Translations under genes and position numbers: made by a program | The notes under the pieces: generated by a model | Database searches by the model: none | Seen by the model: the letters and a program-made list of their open reading frames with translations, nothing else | Told to the model about the DNA's origin: nothing | Part shown: positions 1 to 64,000 of the stretch, piece after piece | Position numbering within the stretch: position 1 is the first letter of the stretch | Layout of the letters: each line of letters begins with the position of its first letter | Virus record (IMG/VR): IMGVR_UViG_3300013794_000014 | Location: 77,060-141,059 of that record | Length of the DNA stretch: 64,000 nucleotides | Direction: 5' to 3' (one strand) | Origin: a virus

Positions 1-708
1 AAATGTGTAGAAGGATCTATAAGTCAAGACTATTCAATGTCAAAATATGTATTGGCAAAACCAGAATGGCCACATGTATGGTTTATCGGTGGTTTAAAAG
101 TTAGAGGTGTCAATCTGATAACGGCTATTTGTGATCATCCATATGTTCAAAATGATGCTTTTGTACTTACTAACCATAAGCCAATTGAAATCATTGATAC
201 ATCTAATGAGACGTCATTCATGTTAGGTGTAGGAGACAAGATTGGAAACCTACATGGACAAAAAGGTGTAATTAACAATGTCTTTGACAAAAACCGTTTT
301 GAAATTATTCCGGAAACAATTGTCAGTGATATTTGGGAAACAAAAGCAACTACATTTAAGTATGTCGACTGTCTAATGTCTTTGACATCTGTCATTGAAA
401 GAGGTGCATTTGGACAATTTGTAGAGTGTTCATATTCATACGGTAAACCAATTGACGTTGAGATTGACGTACCATTTCAACCACTACAAACGGGTTACAT
501 TTATGACAACGAACTAGATGAATACTATATGGCAATATTTGGTATCTGTCATTATGTTATCATTGATAAATTTGCCAAAGATATGCAAACAGGTAAAGTG
601 TCAATTGACTATTTTGGACTATGTAACATATTGGCAAGAAAACGCTATGATTTACTGAAACATTACTTGAACTTAGGTGACATTGATGTCGACGTTAACA
701 AAAGATGA
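1..708 (+). CDS. RNA polymerase beta/Rpo2-like subunit, C-terminal double-psi beta-barrel part (5'-truncated by window edge)
   Basis: Frame is open from base 1. NLITAICDHPYVQNDAFVL resembles beta YNFEDSILV; GDKIGNLHGQKGVI has the two lysines 8 apart as in GDKMAGRHGNKGV; DCLMSLTSVIERGAFGQFVE resembles [20 protein letters not shown]. Confidence 0.85.
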   Translation, partial: KCVEGSISQDYSMSKYVLAKPEWPHVWFIGGLKVRGVNLITAICDHPYVQNDAFVLTNHKPIEIIDTSNETSFMLGVGDKIGNLHGQKGVINNVFDKNRFEIIPETIVSDIWETKATTFKYVDCLMSLTSVIERGAFGQFVECSYSYGKPIDVEIDVPFQPLQTGYIYDNELDEYYMAIFGICHYVIIDKFAKDMQTGKVSIDYFGLCNILARKRYDLLKHYLNLGDIDVDVNKR

Positions 709-1348
709 AATAAGAATGTTAATAATGGAAGAACCTAAACTACTTCTGAAAACTGGTAAGGTATTGAATACATGGCGTCTAATTATGGGACAAAGTATAA
801 TCCCTACATTTCATATCAAATACATGGAAGCAATAACAAATAGCGGTGAATATGTAACGCTTTACGACTTTGAAGGATTAACAGGTTATGATGAAGATGG
901 CACACCTTACGATATAACAGATATATCAAGAATTGTTGACATTGATGTCCATATATACTTTGAACGTAGTTATCTGTCAAATTTATCCGCCATTGAAGAT
1001 GTAGTCTATTATCCACCTGAAAGTCGTTATGTGACATTAGCGTACTTAATGGATATTGAAACTGAACCACTGTATATCAATTCTTTACCAATGTTTGATC
1101 ATACAAAAATTAAGTATAATTTTCGTGGAAATTTAGTTATTGGTATTGACAATTATCCAAAAATATTGCAAAAAATCAATTATATGGGTTGTAATTTGAA
1201 TCCAGACTATAATGGCATGGTTAGATTTGCTTACGAAGTTGAAGTACCTTATACAATGTTTTACAACAGAAAAGTCCATAATGAGTTAGTTGATATAATA
1301 CCAGGAGTTCCATTGGTTCAACATACATTAACGGTTACTCTTGTATAA
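677..1348 (+). CDS. hypothetical protein, coupled to the RNAP beta-like gene
   Basis: 223-aa ORF overlapping the upstream stop, with AGGTGA at its start; no motif recognised. Confidence 0.6.
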   Translation: MTLMSTLTKDEIRMLIMEEPKLLLKTGKVLNTWRLIMGQSIIPTFHIKYMEAITNSGEYVTLYDFEGLTGYDEDGTPYDITDISRIVDIDVHIYFERSYLSNLSAIEDVVYYPPESRYVTLAYLMDIETEPLYINSLPMFDHTKIKYNFRGNLVIGIDNYPKILQKINYMGCNLNPDYNGMVRFAYEVEVPYTMFYNRKVHNELVDIIPGVPLVQHTLTVTLV

Positions 1349-1792
1349 GTCTTCTTCACATCCTAGAACTTTACAAATGTAATTGACAAACTTTTTAACG
1401 GGCTTAAAATAATAAAATTGTGTATGTTTTAATTTCCGTAAATCGTAAAGTACAATGGTTGTCAGTAATGTTATTCCTGCATAATCAGCTAAATATTCAA
1501 AATTTGGTAATCCAATGTATGTTCCAATTGCACATAATGTCGAATATAACATCCAGAATACAACAGACCAACCTATCCAACGAACAGTCGCCTTTATTGC
1601 ACTTTTAATGAAATGTTCACGCTCATATGGCAACGGAACTGGAGCAGAATTTAAGTAAATTAAGAAATCAATAAACAGGCCTAAAACTACAAGTATGGTG
1701 GCAAAGATAAGTATATTGACATCGAGAAATTTTACAATGAGCGCAAGTGCCAAGGGGACTTTTATACCATTAAGGAGATTAAGTAGACACAT
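1328..1792 (-). CDS. membrane protein (3-4 hydrophobic segments)
   Basis: Hydrophobic stretches; GGTGA SD 6 nt before the ATG on the minus strand. Confidence 0.6.
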   Translation of the reverse strand: MCLLNLLNGIKVPLALALIVKFLDVNILIFATILVVLGLFIDFLIYLNSAPVPLPYEREHFIKSAIKATVRWIGWSVVFWMLYSTLCAIGTYIGLPNFEYLADYAGITLLTTIVLYDLRKLKHTQFYYFKPVKKFVNYICKVLGCEEDLYKSNR

Positions 1793-1804
1793 GGTGATTC
1801 ACCT

Positions 1805-2410
1805 ATGATACTATATCAATGTAGTAAATGTGCAAAGACGTTTGCGGCTACAAATCCTAAACATTGTCCATACTGCCAATATCAACACCTCCAAATTTTA
1901 TCACATTACAGAGTACAGGTATTTAATACATCAGATGTTAAATCGAAACGTGACAAGTACTCTGTATCATTTGATATTCAAGTGGATTCTAGTGATCCAG
2001 GAAAAACAATTCCGGAGATACTATGTAACATATTGAAGTTGCCATCTATATCAATTCGTCATGTTATTGATAACCCATATGTGAGTCGAATCAAACGCTG
2101 CCATAAGACAACAAAGCGAGTCACCTATGAATATCCTGTTACCGTTGAATTACGTGTTTATTCACCACAACGAGCATATGTACTGTTAGATTCTGAAGAC
2201 AAAGAAGCGTTCAGTTATCTTGTATCTCAGTATAAACAACATGGATGGAAGGTACTAGATTTACGTCATTCTAAAGTATCGTTTATTAGAATTGTTAGGC
2301 GGTTCTTAAATACATTTATAGTACCACGACTTAAAAATGACGTCGTCCGTAAAGACATTTTATGCCTCATAACAGATGATGGTGATTCTTCTGACAACGA
2401 TAGTTGTTGA
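1805..2410 (+). CDS. Zn-ribbon protein (N-terminal CxxC...CPYC, Rpo12/RPB12-like pattern)
   Basis: YQCSKC...HCPYCQY; GGTGA SD. Confidence 0.55.
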   Translation: MILYQCSKCAKTFAATNPKHCPYCQYQHLQILSHYRVQVFNTSDVKSKRDKYSVSFDIQVDSSDPGKTIPEILCNILKLPSISIRHVIDNPYVSRIKRCHKTTKRVTYEYPVTVELRVYSPQRAYVLLDSEDKEAFSYLVSQYKQHGWKVLDLRHSKVSFIRIVRRFLNTFIVPRLKNDVVRKDILCLITDDGDSSDNDSC

Positions 2411-2990
2411 TTCTAGAGAAAAAAAATTAATTGAAAAGGTACATCAACGACTCAGAAAGAAAAACATCGAACATATTGATGTGGAAGTTAGAGCTCTAGA
2501 TGCTGGCGACTTCCTAATAACGTTAGATGACGGCACTAAATACTTATTTGAACGAAAAACGCTTAATGATTTTCAGAACTCTATTTTAAGTAAACGTCTG
2601 TGGAATCAACTGTATAAGTTACAAAATAAACTGATTAATGGTGATGTCGACAAAATTGGTTTAGCTGTCACTAATTTTTACTTTAATAAACATACAAAAC
2701 CCAACGTCATATATGGTGCTCTAGGATCAATATACAGACGTTTTAGTATGGACGTACTATTTTTCAAAACTAATACGCAATTCTTAGATTTCATATTCAA
2801 AATAGGGAGTAAACCAAAAGCACAAATGGACGTTAAACCAGAATACTTGTTACAGCCACTACTTGGTTCTATTGACAATATTAAAAACGTTGATATCATT
2901 GTAAAGACGTCAAAGAAAAAACATAAGCGTAAAGAAAGAACTGTAGAGACAAAACATTTCCCAATAAACATTAGGTACATAAAAGAGTAA
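2376..2990 (+). CDS. ERCC4/XPF-family structure-specific endonuclease
   Basis: IVVDSRE, LDAGDF and FERKTLNDF motifs. Confidence 0.9.
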   Translation: MMVILLTTIVVDSREKKLIEKVHQRLRKKNIEHIDVEVRALDAGDFLITLDDGTKYLFERKTLNDFQNSILSKRLWNQLYKLQNKLINGDVDKIGLAVTNFYFNKHTKPNVIYGALGSIYRRFSMDVLFFKTNTQFLDFIFKIGSKPKAQMDVKPEYLLQPLLGSIDNIKNVDIIVKTSKKKHKRKERTVETKHFPINIRYIKE

Positions 2991-3002
2991 AAGAGTAATG
3001 GA

Positions 3003-3058
3003 ATAAACAAATAAATAAACGAATAAATAAACGAATAAACAAATAAACGAACAGGTGA
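3003..3058 (+). repeat. TAAA/CGAA/CAAA tetranucleotide-type repeat ending in the SD of nrdD
   Basis: ataaacaaataaataaacgaataaataaacgaataaacaaataaacgaacaggtga. Confidence 0.7.
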
Positions 3059-3064
3059 TTTCTA

Positions 3065-4888
3065 ATGTTTTCAACCGATACTTTCATTGACATATTGTTT
3101 CAACCCTATGACAAAGAAAATGCAAACCTTATTGATGCTAACATAACAAAGGAAATACTTGTAACCGGGCATGTTGAAAAAGAACTATTCTTGAAACATT
3201 TTTTACCGAAATACTGTGAAAAAGGTGAAGAAGTTGCTAAAGCACATATTGACGGTTTCATACATCTACATGACTTGAATTATGCATTGACAAGGGCAAA
3301 TTGTCTTCAACACCCTATCGATTTAGTATTCAAATACGGTTTAAAAGCACTTTCATGTGTTAGTAATCCAGCAAGACGTCTCGGTTCCGCCCTTAGCCAT
3401 GCAGTTAACGCCATTGCAATTAGTCAAGGACATTTATGTGGTGGACAGGCAATCAGTCTGTTTAACGTCTTGTTAGCACCCTATGCACATGGACTATCAT
3501 ACGATGAAATTAAGCAACAAGTTCAAAGTTTCATTTATCAATTGAACCAAATTAATCCAAGTAGAGGTTTTCAAAGTGCATTTTCATCCATAAACTGCGA
3601 ATATCACATACCTAAGTTTATTGCTAACGAAACTATCGAATATGGGCCTCAAAAAGGTAATTGTTTTGGTGACTTTGAAGAAGAAAGCCGACTACTACTA
3701 AAAGCCATTATTGAAGTATTACTGGAAAAGGATGCTGAAGGCAAACCACATTTGTTTCCGAATACAATAACGGTTATTAGGGATAATGTAGATCCAGACG
3801 ATGAACTATTACAACTTGTCATACGTTGTAACTTAGAAACCAATAACACATATTACCTAAATATGGTTCAGTATGGTAAGAATTTAGCAAATGCTATGGG
3901 TTGTAGAACTTGGCTTGATGATACGTTTACCGGTAACTATCTATTAGATTCAATGGGTTGTGGAAACTTCGAATATGGTACAATAAACCTACCAAGAGTA
4001 GCACTATTACATTTGCAAACAGGTAAACCTATTGAAGAACTACTTAGAGAAGCTGTAGAACTGATTTTCAGAGGTTTACTTGTAAGACGTCAAATCATTT
4101 GGAGCCGCTTTCTATCTAACGAATATCCATTTTATACTGCTTACTATGAAGAAAGTCGTGGTTATTACTATAACATCCCATACACTACAATGTCCATTGG
4201 TTTTGTCGGTATGTATGAATTCCTGAAAATCTTACAATGGGATACAAAAGAACGTATCAAAGTCTATGAAGTGTTAACACAAACGCTTAATGAACTAAAA
4301 CAGAAAACATATGAAGAAATTGCCGAAGAATTGGGTGTACAGTACAAATCACCAGTAGAAGAATACACAAGAACAAGTTTGATAGCAACTCCAGCTGAAG
4401 GTTGTGCACACCGCCTAAGAATGAAAGACAATGAAATATTTGGACGTAAAATGTTAACACGCTTAGTTGGTAACGATTATCCATACTATGTAAACAGTGA
4501 TCATTGGCCTGAATGGATACAAACTCACGTCATGAAGAAAATCAAGTATGAAGAACTTGGACATATGTATTGCAATGGTGGTAACATATCACATTTATGG
4601 CTTACTGATTCGGTTGATACTATTGACTATAATCATTTGGCAAAATTTGTCATTAGTACATGTCATAAGACAAAACTAAGATACTTTTCATTTAATCCAG
4701 TAATTGTCTATTGTAAAGAATGTAAGAAAACGTATATTGGTAGTCAATACGAAGTTAACTGTAAATTCTGTGGCCAACCTGATATAACGTTTTATTCAAA
4801 AGTAACTGGATATGTCAGTGAAACGAAGCGTTGGAATCCTGGAAAGAAAGCCGAACTAAAGAATCGTAGAAGTGTACTACTTGACTAA
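3065..4888 (+). CDS. nrdD: class III anaerobic ribonucleoside-triphosphate reductase, no obvious ATP cone
   Basis: HLHDL, ANC, MGCR active-site loop, TINLPR, TPAEG, C-terminal Zn CxxC..CxxC, glycyl-radical loop YSKVTGYV. Confidence 0.95.
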   Translation: MFSTDTFIDILFQPYDKENANLIDANITKEILVTGHVEKELFLKHFLPKYCEKGEEVAKAHIDGFIHLHDLNYALTRANCLQHPIDLVFKYGLKALSCVSNPARRLGSALSHAVNAIAISQGHLCGGQAISLFNVLLAPYAHGLSYDEIKQQVQSFIYQLNQINPSRGFQSAFSSINCEYHIPKFIANETIEYGPQKGNCFGDFEEESRLLLKAIIEVLLEKDAEGKPHLFPNTITVIRDNVDPDDELLQLVIRCNLETNNTYYLNMVQYGKNLANAMGCRTWLDDTFTGNYLLDSMGCGNFEYGTINLPRVALLHLQTGKPIEELLREAVELIFRGLLVRRQIIWSRFLSNEYPFYTAYYEESRGYYYNIPYTTMSIGFVGMYEFLKILQWDTKERIKVYEVLTQTLNELKQKTYEEIAEELGVQYKSPVEEYTRTSLIATPAEGCAHRLRMKDNEIFGRKMLTRLVGNDYPYYVNSDHWPEWIQTHVMKKIKYEELGHMYCNGGNISHLWLTDSVDTIDYNHLAKFVISTCHKTKLRYFSFNPVIVYCKECKKTYIGSQYEVNCKFCGQPDITFYSKVTGYVSETKRWNPGKKAELKNRRSVLLD

Positions 4889-4897
4889 GGTGTTACA

Positions 4898-5476
4898 ATG
4901 TCTATAATGTCCATAGTGTCCACAACGTCTACATTGTCTAAGTGGTTAATGGAGCCGAATTTACGCTTCAATTTTCCACATAACCACATTTCTTTTGTAC
5001 TATATTATCCTAAATGTAATTGTAACTGTTTTTACTGTAACTTAAAAAAAGTTTTTATTGGTTGTATACCATTTGACTGGAACAGTCTGGAGCTATCATT
5101 ACCTTTCATTGATTGTATAGTTGTTAGTGGTGGAGAACCATTATTGGCATTTCACGACATATTGACATTCCAAGAATTTGCAAGACAACATGACTTATGG
5201 TTCTATGTCTATACAAACGGTTTCAATGCTTCCAAAATAAGCCAATTACTTGATAACTATGAAAAAACGATAATTGTCATTGATGTAAAAGGGAGTACAA
5301 TTGAACAAATTAATGAAACAACAAGATCAAATCTAGGTGAACAGATAATACAAACATATAAAGCATTTTGTAATCACGATAGAGTTGTATTCAGAGTCAA
5401 CGAATACGTAAATGAATATGTAAAACCTTTAGATTTCAAAAATGTAGAAAAGTACAAAATAGTAGAGGTGAGGTGA
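4898..5476 (+). CDS. nrdG: radical SAM activase of class III RNR
   Basis: CNCNCFYC (CxxxCxxC), SGGEP, YTNG; directly follows nrdD. Confidence 0.88.
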   Translation: MSIMSIVSTTSTLSKWLMEPNLRFNFPHNHISFVLYYPKCNCNCFYCNLKKVFIGCIPFDWNSLELSLPFIDCIVVSGGEPLLAFHDILTFQEFARQHDLWFYVYTNGFNASKISQLLDNYEKTIIVIDVKGSTIEQINETTRSNLGEQIIQTYKAFCNHDRVVFRVNEYVNEYVKPLDFKNVEKYKIVEVR

Positions 5477-5480
5477 AATA

Positions 5481-6209
5481 ATGCCATATTTGTTAGCCGA
5501 TACACACGTTGAAACCAATGAACAATATCAAATACTTGTCAATTGGATACATAGGTTAGCAGAAGATGATGACGTCATATTACTTGGCGACATAATGGAT
5601 TTTACCAAAATACCTTACATGAAACTTGAATATATGGTTAATGATTTTGATCATCCGCATATCTATTACGTCTATGGTAACCACGACATTATTGCAAAAG
5701 AACTTGGTTTCAAATGTTATGGTAGACTAAAATATGATGGCATACTTTTTGAACATGGACATAGATTTGAGGCGTTATTGAGATCAACTGGATTCACAAC
5801 ACCAAATGAATACAATGAACTCTATGAACGTCTCTGCTATGAACTAAACACTATTGGTATCTTGACTAAAATCAGTTGGCATATTTGGAACTTTATTACA
5901 CATTGGAAGCGTAACTTACATAAAGCAGAAATGTCCAAAGAATTATTTGAGTTAACAACTAAAATTGGAAATGTTGTCTTAGGACATACTCATTATGAAA
6001 TGTATTCAAAGACAAGAAGGGTGTTGTTCTGTGATGATGCAAGAATCCCAGATTTACCAATTTCTGGAAGAACAACTTCAAAGAATAAACCAGTGGGGTA
6101 TTTCTTACGAACGGATACCTTTGACGTGGAAAGATTTGAACTCAATCCCAGAGCAGATATACGTCCTGCACTTAACGCCAAAAGAAATTGTCTATACAAC
6201 CGATCCTAA
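5481..6209 (+). CDS. calcineurin-like metallophosphoesterase
   Basis: ADTH, LGDIMD, GNHD, EHGH, GHTH. Confidence 0.9.
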   Translation: MPYLLADTHVETNEQYQILVNWIHRLAEDDDVILLGDIMDFTKIPYMKLEYMVNDFDHPHIYYVYGNHDIIAKELGFKCYGRLKYDGILFEHGHRFEALLRSTGFTTPNEYNELYERLCYELNTIGILTKISWHIWNFITHWKRNLHKAEMSKELFELTTKIGNVVLGHTHYEMYSKTRRVLFCDDARIPDLPISGRTTSKNKPVGYFLRTDTFDVERFELNPRADIRPALNAKRNCLYNRS

Positions 6210-6651
6210 TTTGAAAAAACTATATAATGCTACAGTAACGAAAACTGAAGATGAAATCACTGTAAACATAATATGGCTTAAATGCTTATATATTGATGAC
6301 GTCAAAGTATGGTCAAATATCGTGTTCGCTTACAAGTGTTTAAAGTTTAATTCTAATTGGGCACAAAAAACCAATTTACTTGTCGACTCAATGTTATTGA
6401 CAATAACATGTACTAAAAACAATGAAGTTACAATTGAACCACACGTAATGAATGTAGTAAAACCGCGACTTTCTAAAAGACCGACGAGTAAACTAATGAT
6501 AAAAGAAGTATCAAAGATCTATAAGCAACTGAAACGGTTACAAAATGAAATAGCTGAAAGAGGAGAGGTATTTGTAACGTCTTGGGGTATTCCATTGAAC
6601 GAAACCGAATTAACTGAAATAATGCGGTTATTGGAGAAAGTAAAAAGGTGA
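6031..6651 (+). CDS. hypothetical protein (start uncertain; overlaps upstream gene by about 180 nt)
   Basis: ORF 5995..6651; GGGTG SD precedes GTG/ATG/ATG at 6031-6039. Confidence 0.55.
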   Translation: MMMQESQIYQFLEEQLQRINQWGISYERIPLTWKDLNSIPEQIYVLHLTPKEIVYTTDPNLKKLYNATVTKTEDEITVNIIWLKCLYIDDVKVWSNIVFAYKCLKFNSNWAQKTNLLVDSMLLTITCTKNNEVTIEPHVMNVVKPRLSKRPTSKLMIKEVSKIYKQLKRLQNEIAERGEVFVTSWGIPLNETELTEIMRLLEKVKR

Positions 6652-6654
6652 TAG

Positions 6655-7665
6655 TTGATGTCTAATCTGTTAACTAAGTATAAACCTAAAACGTTAGATG
6701 AATTACCGTTACCAGATAATACTATAAGAACGTTGAAAAATATATTGGAGTTCAAAGGTGGAGTTTACATATTTCATTCACCGCCAGGTACAGGTAAATC
6801 AACTGCATGTGACATTATTAGAAAAGAAGCGATCAAGAAACTAGGATCAGCAAACATATTGTTAATAAACGGTTCAATGGAAAATACTGTAGACGTAATT
6901 GTAAACAAAATACAGCCGTTTGTAAGTAAAGCCCCAAGGCGTCTTGTAATCATTGAAGAAGCCGACAAAATGACTAAAGAAACTGGTAAAGGTAAAGGAG
7001 CACAAGAAGCATTGAAAGATTTGACAACTAGAACAATACATAAAGTAACATGGATTTTTGTCACTAACCATTTAGAAGACATTATATTGCCTTTACGTGA
7101 TAGAGCAATTATCATTGAATTTAAACCTGATGAATTCAAAATATTAGAGATCTTAAAGCGTATAAACGCAAAAGAACACTTAGGCTATTCTATTGAAAAA
7201 CTGAAATCTATAGTTAAAACAACATATCCGTCGATCCGAAATGCAATATTGAAACTGGAAGGCGTTGAAATTCGACAGTTCGATGAAGCCCAATTAATGA
7301 AGGACTTAAAACGCCTCGTTGAAGACAGTATACATCCCAAAGTATTCTGTGAAAAATATAAAAGCGTCAATATACGAACAATTATTCATTATTTGACCGA
7401 TATTGGATATCAGTACTTCGATCCTGACATTTATACACGCCTCTTACTTATATCAAGTTTTATCAGTGATATAAAAGATGAACAATTGGCATATGTAACA
7501 TTTGCATATTTAGTCAATCAGATGAATAAAGAACATTGGCAACTAATTATCGATGAAATTTGTGCTACGACTATATCGATTAAGTCAATATCAGCACGAT
7601 TTTACCAGAAATTACAGGAATTTAACTCAAAGAAAAATAAAGTGAAAAAACCGAAAGGTGATTAA
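6655..7665 (+). CDS. rfcS: AAA+ clamp loader, RFC small-subunit-like
   Basis: KYKPKTLDE, Walker A SPPGTGKST, Walker B IIEEADKMT, AQEALK, PLRDRA. Confidence 0.88.
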   Translation: MMSNLLTKYKPKTLDELPLPDNTIRTLKNILEFKGGVYIFHSPPGTGKSTACDIIRKEAIKKLGSANILLINGSMENTVDVIVNKIQPFVSKAPRRLVIIEEADKMTKETGKGKGAQEALKDLTTRTIHKVTWIFVTNHLEDIILPLRDRAIIIEFKPDEFKILEILKRINAKEHLGYSIEKLKSIVKTTYPSIRNAILKLEGVEIRQFDEAQLMKDLKRLVEDSIHPKVFCEKYKSVNIRTIIHYLTDIGYQYFDPDIYTRLLLISSFISDIKDEQLAYVTFAYLVNQMNKEHWQLIIDEICATTISIKSISARFYQKLQEFNSKKNKVKKPKGD

Positions 7666-9127
7666 ATTGATTTCATTCCCATCAAAGTTCCGGGATTTAG
7701 TGCGTTTTCCTCTAGATATTTTAGACACATTCAAAAGTTATTTTGCAACCCTCAGACATTATCCGTTAATTCAAAAATTAGTACCTAAATCAGAAAAACA
7801 GTTTAAAAACCGTTATTACGAAATGAGTTACTATATTGATCATGATCCAGCTGTGTACGGTTCTTTGAAGTTCATAGCACTAACTGTTTCTGATGCGTAT
7901 AAGCCACTGGGACATGAAATACAGAAAGAAGTCAGAGACATTGTATTCAACCTAATGGCTTTTGGTGATGTCATCGTTTCAAACAAGGGAACTATGTTAC
8001 CATTATTCGAACTCTCTATCGTTGATGATAAAAAAAGAATAGGTAATTTTAACCCAGATCCAGTTATAACCGATGCCAAATATTACATTCTCAATGAAAT
8101 GGAAGGAAATAAACGAAAAGTATATACAGACAATGACGTTATTCATCTGTCGTTATTTCCACAAGGTCATATGATCAAAGACATTTACGAGAGATGGACT
8201 TATGGCATCTATGGACGTGCACCAATGTTATCTCTACTGAAGTTATTGGCGTGGAAAGATAAACTAATTGATGACGACATAATGATCAAGGATCGTATGA
8301 TACCAAGAGAAGTTCATAAGTTAAAAATTGATATACCACGAACGTTGTTAGCTAATAGACAAGCAAATAAACAATCACATCAAGAATTATTGGACATATA
8401 TGATCAGTATGTGAAATCATTGCTTGATCAATATAGAAGTGCAATATCACAGACGGAACCAGGAGAGCACTATGTTATTACAGAAGATGTTGAAATTGAC
8501 ATTTTAGAACCGAAAATCAATTATTCAACACCTAACGACTTATTGGATCAATTGACACAGTATATCATAGGAGTATTCAATGTACCGTTATCAGCCGTAC
8601 TAGGAATATCGAAGTCTTCGTATGCAGCAGAATTAGCAGTAGCATCATATTATACAGTACAAGCAAATGCTTTAGTTGGCTTAGTCAATGAATACCTAAA
8701 AGTCAGATATCCAAATTTAGAAGAACGTCTTGATAGCGTCAATGTTGTCCTAGACATATGGAAAGATAGTATTTATAAGCGTGTAGTACTCCTTACTCAA
8801 GCGGGTGTAATCACAAGAAATGAAGCAAGAGAAATGATCGGCTTAGAACCAATTGAAGGTTTAGATGACTTAATCATAATTGAACAAATTGATGGTAGAA
8901 AGATTGCTGCAATTGGACGTGAAGGAACTGTAAAACAGGAACCTGGAACACCTTTAGCAACTGAAAAACGTGATGAAAAAGACGAGTACAATAGACTTGA
9001 AACAAACAGAATTCAAAGGTTATTGAAGAAAGGAGGTGGACAAAATGAAACAAATAAAACAGGTGAAACAAACGAAACAAACGAAACAAATGAAACAAAC
9101 GGTAACGGCAGTATTTCCAAAAGGTAA
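7658..9127 (+). CDS. portal protein
   Basis: YGRAPMLSL, FNVPLSAVLG and GVITRNEAREMIGLEPIEG are typical portal signatures; 489 aa. Confidence 0.8.
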   Translation: MIKLISFPSKFRDLVRFPLDILDTFKSYFATLRHYPLIQKLVPKSEKQFKNRYYEMSYYIDHDPAVYGSLKFIALTVSDAYKPLGHEIQKEVRDIVFNLMAFGDVIVSNKGTMLPLFELSIVDDKKRIGNFNPDPVITDAKYYILNEMEGNKRKVYTDNDVIHLSLFPQGHMIKDIYERWTYGIYGRAPMLSLLKLLAWKDKLIDDDIMIKDRMIPREVHKLKIDIPRTLLANRQANKQSHQELLDIYDQYVKSLLDQYRSAISQTEPGEHYVITEDVEIDILEPKINYSTPNDLLDQLTQYIIGVFNVPLSAVLGISKSSYAAELAVASYYTVQANALVGLVNEYLKVRYPNLEERLDSVNVVLDIWKDSIYKRVVLLTQAGVITRNEAREMIGLEPIEGLDDLIIIEQIDGRKIAAIGREGTVKQEPGTPLATEKRDEKDEYNRLETNRIQRLLKKGGGQNETNKTGETNETNETNETNGNGSISKR

Positions 9128-11789
9128 GGATCTTTATTTGACGTTTAGGCGTGAAGATGGTTCTGTCTACAACATTTTGTATCAAAACTTTAAACCATAT
9201 TTTTATGCAACTGATGATAATCTAGGGCCCATTGCCAAAAAGTCTGTACTTATGTATATTGAAGCAGATCATCCAGGAAAAGTACCAGAAATGAAAGAAC
9301 AATTTAAGTGTGCCTATGAAGCAAATGTTCCCTATGATATGCGTTTCTTAATTGATAAAGGAGATTTCCTCATTGAGCCGTCTATAAAATGGAACGTTAC
9401 ATGGATTGACATTGAAGCACGTATTGAAGGAAAGTCAATTGAGGAAATCAGAACAGGACAAACCGATATTACTGTAATAACAAAACTTGATTCTTTGTTT
9501 AATCGTCTAGTTTGTTTTACAACCGTTGAACACGATAAGGAACAACTTGAAAAATACTTGAAATATACTGTTAATCTTGCAATAGCTAAATCTATGATTA
9601 AAAAACTATCGAATGATACACATAAGGCGGTTAATGGATTATCATTAGAAGATGTTGATACACTTGAAAACGACAACGACATTATTGAGTTTGTCAAAAA
9701 TTACTGTGGAATAGATGATGACACTAAGGTGCAAAGTGCATTACAATCTGCCAAAGAACTATTGAAACCAATACTCAATTTACAGATTGATATAAGGGTG
9801 TATGATAACGAAAAAGAAATGTTACAAGCGTTTTCTGAAGACTTAATCAAATATCAACCAGACATATTGACAGGATGGAATGTACATTTTGACTATGGCG
9901 TCATTTATTATCGAATGAAACATTACAATATGCTTAGACGTCTATGTCCAGAGTTTCGAGGACAATATGATGGAAAAGTCTATAAACCGGCACCTAAAAT
10001 CAATGAGGTACAATTATCGGGCGGTAAAACGGTATATAGATACCATACCCCTGGATACTACGTAATTGACTATTTAGAAGTTTATCAGAAACGTAGATTC
10101 AAAGTTGAAAAGTCGTATACGTTGGACTACATAACAAGAGCATGGGATATTGAAATACCAAAGTTTAGACATGGTTACAGTAACCTAGATGAGTTGTTAG
10201 CAAATGATCCAACTTTATATGTCTACTACAATATAATTGACGTATTATCTTTGTACTTACTTGAACATAAAACCAATTATATGGATATTACAATAAGCGT
10301 CTGTAATTTCACTAAATGTCCAATGTCATATTGTACATCACAAAGAATGTTAGTTGATGCTGCATTAATTGGATGGCTAAATAAACGTGGTTTAGTACGA
10401 ATAACAAAGAAACAGAGACAAGATGTCAACTATGAAGGTGCTTATGTATATGCCGATACTGGATTTCATAAGGGTTGGATTGCTGATGCTGATTTCACAT
10501 CACTGTATCCATCCATTATTCGTACTTGTAACATATCACCAGAAACATATGTTGGAACACTTGAACAATTGAATATAGACAAACAACACGCCTTACAGAA
10601 ATACATAGTGTGTCCAAATGATGCATGTTTCAAGAAGAAATCACAACAACCAGGAATACTACCAACTATACTTGATGAATTGTTTACAAACAGAAAGAAA
10701 GCAAAGAAACAAGCAAAAGAATATTTGAACAAATACAAAGAAACAGGAGACATCAAGTATTATGAGTTATTCAAACAGTATGACAACTTACAGTTTACAT
10801 TGAAAATTCTATTGAATTCCTTCTATGGTGTATTTGGTGATGCTGGATATGACTTATGTACACCAGAAATAGCAGGAGCAATTACAGCTACAGGTAGATT
10901 CCTTATCAAATTTGCAAAACGTAAGTTGGAAGAAAAGGGTTTCAAGGTCATTTACATTGATACAGATTCCAACTATGTGATGTTAAGACCAGTACAAGGA
11001 CAAACTATTGAAGAACAAATTTGTGGACAAATCGAAGAACAGATTTGTAAATGCATTGAACAAATATTGGAAATCTATGAGTACATTAATAGTCAGTGGG
11101 ACGAACTAGTGAAAAAAGAACTAGGTGTTGATACTGAACATTATTTCGAAATGAAAAGTGAACTATTAGCAAAAAACATGATTGTCAGTAAGAAGAAACG
11201 TTATGCAATTGCTTTAGTACTATCTGAAGCACAATTAGACGTTCTTAAGGAACTTTATCCTGATAAAGACAAGATGATTGAGTATTTGAAGTCAATATCG
11301 TTAGAACCATCTATTGAGGTTAAAGGACTTGAAGTTGTTAGATCAGATGTTTCAGATATTGTAGTCGAAGAAATGCAAAAAATGCTTGAAGACTTATTAC
11401 TTGAAAGAAAAACCCCAAGTCAATTGAGAAGAGAAATCCAAGAACTATTTGTCAAAATAAGACGTTTAGCATCAAAAGATTTGAACAAAATTGCAATACC
11501 TGTAAGATTGAACTCATGGGTTGATAAGAACGGTAAACCAATAACAAACGCTAAAGCGTTAGCAATCAAAGAGTACAATGAAAAACATCCAGATAACCCA
11601 ATTATTCTAGGTGAAAAATGTCTTATGGTTTATACGAAAGATACAATAGGTGCTAAAGTCTGGAAAATAGGTGAAAAACCAACTGTTAAACCTTATGAGA
11701 TTGATTGGAAGAAAATGTTTAAGGCGTTACTGGAAAAGAAAGCAGAAGTTTGGTATGATTTACTTTCCATTTCTAAGAATCAAAACTAA
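9045..11789 (+). CDS. polB: family B DNA polymerase with 3'-5' exonuclease
   Basis: ExoI WIDIE, ExoII GWNVHFD, ExoIII YNIID, motif A DFTSLYPSII, motif B KILLNSFYG, motif C YIDTDS; GGAGGTG SD before ATG 9045. Confidence 0.97.
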   Translation: MKQIKQVKQTKQTKQMKQTVTAVFPKGKDLYLTFRREDGSVYNILYQNFKPYFYATDDNLGPIAKKSVLMYIEADHPGKVPEMKEQFKCAYEANVPYDMRFLIDKGDFLIEPSIKWNVTWIDIEARIEGKSIEEIRTGQTDITVITKLDSLFNRLVCFTTVEHDKEQLEKYLKYTVNLAIAKSMIKKLSNDTHKAVNGLSLEDVDTLENDNDIIEFVKNYCGIDDDTKVQSALQSAKELLKPILNLQIDIRVYDNEKEMLQAFSEDLIKYQPDILTGWNVHFDYGVIYYRMKHYNMLRRLCPEFRGQYDGKVYKPAPKINEVQLSGGKTVYRYHTPGYYVIDYLEVYQKRRFKVEKSYTLDYITRAWDIEIPKFRHGYSNLDELLANDPTLYVYYNIIDVLSLYLLEHKTNYMDITISVCNFTKCPMSYCTSQRMLVDAALIGWLNKRGLVRITKKQRQDVNYEGAYVYADTGFHKGWIADADFTSLYPSIIRTCNISPETYVGTLEQLNIDKQHALQKYIVCPNDACFKKKSQQPGILPTILDELFTNRKKAKKQAKEYLNKYKETGDIKYYELFKQYDNLQFTLKILLNSFYGVFGDAGYDLCTPEIAGAITATGRFLIKFAKRKLEEKGFKVIYIDTDSNYVMLRPVQGQTIEEQICGQIEEQICKCIEQILEIYEYINSQWDELVKKELGVDTEHYFEMKSELLAKNMIVSKKKRYAIALVLSEAQLDVLKELYPDKDKMIEYLKSISLEPSIEVKGLEVVRSDVSDIVVEEMQKMLEDLLLERKTPSQLRREIQELFVKIRRLASKDLNKIAIPVRLNSWVDKNGKPITNAKALAIKEYNEKHPDNPIILGEKCLMVYTKDTIGAKVWKIGEKPTVKPYEIDWKKMFKALLEKKAEVWYDLLSISKNQN

Positions 11790-11799
11790 AGTAAATTAA

Positions 11800-14700
11800 T
11801 TAAATCTGCCATATGTATGGTTGTACAGATGAAATCTGTGAAACTACGTTTGAAACAATTGAACTTACTGATGAAATAATATTCATCTGTTGAGTATTGA
11901 GCGCTGTCAAAGTAGTGGACGTGTGCATTGCCATCGTTTGTTTCAAATTATTCTCTAAACTTTGAAATCCCTGTGTAATTGAATTGGTTAATGCATTGAG
12001 ACTACTTTCAAGTTTTGTTGCCAACGTATTTATCGAATCTGATATTAACTGTCCTACAGCCTTAATAGCCTGTATCTGTTTATTCATTTGTCGTATAATA
12101 GATATCGTTGAATTTTGTATTTTCGTTACAATTGCACCCGCTGTTGAAGTGATTTCGTTTTTGATTTCAACCAATTTCTGTCCTAAGGTTGTTGTATTTT
12201 GACTTATAGCATTAGTTATCTGTACTGTATTTTCACTTAGTTTTGTAATTACTGATTCGGATTTTTGCCTTAATACATTGTATATTTGTGATAACAACTG
12301 AGTGGTTGGCTGTTTCTTCTGCTCATATTTCTGTTTATCTTGTTGTTGAGTTTGTTGTACATTATCTTGTGTTGTAGTTTGTGACTTGTCCTTATTCTGT
12401 AATTCTGTTTTAATTACATTTATGTCTACTACCATTTTCTTATATTCCTCTAAGTAGTTAGTTTCTATTTCCTCTAGTTTTGTAATTAGTTTATCTTCAG
12501 TTTCAGATTGTTGTACTAATCCAGATAACAAGTTTGCAAGAAGCTCAATTAATACACCACCACCACCAAAAATCGGTTGTGATATAATTGATGATGATTC
12601 TTCTTCAGTTTCTGTCACATTCGTTGGTATACTTTGTTCCGATGTACTTTGTTCTATTGCCTGTATATCCTTATAATACCGATAAGTGTCCCAACCAAGT
12701 AATGCTGCATCAATTGCAACTGAAGCTGCAGTACCAACAACCGGTACATTAGCAACAATTCCAGAGGCTAGTTCACCAAGTGCACCTATCCAATCTCCTT
12801 CTTGCCATCTCTGATATGCAAAAATACCACTCGTTACTGTACTAACAATTGGTATTTTCTTGAGTATACTCTTACCAGCAGCTTTTGCCGCTTGTTTTGC
12901 AGCCTGTTTTGTTGTAACGTGTGAATAAATACTTGTTCCAAGTGAAATTATATCTGATATTATATTGCCCTGGTGATATTCGTGTAGTTCCTGTACATCT
13001 TGCGGTGTTACAGCTACAGTTTCGTCTGTTGGAGATGATGGTTGTGACGTTGGATCAAATTCTAATCCTAATGATGGTGCCACAGGAATAAGTACTGGTG
13101 CTACTATCTTACCATAACGTGTCTTAAGTAATGTTCTAAACCACCTGTTATCTGTAAGTGATCCTGCTGCTTTTGTAATAGATTCTGGTACCTGAATTTT
13201 AGGAAGTCGTATGTCTTCAAGGAAACTTTTCACCTTCCCTATAATTCCTTTACCTTTACCTTTCTTCTTACCGCCACCTTTACCCTTACCTTTTCCTTCA
13301 TCGTCATCATCCTCATCGCCCCAACCAAAGATTTTACCTAATGCCCACTCAGCTGTTGGTTCAAGGGCCGCATAAAGCCCGTAGAGTATTCCAGATTGCC
13401 AATCACCCGATGCAAACGAATACAACGATGTAGCTGCTGCTCCAAGAGCTGATAATTTAGCACTTGTTGAAAAGAACTTTTTAAGTGCTTTTTTAATACT
13501 ACCTGTTTTCTTATATTCGGTATATGCAGCTTTACCACCACCAATTGTAGAAACAATACCAGTAGCCTGAGCTACCCTATTTATATTCTGTGAAGTTTCC
13601 ATTTTACGTTTATTTTCTTTTATACGATTAACTATTTCTTCTGTGTTATCTACATTCCATTCATCTTGCCAATGTTCCACGTATGATTCAAATGTTTGTG
13701 TATCAACCACTCTAATGTTACCACTTTCATCAGCATATACAATTATGTTCTCTTTCTTGTAAGCTGGTTCTCCCCATGGTGTTACAATTTTTTCTGCACC
13801 TGCTGTTACATTAGCTAAAAACGTATATGGATCAGCACCAATTTGTTCAGCATATGTGTAAATGTCCATCCCTAAATCGCTTGGTAACAAGTAATCGTAT
13901 TTAACCTTAGGTGTTTCAGCAAATGGTGATACAGCTGTACCTGCTATTGCACCAACAATTGCATTGACTATTGCAGACTTAATACCCTTTCCGATACCAT
14001 ATTGGAACCCTATTGCTGCAGCATTAATTGTCGGCCCTAAATTAATACCTGTATCTTCATAAACTTCCTTAATCCACTGGTCAAGTGAATGTTGAATCTT
14101 ATCGCCAAACAACGAGTTGAGTATTAGTTGTATTAGATTACCTTGCGGTGTGTAACCCAATGTTGATTCTACAGCATGTCCATATAAACCTAAGCGTGTA
14201 TATTCGTTAAACCTGACAAAGTCACTTAAACTTAAAGTAGCCTGTCCATATTTGAATAGATATCTAAATGGTGCTGAATCGGCAATTTTTCCTAATTGTG
14301 GTATATACTTACTTAGATCGTTTAATACTGTTCCAAAGGCCGTTGGAACCGTTACCATGTAGTCTAATGTATTTAAGGATTGTTCCCAACCAAACTTTGG
14401 CATGTTATATCCGAATATTGGTTGCTCAGGAAGTGGCCTCCAACCAATTGTATGTCCTAATATCTCGTTGATAGTAACCATCCATGCAGTTCCTCTATAC
14501 ATATGTGGAGCATACTTACGTAATATCGGGAATTTCTCATAAAATGACTCTTCTAACATGTTTTCGTATGCAACTATTCTTACAAATGTTCTACCGGGAT
14601 AAAATGGTTTATTCATAGATGCATCAACTTGTTTCCGATATCGTTCTATGAGTTCATTGTTATCAGTAGTGAGCGGTAAACCAAATCTTTCAACTCCAAC

Positions 14701-17700
14701 TGTATCTGAGGTACCAAACATTGTACGCATTTCATATTCAATAGGTAAATACCAATGTTTACTAAATACAGAGGTATCAACAGGTGTTTCTCGTGCAATT
14801 TTGTTGTATTTCTCTAATGTTGATTCAATATCATGTACAATTTGTGTTTTCACCTGTACATCTGGGCCTTCTACTTTAATCTGTTTAACAATTTCTTGTA
14901 ACTTCTGTAGTTCGATAACGGCATCATGAATACTCATTTTACCTTCTTCAACTGCAATTTTAATTTCATCTAACGCTAAAACAACCTTATCTAAGTCATT
15001 TAGGTTCGTTGTCGTTGTTCTATCTGTTCCTAATTCTGATTCAGGTACAAATCTGTTTTCTATGGATGTACCATCTATGAACCTACTTTCAGTACCAATT
15101 TCAGGAATACCAAATGCGTGATACTTGAAAACATCAATTATTGTACGTATTTTAGTAAATATAGATGTCTTAGCTGGTTCATTGTCAACTAACGTGGATT
15201 TAATACCTTGATCTGGCCTTTCTTCAATAGTACTAATGTCTACACTTTGAAGTTCAGGCCCACCCTGTGTCGTTGATTTTTCTGGTGTAGTTACTTCTGG
15301 GAAATACTTTCTAACGATACTGTCGTTTGTTGGCACTGTCTGTGGTCCCCAGAAGCTAAGTAAGTCAACAATAGATGTAAGTAACAGTAAGTTTGGTAGG
15401 TATTGTAAAACGGATGACGTAATTGCTGATACATTGTCTACAAGATTAATGAAATGTTGTTTTGTATCAACTTGCAGATCAACTGTCACTACTGATGCTG
15501 ATTCTGATTCTTGTGTTAACATATTTTGTGGTTGTGGTTGTATTGGTGTTGATGTCGACGTATTTTGCATCTGCTGTAACTGTGATTGTAACTGTGGTAT
15601 GAGATTTGTCAATAATCCAACGAAGGCAGAAATACCAATGATTGCACCAGTAAATGCAACTGCATGTATAGGTGAAATTACACCTCTTTTTGATCTAATA
15701 TAATCTTCAAATGCATCTCTATGAATACTCTTATAGTATTCATGTACAAATGACGGTTTTTGATGTATATACCGTTTTTCTAATTGTTGTAAATAGTTAA
15801 ACATATGTGCTAAATTCTCATCATTATGTTGTTTTCTAAATGTACGCTTTGTAATCCTATCGTAGTAACTAGTAGGGAATGCTTTATGATTAGAGTGTGT
15901 TGGTATCTCAGGTAATGTACGTACTCTTCTCCTCTTTTTACTCGTTTTATTTAACTCTATATTTCCGTTTTTAATATGGACTGTCGTTCCAGTAAGGTTA
16001 CTTAATGCTATGATTGCGCTCTGAACTGCTTTTGTAAACCTTTGCAAACTAATACGTGAACGTGATGTCGTCTTAGTATGCAACGTAACGGCCCATACTG
16101 CCTGCATAATACCCGTTACTAATGATCCTAACGTGATTCCTAGTGCTGTGAGCAAATTCATTATACTGAATATCCCTTCGAACATTTGTAATCCTGCTCC
16201 AAATGCTGCACCTCTTGCAGTATCTATTACCATACTAGTAGCTGATTCAACTGCTTCTTTACCTAAAGGAGTTTGTAGTACTTGTTCTCCTAATTTTGTT
16301 AAATGCTGTGTACGTTCGTCTTCTGTAATTTCAAATGAAGCTTGTAATGCGTTTATCATCATCTCTGTTTGTTTAACAATTTCATTGATACGGTATGTAT
16401 ATGATGTACCCATTATATGTGCAACCGTAACAGAATCTGGTAATTCTTGCAAGTTCTTTACCAATAATGTCGGTTCCTCTTTTTCTTTGATCATTGCCTG
16501 TATTGTCTTACTTAACGCTCCAAAGTCAATTTTCAGTCCAAGTACCTTAGTAACAGATAGCAGTAAACTATAAATTGCTGATAATATATCTGCAATTAAT
16601 CCTAACTTTCCAATAATTCTATCAGCCGCTGATGCAACTAATGGTGATTCATATCCATATTTGATATCAACTAACGTTCTTAAGTAAGCTGATGCAGTAG
16701 ACCACGCTAAATATCCTGCCCATTTTTGTTTTGCCGTCTCGTCTTCACCTGGAGCTGCTGCTACAATTTTATTGAATGCTGTTTGTGCTGTCTGTAACGT
16801 TTGTTGTGTAGGTTGTGGTACTGACGTTAGGCGTCCCACTAGCGTTTGTTCTTGCTTTCCAGTTAGTACATCGACAAATTCACTTGGACTTTGATAATAC
16901 GTCGCAACCTCCATTAATGCTGCAAATTCCTTCAATGAAAGACTTGATACAGCTTTTAAGTAACTCATACCTCCTACTGGATGTAATACGTGGTAACTTG
17001 GCATTGAAGCTAATCGTACACCAATTGCTCTAGCATATGCATAAGCGTTTGTTGGTACTTCACCGAAAATCTGATCAAGTTTCTTTTCTACTGCTTGTTC
17101 TGTTCTTCCACCCATATCACGAACACTTTGAATTGACCACATTGACCACATCATACCTAAAGCAGACATTAGAGAGCCTACCAATGTATGAGCAAGCATT
17201 TGAACGCCACTATGTATATGTTTCAAAAACTCCGTTGCGAACGTTGCAGTAGCATATATGTCGGCCCATTTCTCAGAAACGCCTGCATCAAGTAATTGTT
17301 GCCTTGTTTGTTTTTTAATAACCTGTAATTTATGAACAACATCTGCACCAGGACGCTGTGCCAGCTGAGATCCAATTTGTGCACGTGCTTCCTGTACAAG
17401 TTCATTTACACGCTCAGACATCACTTCTGCTTGTTTATTTATCTGTTCACTCGTTTTACTAAACTGTTTTTGTGCTTCTTGTAAACGTCTAGTTAATTCT
17501 GGTATCTCATCCTTCATATTACTAATAGTCTTATTCAATGCATTAAAGTCTGCTATAATCTCACTTAAAGCATCACCTACTGAGGTTATTCTTGGTTCAT
17601 TGAAGAATGGTAAATTTTGTTTAAGCGTTTCTGCAATCTCTTCTTTTGGTATTCCTAAATGCTTATGTAGTAGGTCAATGACGTCATAAATCGCCATACC

Positions 17701-20700
17701 TTCTGATATTTTTTCAACGTCAAATGGTACACCTACGTCTTCTGAAATTTTACTTACAACTTTACGTACTCGATCTACTTGTTGCCCTGTAATAACCCAG
17801 TTTCGTGATTCATAGACAAGTGCTTTTCGATAAATCTCATCAGCAACAGATCGTCCAAATGCTTTTTGTAACGCCTCTTTAATCGTTAAGTTTTTTCTTG
17901 TGCCATACCGTTCTTGTAGCTCCGAAATTATATCTTGCGCATATGAACCTGCTGTCTTTAACTTAAGTCTTGTCTTAATAACGTCTTGAATTTCTGCTTT
18001 TTGCATATGTTCACGTATTACGTTGTAAAATGCAGGACCCAACGCTTCATGTAAGAATAATGCACGAGTTAAAACCCTTTCTTGCTGTGACAATCTTGGT
18101 ACTGCTAAATTTTTAGTGCCAGGAATCTCTTTCAAATCTTCTGGGTATAACATTGCAAACAAAGATAATAGTGAGTTACCGGTATTTTGTTGTTGTAGAT
18201 ATTCTAAATAACGTGGTATATTTGTCTGTCGTATTGTGTCTTGAAGCATTCCTAAGACTAAGTTGGTTGAAACGTGTCTCATACGTTGATTTAACCCTTC
18301 TATAATTGCTGCATGGAATGGTGCTAATTCTGGCCCAAACTGAATAAACGCATCAAGTGTTCTTGATTTCATAATTAAGTTCATTCTGTATAATTGGTTC
18401 AATAAATCCATTGTTGTCTGTACTTGCTGTAACTGTTCAATTGCTGCTTTAGTAAAGTCAAATGAACTTAAGGCACCAGTTGTAATAGTAATAGTACGAT
18501 GTTGCATCAACGGCACTGTTAATTCAACACCTTGTAATGCATGTGCTAAATGTACACTTTTATTTGCCAAATTACCTAAATCTTTTGCAACATCATGTAT
18601 ACTTCTACTTGAACGGCTTGCAATTTCACCTAGTCCTTGAATTACATCAGATAGAACAACTATATTGTCTGCAGCAATTCCAACTGCAAGTCTCAATGAT
18701 TCCCTGACATTTTCGTTTGTAATGAACTCGAACGCTTTTCGTATATCTTTATCTTTTATATGCGGTATTAACTGTTCGAGGTGTGTAATATTCTTTACGT
18801 CTTCAATACCAAATTGTCTAGCTAAATGTGAAATTAAAATACCTTCTGCAATAGTTTTCTGATTTGCAGGTAAGTTTTCGAGTACTCCAATTATAGCGGC
18901 ATAAGTTGTTAAGTTTTCAAGGAAACCACCTTTACCTTCTTCTTTGATTCTTTGTAATGTGCCGTGGAAGACAGAAGCCACATCTTTTGTTTCACGAATC
19001 TTTTCAATCACTGAGGAATATATGTTGGTAGCCAACTCTATATTCATTGCTCCTTCTCTTGCATAACTGTTAATCCGTTCAAAATGATCCTGCATGCTCT
19101 GTAATGCTGTAACGGTTCTAATTAACCTTTCATATGTTGTAACATGTGGTGCAGTAACCAACCTAAATCCTGAATACCAATCACCAGACATTGCAGCTGT
19201 TACATTACGTACAAGATCCTTGAATTTTTCAGAATATTCATGCTGCAAATACTGGCCTTTTGCAATTTGCTTTATAATAGTATCCATATCAACTGCAAAG
19301 TGCTCAGATAAACCTTCTACAACCTCTGAGAATTCTTTTGTAACGACAATTGCTTGTTTTAAAGCCCTTCTGAAGTCTTCAACACTTTGTATCAATGGCC
19401 TATTTCCAACCCAAGCTTTCATTGCAGCTTCCATTATACTACCAACTACTATTGCTTCACCTGGTTTTATTCCTGACGTTGAAGTTGCAAACTCAGAGGC
19501 ATGTGCTAATAAAGTACCAGTTAAATGTTCAATAAGTGCCTTATGCTGTTTAGGTAATGATGATACATAAGTGATAGGCCCAATTGTATTCGGTGTCAAT
19601 ATACGTTCAACTATTTCAGCAATAGCAGTGGCTGTTACTCCGGCCGCAATACCTGCAAACGGATTTGCTGTCAGTAATCCTGTTGCTGCACCGATTGACA
19701 TACCCAACAACGCTTTTAACAAGAATCCACCCTTTTTTGAACCTCCGACTTCTACACCTAACGCTGCATAATGTTCAAATTTATCACCGCGAATTTCTTG
19801 CAATATCTTGTCTAATTGATTCATATCACCTGCGGTTATTTCCTTAATCTGTGAAATATCGTAAATTTCTGTAGCTTTTATTCCAGTTCCATGATAATGT
19901 TCTATTGCATAGAGGAACTTATTACCATGTTCCTGTTTAAGTGCAGTAAGATTCAATAACTGTCCAGCATATTTTGCCTTATACGTATGTCCTAAAATAA
20001 TTATGTCGCCTTCATCGCCTTTATCGCCTTTTTTGCCACTCATTCGTAACTCAACGAATGGAGCCAACTGTATTTGTTCATCAGTTTTTTCTTTTAGATC
20101 TCTAGCAAGGTCCCCCCAATCCTTTTTTATGTCCTCAATACTATGTTGCATTGAAAGTAGTTCGTGGTTTCCGAGTACTAAATAGATGCGCGCATCACCA
20201 ATACGTTTTTTGACATTTTCCCATTCTGATGCAAGTCGTTCTACAAAACTCATTGCACGTTCAGCGTCGTCGGCCCAATCACCAGCCAATATGACGGTTT
20301 TACCAAGTTGCGATAATCTTTCAAGTTGCTGTACAAATTCTTCAAACGATTTTGCATGTAAATCGCCTTGAACAACAATTCTACGTGCTCTTAATTGTTG
20401 TAGTCTAATTTGTGATTCAGCTGAACGGATCATATTTGATATCAATTTAGATGATACTATTGTGTCAATTTGTTCTGGTGTTAAATCTGATTTCTTCAAA
20501 TACGTTTCTAATTGCTGTGAAACATATGTTTGTGGTGATAATCGTCCAGTTTCTCTAGCTTGTTTATAGTATTCCATAATACGTTCAGGTATCCGCAATT
20601 GAGAAACACGTTCTATTAAACCTATGTTTGTAAATCCTATTTCTAAGTTGCTTGGTAACGGTATTTGTTGTCCTGGTCCTAAGGAAATGTAATAATGTCC

Positions 20701-23700
20701 TGCGCCCTTTTCAGTTTTACTTTCTGTTATCAAATTACGTAAAACTTCCCACATGTATACTTGTGCTAATCTGAGATTATCTAAGAACTCCTCTCTGTTT
20801 AATTGCATACCAGAACGCATTTTATTTAATAACTCTAGTACATTAGATGTTGACGTACCAAAGACATGTGAATAAACTACATTTTCGATTATGCTTTCGA
20901 CTTCAGTAAATTTAGCCGGCCCAATACTTTCTACAAGCGTTGATTTTTCAACTTCTCGTAATCTTTGACGAACTTTATCAGTCAACTTGTTTACAACTGT
21001 ATCTAGATCTGTTAACTTTTCTTTTAACTTTTCTTTTTCTTTTTCTGTAACCCCAAGTTTAGTAACAGCTCTATTACCAAGTATATCCGTTATTTTGTAG
21101 TAGCGTATTAACGGACTTTCTTCTGTAGACAAATATGTTGCTAACCTCAGTTCTAATGGTGTCATTATTTTTGTTACAATACGGTCAATTGGTTCAATGA
21201 ACAATTGTGAACTTACAACTGCACCTTTCGCTAGTAATTCTGTAGGAGCTGTTGCTATCGCTGTTGCCTCACCAATGAACTGTGATATTTGTTTTCTGAT
21301 TGATTCTGGGACTTTATACATGTCAACTTGTGCTTCTGAAAGCAATTTAGCTGCTTGCTGGAAATTACCCTCAACCAAATGTTCAAATGCTTTATTTAAC
21401 TTGTCAATTAGTAGTTTCGTGTTAACATCAACTGGACTTGATACAAGTGTGCGCTCAAATTCGTTAAACCTCACTTTCAAATGTTCTGCATACATGCGGT
21501 AAAGGTTGGTACTAGAAATGATCTGGTGTATAATCTCATTAGCCTGTCGTGCAAACTCTATGATCTGCTGTCCACCATCCTTTGTAACTAAGAATAACTC
21601 ATAGAAACCTTTACTGTACACTTCGTCTAGAAACTTAGTGATATAATGCCATTGTTGTCTATAATTTCTAATAAGATTTGTATCAGGTAGTTTCATGTAA
21701 CCAATTAAGTCTTTAATGTGTTGTTCAGATTCAGGTATTTCACTTAAATACTGAGTAATTTGTTGGTATAACTTGCTAATCTTTTCTGCAATGTTTTCGG
21801 GAACGTCGATCAGTAAGTCTTCTTGTCCCAATGCTTGTCTAATAATCCTGTTTACATATTCGTTTGCAGAATACTTACCCATGTCCAAATATCTTGCTAA
21901 GAATAGTGGTGCTGCTGATCTTAAGTTTTGTAAATATGCAGTACGCTTTTCACTAGTAACATTCTGTAATGCTTCATGTACTTTGACTATATGCTGTAGG
22001 TGTCCTTGTCTAATTCCAACGAGTTCAACAAGCTGGCGTACACCTTCATCAAGTTGTACAGTTTCTCCTCGGATTTGTCGTATTTTCTCAATGATTCCTA
22101 CCCTACTCATAAGAATTTCACGTAGTAAGTTCCAGTTAAATTTACCTGGTTCTGTAGCAAACAACTGTGGAGTTCTTGTTATTCTGATTAAATTCTGTAA
22201 GTAAGGCAAAAATGTGTTTATATCTTCTGGCCCAATTTCAGTTTCTTGTAACGACTCATATGTCCTAGTCCATATTTCACGTATATCCGATAAATTCATT
22301 ACATCTTTGACTAAACTTAAGTGTTCCAACGACTTATAGTATTTGAGTCCGAAATTAACAAGATCAATTAGTATATCTAAATCCTGGTCTGAAAATTCAA
22401 TGGAAAGTTTCTGTGCAATTTCTTGTAGATCCTGTAATTCTTGTGTATACTTTTTAAACATCTCCTGGAGTTTTTCACTCTTTTTAATTAAGTCACGGTA
22501 TTCTTCCTTTCGTAACTCAGTGGCTGGAATTCTTGTAACTGTCTGTGATAACACTTTGAACAAAAATTCTTGTCTATCTAGAAGATCTTGTTCGGTTGCA
22601 AATGGCCCTAGTGCTCTAGCCATTTCTTGTAGTACAGGTTCGAAAAACGGTAAAATTTGTTCACGTATCTTTTGATCCTTTCTAGCCAACTTCAAGCGAT
22701 TAATAGCATATAGCACAATATCCTTGAGATATGGTTCTCTCGTAGGTTCTGTTTTAGGAACTTCAGAGTCAACTATATCTTTTATATCTTTTGCAATGCC
22801 TTCTGGCTCTTTCCTTCCATACTGTTCTTTCAAATACTCAACATATTTGTCAAATGCAGCATAGAATTTTTGTATAAACTGTTCTGCTTGCTGTGGCGTT
22901 ACACTGTACAACTGTGAAATTGACTGTACTACCTGATCAATCATTGCTTTAGTTGGGCCAACTTTTGTTGATAAAAGCTTAACACTACGTGCTGCAGCTA
23001 TTTCAGATTCTATTTGATCAATAGTCTCTTTTATCAACGGATTAATTTCTTGTAACTCTTTTATTCGTTTTACAATTCTTCCATCGTACATAGCTAATGC
23101 CTGTGGGCTAAATTGTTCTAATTTCTCAAAGACATCTCTATACCGTTTTGGAAGTTTTTCAAAGAATTCAGGTCCTAGTAACGTCCGTAACTGTTCATAT
23201 GTAGATTTAGCACTTATTGCAAATGCAAGTTCCATTAATTTACGATCAGGAGCAATTTCTAATGCCATACGTCCATAGTATCTACGATCAAGATAAGGTG
23301 AAAGTGGTGTACCTAATACTGGTAGTTCTCGCTCCCATGCACTTATATCTTTCATGTATTTTGTCAATAAGTATTTATCCAAATAATGTGGAAACATACG
23401 TTTTGCATATTCTTTTGGTATCTCTATTCCTTCTGGTGCTCCTTCGCGTGTAAGTTGAGTCAAGAAACCTAATGTCATGAACTCTCCCAACATACGGATT
23501 TTCTGTTGTTCCGGTTTTGTTTTTGGTTTATATCCCATTAACATCGCTACTTCTTCTGCCGTTAATGCTTGTGCTTCGAAACCCATTTCTGACAATTTTG
23601 ATACAATGACATCTAAAAGCTGTTTCACTGTTTTTGGTTTAGAACTTTCCATTACTGCTTGAGTAACTTCTTGACTAATAAGGTACCATACATCAGGTCT

Positions 23701-26700
23701 GATATTACCAAATTTCATAGTTGGTAATTTCGTTGTAGCCGTAGTATGTTTACCAATATATGTCTTAGGTGAAGTTCCTACAAATGCAACTCTATATACT
23801 TGATCCATTACATTGTCCCAAATTTCTGCAATTAACATTTTTCCTCTACGATCCATGAATCGTATATCTCGATAGTTAACACGTTCTATTTGGCCAGTTT
23901 CTAAGTCTTTGACATATAACCTTATTGCTCCACTGAATTCACGATACAGATCTCTAAGATTCTCAAATTTCGTATAAAACAAAACTTGCATCCCTGTTTG
24001 TTCTTTGACAAATTCACTTACACCACGCATATACTCCATAAGTAAACGCTTATTGCCTTTCGGTAGTTGGACGTTCAATTCTAATTCTTTTAGAATATCT
24101 GTACTAAAGTATCCAAATTGTTTGGCTATAAAGTTTGTAAAGTCTATGACTCCTTGAATTTGTGTTAACCAACGATCTAGTTGATGTTTAAATACAGATT
24201 TTTCAATTAATTGTGGGACAGTTGTAAACTTAACGTTCAAGATATCAGAAAACTGTCTAGCAATCAATCGTGTCAATTTACGTGGTGTTACTGCTTGCTC
24301 CAGTTCTACATATGGCACTTGCATTTCCTTTAGCGTCTTTACAATCGTATATGCCTCATAAGCAGATTCTGATTCACGTAATCGCTTAAAGAGTTCTTTT
24401 GCTACCATATCACGTGATTTTACGAGGCCACTGTAAAATGGCCTCAACGTTGGCGGTATAACTGACTTGTCACCAGCAATCCATGCTTTATAGTATATTC
24501 GTTCAAGATCCGATGTCAAAAACATCATTGTTCTTAGAGCAAGTTCCATAGGCGTTGCTAACTTACTAAATCCTGCCCAACGACTTCGTAACGGTACCAC
24601 TCTTTCTGTTATTAGTAAATCTGATAACCACGGATATTGTCTCGTCAAAAATGCAACTACATCAAACCGCTCTCTACTTGTTACGTTACGTGCAGTTAGT
24701 ATCGACTGTACATACTCAATGTCTTTTACAATGTACTCTTTTAGTTGCTGTGTAGTCTTTCCAGCTGATTGACCTAACTCTTCTAATGCTTTTACTACTT
24801 GTTCTAATGCGTGTTTAACTTTTTGTGCGTCTAATAATGGTTCTTTTGGTGAAGTGTATAGTGCCTTGTAAAGATCCATTACTTGAGTTAAAAACATACG
24901 AGACATTTGTCTATGTACATCTTCTGTTATTGGACCTTGATATACTGCTTCTAACTGTTTAACTGATCTTTTAAGTAAATTATTAACTATGTTTTTAAAC
25001 CTTTCATTGACATCTTGAATACCCTGAGACATACCCATCAACTCGGCTAATTCTGTTTGTAAAATTCGTCTAAAGTCTTCAAATAACTTATACTTCCTGA
25101 TTTTCTGAATATCTTCATGACTCAATGATATATCTCCTAAATATTGATCTGTTACATAATCCAAAATAGAACGATATCCAAATAATGGTTCAAGTTGTAG
25201 ATAAATAGCTACGGCAATCGTGGATGGTATATGTAATCGCTGTTTAACAGGATATGCATATTCACTTAACATCTGAGTTGGATCATTACTTGTCGTGATC
25301 GATACACGCATTTTTACATTGCCATTTTTATCAGATTCTATGAACATAAATAAGTCAAAACTACGTGCCCAAACTTTTGCAACGTTAAATATACTGTCAT
25401 CTTTGTACCCCAACATTTGGAATACAGGCCTAAGTGCTTCATATAACAATACAGTCAATAACATCTTATGTGCCTTATAGATTACTACATCTTCCCTTTC
25501 ACGGAATTTATACCATGTATTTTGTACAACGTGATCTCTAATTTGTATTGTACCTAAAGGTAAGTTGTCATCTCTTTTTGTAAATATGGCAAGCATTTTA
25601 TCTTTTAGTTTATCTTTTACAAGTTCTTCTATGATAGATGCCCAAAGTCTTGAACCGGTACTAAGAGGCGCTAATAGTACACCAAGATCTAGTTTCTGCC
25701 TCTCACCCTTCAACAACTGTAAAAATTGTTTTTTAAGTTCATCTACATTTACTAATTGTATTTTGTACTTTAATTCTCGATATTCAGGCAGTTGCTCTAT
25801 TATTTCCTTAAACTTGTCATCAACAACCAGAGTGATAGGCATTGTACCAACAGCTAAGTCCCAGCCTCTTTCCAATAGCATTTTTGCTAGTTCCGCCGGT
25901 ATAGATTCAGTAGGCATTCCTGCAAGGTGGAACATTTTCATTGTTGATTGTGTAAGTCTTTCTCCAAGCAATTTTTGTACTTCTGGTAACAGTCCACCCA
26001 CTAAACTGAAATGCTTGACATCTGCATACACATTATGATTAATTTCAGTAATTTCAATTGTGTTAGCCTTTATTTGAGCTTTTATGTTACCGGAAAATCT
26101 ACTTGTATCAAACAGCTTTTCTAAGTACTCACATTGATCTTCAGTTAATACAACAGAAACAGTATCATACTTTTCTTTAAGTGTTCCTGCTAATTGAATT
26201 TCCTTTCTTGACGCATAATAGATCTTATGTGGTTCTTTCCTGTCGACTACTAATGTAATTTCTTCTGTCGGTGAACCAGCTGTTAATGCGGCATATATGG
26301 CTGGGAACTTAACGTACACATCTACAACTCTGCTTGGAATATTTTGTCTATGTGTATCTTCCGTCCTCTTACCTAAAACGTAAACTATTGGTCCGGCTTG
26401 AATAACTGGCCTAGTTGGCACATTCCTACCAACAAACATTCGTATAGGTAATTGTAGTCGTGACTCACCAGAACCACGTTCAGTTACATAATGTCCTGGG
26501 AACGATGCCTTTTCCACTGTAAGTAACGTCTCTATTGTTGCTTCTAAGAGTTGTACTAGTTGTTCCCGTTCCTGTCTGTTCCGTGTACATAAACGTGCAA
26601 TATTTCGACAGAAGTTCTTGAATTTTGTTTTATCATGCAATTCAAAACCCATATCTTCCTTAAGACTTGGTCTAAATCCGATTTGATACAAGAACCCTAG

Positions 26701-29700
26701 TGTACCACTGTAATCTTCATCTTTATATGTCTTCGGTACTTCATAGGTACGTCCTTCATAACTGAATACTACTTTTGTTAACATGTCATGTATTTGGAAT
26801 CTGAAAGGTTCTAGTCCAACCATTTTCAAGGCGTCTTGTATTACTGCCGTCAAATTACTCATAAGGAAGAGTTCTGTCGTACCATGCTCAAGACGTGTAA
26901 TTGTGATCAGATTACTGTAAATTACGTCAATTGGAATTGTTTTGTTACGTTTTTTGAACTCGTCTATGAGTTTCTTCAAATCACTAGGTACATGTTCCTT
27001 GACCTTCTCATAAAATTCCTCTAGATTAATTTCCAAGAAAGTTGTACGTTCTTTTGCTAGAATTTGTAGACGCTTAATACTTTCTTCACGGATAGCTTGT
27101 TGATCAGCTTTTATACCATACATTGCTGCTAATATCTGTAAATATGCTGAATACAATGATGGCTGTATTTCTCCGCCCTGTCCTTTTTGTCCTGCAGGTA
27201 ATGTCCACTTTGGATTTGCAAATTCGTAGATACCTGTTACTAACATTTGGTATCTACCAGCAACTTTTGTAATTCCCGTGATTATTCCTCCTACTTTCTG
27301 TGGTAACTGTTCTGTAATCACTGAATTGGATTTAGGATCGTATTTGTAAATTACTGTGTTACTATTGACAATTACCGCACGTACTCCAGTTTTCTTTGCA
27401 ATATCTATCAACGACATTCTACCTTTGACATGTTCAACAGTATAGTTATTTCGTACAATATAGAAGTTTTGTAATTCGATTTGTGAAAGGTTTGTTCCAA
27501 GATCTAATGCCTTAGTACTTAGGATTGGTGCTTGTATTTCATATAAGTTTCCGAGTAGGTCTTTAAGTATTTCGTTTACGTTATTAAAACTGAATCGTTC
27601 TTGTACATTCTTTGCAGTTTGTGGATCAAGTTTCTCTAAGGCCTTACTAATAGCAGTTTTCAATTTAGTACGTTTACCTCCAATATTGATCAATACTGCG
27701 TCTTCAATGTTAAAGGCTGTCAAATCAACCATTGCAACGTTAAGTGGTATCTCTTCGCCTTTCCCACCAAATATTGTTAAGTTTGGCATTTTACCAATTG
27801 CTTGTGACCAATTAATAGATTGTCCCCAGTTTTCAAGTAAGTAATTCAAACTCCTTATTAATGCATTATATGCTTGTTTAACCGCAATTTCAACCCTCGG
27901 CATTGTAACATTTGGAACATATGATGTAAGTCCTTCTGCTAACGCCAATGGAATTAACGGCAAATACCCATCGTTAACTGTTACATTTCTTGCCAATTGT
28001 ACTAAAGCATTTTTCAACGTCCTTAGTGCCATATGACTTACGTAATCAAATGAAACTGTAATATGCCCTGCGTATCCACAGTCATTAAGAAGTTTATTGA
28101 GTTCATTTATCTTACTTTGAATAAAAGCTTGAACTTCTGAAAACGACTTTCCATCTGACAACATTTTAACGGCTTCTACATGTATAATTGCTAATCTACC
28201 TGCTACAAGGCGTTTCATGTTTTCAATACCTTCTATATACTTAGAAGAATATTTCGGTTTCTTTATTGGTTGTATATCGTTAACTCCTTTTATCGTTATT
28301 ACAGGAATTGCTAACACATATGGATGTAAAAGTATGTATTCTAATGTCCGATAGTACTCCTTTACATTCTGAACATTAATTTCTGAAAACAGATTTTTTA
28401 ATTCCTTATAATACTTCAATCTTTTTATTTGGTTGTTTAATTGATCAAAGTCCAATTTGCGAATCTTTTTCTGCATGTACTTTTTGATTTTACTGTAATG
28501 CGACATTAACAACTCTAATTCACGCTTCAACTGTATATTTGACTTTACATCATAGATGTCAATTACTGGCAATCCCACCTCCAATGTTAAACTAGTAGTT
28601 GCACGCTGATGTAACAGTACGGTTTTCAACGTCTTGATAGTAGTTCCTGGTTTAACTGACATTTCTTTAATCCATTTTTCAACTTTTTGTGTCAGGTGTT
28701 TAAGGGCTGTTTGACTTGCTCCAAACGTTTCAAGTTCCCCTGTTATATCTAACAGTGTAATCTTTTGTTCAGGACGGAAACTACTTATGCCTTCAATATT
28801 TTGTTTAATATAGAAGTTTGCTTTATCTACTACAATTTCAGCCAATGCATTAATATAGGCCTTACGCTGTTTTTCATCACTTAACGTTTCAATTAGTTTT
28901 TGAAGTTCCTTAGATAATTTTACTTGATCTCCTTCCAATTTTATACCTAAACGTTCTAATTTTGTTTGAATTTGATTCAAGTCTATCTGTTGGCGATCTT
29001 TCTGCAATTCGTTGTATATATTACGCAATTCATTAAGGTTATTTTGTAGACGTGTAAGAAACTCAGGCGAAATACCCATCTTTTTCAATGCATTCTCAAT
29101 TACTTTTAATTTCTCTATAGTTTGCATATCCTCAATAAACTTAGATGGATCGATACCTCTCTGTATCATTTCTACAGCAGCCAACATTACAAACGTATCG
29201 TAATATTGCGCAACTTGTCCTGGTAACGCTACTGCTACACCTCTTAGGAAGATACCTTCAATTTGTTGTAAAGTATTCAATAAGTCATCGTATAGATCAC
29301 CAGTCAATAACGAATGTCGTGTAATTCCAAACGCATATGCTAAATCTCTAATTTTTTCACTATCAGATGCTAATAACTGTGCTAAATTGACTTTTTTTCC
29401 TTTCAGTACTTCACTGACTATATTGTACATTACTTCTGTCATTAGTAACAATGACCCAGAAGAAGCACCAGCTGCTCTTCCAGTCTTTGCGTTAACAAAC
29501 ATAGTAAGAGCCATCATTACAAGATGTTTTGGTTTACCTCTAAGTTTAAGTGCAGCTTGGAATAAACTCCAATCATGTATAAGTAAGTCATCTAGGGACA
29601 TTGTTTTGTTACCAACTTTAACTTGAATCTTACGTGCTTCTTCAATACCAATCCAGTCTTCCAAGATACTGTAGAAGTTAGCACCTAACTCGGAGACAAG

Positions 29701-36467: not shown

Positions 36468-36471
36468 AGTT
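36460..36471 (-). other. putative +1 programmed ribosomal frameshift site AAC TTT CGT TGA
   Basis: A TTT->TTC slip joins gpG to ...F-V-E-R-I-K-N-F-L-K-K-D in the downstream frame. Confidence 0.7.
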
Positions 36472-37221
36472 CATTAGATCTTTCGGTAATACACCTGAAA
36501 CTTTTAGAATCATATCTATTATTTTGTTAATTTCAAATGGCATTAATGGGTTTTCGTTTATATCAAAAGAATTCGTTTTTGATATATCGATTTTCCCTGG
36601 ACTTTTTGGATGACACGTTAATAGATCTGGTAATCTTGGTATTAACAACTCAAATAACCATTTCTGTGACAATATGAGTTTAGGTTTTCGATTCTGTATT
36701 TGTGCCTGTGTGACCTCTATTTGTTGTGCTTGAAGTTTATCCAATATTTCAGCCGCATCTAGAAAATCAATTGGATCTACTTTCAATACGACTAATTTGT
36801 CATCTCTAAACGTGAAAAATGTATTATCTGGCCTAAATGTGTCATCGTAATATTCTGTAACATCTACTTCTGCTAATTTCAATGTCCAGTCGTCTGGCGG
36901 TATAATACTTGCGAATCTTAAAATTTCGTCAATTAATGTACGTAACTCACTAAATGTTAAAGGGTTGCAATCTTCTCTGTCAGGCGTGTATGGTATTGGT
37001 GAACCCAATAATTTTACGTTAACAGGAATACTATCTTCTGTCACTTCAACTAATTTTGGTAAATCCTGTAATATCTTTTGAGTTAGTGGTTTGTAAAACT
37101 CTGGGAAATTTATTGTGTAAATGTCAATTAATTCTGCCAAATACCTTAAGTCTAGTGGTTTGATTTTTAAGCGAATATATCCGTCTACACGTGGAAATTC
37201 TATGTACAGTACTTTATTCAT
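36460..37221 (-). CDS. tail assembly chaperone (gpG-like); alternative start GTG 37392
   Basis: Ends AAC TTT CGT TGA; ATG 37221 overlaps the upstream stop codon. Confidence 0.6.
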   Translation of the reverse strand: MNKVLYIEFPRVDGYIRLKIKPLDLRYLAELIDIYTINFPEFYKPLTQKILQDLPKLVEVTEDSIPVNVKLLGSPIPYTPDREDCNPLTFSELRTLIDEILRFASIIPPDDWTLKLAEVDVTEYYDDTFRPDNTFFTFRDDKLVVLKVDPIDFLDAAEILDKLQAQQIEVTQAQIQNRKPKLILSQKWLFELLIPRLPDLLTCHPKSPGKIDISKTNSFDINENPLMPFEINKIIDMILKVSGVLPKDLMNFR

Positions 37222-37825
37222 TTGGTTTTGGTTCTGGTTCTGACTCTGACTTTGACTTTGCCTTTGACTTTGGTTTTCGTTTTCGCTTAGATTTTCTTCT
37301 TTGTTCATTTTTTTCTTCTTGTTTGTCTTCTTCTTTGGTTTGTTCGAATCTTTCGGATTGTTTGAATTGCTCTTTGGAGACTTCTTCGCCACTTAGACCA
37401 CCTTGAAAATTTAACTGTTTATCAGTGAATACAACAAACATATAGGACGTGAGTAACGGAACAACATCAGAATCTTCTAACTCGATTTCGTAAATGTCCA
37501 CTTCAGGAACTACCCTATTGACTTTGAACGGACGTGGTATACTTCTTCCGACACTATATACAATATCATCAACGTCAGTGTATTTAAAGGCAGGGTCTAC
37601 AGTGTATTGACCGTCGGCCACTAATGCATGCTCAGATCGAGAGCCTACAAGTTTACAATCAGCTTTACCAACATACCTGACAGATTTAACTTTACTATCA
37701 GTTGGGTACTTTGTACCGACACCTATATAGTAGCCAAGTACTCTATCGCCAACAGTTAACTTTTCTACTGGTTTATTACGGATTCCTAAGACTATTGTAC
37801 CTTTACCAACATATGTGTAAACCAT
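37214..37825 (-). CDS. stand-alone degenerate Hint (intein-like) domain protein with basic low-complexity tail
   Basis: YVGKGTIV...KPVEKLTVGDRVLG resembles Hint block A; VDIYEIELED resembles block F; Cys1 and terminal HN are absent. Confidence 0.5.
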   Translation of the reverse strand: MVYTYVGKGTIVLGIRNKPVEKLTVGDRVLGYYIGVGTKYPTDSKVKSVRYVGKADCKLVGSRSEHALVADGQYTVDPAFKYTDVDDIVYSVGRSIPRPFKVNRVVPEVDIYEIELEDSDVVPLLTSYMFVVFTDKQLNFQGGLSGEEVSKEQFKQSERFEQTKEEDKQEEKNEQRRKSKRKRKPKSKAKSKSESEPEPKPNE

Positions 37826-37831
37826 TTAAAT

Positions 37832-39304
37832 TCACCTCTTGAATGTAACTATATATGGCAATGATATAGGTTTTGTTGATTCTGACTCTTTACGCAATAA
37901 CCTATGAACCTGTACGACTGCATCAGCAACATCTTTAGAACCGCCTCTAGGATGATCCACACGCCTTTCATTTACTATTTCTATATCTCTAAGTTCTTTA
38001 TATAGTTTCGGGTGATAAACGACTTTGACTTTTTCGGTTTCAAGATCAAACTTGAAATTTTCATAATGTTGTCGTGTTAACCATTTAAAGTCTTTTATAA
38101 GTCCTAAAGATTCTAGTGTTTGTTCTAATTCAATGTACATATGAGTATCAACACCGAATGTTAAGATGTTGAACCGGTTGCAAATGTTATCAACTATGTA
38201 TGACAGAATTTCTTTAGCATCTAATTCGCCTCCAGCATCTTCTGGTTGTAATGCCTTAATCCCATCTATTACAATTTGATCATGTGCCCAATCGTAGTAT
38301 CCAATGGCAATTCCAAACGTATCTGATTTGACTGCAGGATCCAAACCCAATACTCTGGGCCTATCATCTGAGTATACATCAGATTCAAGTACGTTGAACA
38401 TATTGTGATCCAATGGAATCTTGCCTCTAAACAATTTTGTCCTTCTAGATACAGTAACAACTGCATATGGATCAGCAGCAAATTTCAATCTAAATGCTTC
38501 TTCTGAATCAGCTTGTTTCAAAAGCTCTTCTTTAGTAAACGTTGGGTTTAATTCCCATGTTGGATAATGGAATGCTATGCCGGGACTGAGTTCACCAGAC
38601 TTTATTTTTGAATACGTTCTAACAATTGGATCGCCAGGATGATCAGGAGACGATAATACCGCCAATTTACCAAATGTACCAAATGTTGTCGTTGAACCTT
38701 GCATGTATGAGAATACACCTTCAAACGTATCCGGACCAAAACCACTATCTTTCCATTGTGCAACTTCATCTAAGGCAGCGAACATAACTGTACGTCCAAC
38801 ACCAGACTTGACAGTACCTGGCCCAACCCATATGTTCAAGTTCTTTTCAAAATCAATTTCTTGGCTCTTTACATTGATTTTATAATGTGCAAAAAACTTA
38901 CCAGACATTTGCGATTTCGTAATCAAGTAACGCACTTTTGAAAACAAAGTGTCTTTTGCCTGTTCCCTTGAACCAGCTGCCATCGCAATACAAGTAAAAC
39001 CCATGTTTTCAACTATCCTACCAATCTTTTCATAAAGAAATTCGCCTATATCATCAAGTATAATGAAACGGAATATTTGGTATAACATCATGGACGCAAT
39101 TATCGTTGATTTACCCGCTCTCATTCCACACATTAAGGCCAAATACTTATATTTGTCAACTCCTTTGTCATCTCTTTCAAAGTACATATCAATAATTTCT
39201 GCTTGTTTCGGAAATAATTCTAATCCAAGTTCATTTTTTACGAATTCTGACGGCTTCAACATATAACGAAGTATTTCACGTGGTGACAATGGACAGTCAT
39301 ACAT
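37832..39304 (-). CDS. terL: terminase large subunit
   Basis: LFPKQ, Walker A GMRAGKST, Walker B AALDEVA, LSSP, nuclease GLDPA, HPRGGSKDVADA. Confidence 0.93.
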   Translation of the reverse strand: MYDCPLSPREILRYMLKPSEFVKNELGLELFPKQAEIIDMYFERDDKGVDKYKYLALMCGMRAGKSTIIASMMLYQIFRFIILDDIGEFLYEKIGRIVENMGFTCIAMAAGSREQAKDTLFSKVRYLITKSQMSGKFFAHYKINVKSQEIDFEKNLNIWVGPGTVKSGVGRTVMFAALDEVAQWKDSGFGPDTFEGVFSYMQGSTTTFGTFGKLAVLSSPDHPGDPIVRTYSKIKSGELSPGIAFHYPTWELNPTFTKEELLKQADSEEAFRLKFAADPYAVVTVSRRTKLFRGKIPLDHNMFNVLESDVYSDDRPRVLGLDPAVKSDTFGIAIGYYDWAHDQIVIDGIKALQPEDAGGELDAKEILSYIVDNICNRFNILTFGVDTHMYIELEQTLESLGLIKDFKWLTRQHYENFKFDLETEKVKVVYHPKLYKELRDIEIVNERRVDHPRGGSKDVADAVVQVHRLLRKESESTKPISLPYIVTFKR

Positions 39305-39516
39305 TGGAAACACCCCAAAGACTGATCAAGTGCAGAGACGAAAATAAACGTAAATGTAAATGTAAATACCGATACAGAGTTGGATACTATGAGGTTGACT
39401 TAATAACATTTGAAGTCCGTAAAGTTACCTACTCATTTAATAAACTTGATAAACAAAGTAAATTAAAGGTGGTTAATAAATGGTTAGGTGACATAAATGG
39501 TTCAAGTAACACTTGA
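39289..39516 (+). CDS. small hypothetical protein, head-to-head with terL
   Basis: GGTGA SD before ATG 39289; coupled to the next + ORF. Confidence 0.4.
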   Translation: MDSHTLETPQRLIKCRDENKRKCKCKYRYRVGYYEVDLITFEVRKVTYSFNKLDKQSKLKVVNKWLGDINGSSNT

Positions 39517-39862
39517 ATTGCCAGATAACACATTACCAGTTCCAATATATGTTGTCATATTAGATAAATTCCCACATGTAGCTGTCTCACAGGACGTATT
39601 CAATTGGTTGGTTTATGTGGGCGACAATTGGATTACGTGTGATAAGCGTTATGCGCCAGCCATATATACAATTAAGACCTATAGTGAACTAAAAAACGCA
39701 ATGAAGGCATTTCCTGAATTAAAAACTGACTTCTATTATGTGTTAATAAAAGTTATACCAGTTCCTCTAAATGTCAGTACTATTGAGACATCTGCGTTTA
39801 GAGCACTACTTAGCCAACTATCACGCTTTATAAAGCGTCTCAAACAGACGAAAAACAGTTAA
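39497..39862 (+). CDS. hypothetical protein
   Basis: 121-aa ORF with AGGTGA SD. Confidence 0.6.
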   Translation: MVQVTLELPDNTLPVPIYVVILDKFPHVAVSQDVFNWLVYVGDNWITCDKRYAPAIYTIKTYSELKNAMKAFPELKTDFYYVLIKVIPVPLNVSTIETSAFRALLSQLSRFIKRLKQTKNS

Positions 39863-39920
39863 GTTAAAGTTAACGTTAATGTTAACGTTAACATTGACAA
39901 TAAGTATTTGGAATTGGCAT

Positions 39921-42900
39921 TTATAGAGGGTCAATATCAAATGGGAAATCAGTCTCTCCATGTTCTAATTTATGTGAATCATAATATGAGTATTGAATGA
40001 CTTTTAGTAAGTAATTTTTAACTGCTGAAATACGATTACTGAAAGCGTAAATCTTTGAAATTGGTGCATGTCTATTTGGTATACGTGGATATATCTCAAT
40101 GTCACATAGTTCAGGGCTTACATCTGCTGCTATTTCATCCCATTTTTGATAAAAACGAATTCGATTGTCAGCTCGACATGTAACTCTTACAAAGTCACCT
40201 TCTATTTCAATTGTTGTATCAGAAATTACGTAAAATTCGTTTTTAAATTTGACGATTCTGTATGGTAATAGCAAGTCAATTAATTCATAGTGTTTACTGA
40301 CTTTTTTGCAAAGATCTTTTTGTTTTCCTTCAAACGTAAATTCAATTGATTTATCGACAAATTGTTTAACATTCGTAAGTACATTCGTGTAACCGTCAAC
40401 TGTTAAAACCGTATATTCATTTGTCAAAGACTGCTTGTATTCTGCTTCTAAATCAAATATGTATGGTACAGCTAAGTAAGGGGGTGAACCAAATACTCGT
40501 GCTGTAATAAAGTAAATAGCAGTACCAAACACCAAAATGATATTTTTTTCAATACGCATAGACGGGACTGTGATCAAGATACGACTAAAATGAATTTCAT
40601 CTGTATTCAGTTTTACAGATTTTATTTCGTTGTTTTCATTTTTCGTAACGTCATAGCAAACAATGACATATAGACTGTTATTTGGTTTAAGTACCTTGTA
40701 ATTTAGTTTGATACATTGATTTTTATCGGGATGTGTTGGATCTGTAACATAAAGAATTGGACTATCAGAGTTAGTCGTAGATGTTCCTTCTATAAGTAAT
40801 TTCAGATCAAAATGCAACGTCTTATCAAACATAGATTTGTTAAACTGTACTAATACATCTTGTAATGTAATACCATATTGATGCATTTGTTTTTCTAAAC
40901 CCGTTAACATTCGAACCTCGTAGAAAATACTATCTGGAACTTTTGAAATGTCTGATAAGTATTCTTTGATTATTTTTTCATTTAATATTGGCATTTGAGT
41001 CTGGTTTTCAGTTATTAACAGTGAAAATGGAGTGACAGTATTTCCGACTAATACACCTCCAACATTGAAGCCTTGTTGAACAATATCTTTATTCAATGTT
41101 GAATCAGACTTTTGAATAGTTGGAATTCGTACAACTGACATGTATGCACCAGTCCAAATGTAATCTGGCAGTCTACGGACATGGTAAACATAATTGTTCG
41201 TTTTCTGTAGAGATGTGTAAAGTAAATTTACATCATAAACCGGATATGGGTTTTTCGTAGGTATCCACCTAACGATGTCAACTACATGTTCAGTACCATC
41301 AGGATCTGTAACTTTCTCGGTAGAAACAACCGGCTGTAAATACACTGTAAAATTCCATGGTGATATTGGATATGGGAAATAACTATCTAGATAATCTTCT
41401 TTAGTATCTAAAGCAATTATTGGGTTAGCTGTAAACACTAAAGACTTTAAGAACGTTCTTACTAACATATTGAATTTCTTGTTTAATTCTGCGTTACCAA
41501 CATCAATGAATAATGAATCATACCAGAATACAGGTTGATCATCAGCTGTAATCACCATACCAGAACTATCTTTACATTCACGCTCTTGAACATCTCCAAT
41601 ATAGAGGCGTGTAACTGGATTGTAATCAACCTTGTAATTGTATGTAAAGCGCACAGTAGGACGTTTATCTCCATCACAAGCAAAGATATAAAATCCGTTG
41701 TCTAAAAACTCATCTTTTCTTTCTTGTAATGTTGCCAGTAAAGACTCTAGACTACCTGTTACTGGTTTCACGTAATTTGGACATTCATACATTGTAACAG
41801 CTCTTTTATATTTGTTTTTTGCGAATATTTTGATCTTATGTGGTTTCCCTGATAACGCAACCTGTCTACAACTGAACTCACGATTTTCTGTTAAATCTAG
41901 ATATGGTACATTTTGTAAATCATTTGGAACATAATCTTTAATTTCTTCGAGTATACTGTTATACCACGTCTGCTGTGTTTCCTTTTGTAAATTATACATA
42001 CTAAGTAGAGATGAAACGGACAACCAACTAATTTCGTTGTAGTATTTGTCAATGACTTTGATACGCCTTAGCCACGGTATGATCAATATCTGTGAACCAA
42101 TGTATAGTTCAGATATCGTCTTACGAATTGGTTCAATTGACCACTGCACATTTTCACAAAACCTTTCAAATGATTGTTCAAATGGTGTTTTAAGAGTATT
42201 TTGAGATCTGTTTCTCGAAATGTTCTGATATGCAACAGTCAAATCGCTTAGACGTTCCCAATAGTAATTTTCAGGATCTAAATATGAAACCTTTGAAAGA
42301 TCAATTTCTCCCTGATTAGATGCTTGTTCATACATAAGTTGGATTTTTGATTTCGGACGTCTAATGTATGCACCAGTATTATCGACACATCCCAGTGCAC
42401 CAGCCTGTTCTAATGTGACCTTAAGGTATGCACTGTAACGATACAAATTCGTTGTAGACTTTATGACGTTAGCAACAATGAATTTGATACCAAATAAATC
42501 TAACTGAATGCCCGGTGGATAATATATAGAAGAAACGAAAGATACTTGCCAATTATTTGGGTTTTCTGATAAGTTTATTGAAACTTTTCCGATTTCAGGA
42601 ATTTTTTCGATTTCAACGGACATTTGATAAATTGGCGCAACAAGTTCATTGTCATTTTGTTGGAAGCCGGTTGTATTTGACAATTCCTGTGATAAAATGA
42701 AAAAACCATATATTTCAGGGACTGTATCTGTATTTGTATCTGTATTTGTATTTGTACTTGTACTTGTACTAACATCAATGTGTTCTCGAATCAATAAAAT
42801 GTAAGCCGGCTTAACTTTAAGTCGTTCATTTAGAATATTAGGTAGGTTAGAAATTGAAATTGTATATTCAGTGTTATCTAAAACAAGAGTATTCCCGATT

Positions 42901-43280
42901 TTAGATATATTGCAAACCTTTTCAATATCCTTTGGAAATAAGTCGAATATACATGTATTTTGTTGTTGCTGTTGTGTATCCTTACCATTGGAACTTGAAC
43001 TTGTATTTGAATTTGAATTTGAACTTGTATTTGAATCAACACATACAATTGCATTATACTGTTCAATATAAAGTCCTTTTATGTAAACTAAATCGAATTT
43101 ACCTGCATAGTTACTTGGTATAACATCTAACGTCTTAGAGACATCATGTTCTGCTAAAAAATTAGGGAATATTTTGAAAGCATCAAATCTAGTCTGAAAA
43201 GAATAGTTTTTTATATACTCGTTTCCTTGTTTCTTTGCTAAAATAACGTTTAGTGTACCAATATGTTTATTCTGAGTCAT
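39921..43280 (-). CDS. large virion structural protein (possible tail hub/central fibre)
   Basis: 1119 aa, beta-rich, in the morphogenesis operon; assignment by position only. Confidence 0.4.
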   Translation of the reverse strand: MTQNKHIGTLNVILAKKQGNEYIKNYSFQTRFDAFKIFPNFLAEHDVSKTLDVIPSNYAGKFDLVYIKGLYIEQYNAIVCVDSNTSSNSNSNTSSSSNGKDTQQQQQNTCIFDLFPKDIEKVCNISKIGNTLVLDNTEYTISISNLPNILNERLKVKPAYILLIREHIDVSTSTSTNTNTDTNTDTVPEIYGFFILSQELSNTTGFQQNDNELVAPIYQMSVEIEKIPEIGKVSINLSENPNNWQVSFVSSIYYPPGIQLDLFGIKFIVANVIKSTTNLYRYSAYLKVTLEQAGALGCVDNTGAYIRRPKSKIQLMYEQASNQGEIDLSKVSYLDPENYYWERLSDLTVAYQNISRNRSQNTLKTPFEQSFERFCENVQWSIEPIRKTISELYIGSQILIIPWLRRIKVIDKYYNEISWLSVSSLLSMYNLQKETQQTWYNSILEEIKDYVPNDLQNVPYLDLTENREFSCRQVALSGKPHKIKIFAKNKYKRAVTMYECPNYVKPVTGSLESLLATLQERKDEFLDNGFYIFACDGDKRPTVRFTYNYKVDYNPVTRLYIGDVQERECKDSSGMVITADDQPVFWYDSLFIDVGNAELNKKFNMLVRTFLKSLVFTANPIIALDTKEDYLDSYFPYPISPWNFTVYLQPVVSTEKVTDPDGTEHVVDIVRWIPTKNPYPVYDVNLLYTSLQKTNNYVYHVRRLPDYIWTGAYMSVVRIPTIQKSDSTLNKDIVQQGFNVGGVLVGNTVTPFSLLITENQTQMPILNEKIIKEYLSDISKVPDSIFYEVRMLTGLEKQMHQYGITLQDVLVQFNKSMFDKTLHFDLKLLIEGTSTTNSDSPILYVTDPTHPDKNQCIKLNYKVLKPNNSLYVIVCYDVTKNENNEIKSVKLNTDEIHFSRILITVPSMRIEKNIILVFGTAIYFITARVFGSPPYLAVPYIFDLEAEYKQSLTNEYTVLTVDGYTNVLTNVKQFVDKSIEFTFEGKQKDLCKKVSKHYELIDLLLPYRIVKFKNEFYVISDTTIEIEGDFVRVTCRADNRIRFYQKWDEIAADVSPELCDIEIYPRIPNRHAPISKIYAFSNRISAVKNYLLKVIQYSYYDSHKLEHGETDFPFDIDPL

Positions 43281-43289
43281 ATTCCTACC

Positions 43290-44939
43290 CTAGTCAGATG
43301 TTAAAACGTTTAGCAGTCCACTATCTTTTGCAACCCTCAAAATGTCTTTTTTAGTATAAGGCTTTATGTTATTTGAAGCTCCTTTTACCCTCATAGCATA
43401 CCCTTTAATAACATCTTCATTTTCATAGTAGTTGATTTCACCACACGAAACTTCAATAATGTCATTTGGTTCGAACTTCAGTTTCGTAGAAAACGTTTCA
43501 CCCAACAATTTGATTTCATTGCCATCTAGATATCCAACTTCATATTTGTATGTGCCATTTTTGTTTCTTAGACGCCCTATGACTTGAACATCAATATCCG
43601 CTTCTTTTTTAACTTTTATCATGTATTTTTTGTCACTTGGTAACGCATCTAAATCTTTGATTACAATACCATCAAACTCAGGATGGCTTTCAACGTATTT
43701 AATGGCGCCATTCAATGAATTGAAGTTTTTTACCCTATACTTTGGTTTAACGTATTTTTTGATCATTTGCAATTGAGTTCTGTAATCTTCTTCTGGATAA
43801 GCAACGTCGTAGATAGTAACGGTTAATTCTTTGTCCATCTCACCTTTCTTGACTTTCCCAATGACGGTTTGTCTAGGTAACGTGTCGCTCCAAATTTCCC
43901 CTATAAACGCATAGTTGTTGGGCGTACGTTCCGTGAATACATGAGATAAGTCAATAGACAGTTTGTTTCCGCTATCAGTGTAAACCTCTTTTCCGCGGTC
44001 AAATATTACAACGCGCATTCCATTGTATTTTGGTTGAATAACAAAATTATCAAACGGAATATCTTTCGCTGAGATGTTGTCTAGTCCGTATAATGCCTTA
44101 AAAGCTTTTGGTAATTTGACGTCTTTAAAGGTTACATTTGTTTTTACGTCCCTAGAAAGTTCAATTTCGTTATCTACATATGTTGGTTCATATTCAATGC
44201 GTTTAACGAGTACAAGATCGTAAAGGACAATGGAGTCTTCTGTTGGCCCATTTACTTCTGGGTTTTGATAAATTAACTGTACTGGTTTACCAAACGCCTT
44301 TGATAACATTAGATGTAATTTTTTATGTATCCAAGTTGGAACTTCTTCTGCTGGCATATCGACATATATGTCGATATCTGAGTCTTCTGGCGGCCTAGTG
44401 AATTCTTCTTTTTCATCGATTTTGCCACGCGTTACCAATGATCCAACTAAACGAACAAACCCACGCTTCAATATGTAATTTGGCAAATTCGATAGATAAC
44501 TTACTTGGTTAGGTTTCATTTGACTTTGACTTTGATTTTGACCTTGACTTTGATTTTGTCCTTGTCTCTGTTTTTGTTCTTGTACTTGTTCTTGTTCTTG
44601 TACTTGTTCTTGCTTTTGTCTTTGTTTAGTATCTTCACACGCCTCATAAAGCTCCATTACTGTAAATGTATTTTCGTTAACTTTGACAAAACTTTTTAAA
44701 CAGTCTTTCAGTTTGACTTTAACATCTCTACGCTTTAATTCGGTGTACAACGCAGTTGCATATTTGCTAAAGTTATTAACATCTCCGAACTTTTTCTTAA
44801 TGAATTCTGGTGTTTCTTTAGATTCGTTAAGTCTGTTAGCCCACGCATTTACAATAGACCAGTCAAATACAAGTTCCGCCGTTGGTTTATCTTTTAGTTT
44901 TTTCAGTTCTTGTAAAATCGTTTTAGCGTCAAACTTCAT
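43290..44939 (-). CDS. ATP-dependent DNA ligase with upstream Pol-beta-type nucleotidyltransferase-like domain
   Basis: Ligase motifs QPKYNGMR, FIGEIW, IYDV, DGIVIK, IKVKK plus an OB-like C-terminus; upstream LVGS...SDIDIYVD. Confidence 0.85.
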   Translation of the reverse strand: MKFDAKTILQELKKLKDKPTAELVFDWSIVNAWANRLNESKETPEFIKKKFGDVNNFSKYATALYTELKRRDVKVKLKDCLKSFVKVNENTFTVMELYEACEDTKQRQKQEQVQEQEQVQEQKQRQGQNQSQGQNQSQSQMKPNQVSYLSNLPNYILKRGFVRLVGSLVTRGKIDEKEEFTRPPEDSDIDIYVDMPAEEVPTWIHKKLHLMLSKAFGKPVQLIYQNPEVNGPTEDSIVLYDLVLVKRIEYEPTYVDNEIELSRDVKTNVTFKDVKLPKAFKALYGLDNISAKDIPFDNFVIQPKYNGMRVVIFDRGKEVYTDSGNKLSIDLSHVFTERTPNNYAFIGEIWSDTLPRQTVIGKVKKGEMDKELTVTIYDVAYPEEDYRTQLQMIKKYVKPKYRVKNFNSLNGAIKYVESHPEFDGIVIKDLDALPSDKKYMIKVKKEADIDVQVIGRLRNKNGTYKYEVGYLDGNEIKLLGETFSTKLKFEPNDIIEVSCGEINYYENEDVIKGYAMRVKGASNNIKPYTKKDILRVAKDSGLLNVLTSD

Positions 44940-45004
44940 TGTAATCACCTCAAGTATCTCAAAGAAAAAAGTTAATGGGATAAGTTAAGTTAAGTTAATT
45001 TAGT

Positions 45005-46474
45005 TTAGTTTTGTGGTTTTAACCAAGATACAGCAAATGCTCTTAAACTATCAATTGATCTTGGTTTAGGCATTCCATCTCCTTGTACTACATATCCCTT
45101 AAACAGTTCATCATCTGGTAACATTCTGATGGTTAAGTCGATTGTTTTCAACGTTCCAACCGTATCTCTTTTATCTGCTCTTTCTAGTACTACGTTTGGT
45201 AGTATGTATAGACATCTGTTTGGTGAACCCAAATTCGGTTTATCGATATCAGCATTGCACATGAATGGATCGTCTACGTTCATTCCAAAGTTATGTGGCA
45301 CTCTTACATCGGCTTTATCTGTTTTTGATCTGATATCATACGCACTTCCAACCTTAATAACAACTGACATTTTTCCAATTCCAGCTTCAGTTGGTTCAAT
45401 TATTTCTTCGGTTCTTGCACCATTAATGAATTCGTTGTATAGTTCCATTGAATCAACATTTTCTGCAGTATCAGTCATTGTAAAGTCAATTGTCATTGAA
45501 CCAGTATAGTCTTGTCTAACAACCTTTCTAAGTGGATATTCGTTAGCAAACCTTGAACCAAGTCTATACGCATCTCTACCGGCATTTTCAATTCTTAGAT
45601 CCAATCTAACAGTTGAAACGTTTATGATTTTCCTACCAACCAAATAACGGACTTGATTATAGTTCTCTCCTGCATCAGACTCTTTCTTAATGGGTATAGC
45701 ATCTATAAGGCTAAACTGTTCCTCTTTACCGTCTATTGTTGCTTTAACCTTTTTATAGTAACCATCACTCTCTTCTACAGGAATATACTCTATATTTTCT
45801 TTTTCATCGATAAATTTAACAGTCGTTTCATTTGTATCACTGTTTTGTTTTACTTCAAGCTTCAAAACTTTGATATCAGCGAAAAGTGCAGCGTCTAATG
45901 CCCTCACGTAATCTTGGATTGGCATTGATTCGTTTTGATATTTCTTTTTAGCAAGTTCAGTTTGATCTTTTACCGTTTTGTTTTTTTGGGCAGTGATATC
46001 ATACGAGTAAGTTAAAACCCTATCTGTAGCAAATTCAACTCTCATGTTTGTAAATACTGTACCTAAAACAACGTCCACTACTTCAGGTTCTGGATACAAA
46101 TGATATACTGTAAACGACGGTAATTCTTTCTGTGTTGGTATGGCTAGACTTGCTTTTATTTTGTAAACTAGATTATCATTATCATCAGTCTTTGAAAACG
46201 TTTTGGTAATAGATTCACCGAATCCAATTTCGTTTAATTTGTCTATTTGGCTCATTCTTGCAGGTACTGTTACAGATCCAGTTACGCTGTATCCGCCCGG
46301 TAAGGCTACAGTCGTTCCTGTAGTAGACAACGTCTCTTGTGTTATTACACCATGATCTGGAGTTAAAGTCCAATCAGTCGCATCAACAACAAGTACTTTG
46401 TTTGAATCATATGTAGGTTCTTCAGCAAACTTATCTTCACGAATAACCTTTATTTGTTCTTTGTATATAGCCAT
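45005..46474 (-). CDS. major tail (tube) protein
   Basis: Follows the head-tail genes; tube-like pattern GGYSVTGSVTV...LPSFTV...YRLGSR...YTGSMTIDF. Confidence 0.65.
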   Translation of the reverse strand: MAIYKEQIKVIREDKFAEEPTYDSNKVLVVDATDWTLTPDHGVITQETLSTTGTTVALPGGYSVTGSVTVPARMSQIDKLNEIGFGESITKTFSKTDDNDNLVYKIKASLAIPTQKELPSFTVYHLYPEPEVVDVVLGTVFTNMRVEFATDRVLTYSYDITAQKNKTVKDQTELAKKKYQNESMPIQDYVRALDAALFADIKVLKLEVKQNSDTNETTVKFIDEKENIEYIPVEESDGYYKKVKATIDGKEEQFSLIDAIPIKKESDAGENYNQVRYLVGRKIINVSTVRLDLRIENAGRDAYRLGSRFANEYPLRKVVRQDYTGSMTIDFTMTDTAENVDSMELYNEFINGARTEEIIEPTEAGIGKMSVVIKVGSAYDIRSKTDKADVRVPHNFGMNVDDPFMCNADIDKPNLGSPNRCLYILPNVVLERADKRDTVGTLKTIDLTIRMLPDDELFKGYVVQGDGMPKPRSIDSLRAFAVSWLKPQN

Positions 46475-46479
46475 TTTGA

Positions 46480-47037
46480 TCACCTAATTTGCGATTTTAG
46501 ATTCGGAGTCCAATTAATGCGTGTATCAAATGATATGTTTACAACAAACTTGAAAGTCTCTGTCATAGATTTATCGATCGGTTCTAAATTAGTGACACTT
46601 TCGATATTAGCTCGAAGAATGTGGACTTGTGGTTTAACATAGCCCTTCTCAGTAAAGACATTTTGAAAGTCCTCTATATGAATTGGTGCTCTATGAATGC
46701 TCATTATGACATCTGTTATATCTGCTAGAGTCATAAAATGTTTAGTTGTTATGTATATCTTGAAATTAAACTTACAATGGATGGATTCGAACGTATAATC
46801 ATGTATTCTTGCATGCTCAAATTGTATAAGTAATACATTATCACCTGATTTTGATCCGGGTTTTGCTTTCAATGTATGTGTAGTTTTTGTAGAACCAACA
46901 AATATGGGTTTAGGATATGGCGGCAACTTTACTCCCAGCTCTTTCTGTTTCTGTGTTAACCTTTCAAAGTGATTTTTAAACTGTCTTTCTAAAAACTCAC
47001 CTAAAATTAATAGTCCTACGAACAGCATTTCATTCAC
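46480..47037 (-). CDS. putative tail terminator / head-tail joining protein
   Basis: Position between adaptor and tail tube; 185 aa. Confidence 0.45.
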   Translation of the reverse strand: MNEMLFVGLLILGEFLERQFKNHFERLTQKQKELGVKLPPYPKPIFVGSTKTTHTLKAKPGSKSGDNVLLIQFEHARIHDYTFESIHCKFNFKIYITTKHFMTLADITDVIMSIHRAPIHIEDFQNVFTEKGYVKPQVHILRANIESVTNLEPIDKSMTETFKFVVNISFDTRINWTPNLKSQIR

Positions 47038-47071
47038 CTTGATTGAAACATAAACGTAAATTACTAAAAAA

Positions 47072-47542
47072 TTACCTAATAAAGTAACGAGTCAATAAGT
47101 TATGTGAATTAACAACCTTTGGTATGGCAATACGTTCTTCAACGCCTTTCTGCTCTTCACCTAACAATTGATTGACAATCGCTTCATCACCAATTAATTG
47201 GAGTAGCAGCGAACGTAATACTCTCAATTCGTTTTGTAATACTGTTGACCATGTTCCTGGCGTCTTTTCGATATCGATAGCATTTGCTGCCCATGAAACC
47301 ATTGTAAGGTATTTGGCATATTCTGTGATACACTCTTCGTACAAATACTGAGTAATCGAGGACTTAATATTATTAGAATTAGAATTAGAATCAGGATCAA
47401 ACACACTGTCAATTAGTGTTTTAGCAGTCTCTAAATGCTTTCTAATGACGTCATCAGGTATTGAAATATCACCATCGTAGTCGATAAAATTTAGTTTCAA
47501 TTTAACCTTTTCAATTAGTTGATCTATTGAAAAAGTTGACAT
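47072..47542 (-). CDS. putative head-tail adaptor
   Basis: Directly after the MCP; helical, DDVIRKHLETAKTLID; start taken at MSTFS because the upstream extension is simple repeat. Confidence 0.55.
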   Translation of the reverse strand: MSTFSIDQLIEKVKLKLNFIDYDGDISIPDDVIRKHLETAKTLIDSVFDPDSNSNSNNIKSSITQYLYEECITEYAKYLTMVSWAANAIDIEKTPGTWSTVLQNELRVLRSLLLQLIGDEAIVNQLLGEEQKGVEERIAIPKVVNSHNLLTRYFIR

Positions 47543-47660
47543 AAGAATCCCAAAAAGAGTTTTATCAAATAAATAAATGGACAAATGATAGATAAACAAA
47601 CAAATAAGTAAGTAAGTAAATAAGTAAGTAAATAAGTAAATAAGTTGATAAGTCAATTAA
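47543..47660 (-). repeat. TTTA/CTTA simple repeats downstream of the MCP (possible U-rich attenuator)
   Basis: aataagtaagtaagtaaataagtaagtaaataagtaaataagt on the + strand. Confidence 0.55.
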
Positions 47661-47674
47661 CTCGAAACTCAAAT

Positions 47675-48565
47675 TTAACCGACTATGTCGTTGATCTTGA
47701 TTATTCTATAGGTTTTTCCGTCGGGATGTTTTGGATCAGGTATCACTTGGACATCAGACCTTACTCTAAACTTATAGGTAATGTTATCGTCTGTTTCTTG
47801 TATTCTTTCATATGGATTCTGTATGTTTTCATTGACGTGCTCTACCTTAGTGAGTCCATACGGATCGTTTTTTACCATCATTACCGCAACGTTATCGAGT
47901 AGTGGCGTGTACTTGATATCAGCGACATATTTCTTTATAATGTCTTCTATTGTTGTAGTTCTGTATCCACTGTCATATTCTTTGAAGTCAACTTTAAGTT
48001 CGATTGGCAAATACAAAGTTAGTTTGTCAAAGTCTTCAGGGGACCATACAATAGAATTCTTGATTTGCTTGACCATTTTCTTAATGTCATCTTCTATTTG
48101 GGCCGGATCTACAGCACCACTGGCATTAACCCAAGTTCCACCACTTACTTCATGTGCTTTCCCTAATACTTCATTTTTAGTGTCGTCTTCCAATGCTTTG
48201 ACAATTCCATCTTGAACGGCTTTAATTTGTGGTATTAAGACAAAAGCTGGATCTGCTATTTCAAGGTCCATTTTGTCAACGGTAAAAGCGTTTTGGTACG
48301 TTTTCAATGTATAAGTCACAGTTATTCCTTTGTCAAACTCAGTGTAATCGCTCAATGTAGGCTCAATTGCATCTGGTGCTACATAACCTCTAAATGTGCT
48401 AACAATCGGTTTTTTTGGTTTAACAAGTGGATTTTCTAAACTGTAAGATTTTCCTCTTATCTGTGCAACAAGTGCAGCATCGTCATAGAATGCTTTGAAT
48501 ACTTGTAAGTTTTTAACTCTAAATTCAACTAATTTCTGTTGAACCGGAGCTGTTATAATTGCCAT
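47675..48565 (-). CDS. major capsid protein (HK97-like fold inferred)
   Basis: Gene order protease/scaffold - decoration - MCP - adaptor; 296 aa; GAGGTGA SD. Confidence 0.7.
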   Translation of the reverse strand: MAIITAPVQQKLVEFRVKNLQVFKAFYDDAALVAQIRGKSYSLENPLVKPKKPIVSTFRGYVAPDAIEPTLSDYTEFDKGITVTYTLKTYQNAFTVDKMDLEIADPAFVLIPQIKAVQDGIVKALEDDTKNEVLGKAHEVSGGTWVNASGAVDPAQIEDDIKKMVKQIKNSIVWSPEDFDKLTLYLPIELKVDFKEYDSGYRTTTIEDIIKKYVADIKYTPLLDNVAVMMVKNDPYGLTKVEHVNENIQNPYERIQETDDNITYKFRVRSDVQVIPDPKHPDGKTYRIIKINDIVG

Positions 48566-48631
48566 CGTTAATCACCTCAATTTGATTTAATTAATTAGTT
48601 TAATTTCAGTTTCCAATTAGTTCAGACTAGT

Positions 48632-49012
48632 TTAACAGATTATTACAGTTAAAATGTCATCCTCAGTAGCAACAACATCCTCAGCGGCATAGGCTACAAC
48701 AGTATCGTTGGCACCAGCTATTTTCAGTTTTCCAGAGCCGGCATCAATAGTTAATCTAGTACCTTTTTTATATGTGCCCGCTTTTACAATGGCTTTTGCG
48801 ACACCTTTATGTATTACAACAAGTGGACCAGTGGTTGCCTTTACTCTTAGTGTTTCAACGTCTGGTTCCATTCCTGGCATTGCAATACCAAAGAATTTTG
48901 CGGCATCGTCACATTTAACGAGCTTTCCGTCATCGTCTATTTGAACTGCGGTAGGCTGCTCAATTGGTTCTTTAGCTTCAAATACAACTGATACTAAACT
49001 TTGAGTGAACAT
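48632..49012 (-). CDS. capsid decoration/cement protein
   Basis: 126 aa; AVQIDDDGKLV, FFGIA, VVIHKG, VVAYAAED pattern; directly upstream of the MCP. Confidence 0.65.
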   Translation of the reverse strand: MFTQSLVSVVFEAKEPIEQPTAVQIDDDGKLVKCDDAAKFFGIAMPGMEPDVETLRVKATTGPLVVIHKGVAKAIVKAGTYKKGTRLTIDAGSGKLKIAGANDTVVAYAAEDVVATEDDILTVIIC

Positions 49013-49040
49013 TTAAATCACCTTTGTTTATTTGTTTTGT

Positions 49041-50078
49041 TTATTTGTTGTTATTATTGTCATTTACATTTATATACATGTTTATAGCAGATTCCCACGT
49101 AGATAAGTCGATATCAACCGTTTCATTGGTATTAGTATCGGTATTAGTATTGGTATCGGCACTAGCACTAGCAGAGAATTCGAGTTTCTCTTGCTTTTCA
49201 TCACATTGTACTTGTGATTGTGACAACTTTATTTTGTTCAATAAGTCTAAGAGTTTTTCTAACATTTTGATCCTTAACTCTAAATCTTCTGGTAAATCAG
49301 AGAAATCGGCATTAGGCAATCTTCTTCTAATCTCGTTTTCAAGTTCGCGCACTCTACGTTCATATTCACGCCTCCTGTATCTGTTTTCAAGATCCTTGTA
49401 TCTTCTGTTAAGATCATCGTAATCTTTATTTTTCTGTTCAAGCTGTCTTTGTAGTTCATCGATTTCTTTTTTAAGTTCATTGATTTGTTGTAAAAGTTTT
49501 TCGTTAGTGGCCTTTAACTCTTCAAGTTGATTTGTTAGATCTTCAATAGTTTTTGCAGCTTCACTAAGTTTCACTTCATATTGTTTTAATTCAGGAGATG
49601 GATACTTAAACTGTGCTAAAAATTTTTCTACAAGTGCAGCTATATTTTCAGCGTTTTCTATACCGTTGTCTTCTAGAAACTTTTGAAGTTCAGTTTTTAA
49701 CGAAGACATAGCAATCACCCCTTGTATACGTGCATTTTCGATGGCTGGATGTTTTGTAAGTGCAAGTCCCGTTATTATGTACCCATCCGACGTCCTTATG
49801 AGTTCGGCAGACACGCCCGGATTTTCAGACATTAGAACTTGCATAACAGTAGGGTCGAATACATAGCCATCAAAACAAAGTTTGTTGTTCGTTGTATAAA
49901 AACGGGTGGCAAACCCCACAATCGGACCGTCATGTTCATAGTAGATAGGTACAACGTCTGAGACAGCGAAATTGTCAGTTGGTTGGAACACAACCCTATT
50001 CCCATGTCTATCAACATATGAACCTGGTTCAATTAGTACACCTGTAACATAGTAATGTTTTAACTTTCGGTATAACAT
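49041..50078 (-). CDS. prohead protease fused to coiled-coil scaffold
   Basis: PIYYEH...VG, GVSAE and GLALTKHPA protease-type motifs followed by a long heptad coiled coil. Confidence 0.75.
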   Translation of the reverse strand: MLYRKLKHYYVTGVLIEPGSYVDRHGNRVVFQPTDNFAVSDVVPIYYEHDGPIVGFATRFYTTNNKLCFDGYVFDPTVMQVLMSENPGVSAELIRTSDGYIITGLALTKHPAIENARIQGVIAMSSLKTELQKFLEDNGIENAENIAALVEKFLAQFKYPSPELKQYEVKLSEAAKTIEDLTNQLEELKATNEKLLQQINELKKEIDELQRQLEQKNKDYDDLNRRYKDLENRYRRREYERRVRELENEIRRRLPNADFSDLPEDLELRIKMLEKLLDLLNKIKLSQSQVQCDEKQEKLEFSASASADTNTNTDTNTNETVDIDLSTWESAINMYINVNDNNNNK

Positions 50079-50085
50079 GGTGCGT

Positions 50086-50916
50086 TCACCTCACGCCCAA
50101 ATAATAATACTCTTTAGGAGCTTTTAACAGATTGATATCAAGTGCCACTTTTGATTCAAGTTTATCTAAATGATCTCGAATCTGGTAACGTCCTTTAATT
50201 AGTGCAAATGCGTTTTCATAAAGAGGATGTCTGTCCACTGTATACCATTTCCCAGTTTTCGTATCTTTTAGTAGATAATGTCCATTAAGTTCAGTTGACG
50301 ACTCGTACAAGTCAAACGTCCCTGATAATTCACCGACGTACTGTAATTCATTGTCTGAATAATCGACATTTTTTAGTTTCCATGAAAGTACAGAGAATGG
50401 CGTTCCAGTGTCTTCAAAAGGCAAATATCTGAAAATGTATGTGGAATCTGACCAATAGTCTTTGACACCATATTTGGTTTTTACTTCGTCAAAAGAAATT
50501 TTAATTGAATAGATTCTGTCTTCGAAAATCTCGTAAGTGCCCTCTGCAATCTTCAACATAACTTGTGAATATGTTGTATCAGAAAGACGCTTCATAATGA
50601 CGCCATCAATTTTGAACCACTCAGTACTGCCCATTGATTTACGTAGTCCAAGACGTCTTTGACTTGGATCCTTGAAGTATTTGTCCCATTGTTCGAGTTT
50701 ACTTTTAGCATATTCAATACGTTCTTTGTCTACGTCTGCTTCTGTTCCTTCCAATGTACCTTTGTCAACAAACTGTGTAAAACCGAAGAAAAAACTTTTG
50801 TACTTAGGATGTTGAAACCTATAGTCTAAATGTACTGATGATAATTTTTGTCCTCGAAAATGAGCTTGGATAACGAATTTGTTATTGTTATTGTTATTGT
50901 TATTGTTATTGGACAC
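50086..50916 (-). CDS. LigD 3'-phosphoesterase (PE)-like protein
   Basis: FVIQAHFRGQKLSSVHLDYRF resembles FVIQKH...HYDFRL; RRLGLRK...WFKIDG resembles KRLAV...YxxFEG. Confidence 0.6.
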   Translation of the reverse strand: MSNNNNNNNNNNKFVIQAHFRGQKLSSVHLDYRFQHPKYKSFFFGFTQFVDKGTLEGTEADVDKERIEYAKSKLEQWDKYFKDPSQRRLGLRKSMGSTEWFKIDGVIMKRLSDTTYSQVMLKIAEGTYEIFEDRIYSIKISFDEVKTKYGVKDYWSDSTYIFRYLPFEDTGTPFSVLSWKLKNVDYSDNELQYVGELSGTFDLYESSTELNGHYLLKDTKTGKWYTVDRHPLYENAFALIKGRYQIRDHLDKLESKVALDINLLKAPKEYYYLGVR

Positions 50917-50958
50917 TTTTGATCACCACATAATTTGATCACCACGTATTGATTACCA

Positions 50959-51438
50959 TTACCGCACTAACTCTTCATATTTTTCTAACATCTTCTCTTG
51001 ACATTTTGGGCATAAGAAAGGTGTAACCTTATTCAGGAACTGTTCAATAACCGCTACGTTAACTTGCATCATATTGTTTTGTATTACAACCGTTGATTGG
51101 CGAACCCTTTTCAGTTCATCGAGCGTTTTCGCAGATTTTCGAATTCCATCTGCAATACTAAGTTTCAAGTTGATGCGTTCCTTTGGGTCAGGTTCATCTA
51201 ACTGTGAGTATTCTAGGAAAAGATCTTCAGTAAGTTGGTACAGTGCTAATGATGGAGAAAAGTTATACTGATCCTCATATTCTTTAAGTAGTTCTTTGAG
51301 GTGTATGACGACTAAATGCGGTTCTATTCCAATTAACATAGCAAATTCTTCAAGAGAAATTTCTTTGTTGAAAAATGCTTCATAAGGGTTTTTACCTTCT
51401 TTCTGTGTTTGCATTATGTTAAGCATATGAATCACCAT
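50959..51438 (-). CDS. hypothetical protein, possible terminase small subunit
   Basis: First gene of the morphogenesis operon; helical, then TVVIQNN strand and CPKC; positional guess. Confidence 0.3.
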   Translation of the reverse strand: MVIHMLNIMQTQKEGKNPYEAFFNKEISLEEFAMLIGIEPHLVVIHLKELLKEYEDQYNFSPSLALYQLTEDLFLEYSQLDEPDPKERINLKLSIADGIRKSAKTLDELKRVRQSTVVIQNNMMQVNVAVIEQFLNKVTPFLCPKCQEKMLEKYEELVR

Positions 51439-51533
51439 GAGTGTTAGTTTGTGTTTACGTTTACATTTACCTTTATGTCCAATTTAGTTTTAGTATTCAA
51501 TTACTACTTATTAAATAGAGGTGTGGTTTGATA

Positions 51534-51550
51534 TATTTAAATCTATCAAT
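51534..51550 (+). promoter_or_regulatory. TAYTTAARTNTAYMAAT motif copy
   Basis: TATTTAAATCTATCAAT; related copies at 62621-62637(-), 62652-62668 and 63161-63177. Confidence 0.45.
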
Positions 51551-51572
51551 ATATGGATTTTGGAAATTTCCG

Positions 51573-51613
51573 GATCGGTTTAAAGGAGGGGTCATTTACC
51601 CTACTCACCGATC
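51573..51613. other. imperfect GC-rich stem-loop at the late/pre-early divergence point
   Basis: GATCGGT...GGGT-CATTT-ACCC...ACCGATC. Confidence 0.45.
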
Positions 51614-51641
51614 TATTTGAAAAATCGAGGTATCCCCCCAA

Positions 51642-51662
51642 CCGTCGACACACCATTCAGGC
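51642..51662 (+). promoter_or_regulatory. putative viral-RNAP pre-early promoter 1
   Basis: CCGTC-GACACACCATTCAGGC, upstream of ORF 51681. Confidence 0.65.
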
Positions 51663-51680
51663 AGTAAAAGCATATGTGGG

Positions 51681-51905
51681 GTGAAAACTATGGTAGATAA
51701 GAACGATCAGGAGCTTGTCCGTGCTATCCAACTCCTTAATAAGAGGCTCGAGCGCCTTGAACGTAAGCTCGAGTCTTATAGGAAGGAGGAGGATATGATG
51801 GAGCGGTTCCTGGAAAAGTACCTGGAGCGCCAGGAGCGCTACGAAAAGTGGACCTTCGTCCTCGAACTTGTTACGAGGATGTCAAGGCCTCCTCGCTTCA
51901 GGTAA
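51681..51905 (+). CDS. small coiled-coil pre-early protein (visibly higher GC)
   Basis: GGGGTGA SD, probable ATG 51690; charged heptads. Confidence 0.7.
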   Translation: MKTMVDKNDQELVRAIQLLNKRLERLERKLESYRKEEDMMERFLEKYLERQERYEKWTFVLELVTRMSRPPRFR

Positions 51906-51906
51906 A

Positions 51907-52008
51907 TTACCTTTATTTTTTGTTTTGTTTTAAGGTTCCGACATTTAGTCTTTTTGACCCATTTCTTTTTATTTCACTTAAATAGCCTGGCTGGCATCCG
52001 ACATGCCA
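51907..52008 (+). terminator. T-tracts followed by TGGCAT-CCGAC-ATGCCA hairpin
   Basis: Long T runs after the stop; perfect 6-bp stem at 51992-52008. Confidence 0.5.
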
Positions 52009-52074
52009 AATGACAAAAGAAAAAGAAAAAAGAAGAAAGAAAAAGCAAAAAGCAAAAGAAAAAATAGACAAATA

Positions 52075-52094
52075 CCGTGACATACCCTTCAGGC
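52075..52094 (+). promoter_or_regulatory. putative viral-RNAP pre-early promoter 2
   Basis: CCGT-GACATACCCTTCAGGC, followed by a GAGTAGTCC-TCATT-GGGCTACTC hairpin. Confidence 0.65.
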
Positions 52095-52184
52095 GAGAGT
52101 AGTCCTCATTGGGCTACTCGATGACAATTGTAAACTATAAACTATAAACTACCCAACATTAAAAACTAAACGGGGTGAAAACCT

Positions 52185-52475
52185 ATGGTAGTACCTAACA
52201 GCCCAAATACTAAACTACAGGGCGTCCTAGCCACTATGAGAAGCATCTTGGAGAAAGCAGAAACCAAACTTGATTACATGGACGCCTGTATACCAGAAGA
52301 GTTAGAGCAACAGATTATATCAGCATGTGCTACATTAGCAGGAAATTTAGTAATAGCACTTTGCCCAGAATGTGGTTTCGACTTTGGAGATCTCGACGAC
52401 GACGACGATGAAACCAATGATGAATTACTAGATTTAGAATTAGAATTACTTGCAGATGAAGAGGAGGATGAATAA
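52185..52475 (+). CDS. acidic pre-early protein with CPEC motif
   Basis: GGGGTGA SD; highly acidic C-terminus. Confidence 0.7.
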   Translation: MVVPNSPNTKLQGVLATMRSILEKAETKLDYMDACIPEELEQQIISACATLAGNLVIALCPECGFDFGDLDDDDDETNDELLDLELELLADEEEDE

Positions 52476-52527
52476 CCTCCTCGGATACTATTACAATCTA
52501 CTTTTGATAAATTGAAAAGGTGAAAAG

Positions 52528-52671
52528 ATGAAGTGGGAGATTGTAATAATAGAGAACGAAAATGAAATAGAGTTTGTCAAATATGATGAAGAAGACTACT
52601 TGGATTGTCCAGAATATGGAGATTTCGTAACAGAAGACGGTAAAATACTAAGATTCGGGGAAGACGAATAA
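52528..52671 (+). CDS. 47-aa acidic protein (not in ORF track)
   Basis: AAGGTGA SD; MKWEIVIIENENEIEFVKYDEEDYLDCPEYGDFVTEDGKILRFGEDE. Confidence 0.65.
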   Translation: MKWEIVIIENENEIEFVKYDEEDYLDCPEYGDFVTEDGKILRFGEDE

Positions 52672-52717
52672 GTCTTTCCCCTATTCATTTTTTTTCTAAA
52701 AAAACTATGGTGGTAGC

Positions 52718-53080
52718 ATGCAAAAGGTAGTAACAGATATTGTTGAAATATTAATTGAAAACCTGGCTTACCTACAAGAATTAGATGAAAAACAAAAGAA
52801 ACTAGAAAACGAATTGATTCAAGCACTTAAGGACTTAGGATTCGACTACTTCGTTGCAACAAAACGTCCAGGATACAGACGTGAATACAGAATATTGGAC
52901 AACGAATGTTACGAAATAACCTCCTATGATGAAAACGGATGGATAATAGTCAATATCGTACAAAAAGATATTGCAACATACATTAAAGACATAATAGACG
53001 CTTTAGAATTCCAAATAGAAATGCATGAATATTGTGAACTACAACACAAATTAGAATGTATATTACAAGACTACAAATAA
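52718..53080 (+). CDS. hypothetical pre-early protein
   Basis: 120-aa ORF with GGTGG SD. Confidence 0.7.
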   Translation: MQKVVTDIVEILIENLAYLQELDEKQKKLENELIQALKDLGFDYFVATKRPGYRREYRILDNECYEITSYDENGWIIVNIVQKDIATYIKDIIDALEFQIEMHEYCELQHKLECILQDYK

Positions 53081-53159
53081 ATCTGGGAGGTGATCCAAGT
53101 GGCAAAGAATCAGTACCAGTATCAGTAACAGTAACAATAACAGTAATAGTAACAAGTAA

Positions 53160-53325
53160 CCCTTCTACTTTACTTTGCTATTATTACCTTTACCTTTACC
53201 TTTATTTTTTCTGAGTATAAAAACTAGAACTTTCTTTTTTTTTCATTTTTAAATCCATTTTTTAAAACCCACTTATTGAATTCAGCGCATCCTACATGCG
53301 TCTAATTTCACCCATCCGACATTGG
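53160..53325 (+). terminator. T-tracts followed by two CC(T/G)AC-loop hairpins
   Basis: CGCAT-CCTAC-ATGCG at 53286-53300; imperfect CCCAT-CCGAC-ATTGG at 53311-53325. Confidence 0.5.
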
Positions 53326-53342
53326 CATTAAAATTTGGAAAG

Positions 53343-53362
53343 CCGCGACACACCCTTAAGGC
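53343..53362 (+). promoter_or_regulatory. putative viral-RNAP pre-early promoter 3 (upstream of the RNAP-2 operon)
   Basis: CCGC-GACACACCCTTAAGGC followed by GGGG-TTT-CCCC. Confidence 0.65.
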
Positions 53363-53419
53363 GGGGTTTCCCCAAAATAATAGACAAAATAAATAACAAT
53401 AGAACGAGGTGAATAGAAT

Positions 53420-54022
53420 ATGCAAATTGCAGCTACAGATCTTAACACAACTACATACAAAGTAAGACAACCAGATTTCGGATTAATGTGGAGAAACAAA
53501 CAAACCGGCGAATTCATAAGAATAGGACATACACAATACTTAGCATTACATAAAGTACCAGTTGACAACTGTATACCAACAAAACTAGCAGCACTAGGCA
53601 TTGTACTAGAACCTGAAGAATATAAGACAATAACCAAGATATTCTTACAACATGAAAAGTATGGACAAAACCCAGAACACGCAATAGATCAAATTATACA
53701 AATCAAGAAACTACTCGCAATAAAGTTCCCAGTAAGAAAAGCAGTACTTAGATACTATCCATTCTGTCAAATAGATTTGTTAACACCAGATCAGTTAGCA
53801 TTCATGAACGTTACATTGAAAACCGACATAGAATACGATGCTTACGTCCTCTTCATGACAAACTTATTCACTGAAGAATTCCTAAGACCAGTATTCTTGC
53901 AAGAAGGTGTATCAGACGTTCCAACATTTACATTCGGTGCACAAAGCCAAACAAATGTAACTGCCAATGAAGACGCAGACCTTAAGCAATCATTATTAGA
54001 ACTAATTAGACAACAGAAATAA
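53420..54022 (+). CDS. hypothetical pre-early protein
   Basis: 200 aa; GAGGTGA SD. Confidence 0.75.
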   Translation: MQIAATDLNTTTYKVRQPDFGLMWRNKQTGEFIRIGHTQYLALHKVPVDNCIPTKLAALGIVLEPEEYKTITKIFLQHEKYGQNPEHAIDQIIQIKKLLAIKFPVRKAVLRYYPFCQIDLLTPDQLAFMNVTLKTDIEYDAYVLFMTNLFTEEFLRPVFLQEGVSDVPTFTFGAQSQTNVTANEDADLKQSLLELIRQQK

Positions 54023-54149
54023 CAGAAATAACACAATGTAACATAACATAACATAATATAACATAATATACATACTTTCCTTCCTTTCCTTTTATTTTTA
54101 CAATTAATGACATTTTCACAACTAATGACATTTGACAAAGGTGGTTACC

Positions 54150-54608
54150 ATGAGAATCATCAAAATAGAAAACCCAATATATACACATGTTAAAACCTTA
54201 CCTGCAAACGTTATATCACGCATATTACTTGACCTACGAATTCTGTGTAGTGGATACAATGAACTCGGTATAACGGCACAATCAAACATTGCATACGAAA
54301 TCTATGACTTACTTGAACGTGACGAAAAAACATATTTGTTCAACGTCACAAACTTCGACCCAAACCTACTTTCGCAATGTACAGATAACATTCGAAGAAA
54401 TTCAACAAAACCTGCCTACCTTGTCTACAACCACTTAGAACGCCTAGAAGTTGAACAATCTATGTACCTAAAGAAGTTCTTACCAATATATCCTGAAAAC
54501 GACAACTTATTCTTACGTCAATGCTTACAATCTATAATAGAAAACATAATGGAAAACAAAAACAAAAATAAAAGAGGTGATAACAATGCAAACTTTAGGT
54601 GGGAATAA
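54150..54608 (+). CDS. hypothetical protein upstream of RNAP-2 (possible accessory subunit)
   Basis: AGGTGG SD before ATG 54150; overlaps the start of the beta'-like gene. Confidence 0.65.
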   Translation: MRIIKIENPIYTHVKTLPANVISRILLDLRILCSGYNELGITAQSNIAYEIYDLLERDEKTYLFNVTNFDPNLLSQCTDNIRRNSTKPAYLVYNHLERLEVEQSMYLKKFLPIYPENDNLFLRQCLQSIIENIMENKNKNKRGDNNANFRWE

Positions 54609-55956
54609 CAACACATACATAAAAGAAAAGATTCAACAGATAACCTCAGATAAAAGAGTCCAAAGAATAATAGAGGTTTGTAGACAACTTAATAGAGCCG
54701 ACACCGATAGACTCATAATGATGAACATATCATTATCTGATAAAGAATGGACAGAGATATTCAAAGATGCAGTAGACAAATTGACAAAAATACATGTACC
54801 AACAATATACGGTAAAGTTGTCCAAATAGACTATGAAAATCTTGTGATGCTTCCAATAGAAGACAAAAACCGTTACAAAGTACTTGTCCTAGAAGAAAAA
54901 GACAATATGCTCCAAGTAACCGACATAAAAGACGCCAATAACTTCGAAGAAAATGAACTATTAGCATTAGTTGGTAGACACCCCTTCGTAGATACTCTCG
55001 GATGGATAATGACAAAAGTAACATTCAGTAAGGAACTCAAAGAAGTCATAGGAATTGGACAAAAAACATGGAAACAAAGAGGTGGAGACTTCGACGGAGA
55101 TGCAGCAATGATCATATTGCTTAAGTTACCAAAGAAATACTATGACAAATATGTACCAGAAGTAACTAGAAGCACATATAGATCACATGAATACATTAAG
55201 TTACCGAAGAAATCCAGTAAAGCAGTAATCAGCATAGAGTTCAACGACTTAACAATACCGAAGGTTGAATTCCACTATGTAAAAGACAACAAATGTAGAA
55301 TCTTTCCAGAATCCATAAGTCATTTGCAAAACTTAGAGACGTTAACTGGTGCTATACTCATGGCAATCAATATAGCGACAAACTATCGTGTCAAATGGAC
55401 TAAACAACAATTGAAACGTAATACAGAAATGCTCATAACAGCAATAAAACAAGAACTACAAACATTGAAACAAAGAAATCCACAGTTATTTGCAAAATAC
55501 GCAATAATCTTCAGTAAAATACATCCAACATTTCTACAAATAGTGACACCATTACTGTTCATTGACAACATCGACCTAGAAATGTACCAAGCAATACTAA
55601 GAGTACACATAAAAGACAAAGGTCCAAGTCTATTCGGATACCTTGAGAAAGTCTTCTTGAGTGTTGCACAAACCAGAGAAGACATTGAACGCGTACTTAA
55701 GTACATATCGAAACATCAACAGAAAGTCATTGACATGAAGAAAGCAGAACATTCACTATTAGACTACAATGAAGCGTTGATAAGTAAGAATAAAGAACAA
55801 CTAAAAGAATCAGAATTAAAAGACTTGTATGAAAGGTGGAAAAATGTAGATGCAAACTGGAGTAAAAACAAATGGCAACTCCTAGTATACGGAAAAACAA
55901 ACGACATAATAGACTTACTTGCTGCTATAGTCCATAAAATCTGTTATGAGAGGTGA
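54586..55956 (+). CDS. minimal RNA polymerase beta'-like catalytic subunit (RNAP-2)
   Basis: LVGRHP (RxP) followed about 35 aa later by QRGGDFDGDAAM (codons 55087-55101). Confidence 0.8.
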   Translation: MQTLGGNNNTYIKEKIQQITSDKRVQRIIEVCRQLNRADTDRLIMMNISLSDKEWTEIFKDAVDKLTKIHVPTIYGKVVQIDYENLVMLPIEDKNRYKVLVLEEKDNMLQVTDIKDANNFEENELLALVGRHPFVDTLGWIMTKVTFSKELKEVIGIGQKTWKQRGGDFDGDAAMIILLKLPKKYYDKYVPEVTRSTYRSHEYIKLPKKSSKAVISIEFNDLTIPKVEFHYVKDNKCRIFPESISHLQNLETLTGAILMAINIATNYRVKWTKQQLKRNTEMLITAIKQELQTLKQRNPQLFAKYAIIFSKIHPTFLQIVTPLLFIDNIDLEMYQAILRVHIKDKGPSLFGYLEKVFLSVAQTREDIERVLKYISKHQQKVIDMKKAEHSLLDYNEALISKNKEQLKESELKDLYERWKNVDANWSKNKWQLLVYGKTNDIIDLLAAIVHKICYER

Positions 55957-55961
55957 TCCGA

Positions 55962-64000: not shown

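Follow-up and report, generated by a model that had tools for sequence, protein, structure and literature searches.

We analyzed a 64,000-nt window (positions 77060 to 141059) of IMG/VR record IMGVR_UViG_3300013794_000014, the ~141-kb genome of a tailed virus (Caudoviricetes). An earlier reading of the bare DNA (the sequence-only reading) had proposed that one gene in this window encodes an RNA polymerase (RNAP) fused to a tape-measure protein. The gene is an uninterrupted open reading frame (ORF) of 6956 amino acids, and every motif cited in that reading could be located in the translation of this single ORF. Its features are as follows (window coordinates; residues of the giant protein).

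11800-32670, minus strand: giant ORF; TTG start codon with a Shine-Dalgarno (SD)-like GGGTGAT 6 nt upstream of the start
26071-32670, minus strand: N-terminal RNAP module, about residues 1-2200; approximate boundary from homology with the relative L011, which extends to residue 2193
30913-32142, minus strand: β′-like region, residues 177-586, including the Pfam Rpb1_2 match (residues 229-399; window 31474-31986)
31489-31503, minus strand: DYDGD, residues 390-394, putative Mg-binding aspartate triad of a β′-type barrel
27157-27981, minus strand: β-like region, residues 1564-1838, from hhalign against RpoB and motifs
26881-26934, minus strand: PIDVIYSNLITITRLEHG, residues 1913-1930, candidate counterpart of the RpoB motif PDLIINPHAIPSRMTIG
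20098-20382, minus strand: calcineurin-like metallophosphoesterase domain, residues 4097-4191, with GDLH, GDWAD, and GNHE
12517-19728, minus strand: eight hydrophobic, glycine-zipper-like 19-mers, residues 4315-6718
11833-14088, minus strand: tape-measure-like C-terminus, residues 6195-6946, from PHROG matches

We considered the possibility that the giant ORF is an assembly chimera and rejected it, because the frame is open over 20.9 kb, independent contigs are free of indels, and relatives extend across internal junctions. Window positions 12671-32670 are covered at ≥99% identity, free of indels and joints, by Logan contigs of four runs of a single sample; the junction of the RNAP part with the residues beyond 2193 was seen in one sample only. 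Among the public runs listed for this DNA, there was no RNA dataset in which expression could be followed. The giant gene closes a minus-strand block that also encodes the large terminase subunit (TerL), a tail-tube protein (Phage_tube_2), and a coiled-coil scaffold-like protein, and a portal gene lies near this block. TerL separates the giant gene from the tail-tube gene, and no distal-tail or baseplate genes follow the giant gene, a placement unusual for tape-measure genes.

The two polymerase-like halves

The β′-like half was recognized by Pfam. RNA_pol_Rpb1_2 (PF00623) matched residues 229-399 with 32.4 bits, and with 34.1 bits in a second scan, against a curated gathering cut-off of 25.3 bits. 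In hhalign, the β′ block aligned with a profile of archaeal RpoA′ with a score of 50.8 (E = 2.5e-5), compared with 17.3 ± 2.6 for shuffled queries. The motifs NTLGRR (residues 210-215), VPAKIAKEL (243-251), LRYPVL (351-356), and NLDYDGD (388-394, with aspartates D390, D392, and D394) follow one another in this region, and the counterparts of LRYPVL and NLDYDGD in archaeal RpoA′ are NRQPSLH and NADFDGD (alignment A6). HMMER, run exhaustively with residues 1-1200, returned two fragments of relatives and weak Rpb1 matches; apart from these two fragments, the significant matches among 1.84 billion representatives were only genuine Rpb1-type subunits, at residues ~300-440. By homology to Rpb1 domain 2 and by its RxP...(N/D)xDxDGD signature, the giant protein thus appears to contain a β′-type barrel.

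The β-like half is less firmly supported than the β′-like half because the Pfam model Rpb2_6 (PF00562) gives no match; phmmer and a profile hmmsearch of PDB sequences also left the block unmatched, and a feature search of the ESM Atlas gave no usable match. The evidence for it consists of one calibrated hhalign score and of motif conservation in a single relative. This relative, L011 (P0010/L011), was found by k-mer homology search with residues 1560-2010 and is the only one that covers the β block. With the alignment of the giant protein and L011 as the query and a profile of 13 RpoB sequences as the target, hhalign gave one co-linear alignment with a score of 30.6 (E = 0.005). None of 154 column shuffles reached this score (mean 16.8 ± 2.8, maximum 25.5), and the reversed query scored 16.4. 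The alignment placed PR..KQ, NxEDA, and K-x7-K/GQKG in register with RpoB. In the giant protein, these elements comprise P1571, P1591-R1592...K1598-Q1599, NVAMVDLTAFNIEDAVLIN (residues 1644-1662) with FNIED at 1653-1657, and K1821-x7-K1829, which sits in PKWTLPAGQKGQGG with K1829 inside GQKG. L011 is 38% identical to the giant protein and keeps all three elements as well as ID.IYSN.I.ITRLE; the β motifs are among the best-conserved segments between the two. In an alignment of 15 viral and archaeal rows (A7), P1571, R1592, N1644, A1646, K1821, and G1827-G1830 were invariant. Against E. coli β alone and against the small β ORF of the same genome (described below), hhalign found the correct site with E values of 0.15 and 0.33, respectively.

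A fourth β motif, which the sequence-only reading had written as PIDVI...R, is harder to place. The segment PIDVIYSNLITITRLEHG lies beyond a ~70-residue insertion that follows GQKG, and it is kept in L011 as IDLIYSNFIMITRLEQ. Its equivalence to the RpoB motif was drawn by eye only, as neither hhalign nor MAFFT aligned the two, and splitting the RpoB rows to align it gave a worse alignment. The giant protein also departs from canonical RpoB in reading NPKWTLPAGQKG for GDK...RHGQKG and SN..ITRLE for NP..PSRM. With its two lysines, its NxED strand, and its homology to Rpb2 domain 6, the region nevertheless has the sequence attributes of a β-type barrel.

The claim that one chain holds both catalytic halves of an RNAP, β′ before β, therefore stands on Pfam, on hhalign against RpoA′ and RpoB, and on motifs. 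None of the residues most important for catalysis is missing: the chain has the D-x-D-x-D triad, RxP in the β′ barrel, both lysines, PR..KQ, and E-D-A. The β-like block begins ~1250 residues after the block with DYDGD, a spacing far above that of any fused RNAP known to us. No bridge helix or trigger loop was recognized in these ~1250 residues, and the clamp and other Rpb1/Rpb2 domains were not recognizable in the giant protein. AlphaFold2 models had a mean pLDDT of 44.9 for residues 1466-2193 (3 rows) and 48.9 for residues 1560-1955 (15 rows), with motif regions below 50, too low for either model to be used. Foldseek against the PDB and VIA-align retrieved only generic helical matches (Z ≤ 6.4) for the latter model, and co-folding of the β′ block with the β block and Mg scored 0.00, the fold of the partner being itself uncertain, a result that speaks neither for nor against pairing. 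We infer that the two halves may form paired double-psi β-barrels (DPBBs) facing each other, and the module would then carry out DNA-templated RNA synthesis.

The family has hardly been sampled: billions of proteins contain three short fragments that are related to it. No match to residues 1-2300 was obtained by tblastn against 50,697 phage records, and k-mer homology searches with the same residues, at near and shorter lengths, found no relative. Scans of viral contigs with four queries and two scans of metagenome contigs added no further relatives, and none covered the DYDGD region. Matches to a DNA pattern for DYDGD in viral contigs were only unrelated phage proteins with YNFDYDGDKI. Relatives of the TerL (L007-L010, 81-100% identity) lie on contigs that stop short of the giant gene.

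The C-terminal part, further polymerase-like genes, and the probable host

Beyond the RNAP module, the sequence-only reading had taken the rest of the protein for a tape measure. Its basis is the PHROG matches of the last ~750 residues, together with the hydrophobic segments; residues ~2200-4090 carry no annotation at all. The metallophosphoesterase domain that follows looks intact (Pfam Metallophos, E = 4.4e-7, 30.9 bits with a cut-off of 21.5; also phrog_1649). Hydrophobic segments are confined to residues 4315-6718, which may be a membrane-inserting or ejection part, and a poly-Lys/Gly tract occupies residues 6459-6475. Residues 6195-6946 match phrog_167, "tail length tape measure protein" (E = 4.1e-7), and phrog_4200 (E = 2.8e-3), and a core of ~80 residues (6581-6662) matches phrog_23178, phrog_34252, and phrog_18972 at ~1e-13. 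Apolipoprotein-type, low-complexity helical matches fall in the same region in Pfam. Homology to known tape-measure proteins is thus indicated for the C-terminal ~11% of the protein only, and tape-measure matches occurred in no other scanned ORF. The RNAP blocks (~180-1930) and the tape-measure and hydrophobic features (4315-6946) share one ORF. A tail of several hundred nm, which the sequence-only reading had calculated from the ~4000+ non-RNAP residues, is pure extrapolation.

The giant gene is not the only polymerase-like gene of this virus, as the following features indicate.

1-708, plus strand: β-like subunit of another RNAP, a miniature split enzyme, 254 aa; the ORF begins 56 nt before the window
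genome 76117-77010, directly upstream of and outside the window: β′-like subunit of the miniature RNAP, 297 aa, with DADIDGD
54577-57083, plus strand: third RNAP candidate, weak; ORF 54577-55956 with GRHP...GGDFDGD and ORF 55953-57083 with K-x7-K (GSKIQNIFLQK)
51647-53362, plus strand: three same-strand copies, at 51647, 52079, and 53347, of a 16-17-nt motif, (C/T)GACA(C/T)ACC(A/C)TT(A/C)AGGC

Profile matches support a second, tiny split β′/β polymerase in this genome. Its subunits match PF00562 (E = 2.8e-4) and PF00623 (E = 4.9e-4), and the β-like subunit scored 39.2 against RpoB in hhalign (shuffles 16.0 ± 2.2) and matched phrog_3295, "RNA polymerase beta subunit" (E = 1e-5). The third candidate has motifs only, with no Pfam or PHROG match; its second ORF scored 23.5 against RpoB, within the range of the shuffles (maximum 25.5), and we consider this candidate unsupported. 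The three motif copies fall within ~2 kb of non-coding sequence at a strand switch, and the last one precedes the operon of the third candidate by ~70 nt. Allowing up to three mismatches, these are the only three matches in the 141-kb genome, compared with 0-1 in shuffled genomes, and the motif may be a promoter for an RNAP of the virus itself.

A Methanococcales archaeon of a hydrothermal vent is the probable host. An archaeal host had been proposed in the sequence-only reading, and it is now favored by a tyrosyl-tRNA synthetase (TyrRS), a histone-fold gene, a GC content of 33%, and the vent habitat; a spacer match is not among its bases. The viral TyrRS matches NCBIfam PRK08560 with 377 bits and is 60-65% identical to TyrRS of Methanothermococcus and Methanocaldococcus (top 15 matches), compared with ~50% for Methanobacteriales, which makes this host-like gene closest to Methanococcales. 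The family of the histone-fold gene matched only archaea among 14 control genomes, and the viral clamp loader scored best with the RFC small subunit. The best-covering matches of PolB among deposited viruses were haloarchaeal tailed viruses, and the virus DNA occurs in metagenome runs from hydrothermal vents. PCNA_N was not found in the virus genome, and the nearest cultured relatives of its TerL are Streptomyces phages, at 24% identity. When the 20-kb giant-gene stretch was compared with 40 Methanococcales genomes, there was no array-borne spacer match; the matches were short, AT-rich, and of the kind expected by chance, with the best one outside an array.

Comparison with known polymerases and interpretation

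The closest precedent is gp96 of Thermus phage P23-45, a tape-measure-fused virion RNAP that was demonstrated experimentally and works with a second, non-virion RNAP, gp64 (PMC10770324); the sequence-only reading had chosen it correctly. Both are giant proteins of tape-measure type (5002 aa for gp96, 6956 aa here) with a two-barrel RNAP, putative here, at the N-terminus and membrane-type segments further along the chain, both viruses come from thermal habitats, and both genomes encode a second, separate two-barrel RNAP. Residues 343-403 of the giant protein align with gp96 732-792 (34% identity), which brings DYDGD over DFDGD at 779-783. This 62-residue match at the DxDxD barrel was the only one between the two proteins, and none was found elsewhere, tape-measure part included; the β block against gp96 1-1200 gave E = 0.21 in hhalign. 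The order of the barrels is also reversed. In gp96, DPBB-B is followed by a connector and by DPBB-A with D779-783 (PMC10770324), whereas here DxDxD lies at ~350-400 and the β-type barrel at ~1640-1930, with motifs from 1590. Compared with that of gp96, the RNAP module here is about twice as long, with its ~1250-residue spacer, and it carries cellular-type signatures (Pfam Rpb1_2, the NLxGKR-like NTLGRR, PR..KQ, NxEDA, and GQKG), of which gp96 has none beyond DxDxD (PMC10770324). The giant protein has a metallophosphoesterase domain and gp96 a metallopeptidase, and the host is probably archaeal here. Thus, neither sequence homology nor domain order places the giant protein in the gp96-type (Oshimavirus) family; the two appear to share a design but to belong to different families.

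In comparison with cellular RNAPs (archaeal RpoA′/RpoB′, bacterial β′/β, and eukaryotic Rpb1/Rpb2), both catalytic regions are statistically related and the key residues line up, but the giant protein is a single chain with β′ before β, fused to a virion protein. To our knowledge, cellular operons and natural fusions run β and then β′. The other single-chain two-barrel RNAPs compared with gp96 also have the order opposite to that of the giant protein (PMC10770324), and we found no described two-barrel RNAP with the β′-then-β single-chain topology. The jumbo phages phiKZ and AR9 have split virion and non-virion RNAPs, of which the virion enzyme is injected and starts host-independent transcription (PMC7598289, PMC4666361). 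They resemble the present virus in encoding a cellular-type two-barrel RNAP plus a second enzyme, but each of their RNAPs is assembled from 4-5 separate polypeptides, travels in the head, and lacks any fusion to a tail protein. Very large virion proteins that carry an RNAP for early transcription also include gp66 of crAss-like phages and the virion RNAP (vRNAP) of N4, but neither is a tape measure. N4 vRNAP is a T7-like right-hand polymerase. The gp66 protein belongs to a QDE-1-like clade with the β-like barrel first (bioRxiv 10.1101/2020.03.07.982082). Deposited phages gave no sequence match to the giant protein.

Taking these results together, we lean slightly toward the view that the giant protein is a tape-measure/ejection protein of a caudovirus with an N-terminal single-chain two-barrel RNAP, and that the host is probably a member of the Methanococcales. 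The N-terminal ~2000-2200 residues would be an RNAP derived from the cellular multisubunit type. By analogy with P23-45 gp96, the protein would be built into the tail lumen at assembly and ejected before the DNA, its hydrophobic C-terminal part may help to make a conduit through the envelope, and its polymerase part would transcribe the first-entering genes without host RNAP, TBP, or TFB. Later transcription might be taken over, at least partly, by the miniature split β′/β RNAP encoded just upstream of the window. The virion location, the injection, and this temporal program are all read across from gp96.

It is unlikely, in our estimation, that the N-terminal region is an inactive relic or a repurposed RNAP-like scaffold and that transcription is performed by host RNAP, the small split RNAP, or both. 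A relic would account for a β block that has diverged too far for Pfam and HMMER, for NPKWTLPAGQKG and SN..ITRLE in place of the canonical motifs, and for barrels so far apart with no recognized bridge helix or trigger loop, and the genome does hold a separate small RNAP with better-preserved β motifs. However, the catalytic residues are all present, those on the β side are conserved in L011 in spite of only 38% overall identity, and gp96 is active although its sequence is just as unrecognizable outside DxDxD (PMC10770324). An active virion RNAP might also belong, instead of to a tail ruler, to an internal head protein or an ejection ("pilot") protein that is packaged and injected in the manner of N4 vRNAP or of gp66 in crAss-like phages. 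The genes (TerL and others) between the giant and tail-tube genes, the lack of distal-tail genes thereafter, and tape-measure matches that are modest (E = 4e-7 and 3e-3), limited to residues 6195-6946, and possibly a generic coiled-coil or glycine-zipper signal would all suit such a protein, as would the Apolipoprotein-like helices there. We nonetheless hold it to be improbable, as no other scanned ORF has a tape-measure signal, the Phage_tube_2 protein implies a long tail and hence the need for a ruler, and gp96, the precedent for giant RNAP-carrying proteins that have membrane segments, is a genuine tape measure (PMC10770324).

The host assignment has its own alternative, namely that the virus infects a bacterium of the vent community and acquired the TyrRS, histone, and RFC-like clamp-loader genes horizontally. 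The lack of a Methanococcales spacer match to the 20-kb stretch in 40 genomes and the Streptomyces phages nearest to the TerL among cultured relatives speak for it, but the identity of the TyrRS is to vent Methanococcales specifically and drops markedly for other archaea, and a bacterium would gain little from a histone or from a short archaeal-type aminoacyl-tRNA synthetase. GC content and habitat also match Methanococcales, and PolB finds its best-covering matches in archaeal tailed viruses; we judge a bacterial host to be quite improbable. Were the host a bacterium after all, the virus would simply add a second case of a tape-measure-fused RNAP in bacteria.

According to reviews, archaeal viruses encode no RNAP and rely wholly on the host enzyme (PMC5569661; bioRxiv 10.1101/2021.07.29.453957), and the literature thus still agrees with the sequence-only reading that no archaeal virus with its own two-barrel RNAP has been described. 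We give even chances to the proposal that this is the first archaeal virus with its own tape-measure-fused RNAP and at least one miniature split RNAP, host-independent early in infection, and that its fusion arose independently of that of P23-45, from a cellular-type pair in the opposite order. If the enzyme is active and injected in a virus of methanogens, it would overturn the statement of the reviews and open host-independent archaeal viral transcription to experiment. It would also mean that an RNAP and a tape measure were fused a second time, in an independent event, suggesting that transcribing while ejecting is a recurrent solution for very long-tailed viruses. From the β′-then-β order, the two-barrel core would seem able to work with the chain topology reversed, and the miniature split enzyme, with ~550 residues in total, would rank among the smallest two-barrel RNAPs. 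Both the topology and the small split enzyme would bear on the design of minimal RNAPs and on models for the origin of the ancestral enzyme.

The giant reading frame and its polymerase-like halves

The giant gene forms one unbroken open reading frame of 6956 codons on the minus strand (window 11800-32670), with a TTG start and a Shine-Dalgarno-like GGGTGAT 6 nt upstream. It lies in a contig of 141,059 bp with 33% GC, whose final 64 kb make up the window; the contig carries a direct terminal repeat of ~93 bp and is classed by IMG/VR as DTR and 100% complete. The repeat occupies genome 1-93 and 140967-141059, and the very start of the contig also holds a tandem repeat with a 24-bp period. A frameshift artefact as the origin of the giant frame was ruled out because Logan contigs, assembled independently in four public runs that represent one sample and possibly the origin of this very DNA, tiled positions 12671-32670 at at least 99% identity with zero indels or joints. 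All the motifs of the sequence-only reading were found in the giant protein where it had placed them:

Motifs in the giant protein
Residues 210-215: NTLGRR
Residues 243-251: VPAKIAKEL
Residues 351-356: LRYPVL
Residues 388-394: NLDYDGD
Residues 1653-1657: FNIED
K1821 and K1829: lysine pair
Residues 1913-1925: PIDVI...R

The proposed beta'-like half of an RNA polymerase (RNAP) was borne out by a Pfam match above the curated cut-off and by profile comparison. Residues 229-399 matched RNA_pol_Rpb1_2 at 32.4 bits against a cut-off of 25.3 (34.1 bits in a second run), and comparison of the beta' block with a profile of five archaeal RpoA' sequences and E. coli beta' scored 50.8 (E 2.5e-5; shuffled queries, 17.3±2.6), pairing RpoA' 276-695 with giant residues 177-586. 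In the alignment of the block with RpoA', NLAGKRVNF...VPEEIAKELTVP stands opposite NTLGRRAIN...VPAKIAKELLIP of the giant protein, and RQPSLHR...YNADFDGDEM opposite RYPVLGE...FNLDYDGDKM. Apart from two short fragments that belong to true relatives, an exhaustive HMMER search of 1.84 billion representatives with residues 1-1200 gave just six weak matches, each of them a genuine Rpb1-type large subunit aligned around residues 300-440. Judged from these comparisons, homology of the beta' half to the RNAP catalytic region is solid.

For the beta block, Pfam Rpb2_6 gave no match; phmmer and a profile search against PDB sequences both missed the block, as did the ESM Atlas. The single relative found for this region, L011 (a contig of ENA ERZ3624297), showed 38% identity over residues 1466-2193, and the segments most conserved between the two were exactly the beta signatures:

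Beta signatures conserved between the giant protein and L011
MPR.EIAVKQAYN
NVAMVD.TAF.IEDAVL
P.GQKGQ.G.I.P
ID.IYSN.I.ITRLE

When the giant protein and L011 were compared by hhalign with an RpoB profile of 13 sequences (RpoB' from Methanococcales and Methanopyri genomes, plus E. coli beta), one co-linear alignment scoring 30.6 (E 0.005) paired giant residues ~1564-1838 with RpoB' 134-395; none of 154 column shuffles exceeded 25.5 (mean 16.8±2.8), and the reversed query gave 16.4. In this register PR..KQ of the giant protein lies over APR...AMAKQ of RpoB', NVAMVDLTAFNIEDAVLIN over VVAIMSYEGYNMEDAFIFN, and PKWTLPAGQKGQGG over DKFASRHGQKGVIG. Across a 15-row alignment of viral and archaeal sequences, P1571, R1592, N1644, A1646, K1821 and G1827-Q-K-G1830 were invariant and E1656-D-A1658 almost invariant. 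The equivalence of the fourth motif, PIDVI...R, with PDLIINP..PSRM of RpoB was drawn by eye only; aligners fail to pair it because of a ~70-residue insertion. With a profile score above all 154 shuffles and motifs conserved in L011, the beta-like half also stood: it appears to be real, yet far more diverged than the beta' half, and the block is very probably homologous to the RpoB catalytic region.

AlphaFold2 gave a mean pLDDT of 44.9 for residues 1466-2193 with three alignment rows only, and 48.9 for residues 1560-1955 with 15 rows including RpoB' segments; the motif regions stayed below 50 in both models. An all-beta sub-domain at ~1720-1810, the location of the RpoB wall/flap insertion, alone reached 66-84. 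Fold searches with the low-pLDDT 15-row model returned only generic, low-Z matches.

L011 itself is 2205 nt long at only ~2.6x coverage, in one frame with three in-frame TAA codons (nt 38, 1340 and 1394), one of which aligns to a Lys (AAA) of the giant gene. TAA is the commonest stop in this viral genome, and those of L011 could be sequencing errors, mark recoding or mean that the copy is decaying. Two other fragmentary relatives, L005 (JGI 3300013798) and L006 (JGI 3300013787), cover residues 24-320 and 949-1638 at 35-54% identity on short contigs apparently frameshifted into 2-3 ORFs. Residues 1042-1055 and 1145-1158 (KLRGKPKHLVMMAL and VAVALPGQVAQYYD) are strikingly conserved. The vent samples with relatives comprise these two JGI sets, JGI 3300007776 and 3300003537, and ENA ERZ3624297.

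The rest of the giant protein and its proposed virion role

The remainder had been described as resembling a tape measure. This held for the last ~750 residues, which matched tape-measure PHROGs (phrog_167, E 4e-7; phrog_4200, E 3e-3), but not for residues ~2200-4090, in which no recognisable family was found. An 80-residue core in the C-terminus matched, with E values near 1e-13, three PHROGs that group large tail-associated proteins, and eight hydrophobic, glycine-zipper-like segments all fall within residues 4315-6718. Between the two regions lies an embedded enzyme domain:

Window 20098-20382, minus strand: calcineurin-like metallophosphoesterase domain, residues 4097-4191, with GDLH, GDWAD and GNHE intact

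A free-standing second phosphoesterase ORF is present at window 5481-6209 (plus strand).

The giant gene is the final gene of a minus-strand block that also encodes a coiled-coil scaffold-like protein, a Phage_tube_2 tail-tube protein and the large terminase (TerL), with a portal gene near the block, and the tape-measure signal was absent from every other ORF scanned. Its placement is atypical: TerL lies between the tail-tube gene and the giant gene, and no tail-like gene follows. A 552-aa ORF between the tail-tube gene and TerL (window 43290-44948, minus strand) matches phrog_114 'ATP-dependent DNA ligase' over residues 300-475 (E 6.6e-14), and its position among structural genes is odd for a ligase. 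It is fairly likely, in our view, that the virion delivers the giant protein as its tape measure or as an ejection protein.

Host

The reading of the virus as probably archaeal was strengthened by several genes in the left part of the genome and elsewhere. A tyrosyl-tRNA synthetase of the short archaeal type (genome 6769-7704, plus strand; L013:6769-7704, in our handle for that part of the genome) scored 377 bits against NCBIfam PRK08560 (cut-off 220). Among 185,579 species genomes, its top 15 matches were all Methanothermococcus, Methanocaldococcus or Methanocaldococcaceae at 60-65% identity, and the next tier, at ~50%, was mostly Methanobacteriales. A histone-fold (CBFD_NFYB_HMF) gene of ~74 aa scored 34.4 bits (genome 32183-32341, plus strand; handle L141), and that family matched only archaea among 14 control genomes. 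The best-scoring family for the clamp loader was the RFC small subunit, and the best-covering matches of PolB among deposited viruses were haloarchaeal tailed viruses. The DNA was present in hydrothermal-vent metagenome runs only, and 33% GC is consistent with Methanococcales. Against an archaeal host, the nearest cultured relatives of TerL are Streptomyces phages, at 24% identity. Host assignment by CRISPR spacers, which had been proposed, gave no array-borne match between the 20-kb giant-gene stretch and 40 Methanococcales genomes. The only tRNA of the viral genome is tRNA-Arg(GCG), at genome 28358-28435. Overall, an archaeal host is highly likely, and one within Methanococcales is likely.

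Further putative polymerases and comparison with phage P23-45

Additional RNAP-like genes and a repeated motif were found on the plus strand:

Genome 76117-77767 (L004:16118-17768, a handle on part of the genome; in-window 1-708), plus strand: second, miniature split RNAP, beta' ORF of 297 aa and beta ORF of 254 aa
Window 54577-55956 and 55953-57083, plus strand: candidate third RNAP pair, GRHP...GGDFDGD and GSKIQNIFLQK (K-x7-K)
Window 51647-51662, 52079-52094 and 53347-53362, plus strand: three copies of a 16-17-nt motif, (C/T)GACA(C/T)ACC(A/C)TT(A/C)AGGC

The small beta'-like ORF carries TRYP...DADIDGD and the small beta-like ORF NDAFVL, GDKIGNLHGQKG and VDCLMSLTSVIERG; the two overlap in an ATGnnTAA-type arrangement, likewise in the order beta' to beta, and give weak Pfam matches to Rpb1_2 and Rpb2_6. 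The beta-like ORF scored 39.2 against the RpoB profile (shuffles, 16.0±2.2) and matched phrog_3295 'RNA polymerase beta subunit' (E 1e-5), and by these scores it is clearly RpoB-related. These features support a second, split RNAP straddling the left window edge. With a combined length of ~550 aa, it would rank with the smallest RNAPs of the two-barrel kind. The third pair had no Pfam or PHROG match and fell inside the shuffle range against RpoB in hhalign; as an RNAP it is a lead only. The three same-strand copies of the 16-17-nt motif, with none elsewhere in the 141-kb genome, sit in a ~2-kb non-coding strand-switch region (51.4-53.4 kb), two of the three are followed by short GC hairpins, and the final copy lies ~70 nt upstream of the operon holding the third pair. 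The motif may be the promoter of an RNAP encoded by the virus.

The sole established tape-measure-fused virion RNAP is gp96 of Thermus phage P23-45, a tape measure of 5002 aa in which a clamp-less two-barrel RNAP occupies the N-terminal ~1100 residues and transcribes pre-early genes, including that of a second, non-virion RNAP (PMC10770324). As a precedent it proved apt: gp96 and the giant protein have in common the tape-measure-RNAP architecture and the two-enzyme logic. In contrast, their similarity is confined to 62 residues at the DxDxD barrel (34% identity), the giant beta block and tape-measure part show no similarity to gp96, and the embedded domain is a metallopeptidase in gp96. Furthermore, gp96 (D779-783), QDE-1 and crAss gp66 place DPBB-B before DPBB-A (PMC10770324), the opposite of the order in the giant protein. 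Because similarity is limited to the DxDxD barrel and the barrel order is reversed, the giant protein is outside the gp96 family. Since it retains cellular-type signatures, its RNAP would lie nearer the multisubunit clade than the phage/QDE-1 clade of PMC10770324. No two-barrel RNAP with beta'-then-beta order was found described in the limited set of literature searched. Archaeal viruses have been reported to encode no RNAP (PMC5569661; bioRxiv 10.1101/2021.07.29.453957), and no later exceptions were found in the literature searched.

We propose that the giant protein would be placed in the tail lumen during assembly. Extrapolation gives a tail of 0.7-1.1 µm: ~4700 non-RNAP residues at 0.15 nm per residue would correspond to roughly 0.7 µm, and scaling the 800 nm per 5002 aa reported for P23-45 (bioRxiv) to 6956 residues would correspond to roughly 1.1 µm. 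Upon infection the protein would leave first, its hydrophobic C-terminal part helping to build a trans-envelope conduit, and the N-terminal polymerase part may engage the incoming DNA and synthesise the earliest transcripts with no need for RNAP, TBP or TFB from the host. Afterwards the small split enzyme could take over, possibly together with the host RNAP. As pure speculation, the phosphoesterase domain within the chain may find its substrates in the envelope or among nucleotides as the virus enters. By its sequence, the giant protein appears to be a second, independently derived fusion of a tape measure to a putative RNAP; its barrel order is reversed, and the virus carrying it probably infects methanogens.

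What the first reader, a model, noticed from the sequence alone, without database searches (positions are those of the whole stretch)
51642..53373. Three copies of a 16-bp GACAYACCMTTMAGGC motif: candidate virion-RNAP promoter
Seen: GACACACCATTCAGGC (51647), GACATACCCTTCAGGC (52079) and GACACACCCTTAAGGC (53347). Each is preceded by CCG(T/C), is intergenic, has the same orientation and heads a gene group. Two are followed directly by hairpins that could sit at the transcript 5' end. The motif is neither TATA-like nor sigma70-like, and I saw it nowhere else in the window. Inference: promoter of the tape-measure-fused RNAP.
Basis: partly seen in the sequence, partly recalled or inferred. Interest (0 to 1): 0.8.

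Follow-up and report, generated by a model that had tools for sequence, protein, structure and literature searches.

The report
Candidate early promoter, archaeal virus polymerase
Three copies of a conserved 24-letter DNA signal each stand in front of one of the first gene groups of a 141-kb virus of deep-sea-vent methanogens, and most likely tell a virus-carried RNA polymerase, not the host's, where to start; this gives a concrete test of whether an archaeal virus transcribes its own genes.

Summary
The 16-mer occurs exactly three times in the window and in the complete 141,059-bp genome. All copies are on the + strand and intergenic, at the start of the + strand gene block. A matrix built from 12 instances in five diverged relatives widens it to about 24 nt (CCGY-GACAYRCC-NTTNNGRC-GRRA). 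It scores the three sites at 25-40 bits, and nothing else in the genome exceeds 8.

At the homologous position in five viruses it is the only conserved intergenic island besides the ribosome-binding site. In four of the five, a hairpin with a different stem sequence begins exactly at the G after the 16-mer, which suggests the RNA starts there.

The three copies alternate one-to-one with three strong T-tract clusters, each followed by a small hairpin, giving three units. Their 5.5 kb of coding sequence has no T4 run (12.4 +/- 3.0 expected). Host-like Methanococcales genes and the rest of the virus tolerate T-runs. The third unit encodes a miniature two-subunit RNA polymerase.

Best reading (0.55): pre-early promoters of a non-host polymerase, most likely the tape-measure-fused one. 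That assignment is by elimination only. Earlier notes of this scan concern this genome alone.

The parts
51642..51666 (+). Motif copy 1 (P1), extended element: CCGTC, the 16-mer 51647-51662, then 4 nt. It heads unit 1.
   Evidence: 24.8 bits. The homologous site in L004 shares a 16-nt upstream block; spacing to the ATG is 27 nt here and 28 nt in L004.
52075..52098 (+). Motif copy 2 (P2): CCGT, the 16-mer 52079-52094, then GAGA. It heads unit 2.
   Evidence: 37.5 bits
53343..53366 (+). Motif copy 3 (P3): CCGC, the 16-mer 53347-53362, then GGGG. It heads unit 3.
   Evidence: 40.0 bits. It is the only conserved island in the five-virus alignment A2.
52097..52119 (+). Hairpin at the start of the unit 2 leader, beginning 2 nt after the 16-mer.
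   Evidence: -15.2 kcal/mol
53363..53373 (+). Hairpin starting at the first base after the 16-mer of copy 3 (inferred RNA 5' end).
   Evidence: The same position carries different stems in L006, L012 and L015.
51690..51905 (+). Unit 1 gene (71 aa, ORFan).
52185..53080 (+). Unit 2 genes (96, 47 and 120 aa). A T8 run at 52688 lies between the second and third.
53420..58159 (+). Unit 3 genes: a 200-aa gene orthologous in seven viruses, a 152-158-aa gene, a beta'-like gene (54577-55956, GGDFDGD), a beta-like gene (55953-57083), and 144-aa and 173-aa genes.
51916..51971 (+). T-tract cluster ending unit 1 (5 runs of T4 or longer).
51992..52008 (+). Hairpin after the unit 1 T-cluster (6-bp stem, CCGAC loop).
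53205..53264 (+). T-tract cluster ending unit 2 (T6, T9, T5, T6).
53286..53325 (+). Two hairpins after the unit 2 T-cluster (loops CCTAC and CCGAC).
58185..58229 (+). T-tract cluster ending unit 3 (7 runs, the largest in the genome).
58237..58251 (+). Hairpin after the unit 3 T-cluster (5-bp stem, CCGAC loop). No motif follows it.
54090..54117 (+). Weaker internal T-tracts (T4, T5, T4) inside unit 3, without a hairpin or a motif; possible attenuator.
57529..57554 (+). Weaker internal T-tracts (T4, T5, T5) inside unit 3.
11800..32670 (-). 6,956-aa protein: RNA-polymerase catalytic domain at the N-terminus, peptidase and tape-measure-like C-terminal part. It is the proposed reader of the motif.
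   Evidence: Pfam RNA_pol_Rpb1_2, 3.7e-7; PHROG peptidase and tape measure; NLDYDGD at residues 388-394; hydrophobic segments at 5356-5691

Best explanation
The three elements are promoters of three short pre-early transcription units: U1 about 51663-51975, U2 about 52095-53265, U3 about 53363-58230. They are read by a virus-encoded polymerase, not by the host's TBP/TFB-dependent enzyme. The most likely reader is the RNA-polymerase domain at the N-terminus of the 6,956-aa tape-measure-like protein, delivered with the DNA. Recognition is of a linear, asymmetric sequence of about 20 bp. RNA probably starts at the purine (mostly G) just after the 16-mer. Each unit ends at a cluster of T-tracts followed by a small hairpin. 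This enzyme appears to stop at runs as short as four T, so such runs have been purged from the coding sequence. U3 makes a miniature two-subunit polymerase that would take over later genes. Shown: uniqueness, placement, conservation, T-run purge, host baseline.
For: Uniqueness: 3 copies in the 141-kb genome against 0.06 expected. The family matrix gives 25-40 bits for these sites and at most 7.9 elsewhere.

Placement: the copies lie at the start of the + strand block, beside the divergent junction.

Conservation: there are 12 instances in five viruses whose neighbouring proteins are only 26-71% identical. All are on the + strand, intergenic and upstream of genes. The element is the only conserved island in the intergenic alignment.

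Start site: a hairpin begins exactly after the 16-mer in 4 of 5 viruses at the P3 position, each with a different stem.

Units: three motifs alternate with three T-clusters plus hairpins, and these hairpins occur nowhere else in the genome.

T-run purge: 0 T4 runs in 5,526 coding nt against 12.4 +/- 3.0 under a synonymous shuffle, with 0 of 3,000 shuffles as low. Phe TTC:TTT is 44:16 in the block against 599:1239 elsewhere. The rest of the virus sits at 0.9x expectation. Methanococcales genes have 1.6-9.2 T4 runs per kb and are never free of them.

No conserved TATA upstream.

Two relatives carry a different conserved motif at the same place, and the class does not follow the mini-polymerase tree.

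The giant protein has an intact NLDYDGD motif.

Precedents: P23-45 and N4.
Against: There is no transcript data, so the start site and termination are inferred. Nothing shows that the giant protein is packaged, injected or active.

About a third of the instances have an A/T-rich stretch where an archaeal TATA box would sit if RNA starts at the G. A hybrid host-dependent promoter is therefore not excluded.

T-run depletion is strong in only some relatives (L012, L014, L015) and weak or absent in others that have the motif (L004, L006).

Internal T-tracts inside U3 precede the polymerase genes without a following motif, so read-through has to be assumed.

All relatives are short contigs, so co-occurrence of the motif with the giant polymerase could not be tested.
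Confidence: 0.55

Rival explanations
1. Host-dependent promoter plus operator. The archaeal host polymerase, with TBP and TFB, starts at the same G using a weak A/T-rich box about 26 nt upstream. The conserved 20 nt between box and start is the binding site of a viral or host regulator that switches the early units on or off.
For: Four of 11 instances have 7-8 A/T in the eight bases just upstream of CCGY, at the right distance for a TATA box if RNA starts after the 16-mer. The ends of the element form a partial CCG...CGG inverted repeat in most instances. Archaeal polymerases also stop at oligo-T. One early gene shows a weak winged-helix match (E 0.002, below the curated cut-off).
Against: The upstream columns carry at most 0.4 bits. 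Window copy 1 and L015-1 are G/C-rich there. The core is asymmetric, and the CCG/CGG ends show no consistent compensatory change. Host-like genes tolerate T-runs, so host transcription does not explain their complete purge from this block. Two relatives have replaced the whole element by another one, which is typical of polymerase-specific promoters.
Confidence: 0.15
2. A promoter of another viral polymerase. The miniature two-subunit enzyme encoded in U3, or the second miniature enzyme encoded at window 1-1348, reads the motif, for example as a self-amplifying loop. The first round comes from elsewhere, such as the TATA-like element at 51530-51556.
For: The genome encodes more than one non-host polymerase. 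A TATA-like recurrent element lies 110 nt upstream of copy 1.
Against: A polymerase made from U3 should mainly serve the roughly 90 kb of later genes, yet the motif is absent there and those genes tolerate T-runs. The motif class does not follow the mini-polymerase phylogeny: L013 nests in the clade of the window with 100/99 support but has the other motif. That rests on only two viruses. The model also leaves the virion-type polymerase without a target.
Confidence: 0.12
3. An RNA-level signal. A long transcript from an upstream promoter is cut at or next to the motif, leaving 5' hairpin-protected mRNAs. The motif is a nuclease or RNA-binding site, not a start site.
For: Hairpins begin right after the motif, as they would at a processed 5' end. 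Copy 1 lies downstream of other promoter-like elements.
Against: Large T-clusters precede copies 2 and 3. The purge of T-runs from coding sequence indicates that these clusters stop the polymerase, so each unit needs its own start. No Rfam family matches; the best hit is 18 bits against a threshold of 45. The motif itself has no fold.
Confidence: 0.08
4. A DNA site unrelated to transcription, such as a replication, packaging or partition protein site that happens to lie between genes.
For: Clustered repeats near one genome end can serve such roles. A 610-nt repeat-rich non-coding region lies 5.7 kb downstream.
Against: The sites have strict orientation with the genes, one copy per unit, a short and conserved distance to the ribosome-binding site, and a conserved position upstream of an orthologous gene in five viruses.
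Confidence: 0.04

Closest known systems
Pre-early promoters of Thermus phage P23-45, read by the tape-measure-fused virion polymerase gp96 (Chaban et al. 2024, PMC10770324)
   Same: In both, the polymerase is fused to a giant tape-measure protein. A strongly conserved motif lies upstream of the first-expressed genes and is kept in relatives. Those genes include a second, non-virion polymerase. The units end at terminators with their own conserved feature. The promoter composition contrasts with that of the genome.
   Different: There is no sequence similarity between the motifs. The P23-45 motif is AT-rich with 14 mapped copies; this one is relatively GC-rich with 3 copies. The host here is an archaeon, not a bacterium. 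A complete purge of T4 runs is not reported for P23-45. Nothing here is mapped experimentally.
Coliphage N4 early promoters P1-P3, read by the injected virion polymerase (Lenneman and Rothman-Denes 2015, PMC4496689)
   Same: Both have three promoters in a short region near one genome end and about 18-20 conserved bases ending at the start site. In both, the early genes encode a heterodimeric second polymerase.
   Different: N4 promoters must form a DNA hairpin (inverted repeats around a GC-rich centre at -11). This motif has no hairpin potential, with z-scores of -0.65 to +0.96. The N4 enzyme is T7-like, whereas this one is a two-barrel cellular type.
T7-type promoters of single-subunit phage polymerases (from general knowledge)
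   Same: Both are linear, asymmetric elements of about 20-23 bp that run up to a G-rich start. Lineage-specific variants are mutually exclusive, as with the two motif classes here.
   Different: The enzyme family is unrelated. T7-type promoters serve middle and late genes, and the enzyme is not carried in the virion.
Archaeal TBP/TFB promoters (BRE plus TATA box about 26 nt upstream of the start)
   Same: The start is inferred to be a purine after a pyrimidine. Some instances have an A/T-rich stretch at the right distance.
   Different: The A/T-rich stretch is not conserved (at most 0.4 bits), while the 20 nt downstream of it are. This is the reverse of a cellular archaeal promoter.
Oligo-T termination by archaeal RNA polymerase and eukaryotic Pol III (from general knowledge)
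   Same: T-tracts on the sense strand lie at gene ends, with no need for a preceding hairpin.
   Different: Here runs as short as T4 seem to be avoided entirely inside genes, unlike in host-like genomes. The strong clusters are also followed, not preceded, by a conserved-loop hairpin.

Membership tests
Virion-polymerase (pre-)early promoter class (N4, P23-45, phiKZ-like) | The virus encodes an RNA polymerase as part of a structural (virion) protein. | tested here: met
   Pfam RNA_pol_Rpb1_2 at residues 229-399 of the 6,956-aa protein. Intact NLDYDGD motif. Peptidase and tape-measure matches and membrane-type segments in the C-terminal part. The gene lies in the structural block beside terminase and tail genes.
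Virion-polymerase (pre-)early promoter class (N4, P23-45, phiKZ-like) | The polymerase is physically present in virions and delivered into the cell. | not testable with these tools
   Needs virion proteomics or a western blot.
Virion-polymerase (pre-)early promoter class (N4, P23-45, phiKZ-like) | A conserved motif lies directly upstream of the first gene groups, is co-oriented with them, and is absent from the rest of the genome. | tested here: met
Virion-polymerase (pre-)early promoter class (N4, P23-45, phiKZ-like) | The motif is kept in related viruses at the same positions. | tested here: met
   12 instances in 5 viruses. Two further relatives carry a different motif at the same place.
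Virion-polymerase (pre-)early promoter class (N4, P23-45, phiKZ-like) | The units it heads encode the next-stage transcription machinery. | tested here: met
   Unit 3 encodes a beta'-like protein with GRHP and GGDFDGD, invariant in 9 homologues, and a beta-like partner. Activity was not tested.
Virion-polymerase (pre-)early promoter class (N4, P23-45, phiKZ-like) | Transcripts start at a fixed distance from the motif, early and without new protein synthesis. | not testable with these tools
   Indirect support only: hairpins begin at the first base after the 16-mer in 4 of 5 viruses at P3.
Virion-polymerase (pre-)early promoter class (N4, P23-45, phiKZ-like) | The promoters lie in the part of the genome that enters the cell first. 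| tested here: inconclusive
   The block is 6-12 kb from the right end of a record with a 92-bp terminal repeat. Two other long assemblies end within about 0-115 bp of the same point. Physical ends are not proven.
N4-type hairpin promoter | Inverted repeats form a 5-7-bp hairpin around a GC-rich centre upstream of the start. | tested here: not met
   DNA folds of six instances give -0.1 to -3.8 kcal/mol and z-scores of -0.65 to +0.96 against shuffles.
Archaeal TBP/TFB promoter | A conserved TATA box and BRE lie about 23-35 nt upstream of the start. | tested here: not met
   Columns -12 to -8 carry at most 0.4 bits. Window copy 1 and L015-1 are G/C-rich there.
Bacterial sigma70 promoter | -35 and -10 hexamers at 16-18-nt spacing. 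| tested here: not met
   24 consensus matches in the region against 32 +/- 6 in shuffles; none lies at the motifs.
Known structured RNA family (Rfam 15) | A match at the curated gathering score. | tested here: not met
   Only one sub-threshold hit, 18.3 bits against a threshold of 45.

The most novel reading that the evidence does not exclude
A tailed virus of Methanococcales carries a self-contained pre-early transcription system. It would consist of a TBP/TFB-independent promoter of about 24 nt, T-tract-plus-hairpin terminators, and an injected tape-measure-fused polymerase so prone to stop at U-tracts that T4 runs have been purged from its target genes. This would be the first virus-specific promoter, and the first host-independent start of transcription, known for any archaeal virus.
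Probability: 0.5. Interest if true: 0.85.

Novelty: new variant of a known kind. Interest (0 to 1): 0.68.

Why it matters
Papers describe archaeal viruses as relying on the host transcription machinery. Other notes of this scan report polymerase genes in this virus, but a gene alone does not show a working system. This finding adds the matching cis-elements: a defined start signal, defined unit ends, and a sequence signature (no T4 runs) that marks exactly which genes a special enzyme reads. That turns the claim into a bench test: short templates, one recombinant fragment, and clear positive and negative controls. The T-run purge is also a new and cheap computational marker. It could be used to find genes read by termination-prone viral polymerases in other genomes.

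Tried and rejected
1. Protein-guided scans of the viral collection, with the mini-polymerase alone and with a 9-sequence profile, found no relatives.

None of the 122 loci has GC below 42%, and none is homologous to the early proteins. These are chance hits.

3. Ten further contigs carrying the identical mini-polymerase are 100% identical to the window across the block, apart from one gap in one contig. They give no within-lineage variation.

4. The N4-style hairpin promoter is rejected.

5. I considered whether the terminator hairpins could be the promoters. One of them is followed by T8, T9 and T6 and no gene, and copy 1 has none upstream, so they go with unit ends.

6. The CCGAC loop resembles the CCG(N)GACA start of the motif, but the loops in relatives differ (CCATCA, CCATTC) while their motifs do not. 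I dropped this as coincidence.

7. The CCG...CGG ends do not behave as a stem; there is no consistent compensatory change.

8. Internal T-tract sites (54090, 57529) were searched for degenerate motif copies. None was convincing.

9. Sigma70, bacterial intrinsic-terminator and Rfam scans gave nothing above chance.

10. In one search two small genes were read out of frame. One search repeats the shuffle with corrected starts; the redraw figure of 28.8 +/- 3.9 comes and is approximate.
Full report
THE OBSERVATION
Allowing two mismatches, the window has these three matches and no others, against 0.06 expected; no shuffle out of 100 gave more than one. The window is the last 64 kb of a complete 141,059-bp virus record with a 92-bp terminal repeat and 33% G+C. 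The whole genome has the same three copies and none on the other strand.

GENOME CONTEXT
A greedy ORF map shows a long minus-strand block (window 11800-51438) with terminase, tail-type genes and a 6,956-aa ORF. A plus-strand block begins at 51681, right after the divergent junction. The three copies sit at the very start of that plus block.

The giant ORF matches Pfam RNA_pol_Rpb1_2 at residues 229-399 and has an intact NLDYDGD metal-binding motif at 388-394. It also has peptidase and tape-measure matches and membrane-type segments in its C-terminal part.

The virus's TyrRS is closest to the Methanocaldococcus jannaschii enzyme (8e-116). Its 15 best matches among cellular genomes are all Methanococcales at 60-65% identity, followed by Methanobacteriales at about 50%. 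A vent Methanococcales host is therefore probable, and the host polymerase would be TBP/TFB-dependent.

RELATIVES
The gene at 54577-55956, about 1.2 kb downstream of copy 3, encodes a protein with GRHP and GGDFDGD. Its neighbour has a beta-like G-x-K...QKH segment. Eight homologues at 43-85% identity exist on short metagenome contigs, and the catalytic residues are invariant in all nine.

The contexts of these homologues are syntenic. In four further viruses (L004, the L005-L008 group, L012, L015) the motif recurs on the + strand, in intergenic DNA, directly upstream of genes. That makes 12 distinct instances.

The instances define an element of about 24 nt: CCGY, an invariant GACA, then YRCC-NTTNNGRC, then G and purines. 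A weight matrix from them scores the window's sites at 40.0, 37.5 and 24.8 bits; the best other position on either strand of the genome scores 7.9.

The 200-aa gene after copy 3 is orthologous in all seven viruses examined, at 24-46% identity. In the five-virus alignment of its upstream region, the element is the only conserved island apart from the Shine-Dalgarno and ATG. Fourteen of the 39 invariant columns fall within those 22 nt.

At the copy 1 position, the window and L004 share a 16-nt upstream block. Spacing to the ATG is 27 nt in the window and 28 nt in L004. The small genes after copies 1 and 2 are mostly unrelated between viruses, so the signal persists while the genes it heads turn over.

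WHERE THE RNA PROBABLY STARTS
At the copy 3 position, four of five viruses have a hairpin whose first paired base is the G immediately after the 16-mer. The stems differ: GGGG/CCCC, GGGA/UCCC, GGAGG/CCUCC and GGAGGA/UCCUCC. Copy 2 has a -15.2 kcal/mol hairpin starting two bases later. The position is conserved while the sequence is not, which is what 5'-terminal protective stem-loops would look like. I infer a start at that purine; this is not shown.

THREE UNITS
On the + strand between 51559 and 58185, every run of four or more T lies between genes. The three largest clusters (51916-51971, 53205-53264, 58185-58229) are each followed within 9-23 nt by a small hairpin with a CCGAC or CCTAC loop and CAT/ATG-type closing pairs. 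Hairpins of this form occur nowhere else in the genome.

Relatives have hairpins at the same place with different stems and related loops. Three motifs therefore alternate one-to-one with three hairpin-marked T-clusters. The hairpin after unit 3 is followed by no motif, so the hairpins belong to unit ends, not starts. Weaker T-tracts inside units 2 and 3 (52688, 54090, 57529) lack hairpins and motifs and may attenuate transcription.

Six of about ten intergenic sense-strand T-clusters in the genome lie in or just after this 5% of it.

THE T-RUN PURGE
The ten genes of the block (5,526 nt) contain no T4 run on the coding strand. A synonymous-codon shuffle within each gene gives 12.4 +/- 3.0; the minimum was 2, and none of 3,000 shuffles was as low as 0. 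Redrawing codons from the usage of the rest of the genome gives about 29. Codon choice is shifted accordingly: Phe TTC:TTT is 44:16 in the block against 599:1239 elsewhere, and T-ending Ile, Val, Tyr and Ser codons are also rarer. A-runs are normal.

Every other block of the virus sits at about 0.9 of expectation and even has T-clusters inside genes. Genes in twelve Methanococcales loci have 1.6-9.2 T4 runs per kb, with observed/expected of 1.1-1.5 in eight of them.

So neither host transcription nor the polymerase(s) reading the rest of the virus demands this purge. Something special reads exactly the stretch headed by the motifs.

Caveat: among relatives the depletion is strong in L012, L014 and L015 but weak in L004, L006, L009, L011 and L013.

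WHICH POLYMERASE
The element has no conserved TATA box. Columns -12 to -8 carry at most 0.4 bits, and only 4 of 11 instances are A/T-rich there. It is not sigma70-like, has no hairpin potential of its own and matches no Rfam family.

Two relatives (L013, L009) carry a different, mutually similar element (AAACGGG-N-GG-N-AGGGT-GGGT) at the same place upstream of the orthologous gene. That element is absent from this genome. Such exclusive, lineage-specific alleles are typical of promoters of virus-encoded polymerases.

The allele does not follow the tree of the adjacent mini-polymerase. L013 nests with 100/99 support among viruses that have the first motif. A polymerase made from unit 3 should also have many targets among later genes, where the motif is absent.

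By elimination, the fused polymerase of the structural block is the best candidate. The layout then mirrors P23-45. There a tape-measure-fused polymerase reads a conserved motif before pre-early genes, those genes include a second polymerase, and the terminators have their own motif. [quoted passage not shown]

The P23-45 enzyme is described as flat and lacking a clamp. A similarly minimal enzyme here could explain extreme sensitivity to weak rU:dA hybrids. This is inference.

WHAT REMAINS OPEN
There is no transcript, virion or enzyme data. The host-dependent hybrid, another viral polymerase, and RNA processing remain possible; I put them at 0.15, 0.12 and 0.08. Co-occurrence of the motif with the fused polymerase could not be tested, because all relatives are short contigs and the viral collection holds none.

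Other recurrent upstream elements exist elsewhere in the genome: tandem TTTACR hexamers and a TATA-like element. This fits several promoter classes for several polymerases, but I did not assign them.

NOVELTY
Virus-polymerase-specific early promoters are a known kind. This would be the first in an archaeal virus. It has a new sequence, a one-to-one terminator module, and a complete T4 purge that I have not seen described. No paper in the library describes this virus group.

Noticed in passing
window 39354-39372 (-), 51454-51475 (+); genome 32834-32858 (+), 26895-26909 (-), 69641-69654 (+): Tandem hexamer arrays (TTTACR)n lie in intergenic DNA. Several are co-oriented with, and 33-53 nt upstream of, genes including terminase. 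They are a candidate second promoter or regulatory class.
   Followed up: partly
window 51530-51556; also genome 553-570, 2105-2122, 35173; window 32720 (-): A recurrent TATA-like, partly palindromic element containing ATTTAAAT. One copy lies 110 nt upstream of motif copy 1 in the divergent junction. It is a possible host-type or other-polymerase promoter.
   Followed up: partly
L013:128-150 and L009:517-540: A different conserved G-rich element lies at the position of motif copy 3, upstream of the orthologous 186-213-aa gene, in two relatives. It is absent from this genome, so it is a second promoter allele in the virus group.
   Followed up: partly
window 59080-59687; L004:6610-7069; L005:5593-6217: A long repeat-rich non-coding region lies just after the early block in three viruses. 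It has short direct repeats (GGRACATT-type here, CTACTCCCCA-type in relatives). It is a candidate origin, packaging site or terminus.
   Followed up: no
genome right end (window 64000): Two other long assemblies of the same virus (141,022 bp and 133,892 bp, other sources) end within about 0-115 bp of this record's right end. The ends may therefore be physical, with the motif block 6-12 kb from one of them.
   Followed up: partly
window 58247-58471: This 74-aa ORF contains T8, T9 and T6 runs and follows the unit 3 terminator hairpin. It is probably not a gene.
   Followed up: partly
window 51560-51640 and L004:1000-1075: The region upstream of copy 1 is about 70% conserved between two viruses whose proteins are about 50% identical, including an identical 16-nt block (AAAAATCGAGGTATCC). 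Its function is unknown.
   Followed up: no
L004:7496-8158: A LAGLIDADG homing-endonuclease gene lies just beyond the early block in one relative.
   Followed up: no
window 52657-52696: A 9-bp hairpin is followed by a T8 run after the 47-aa gene. It is the only bacterial-style hairpin-then-T element inside the block.
   Followed up: no
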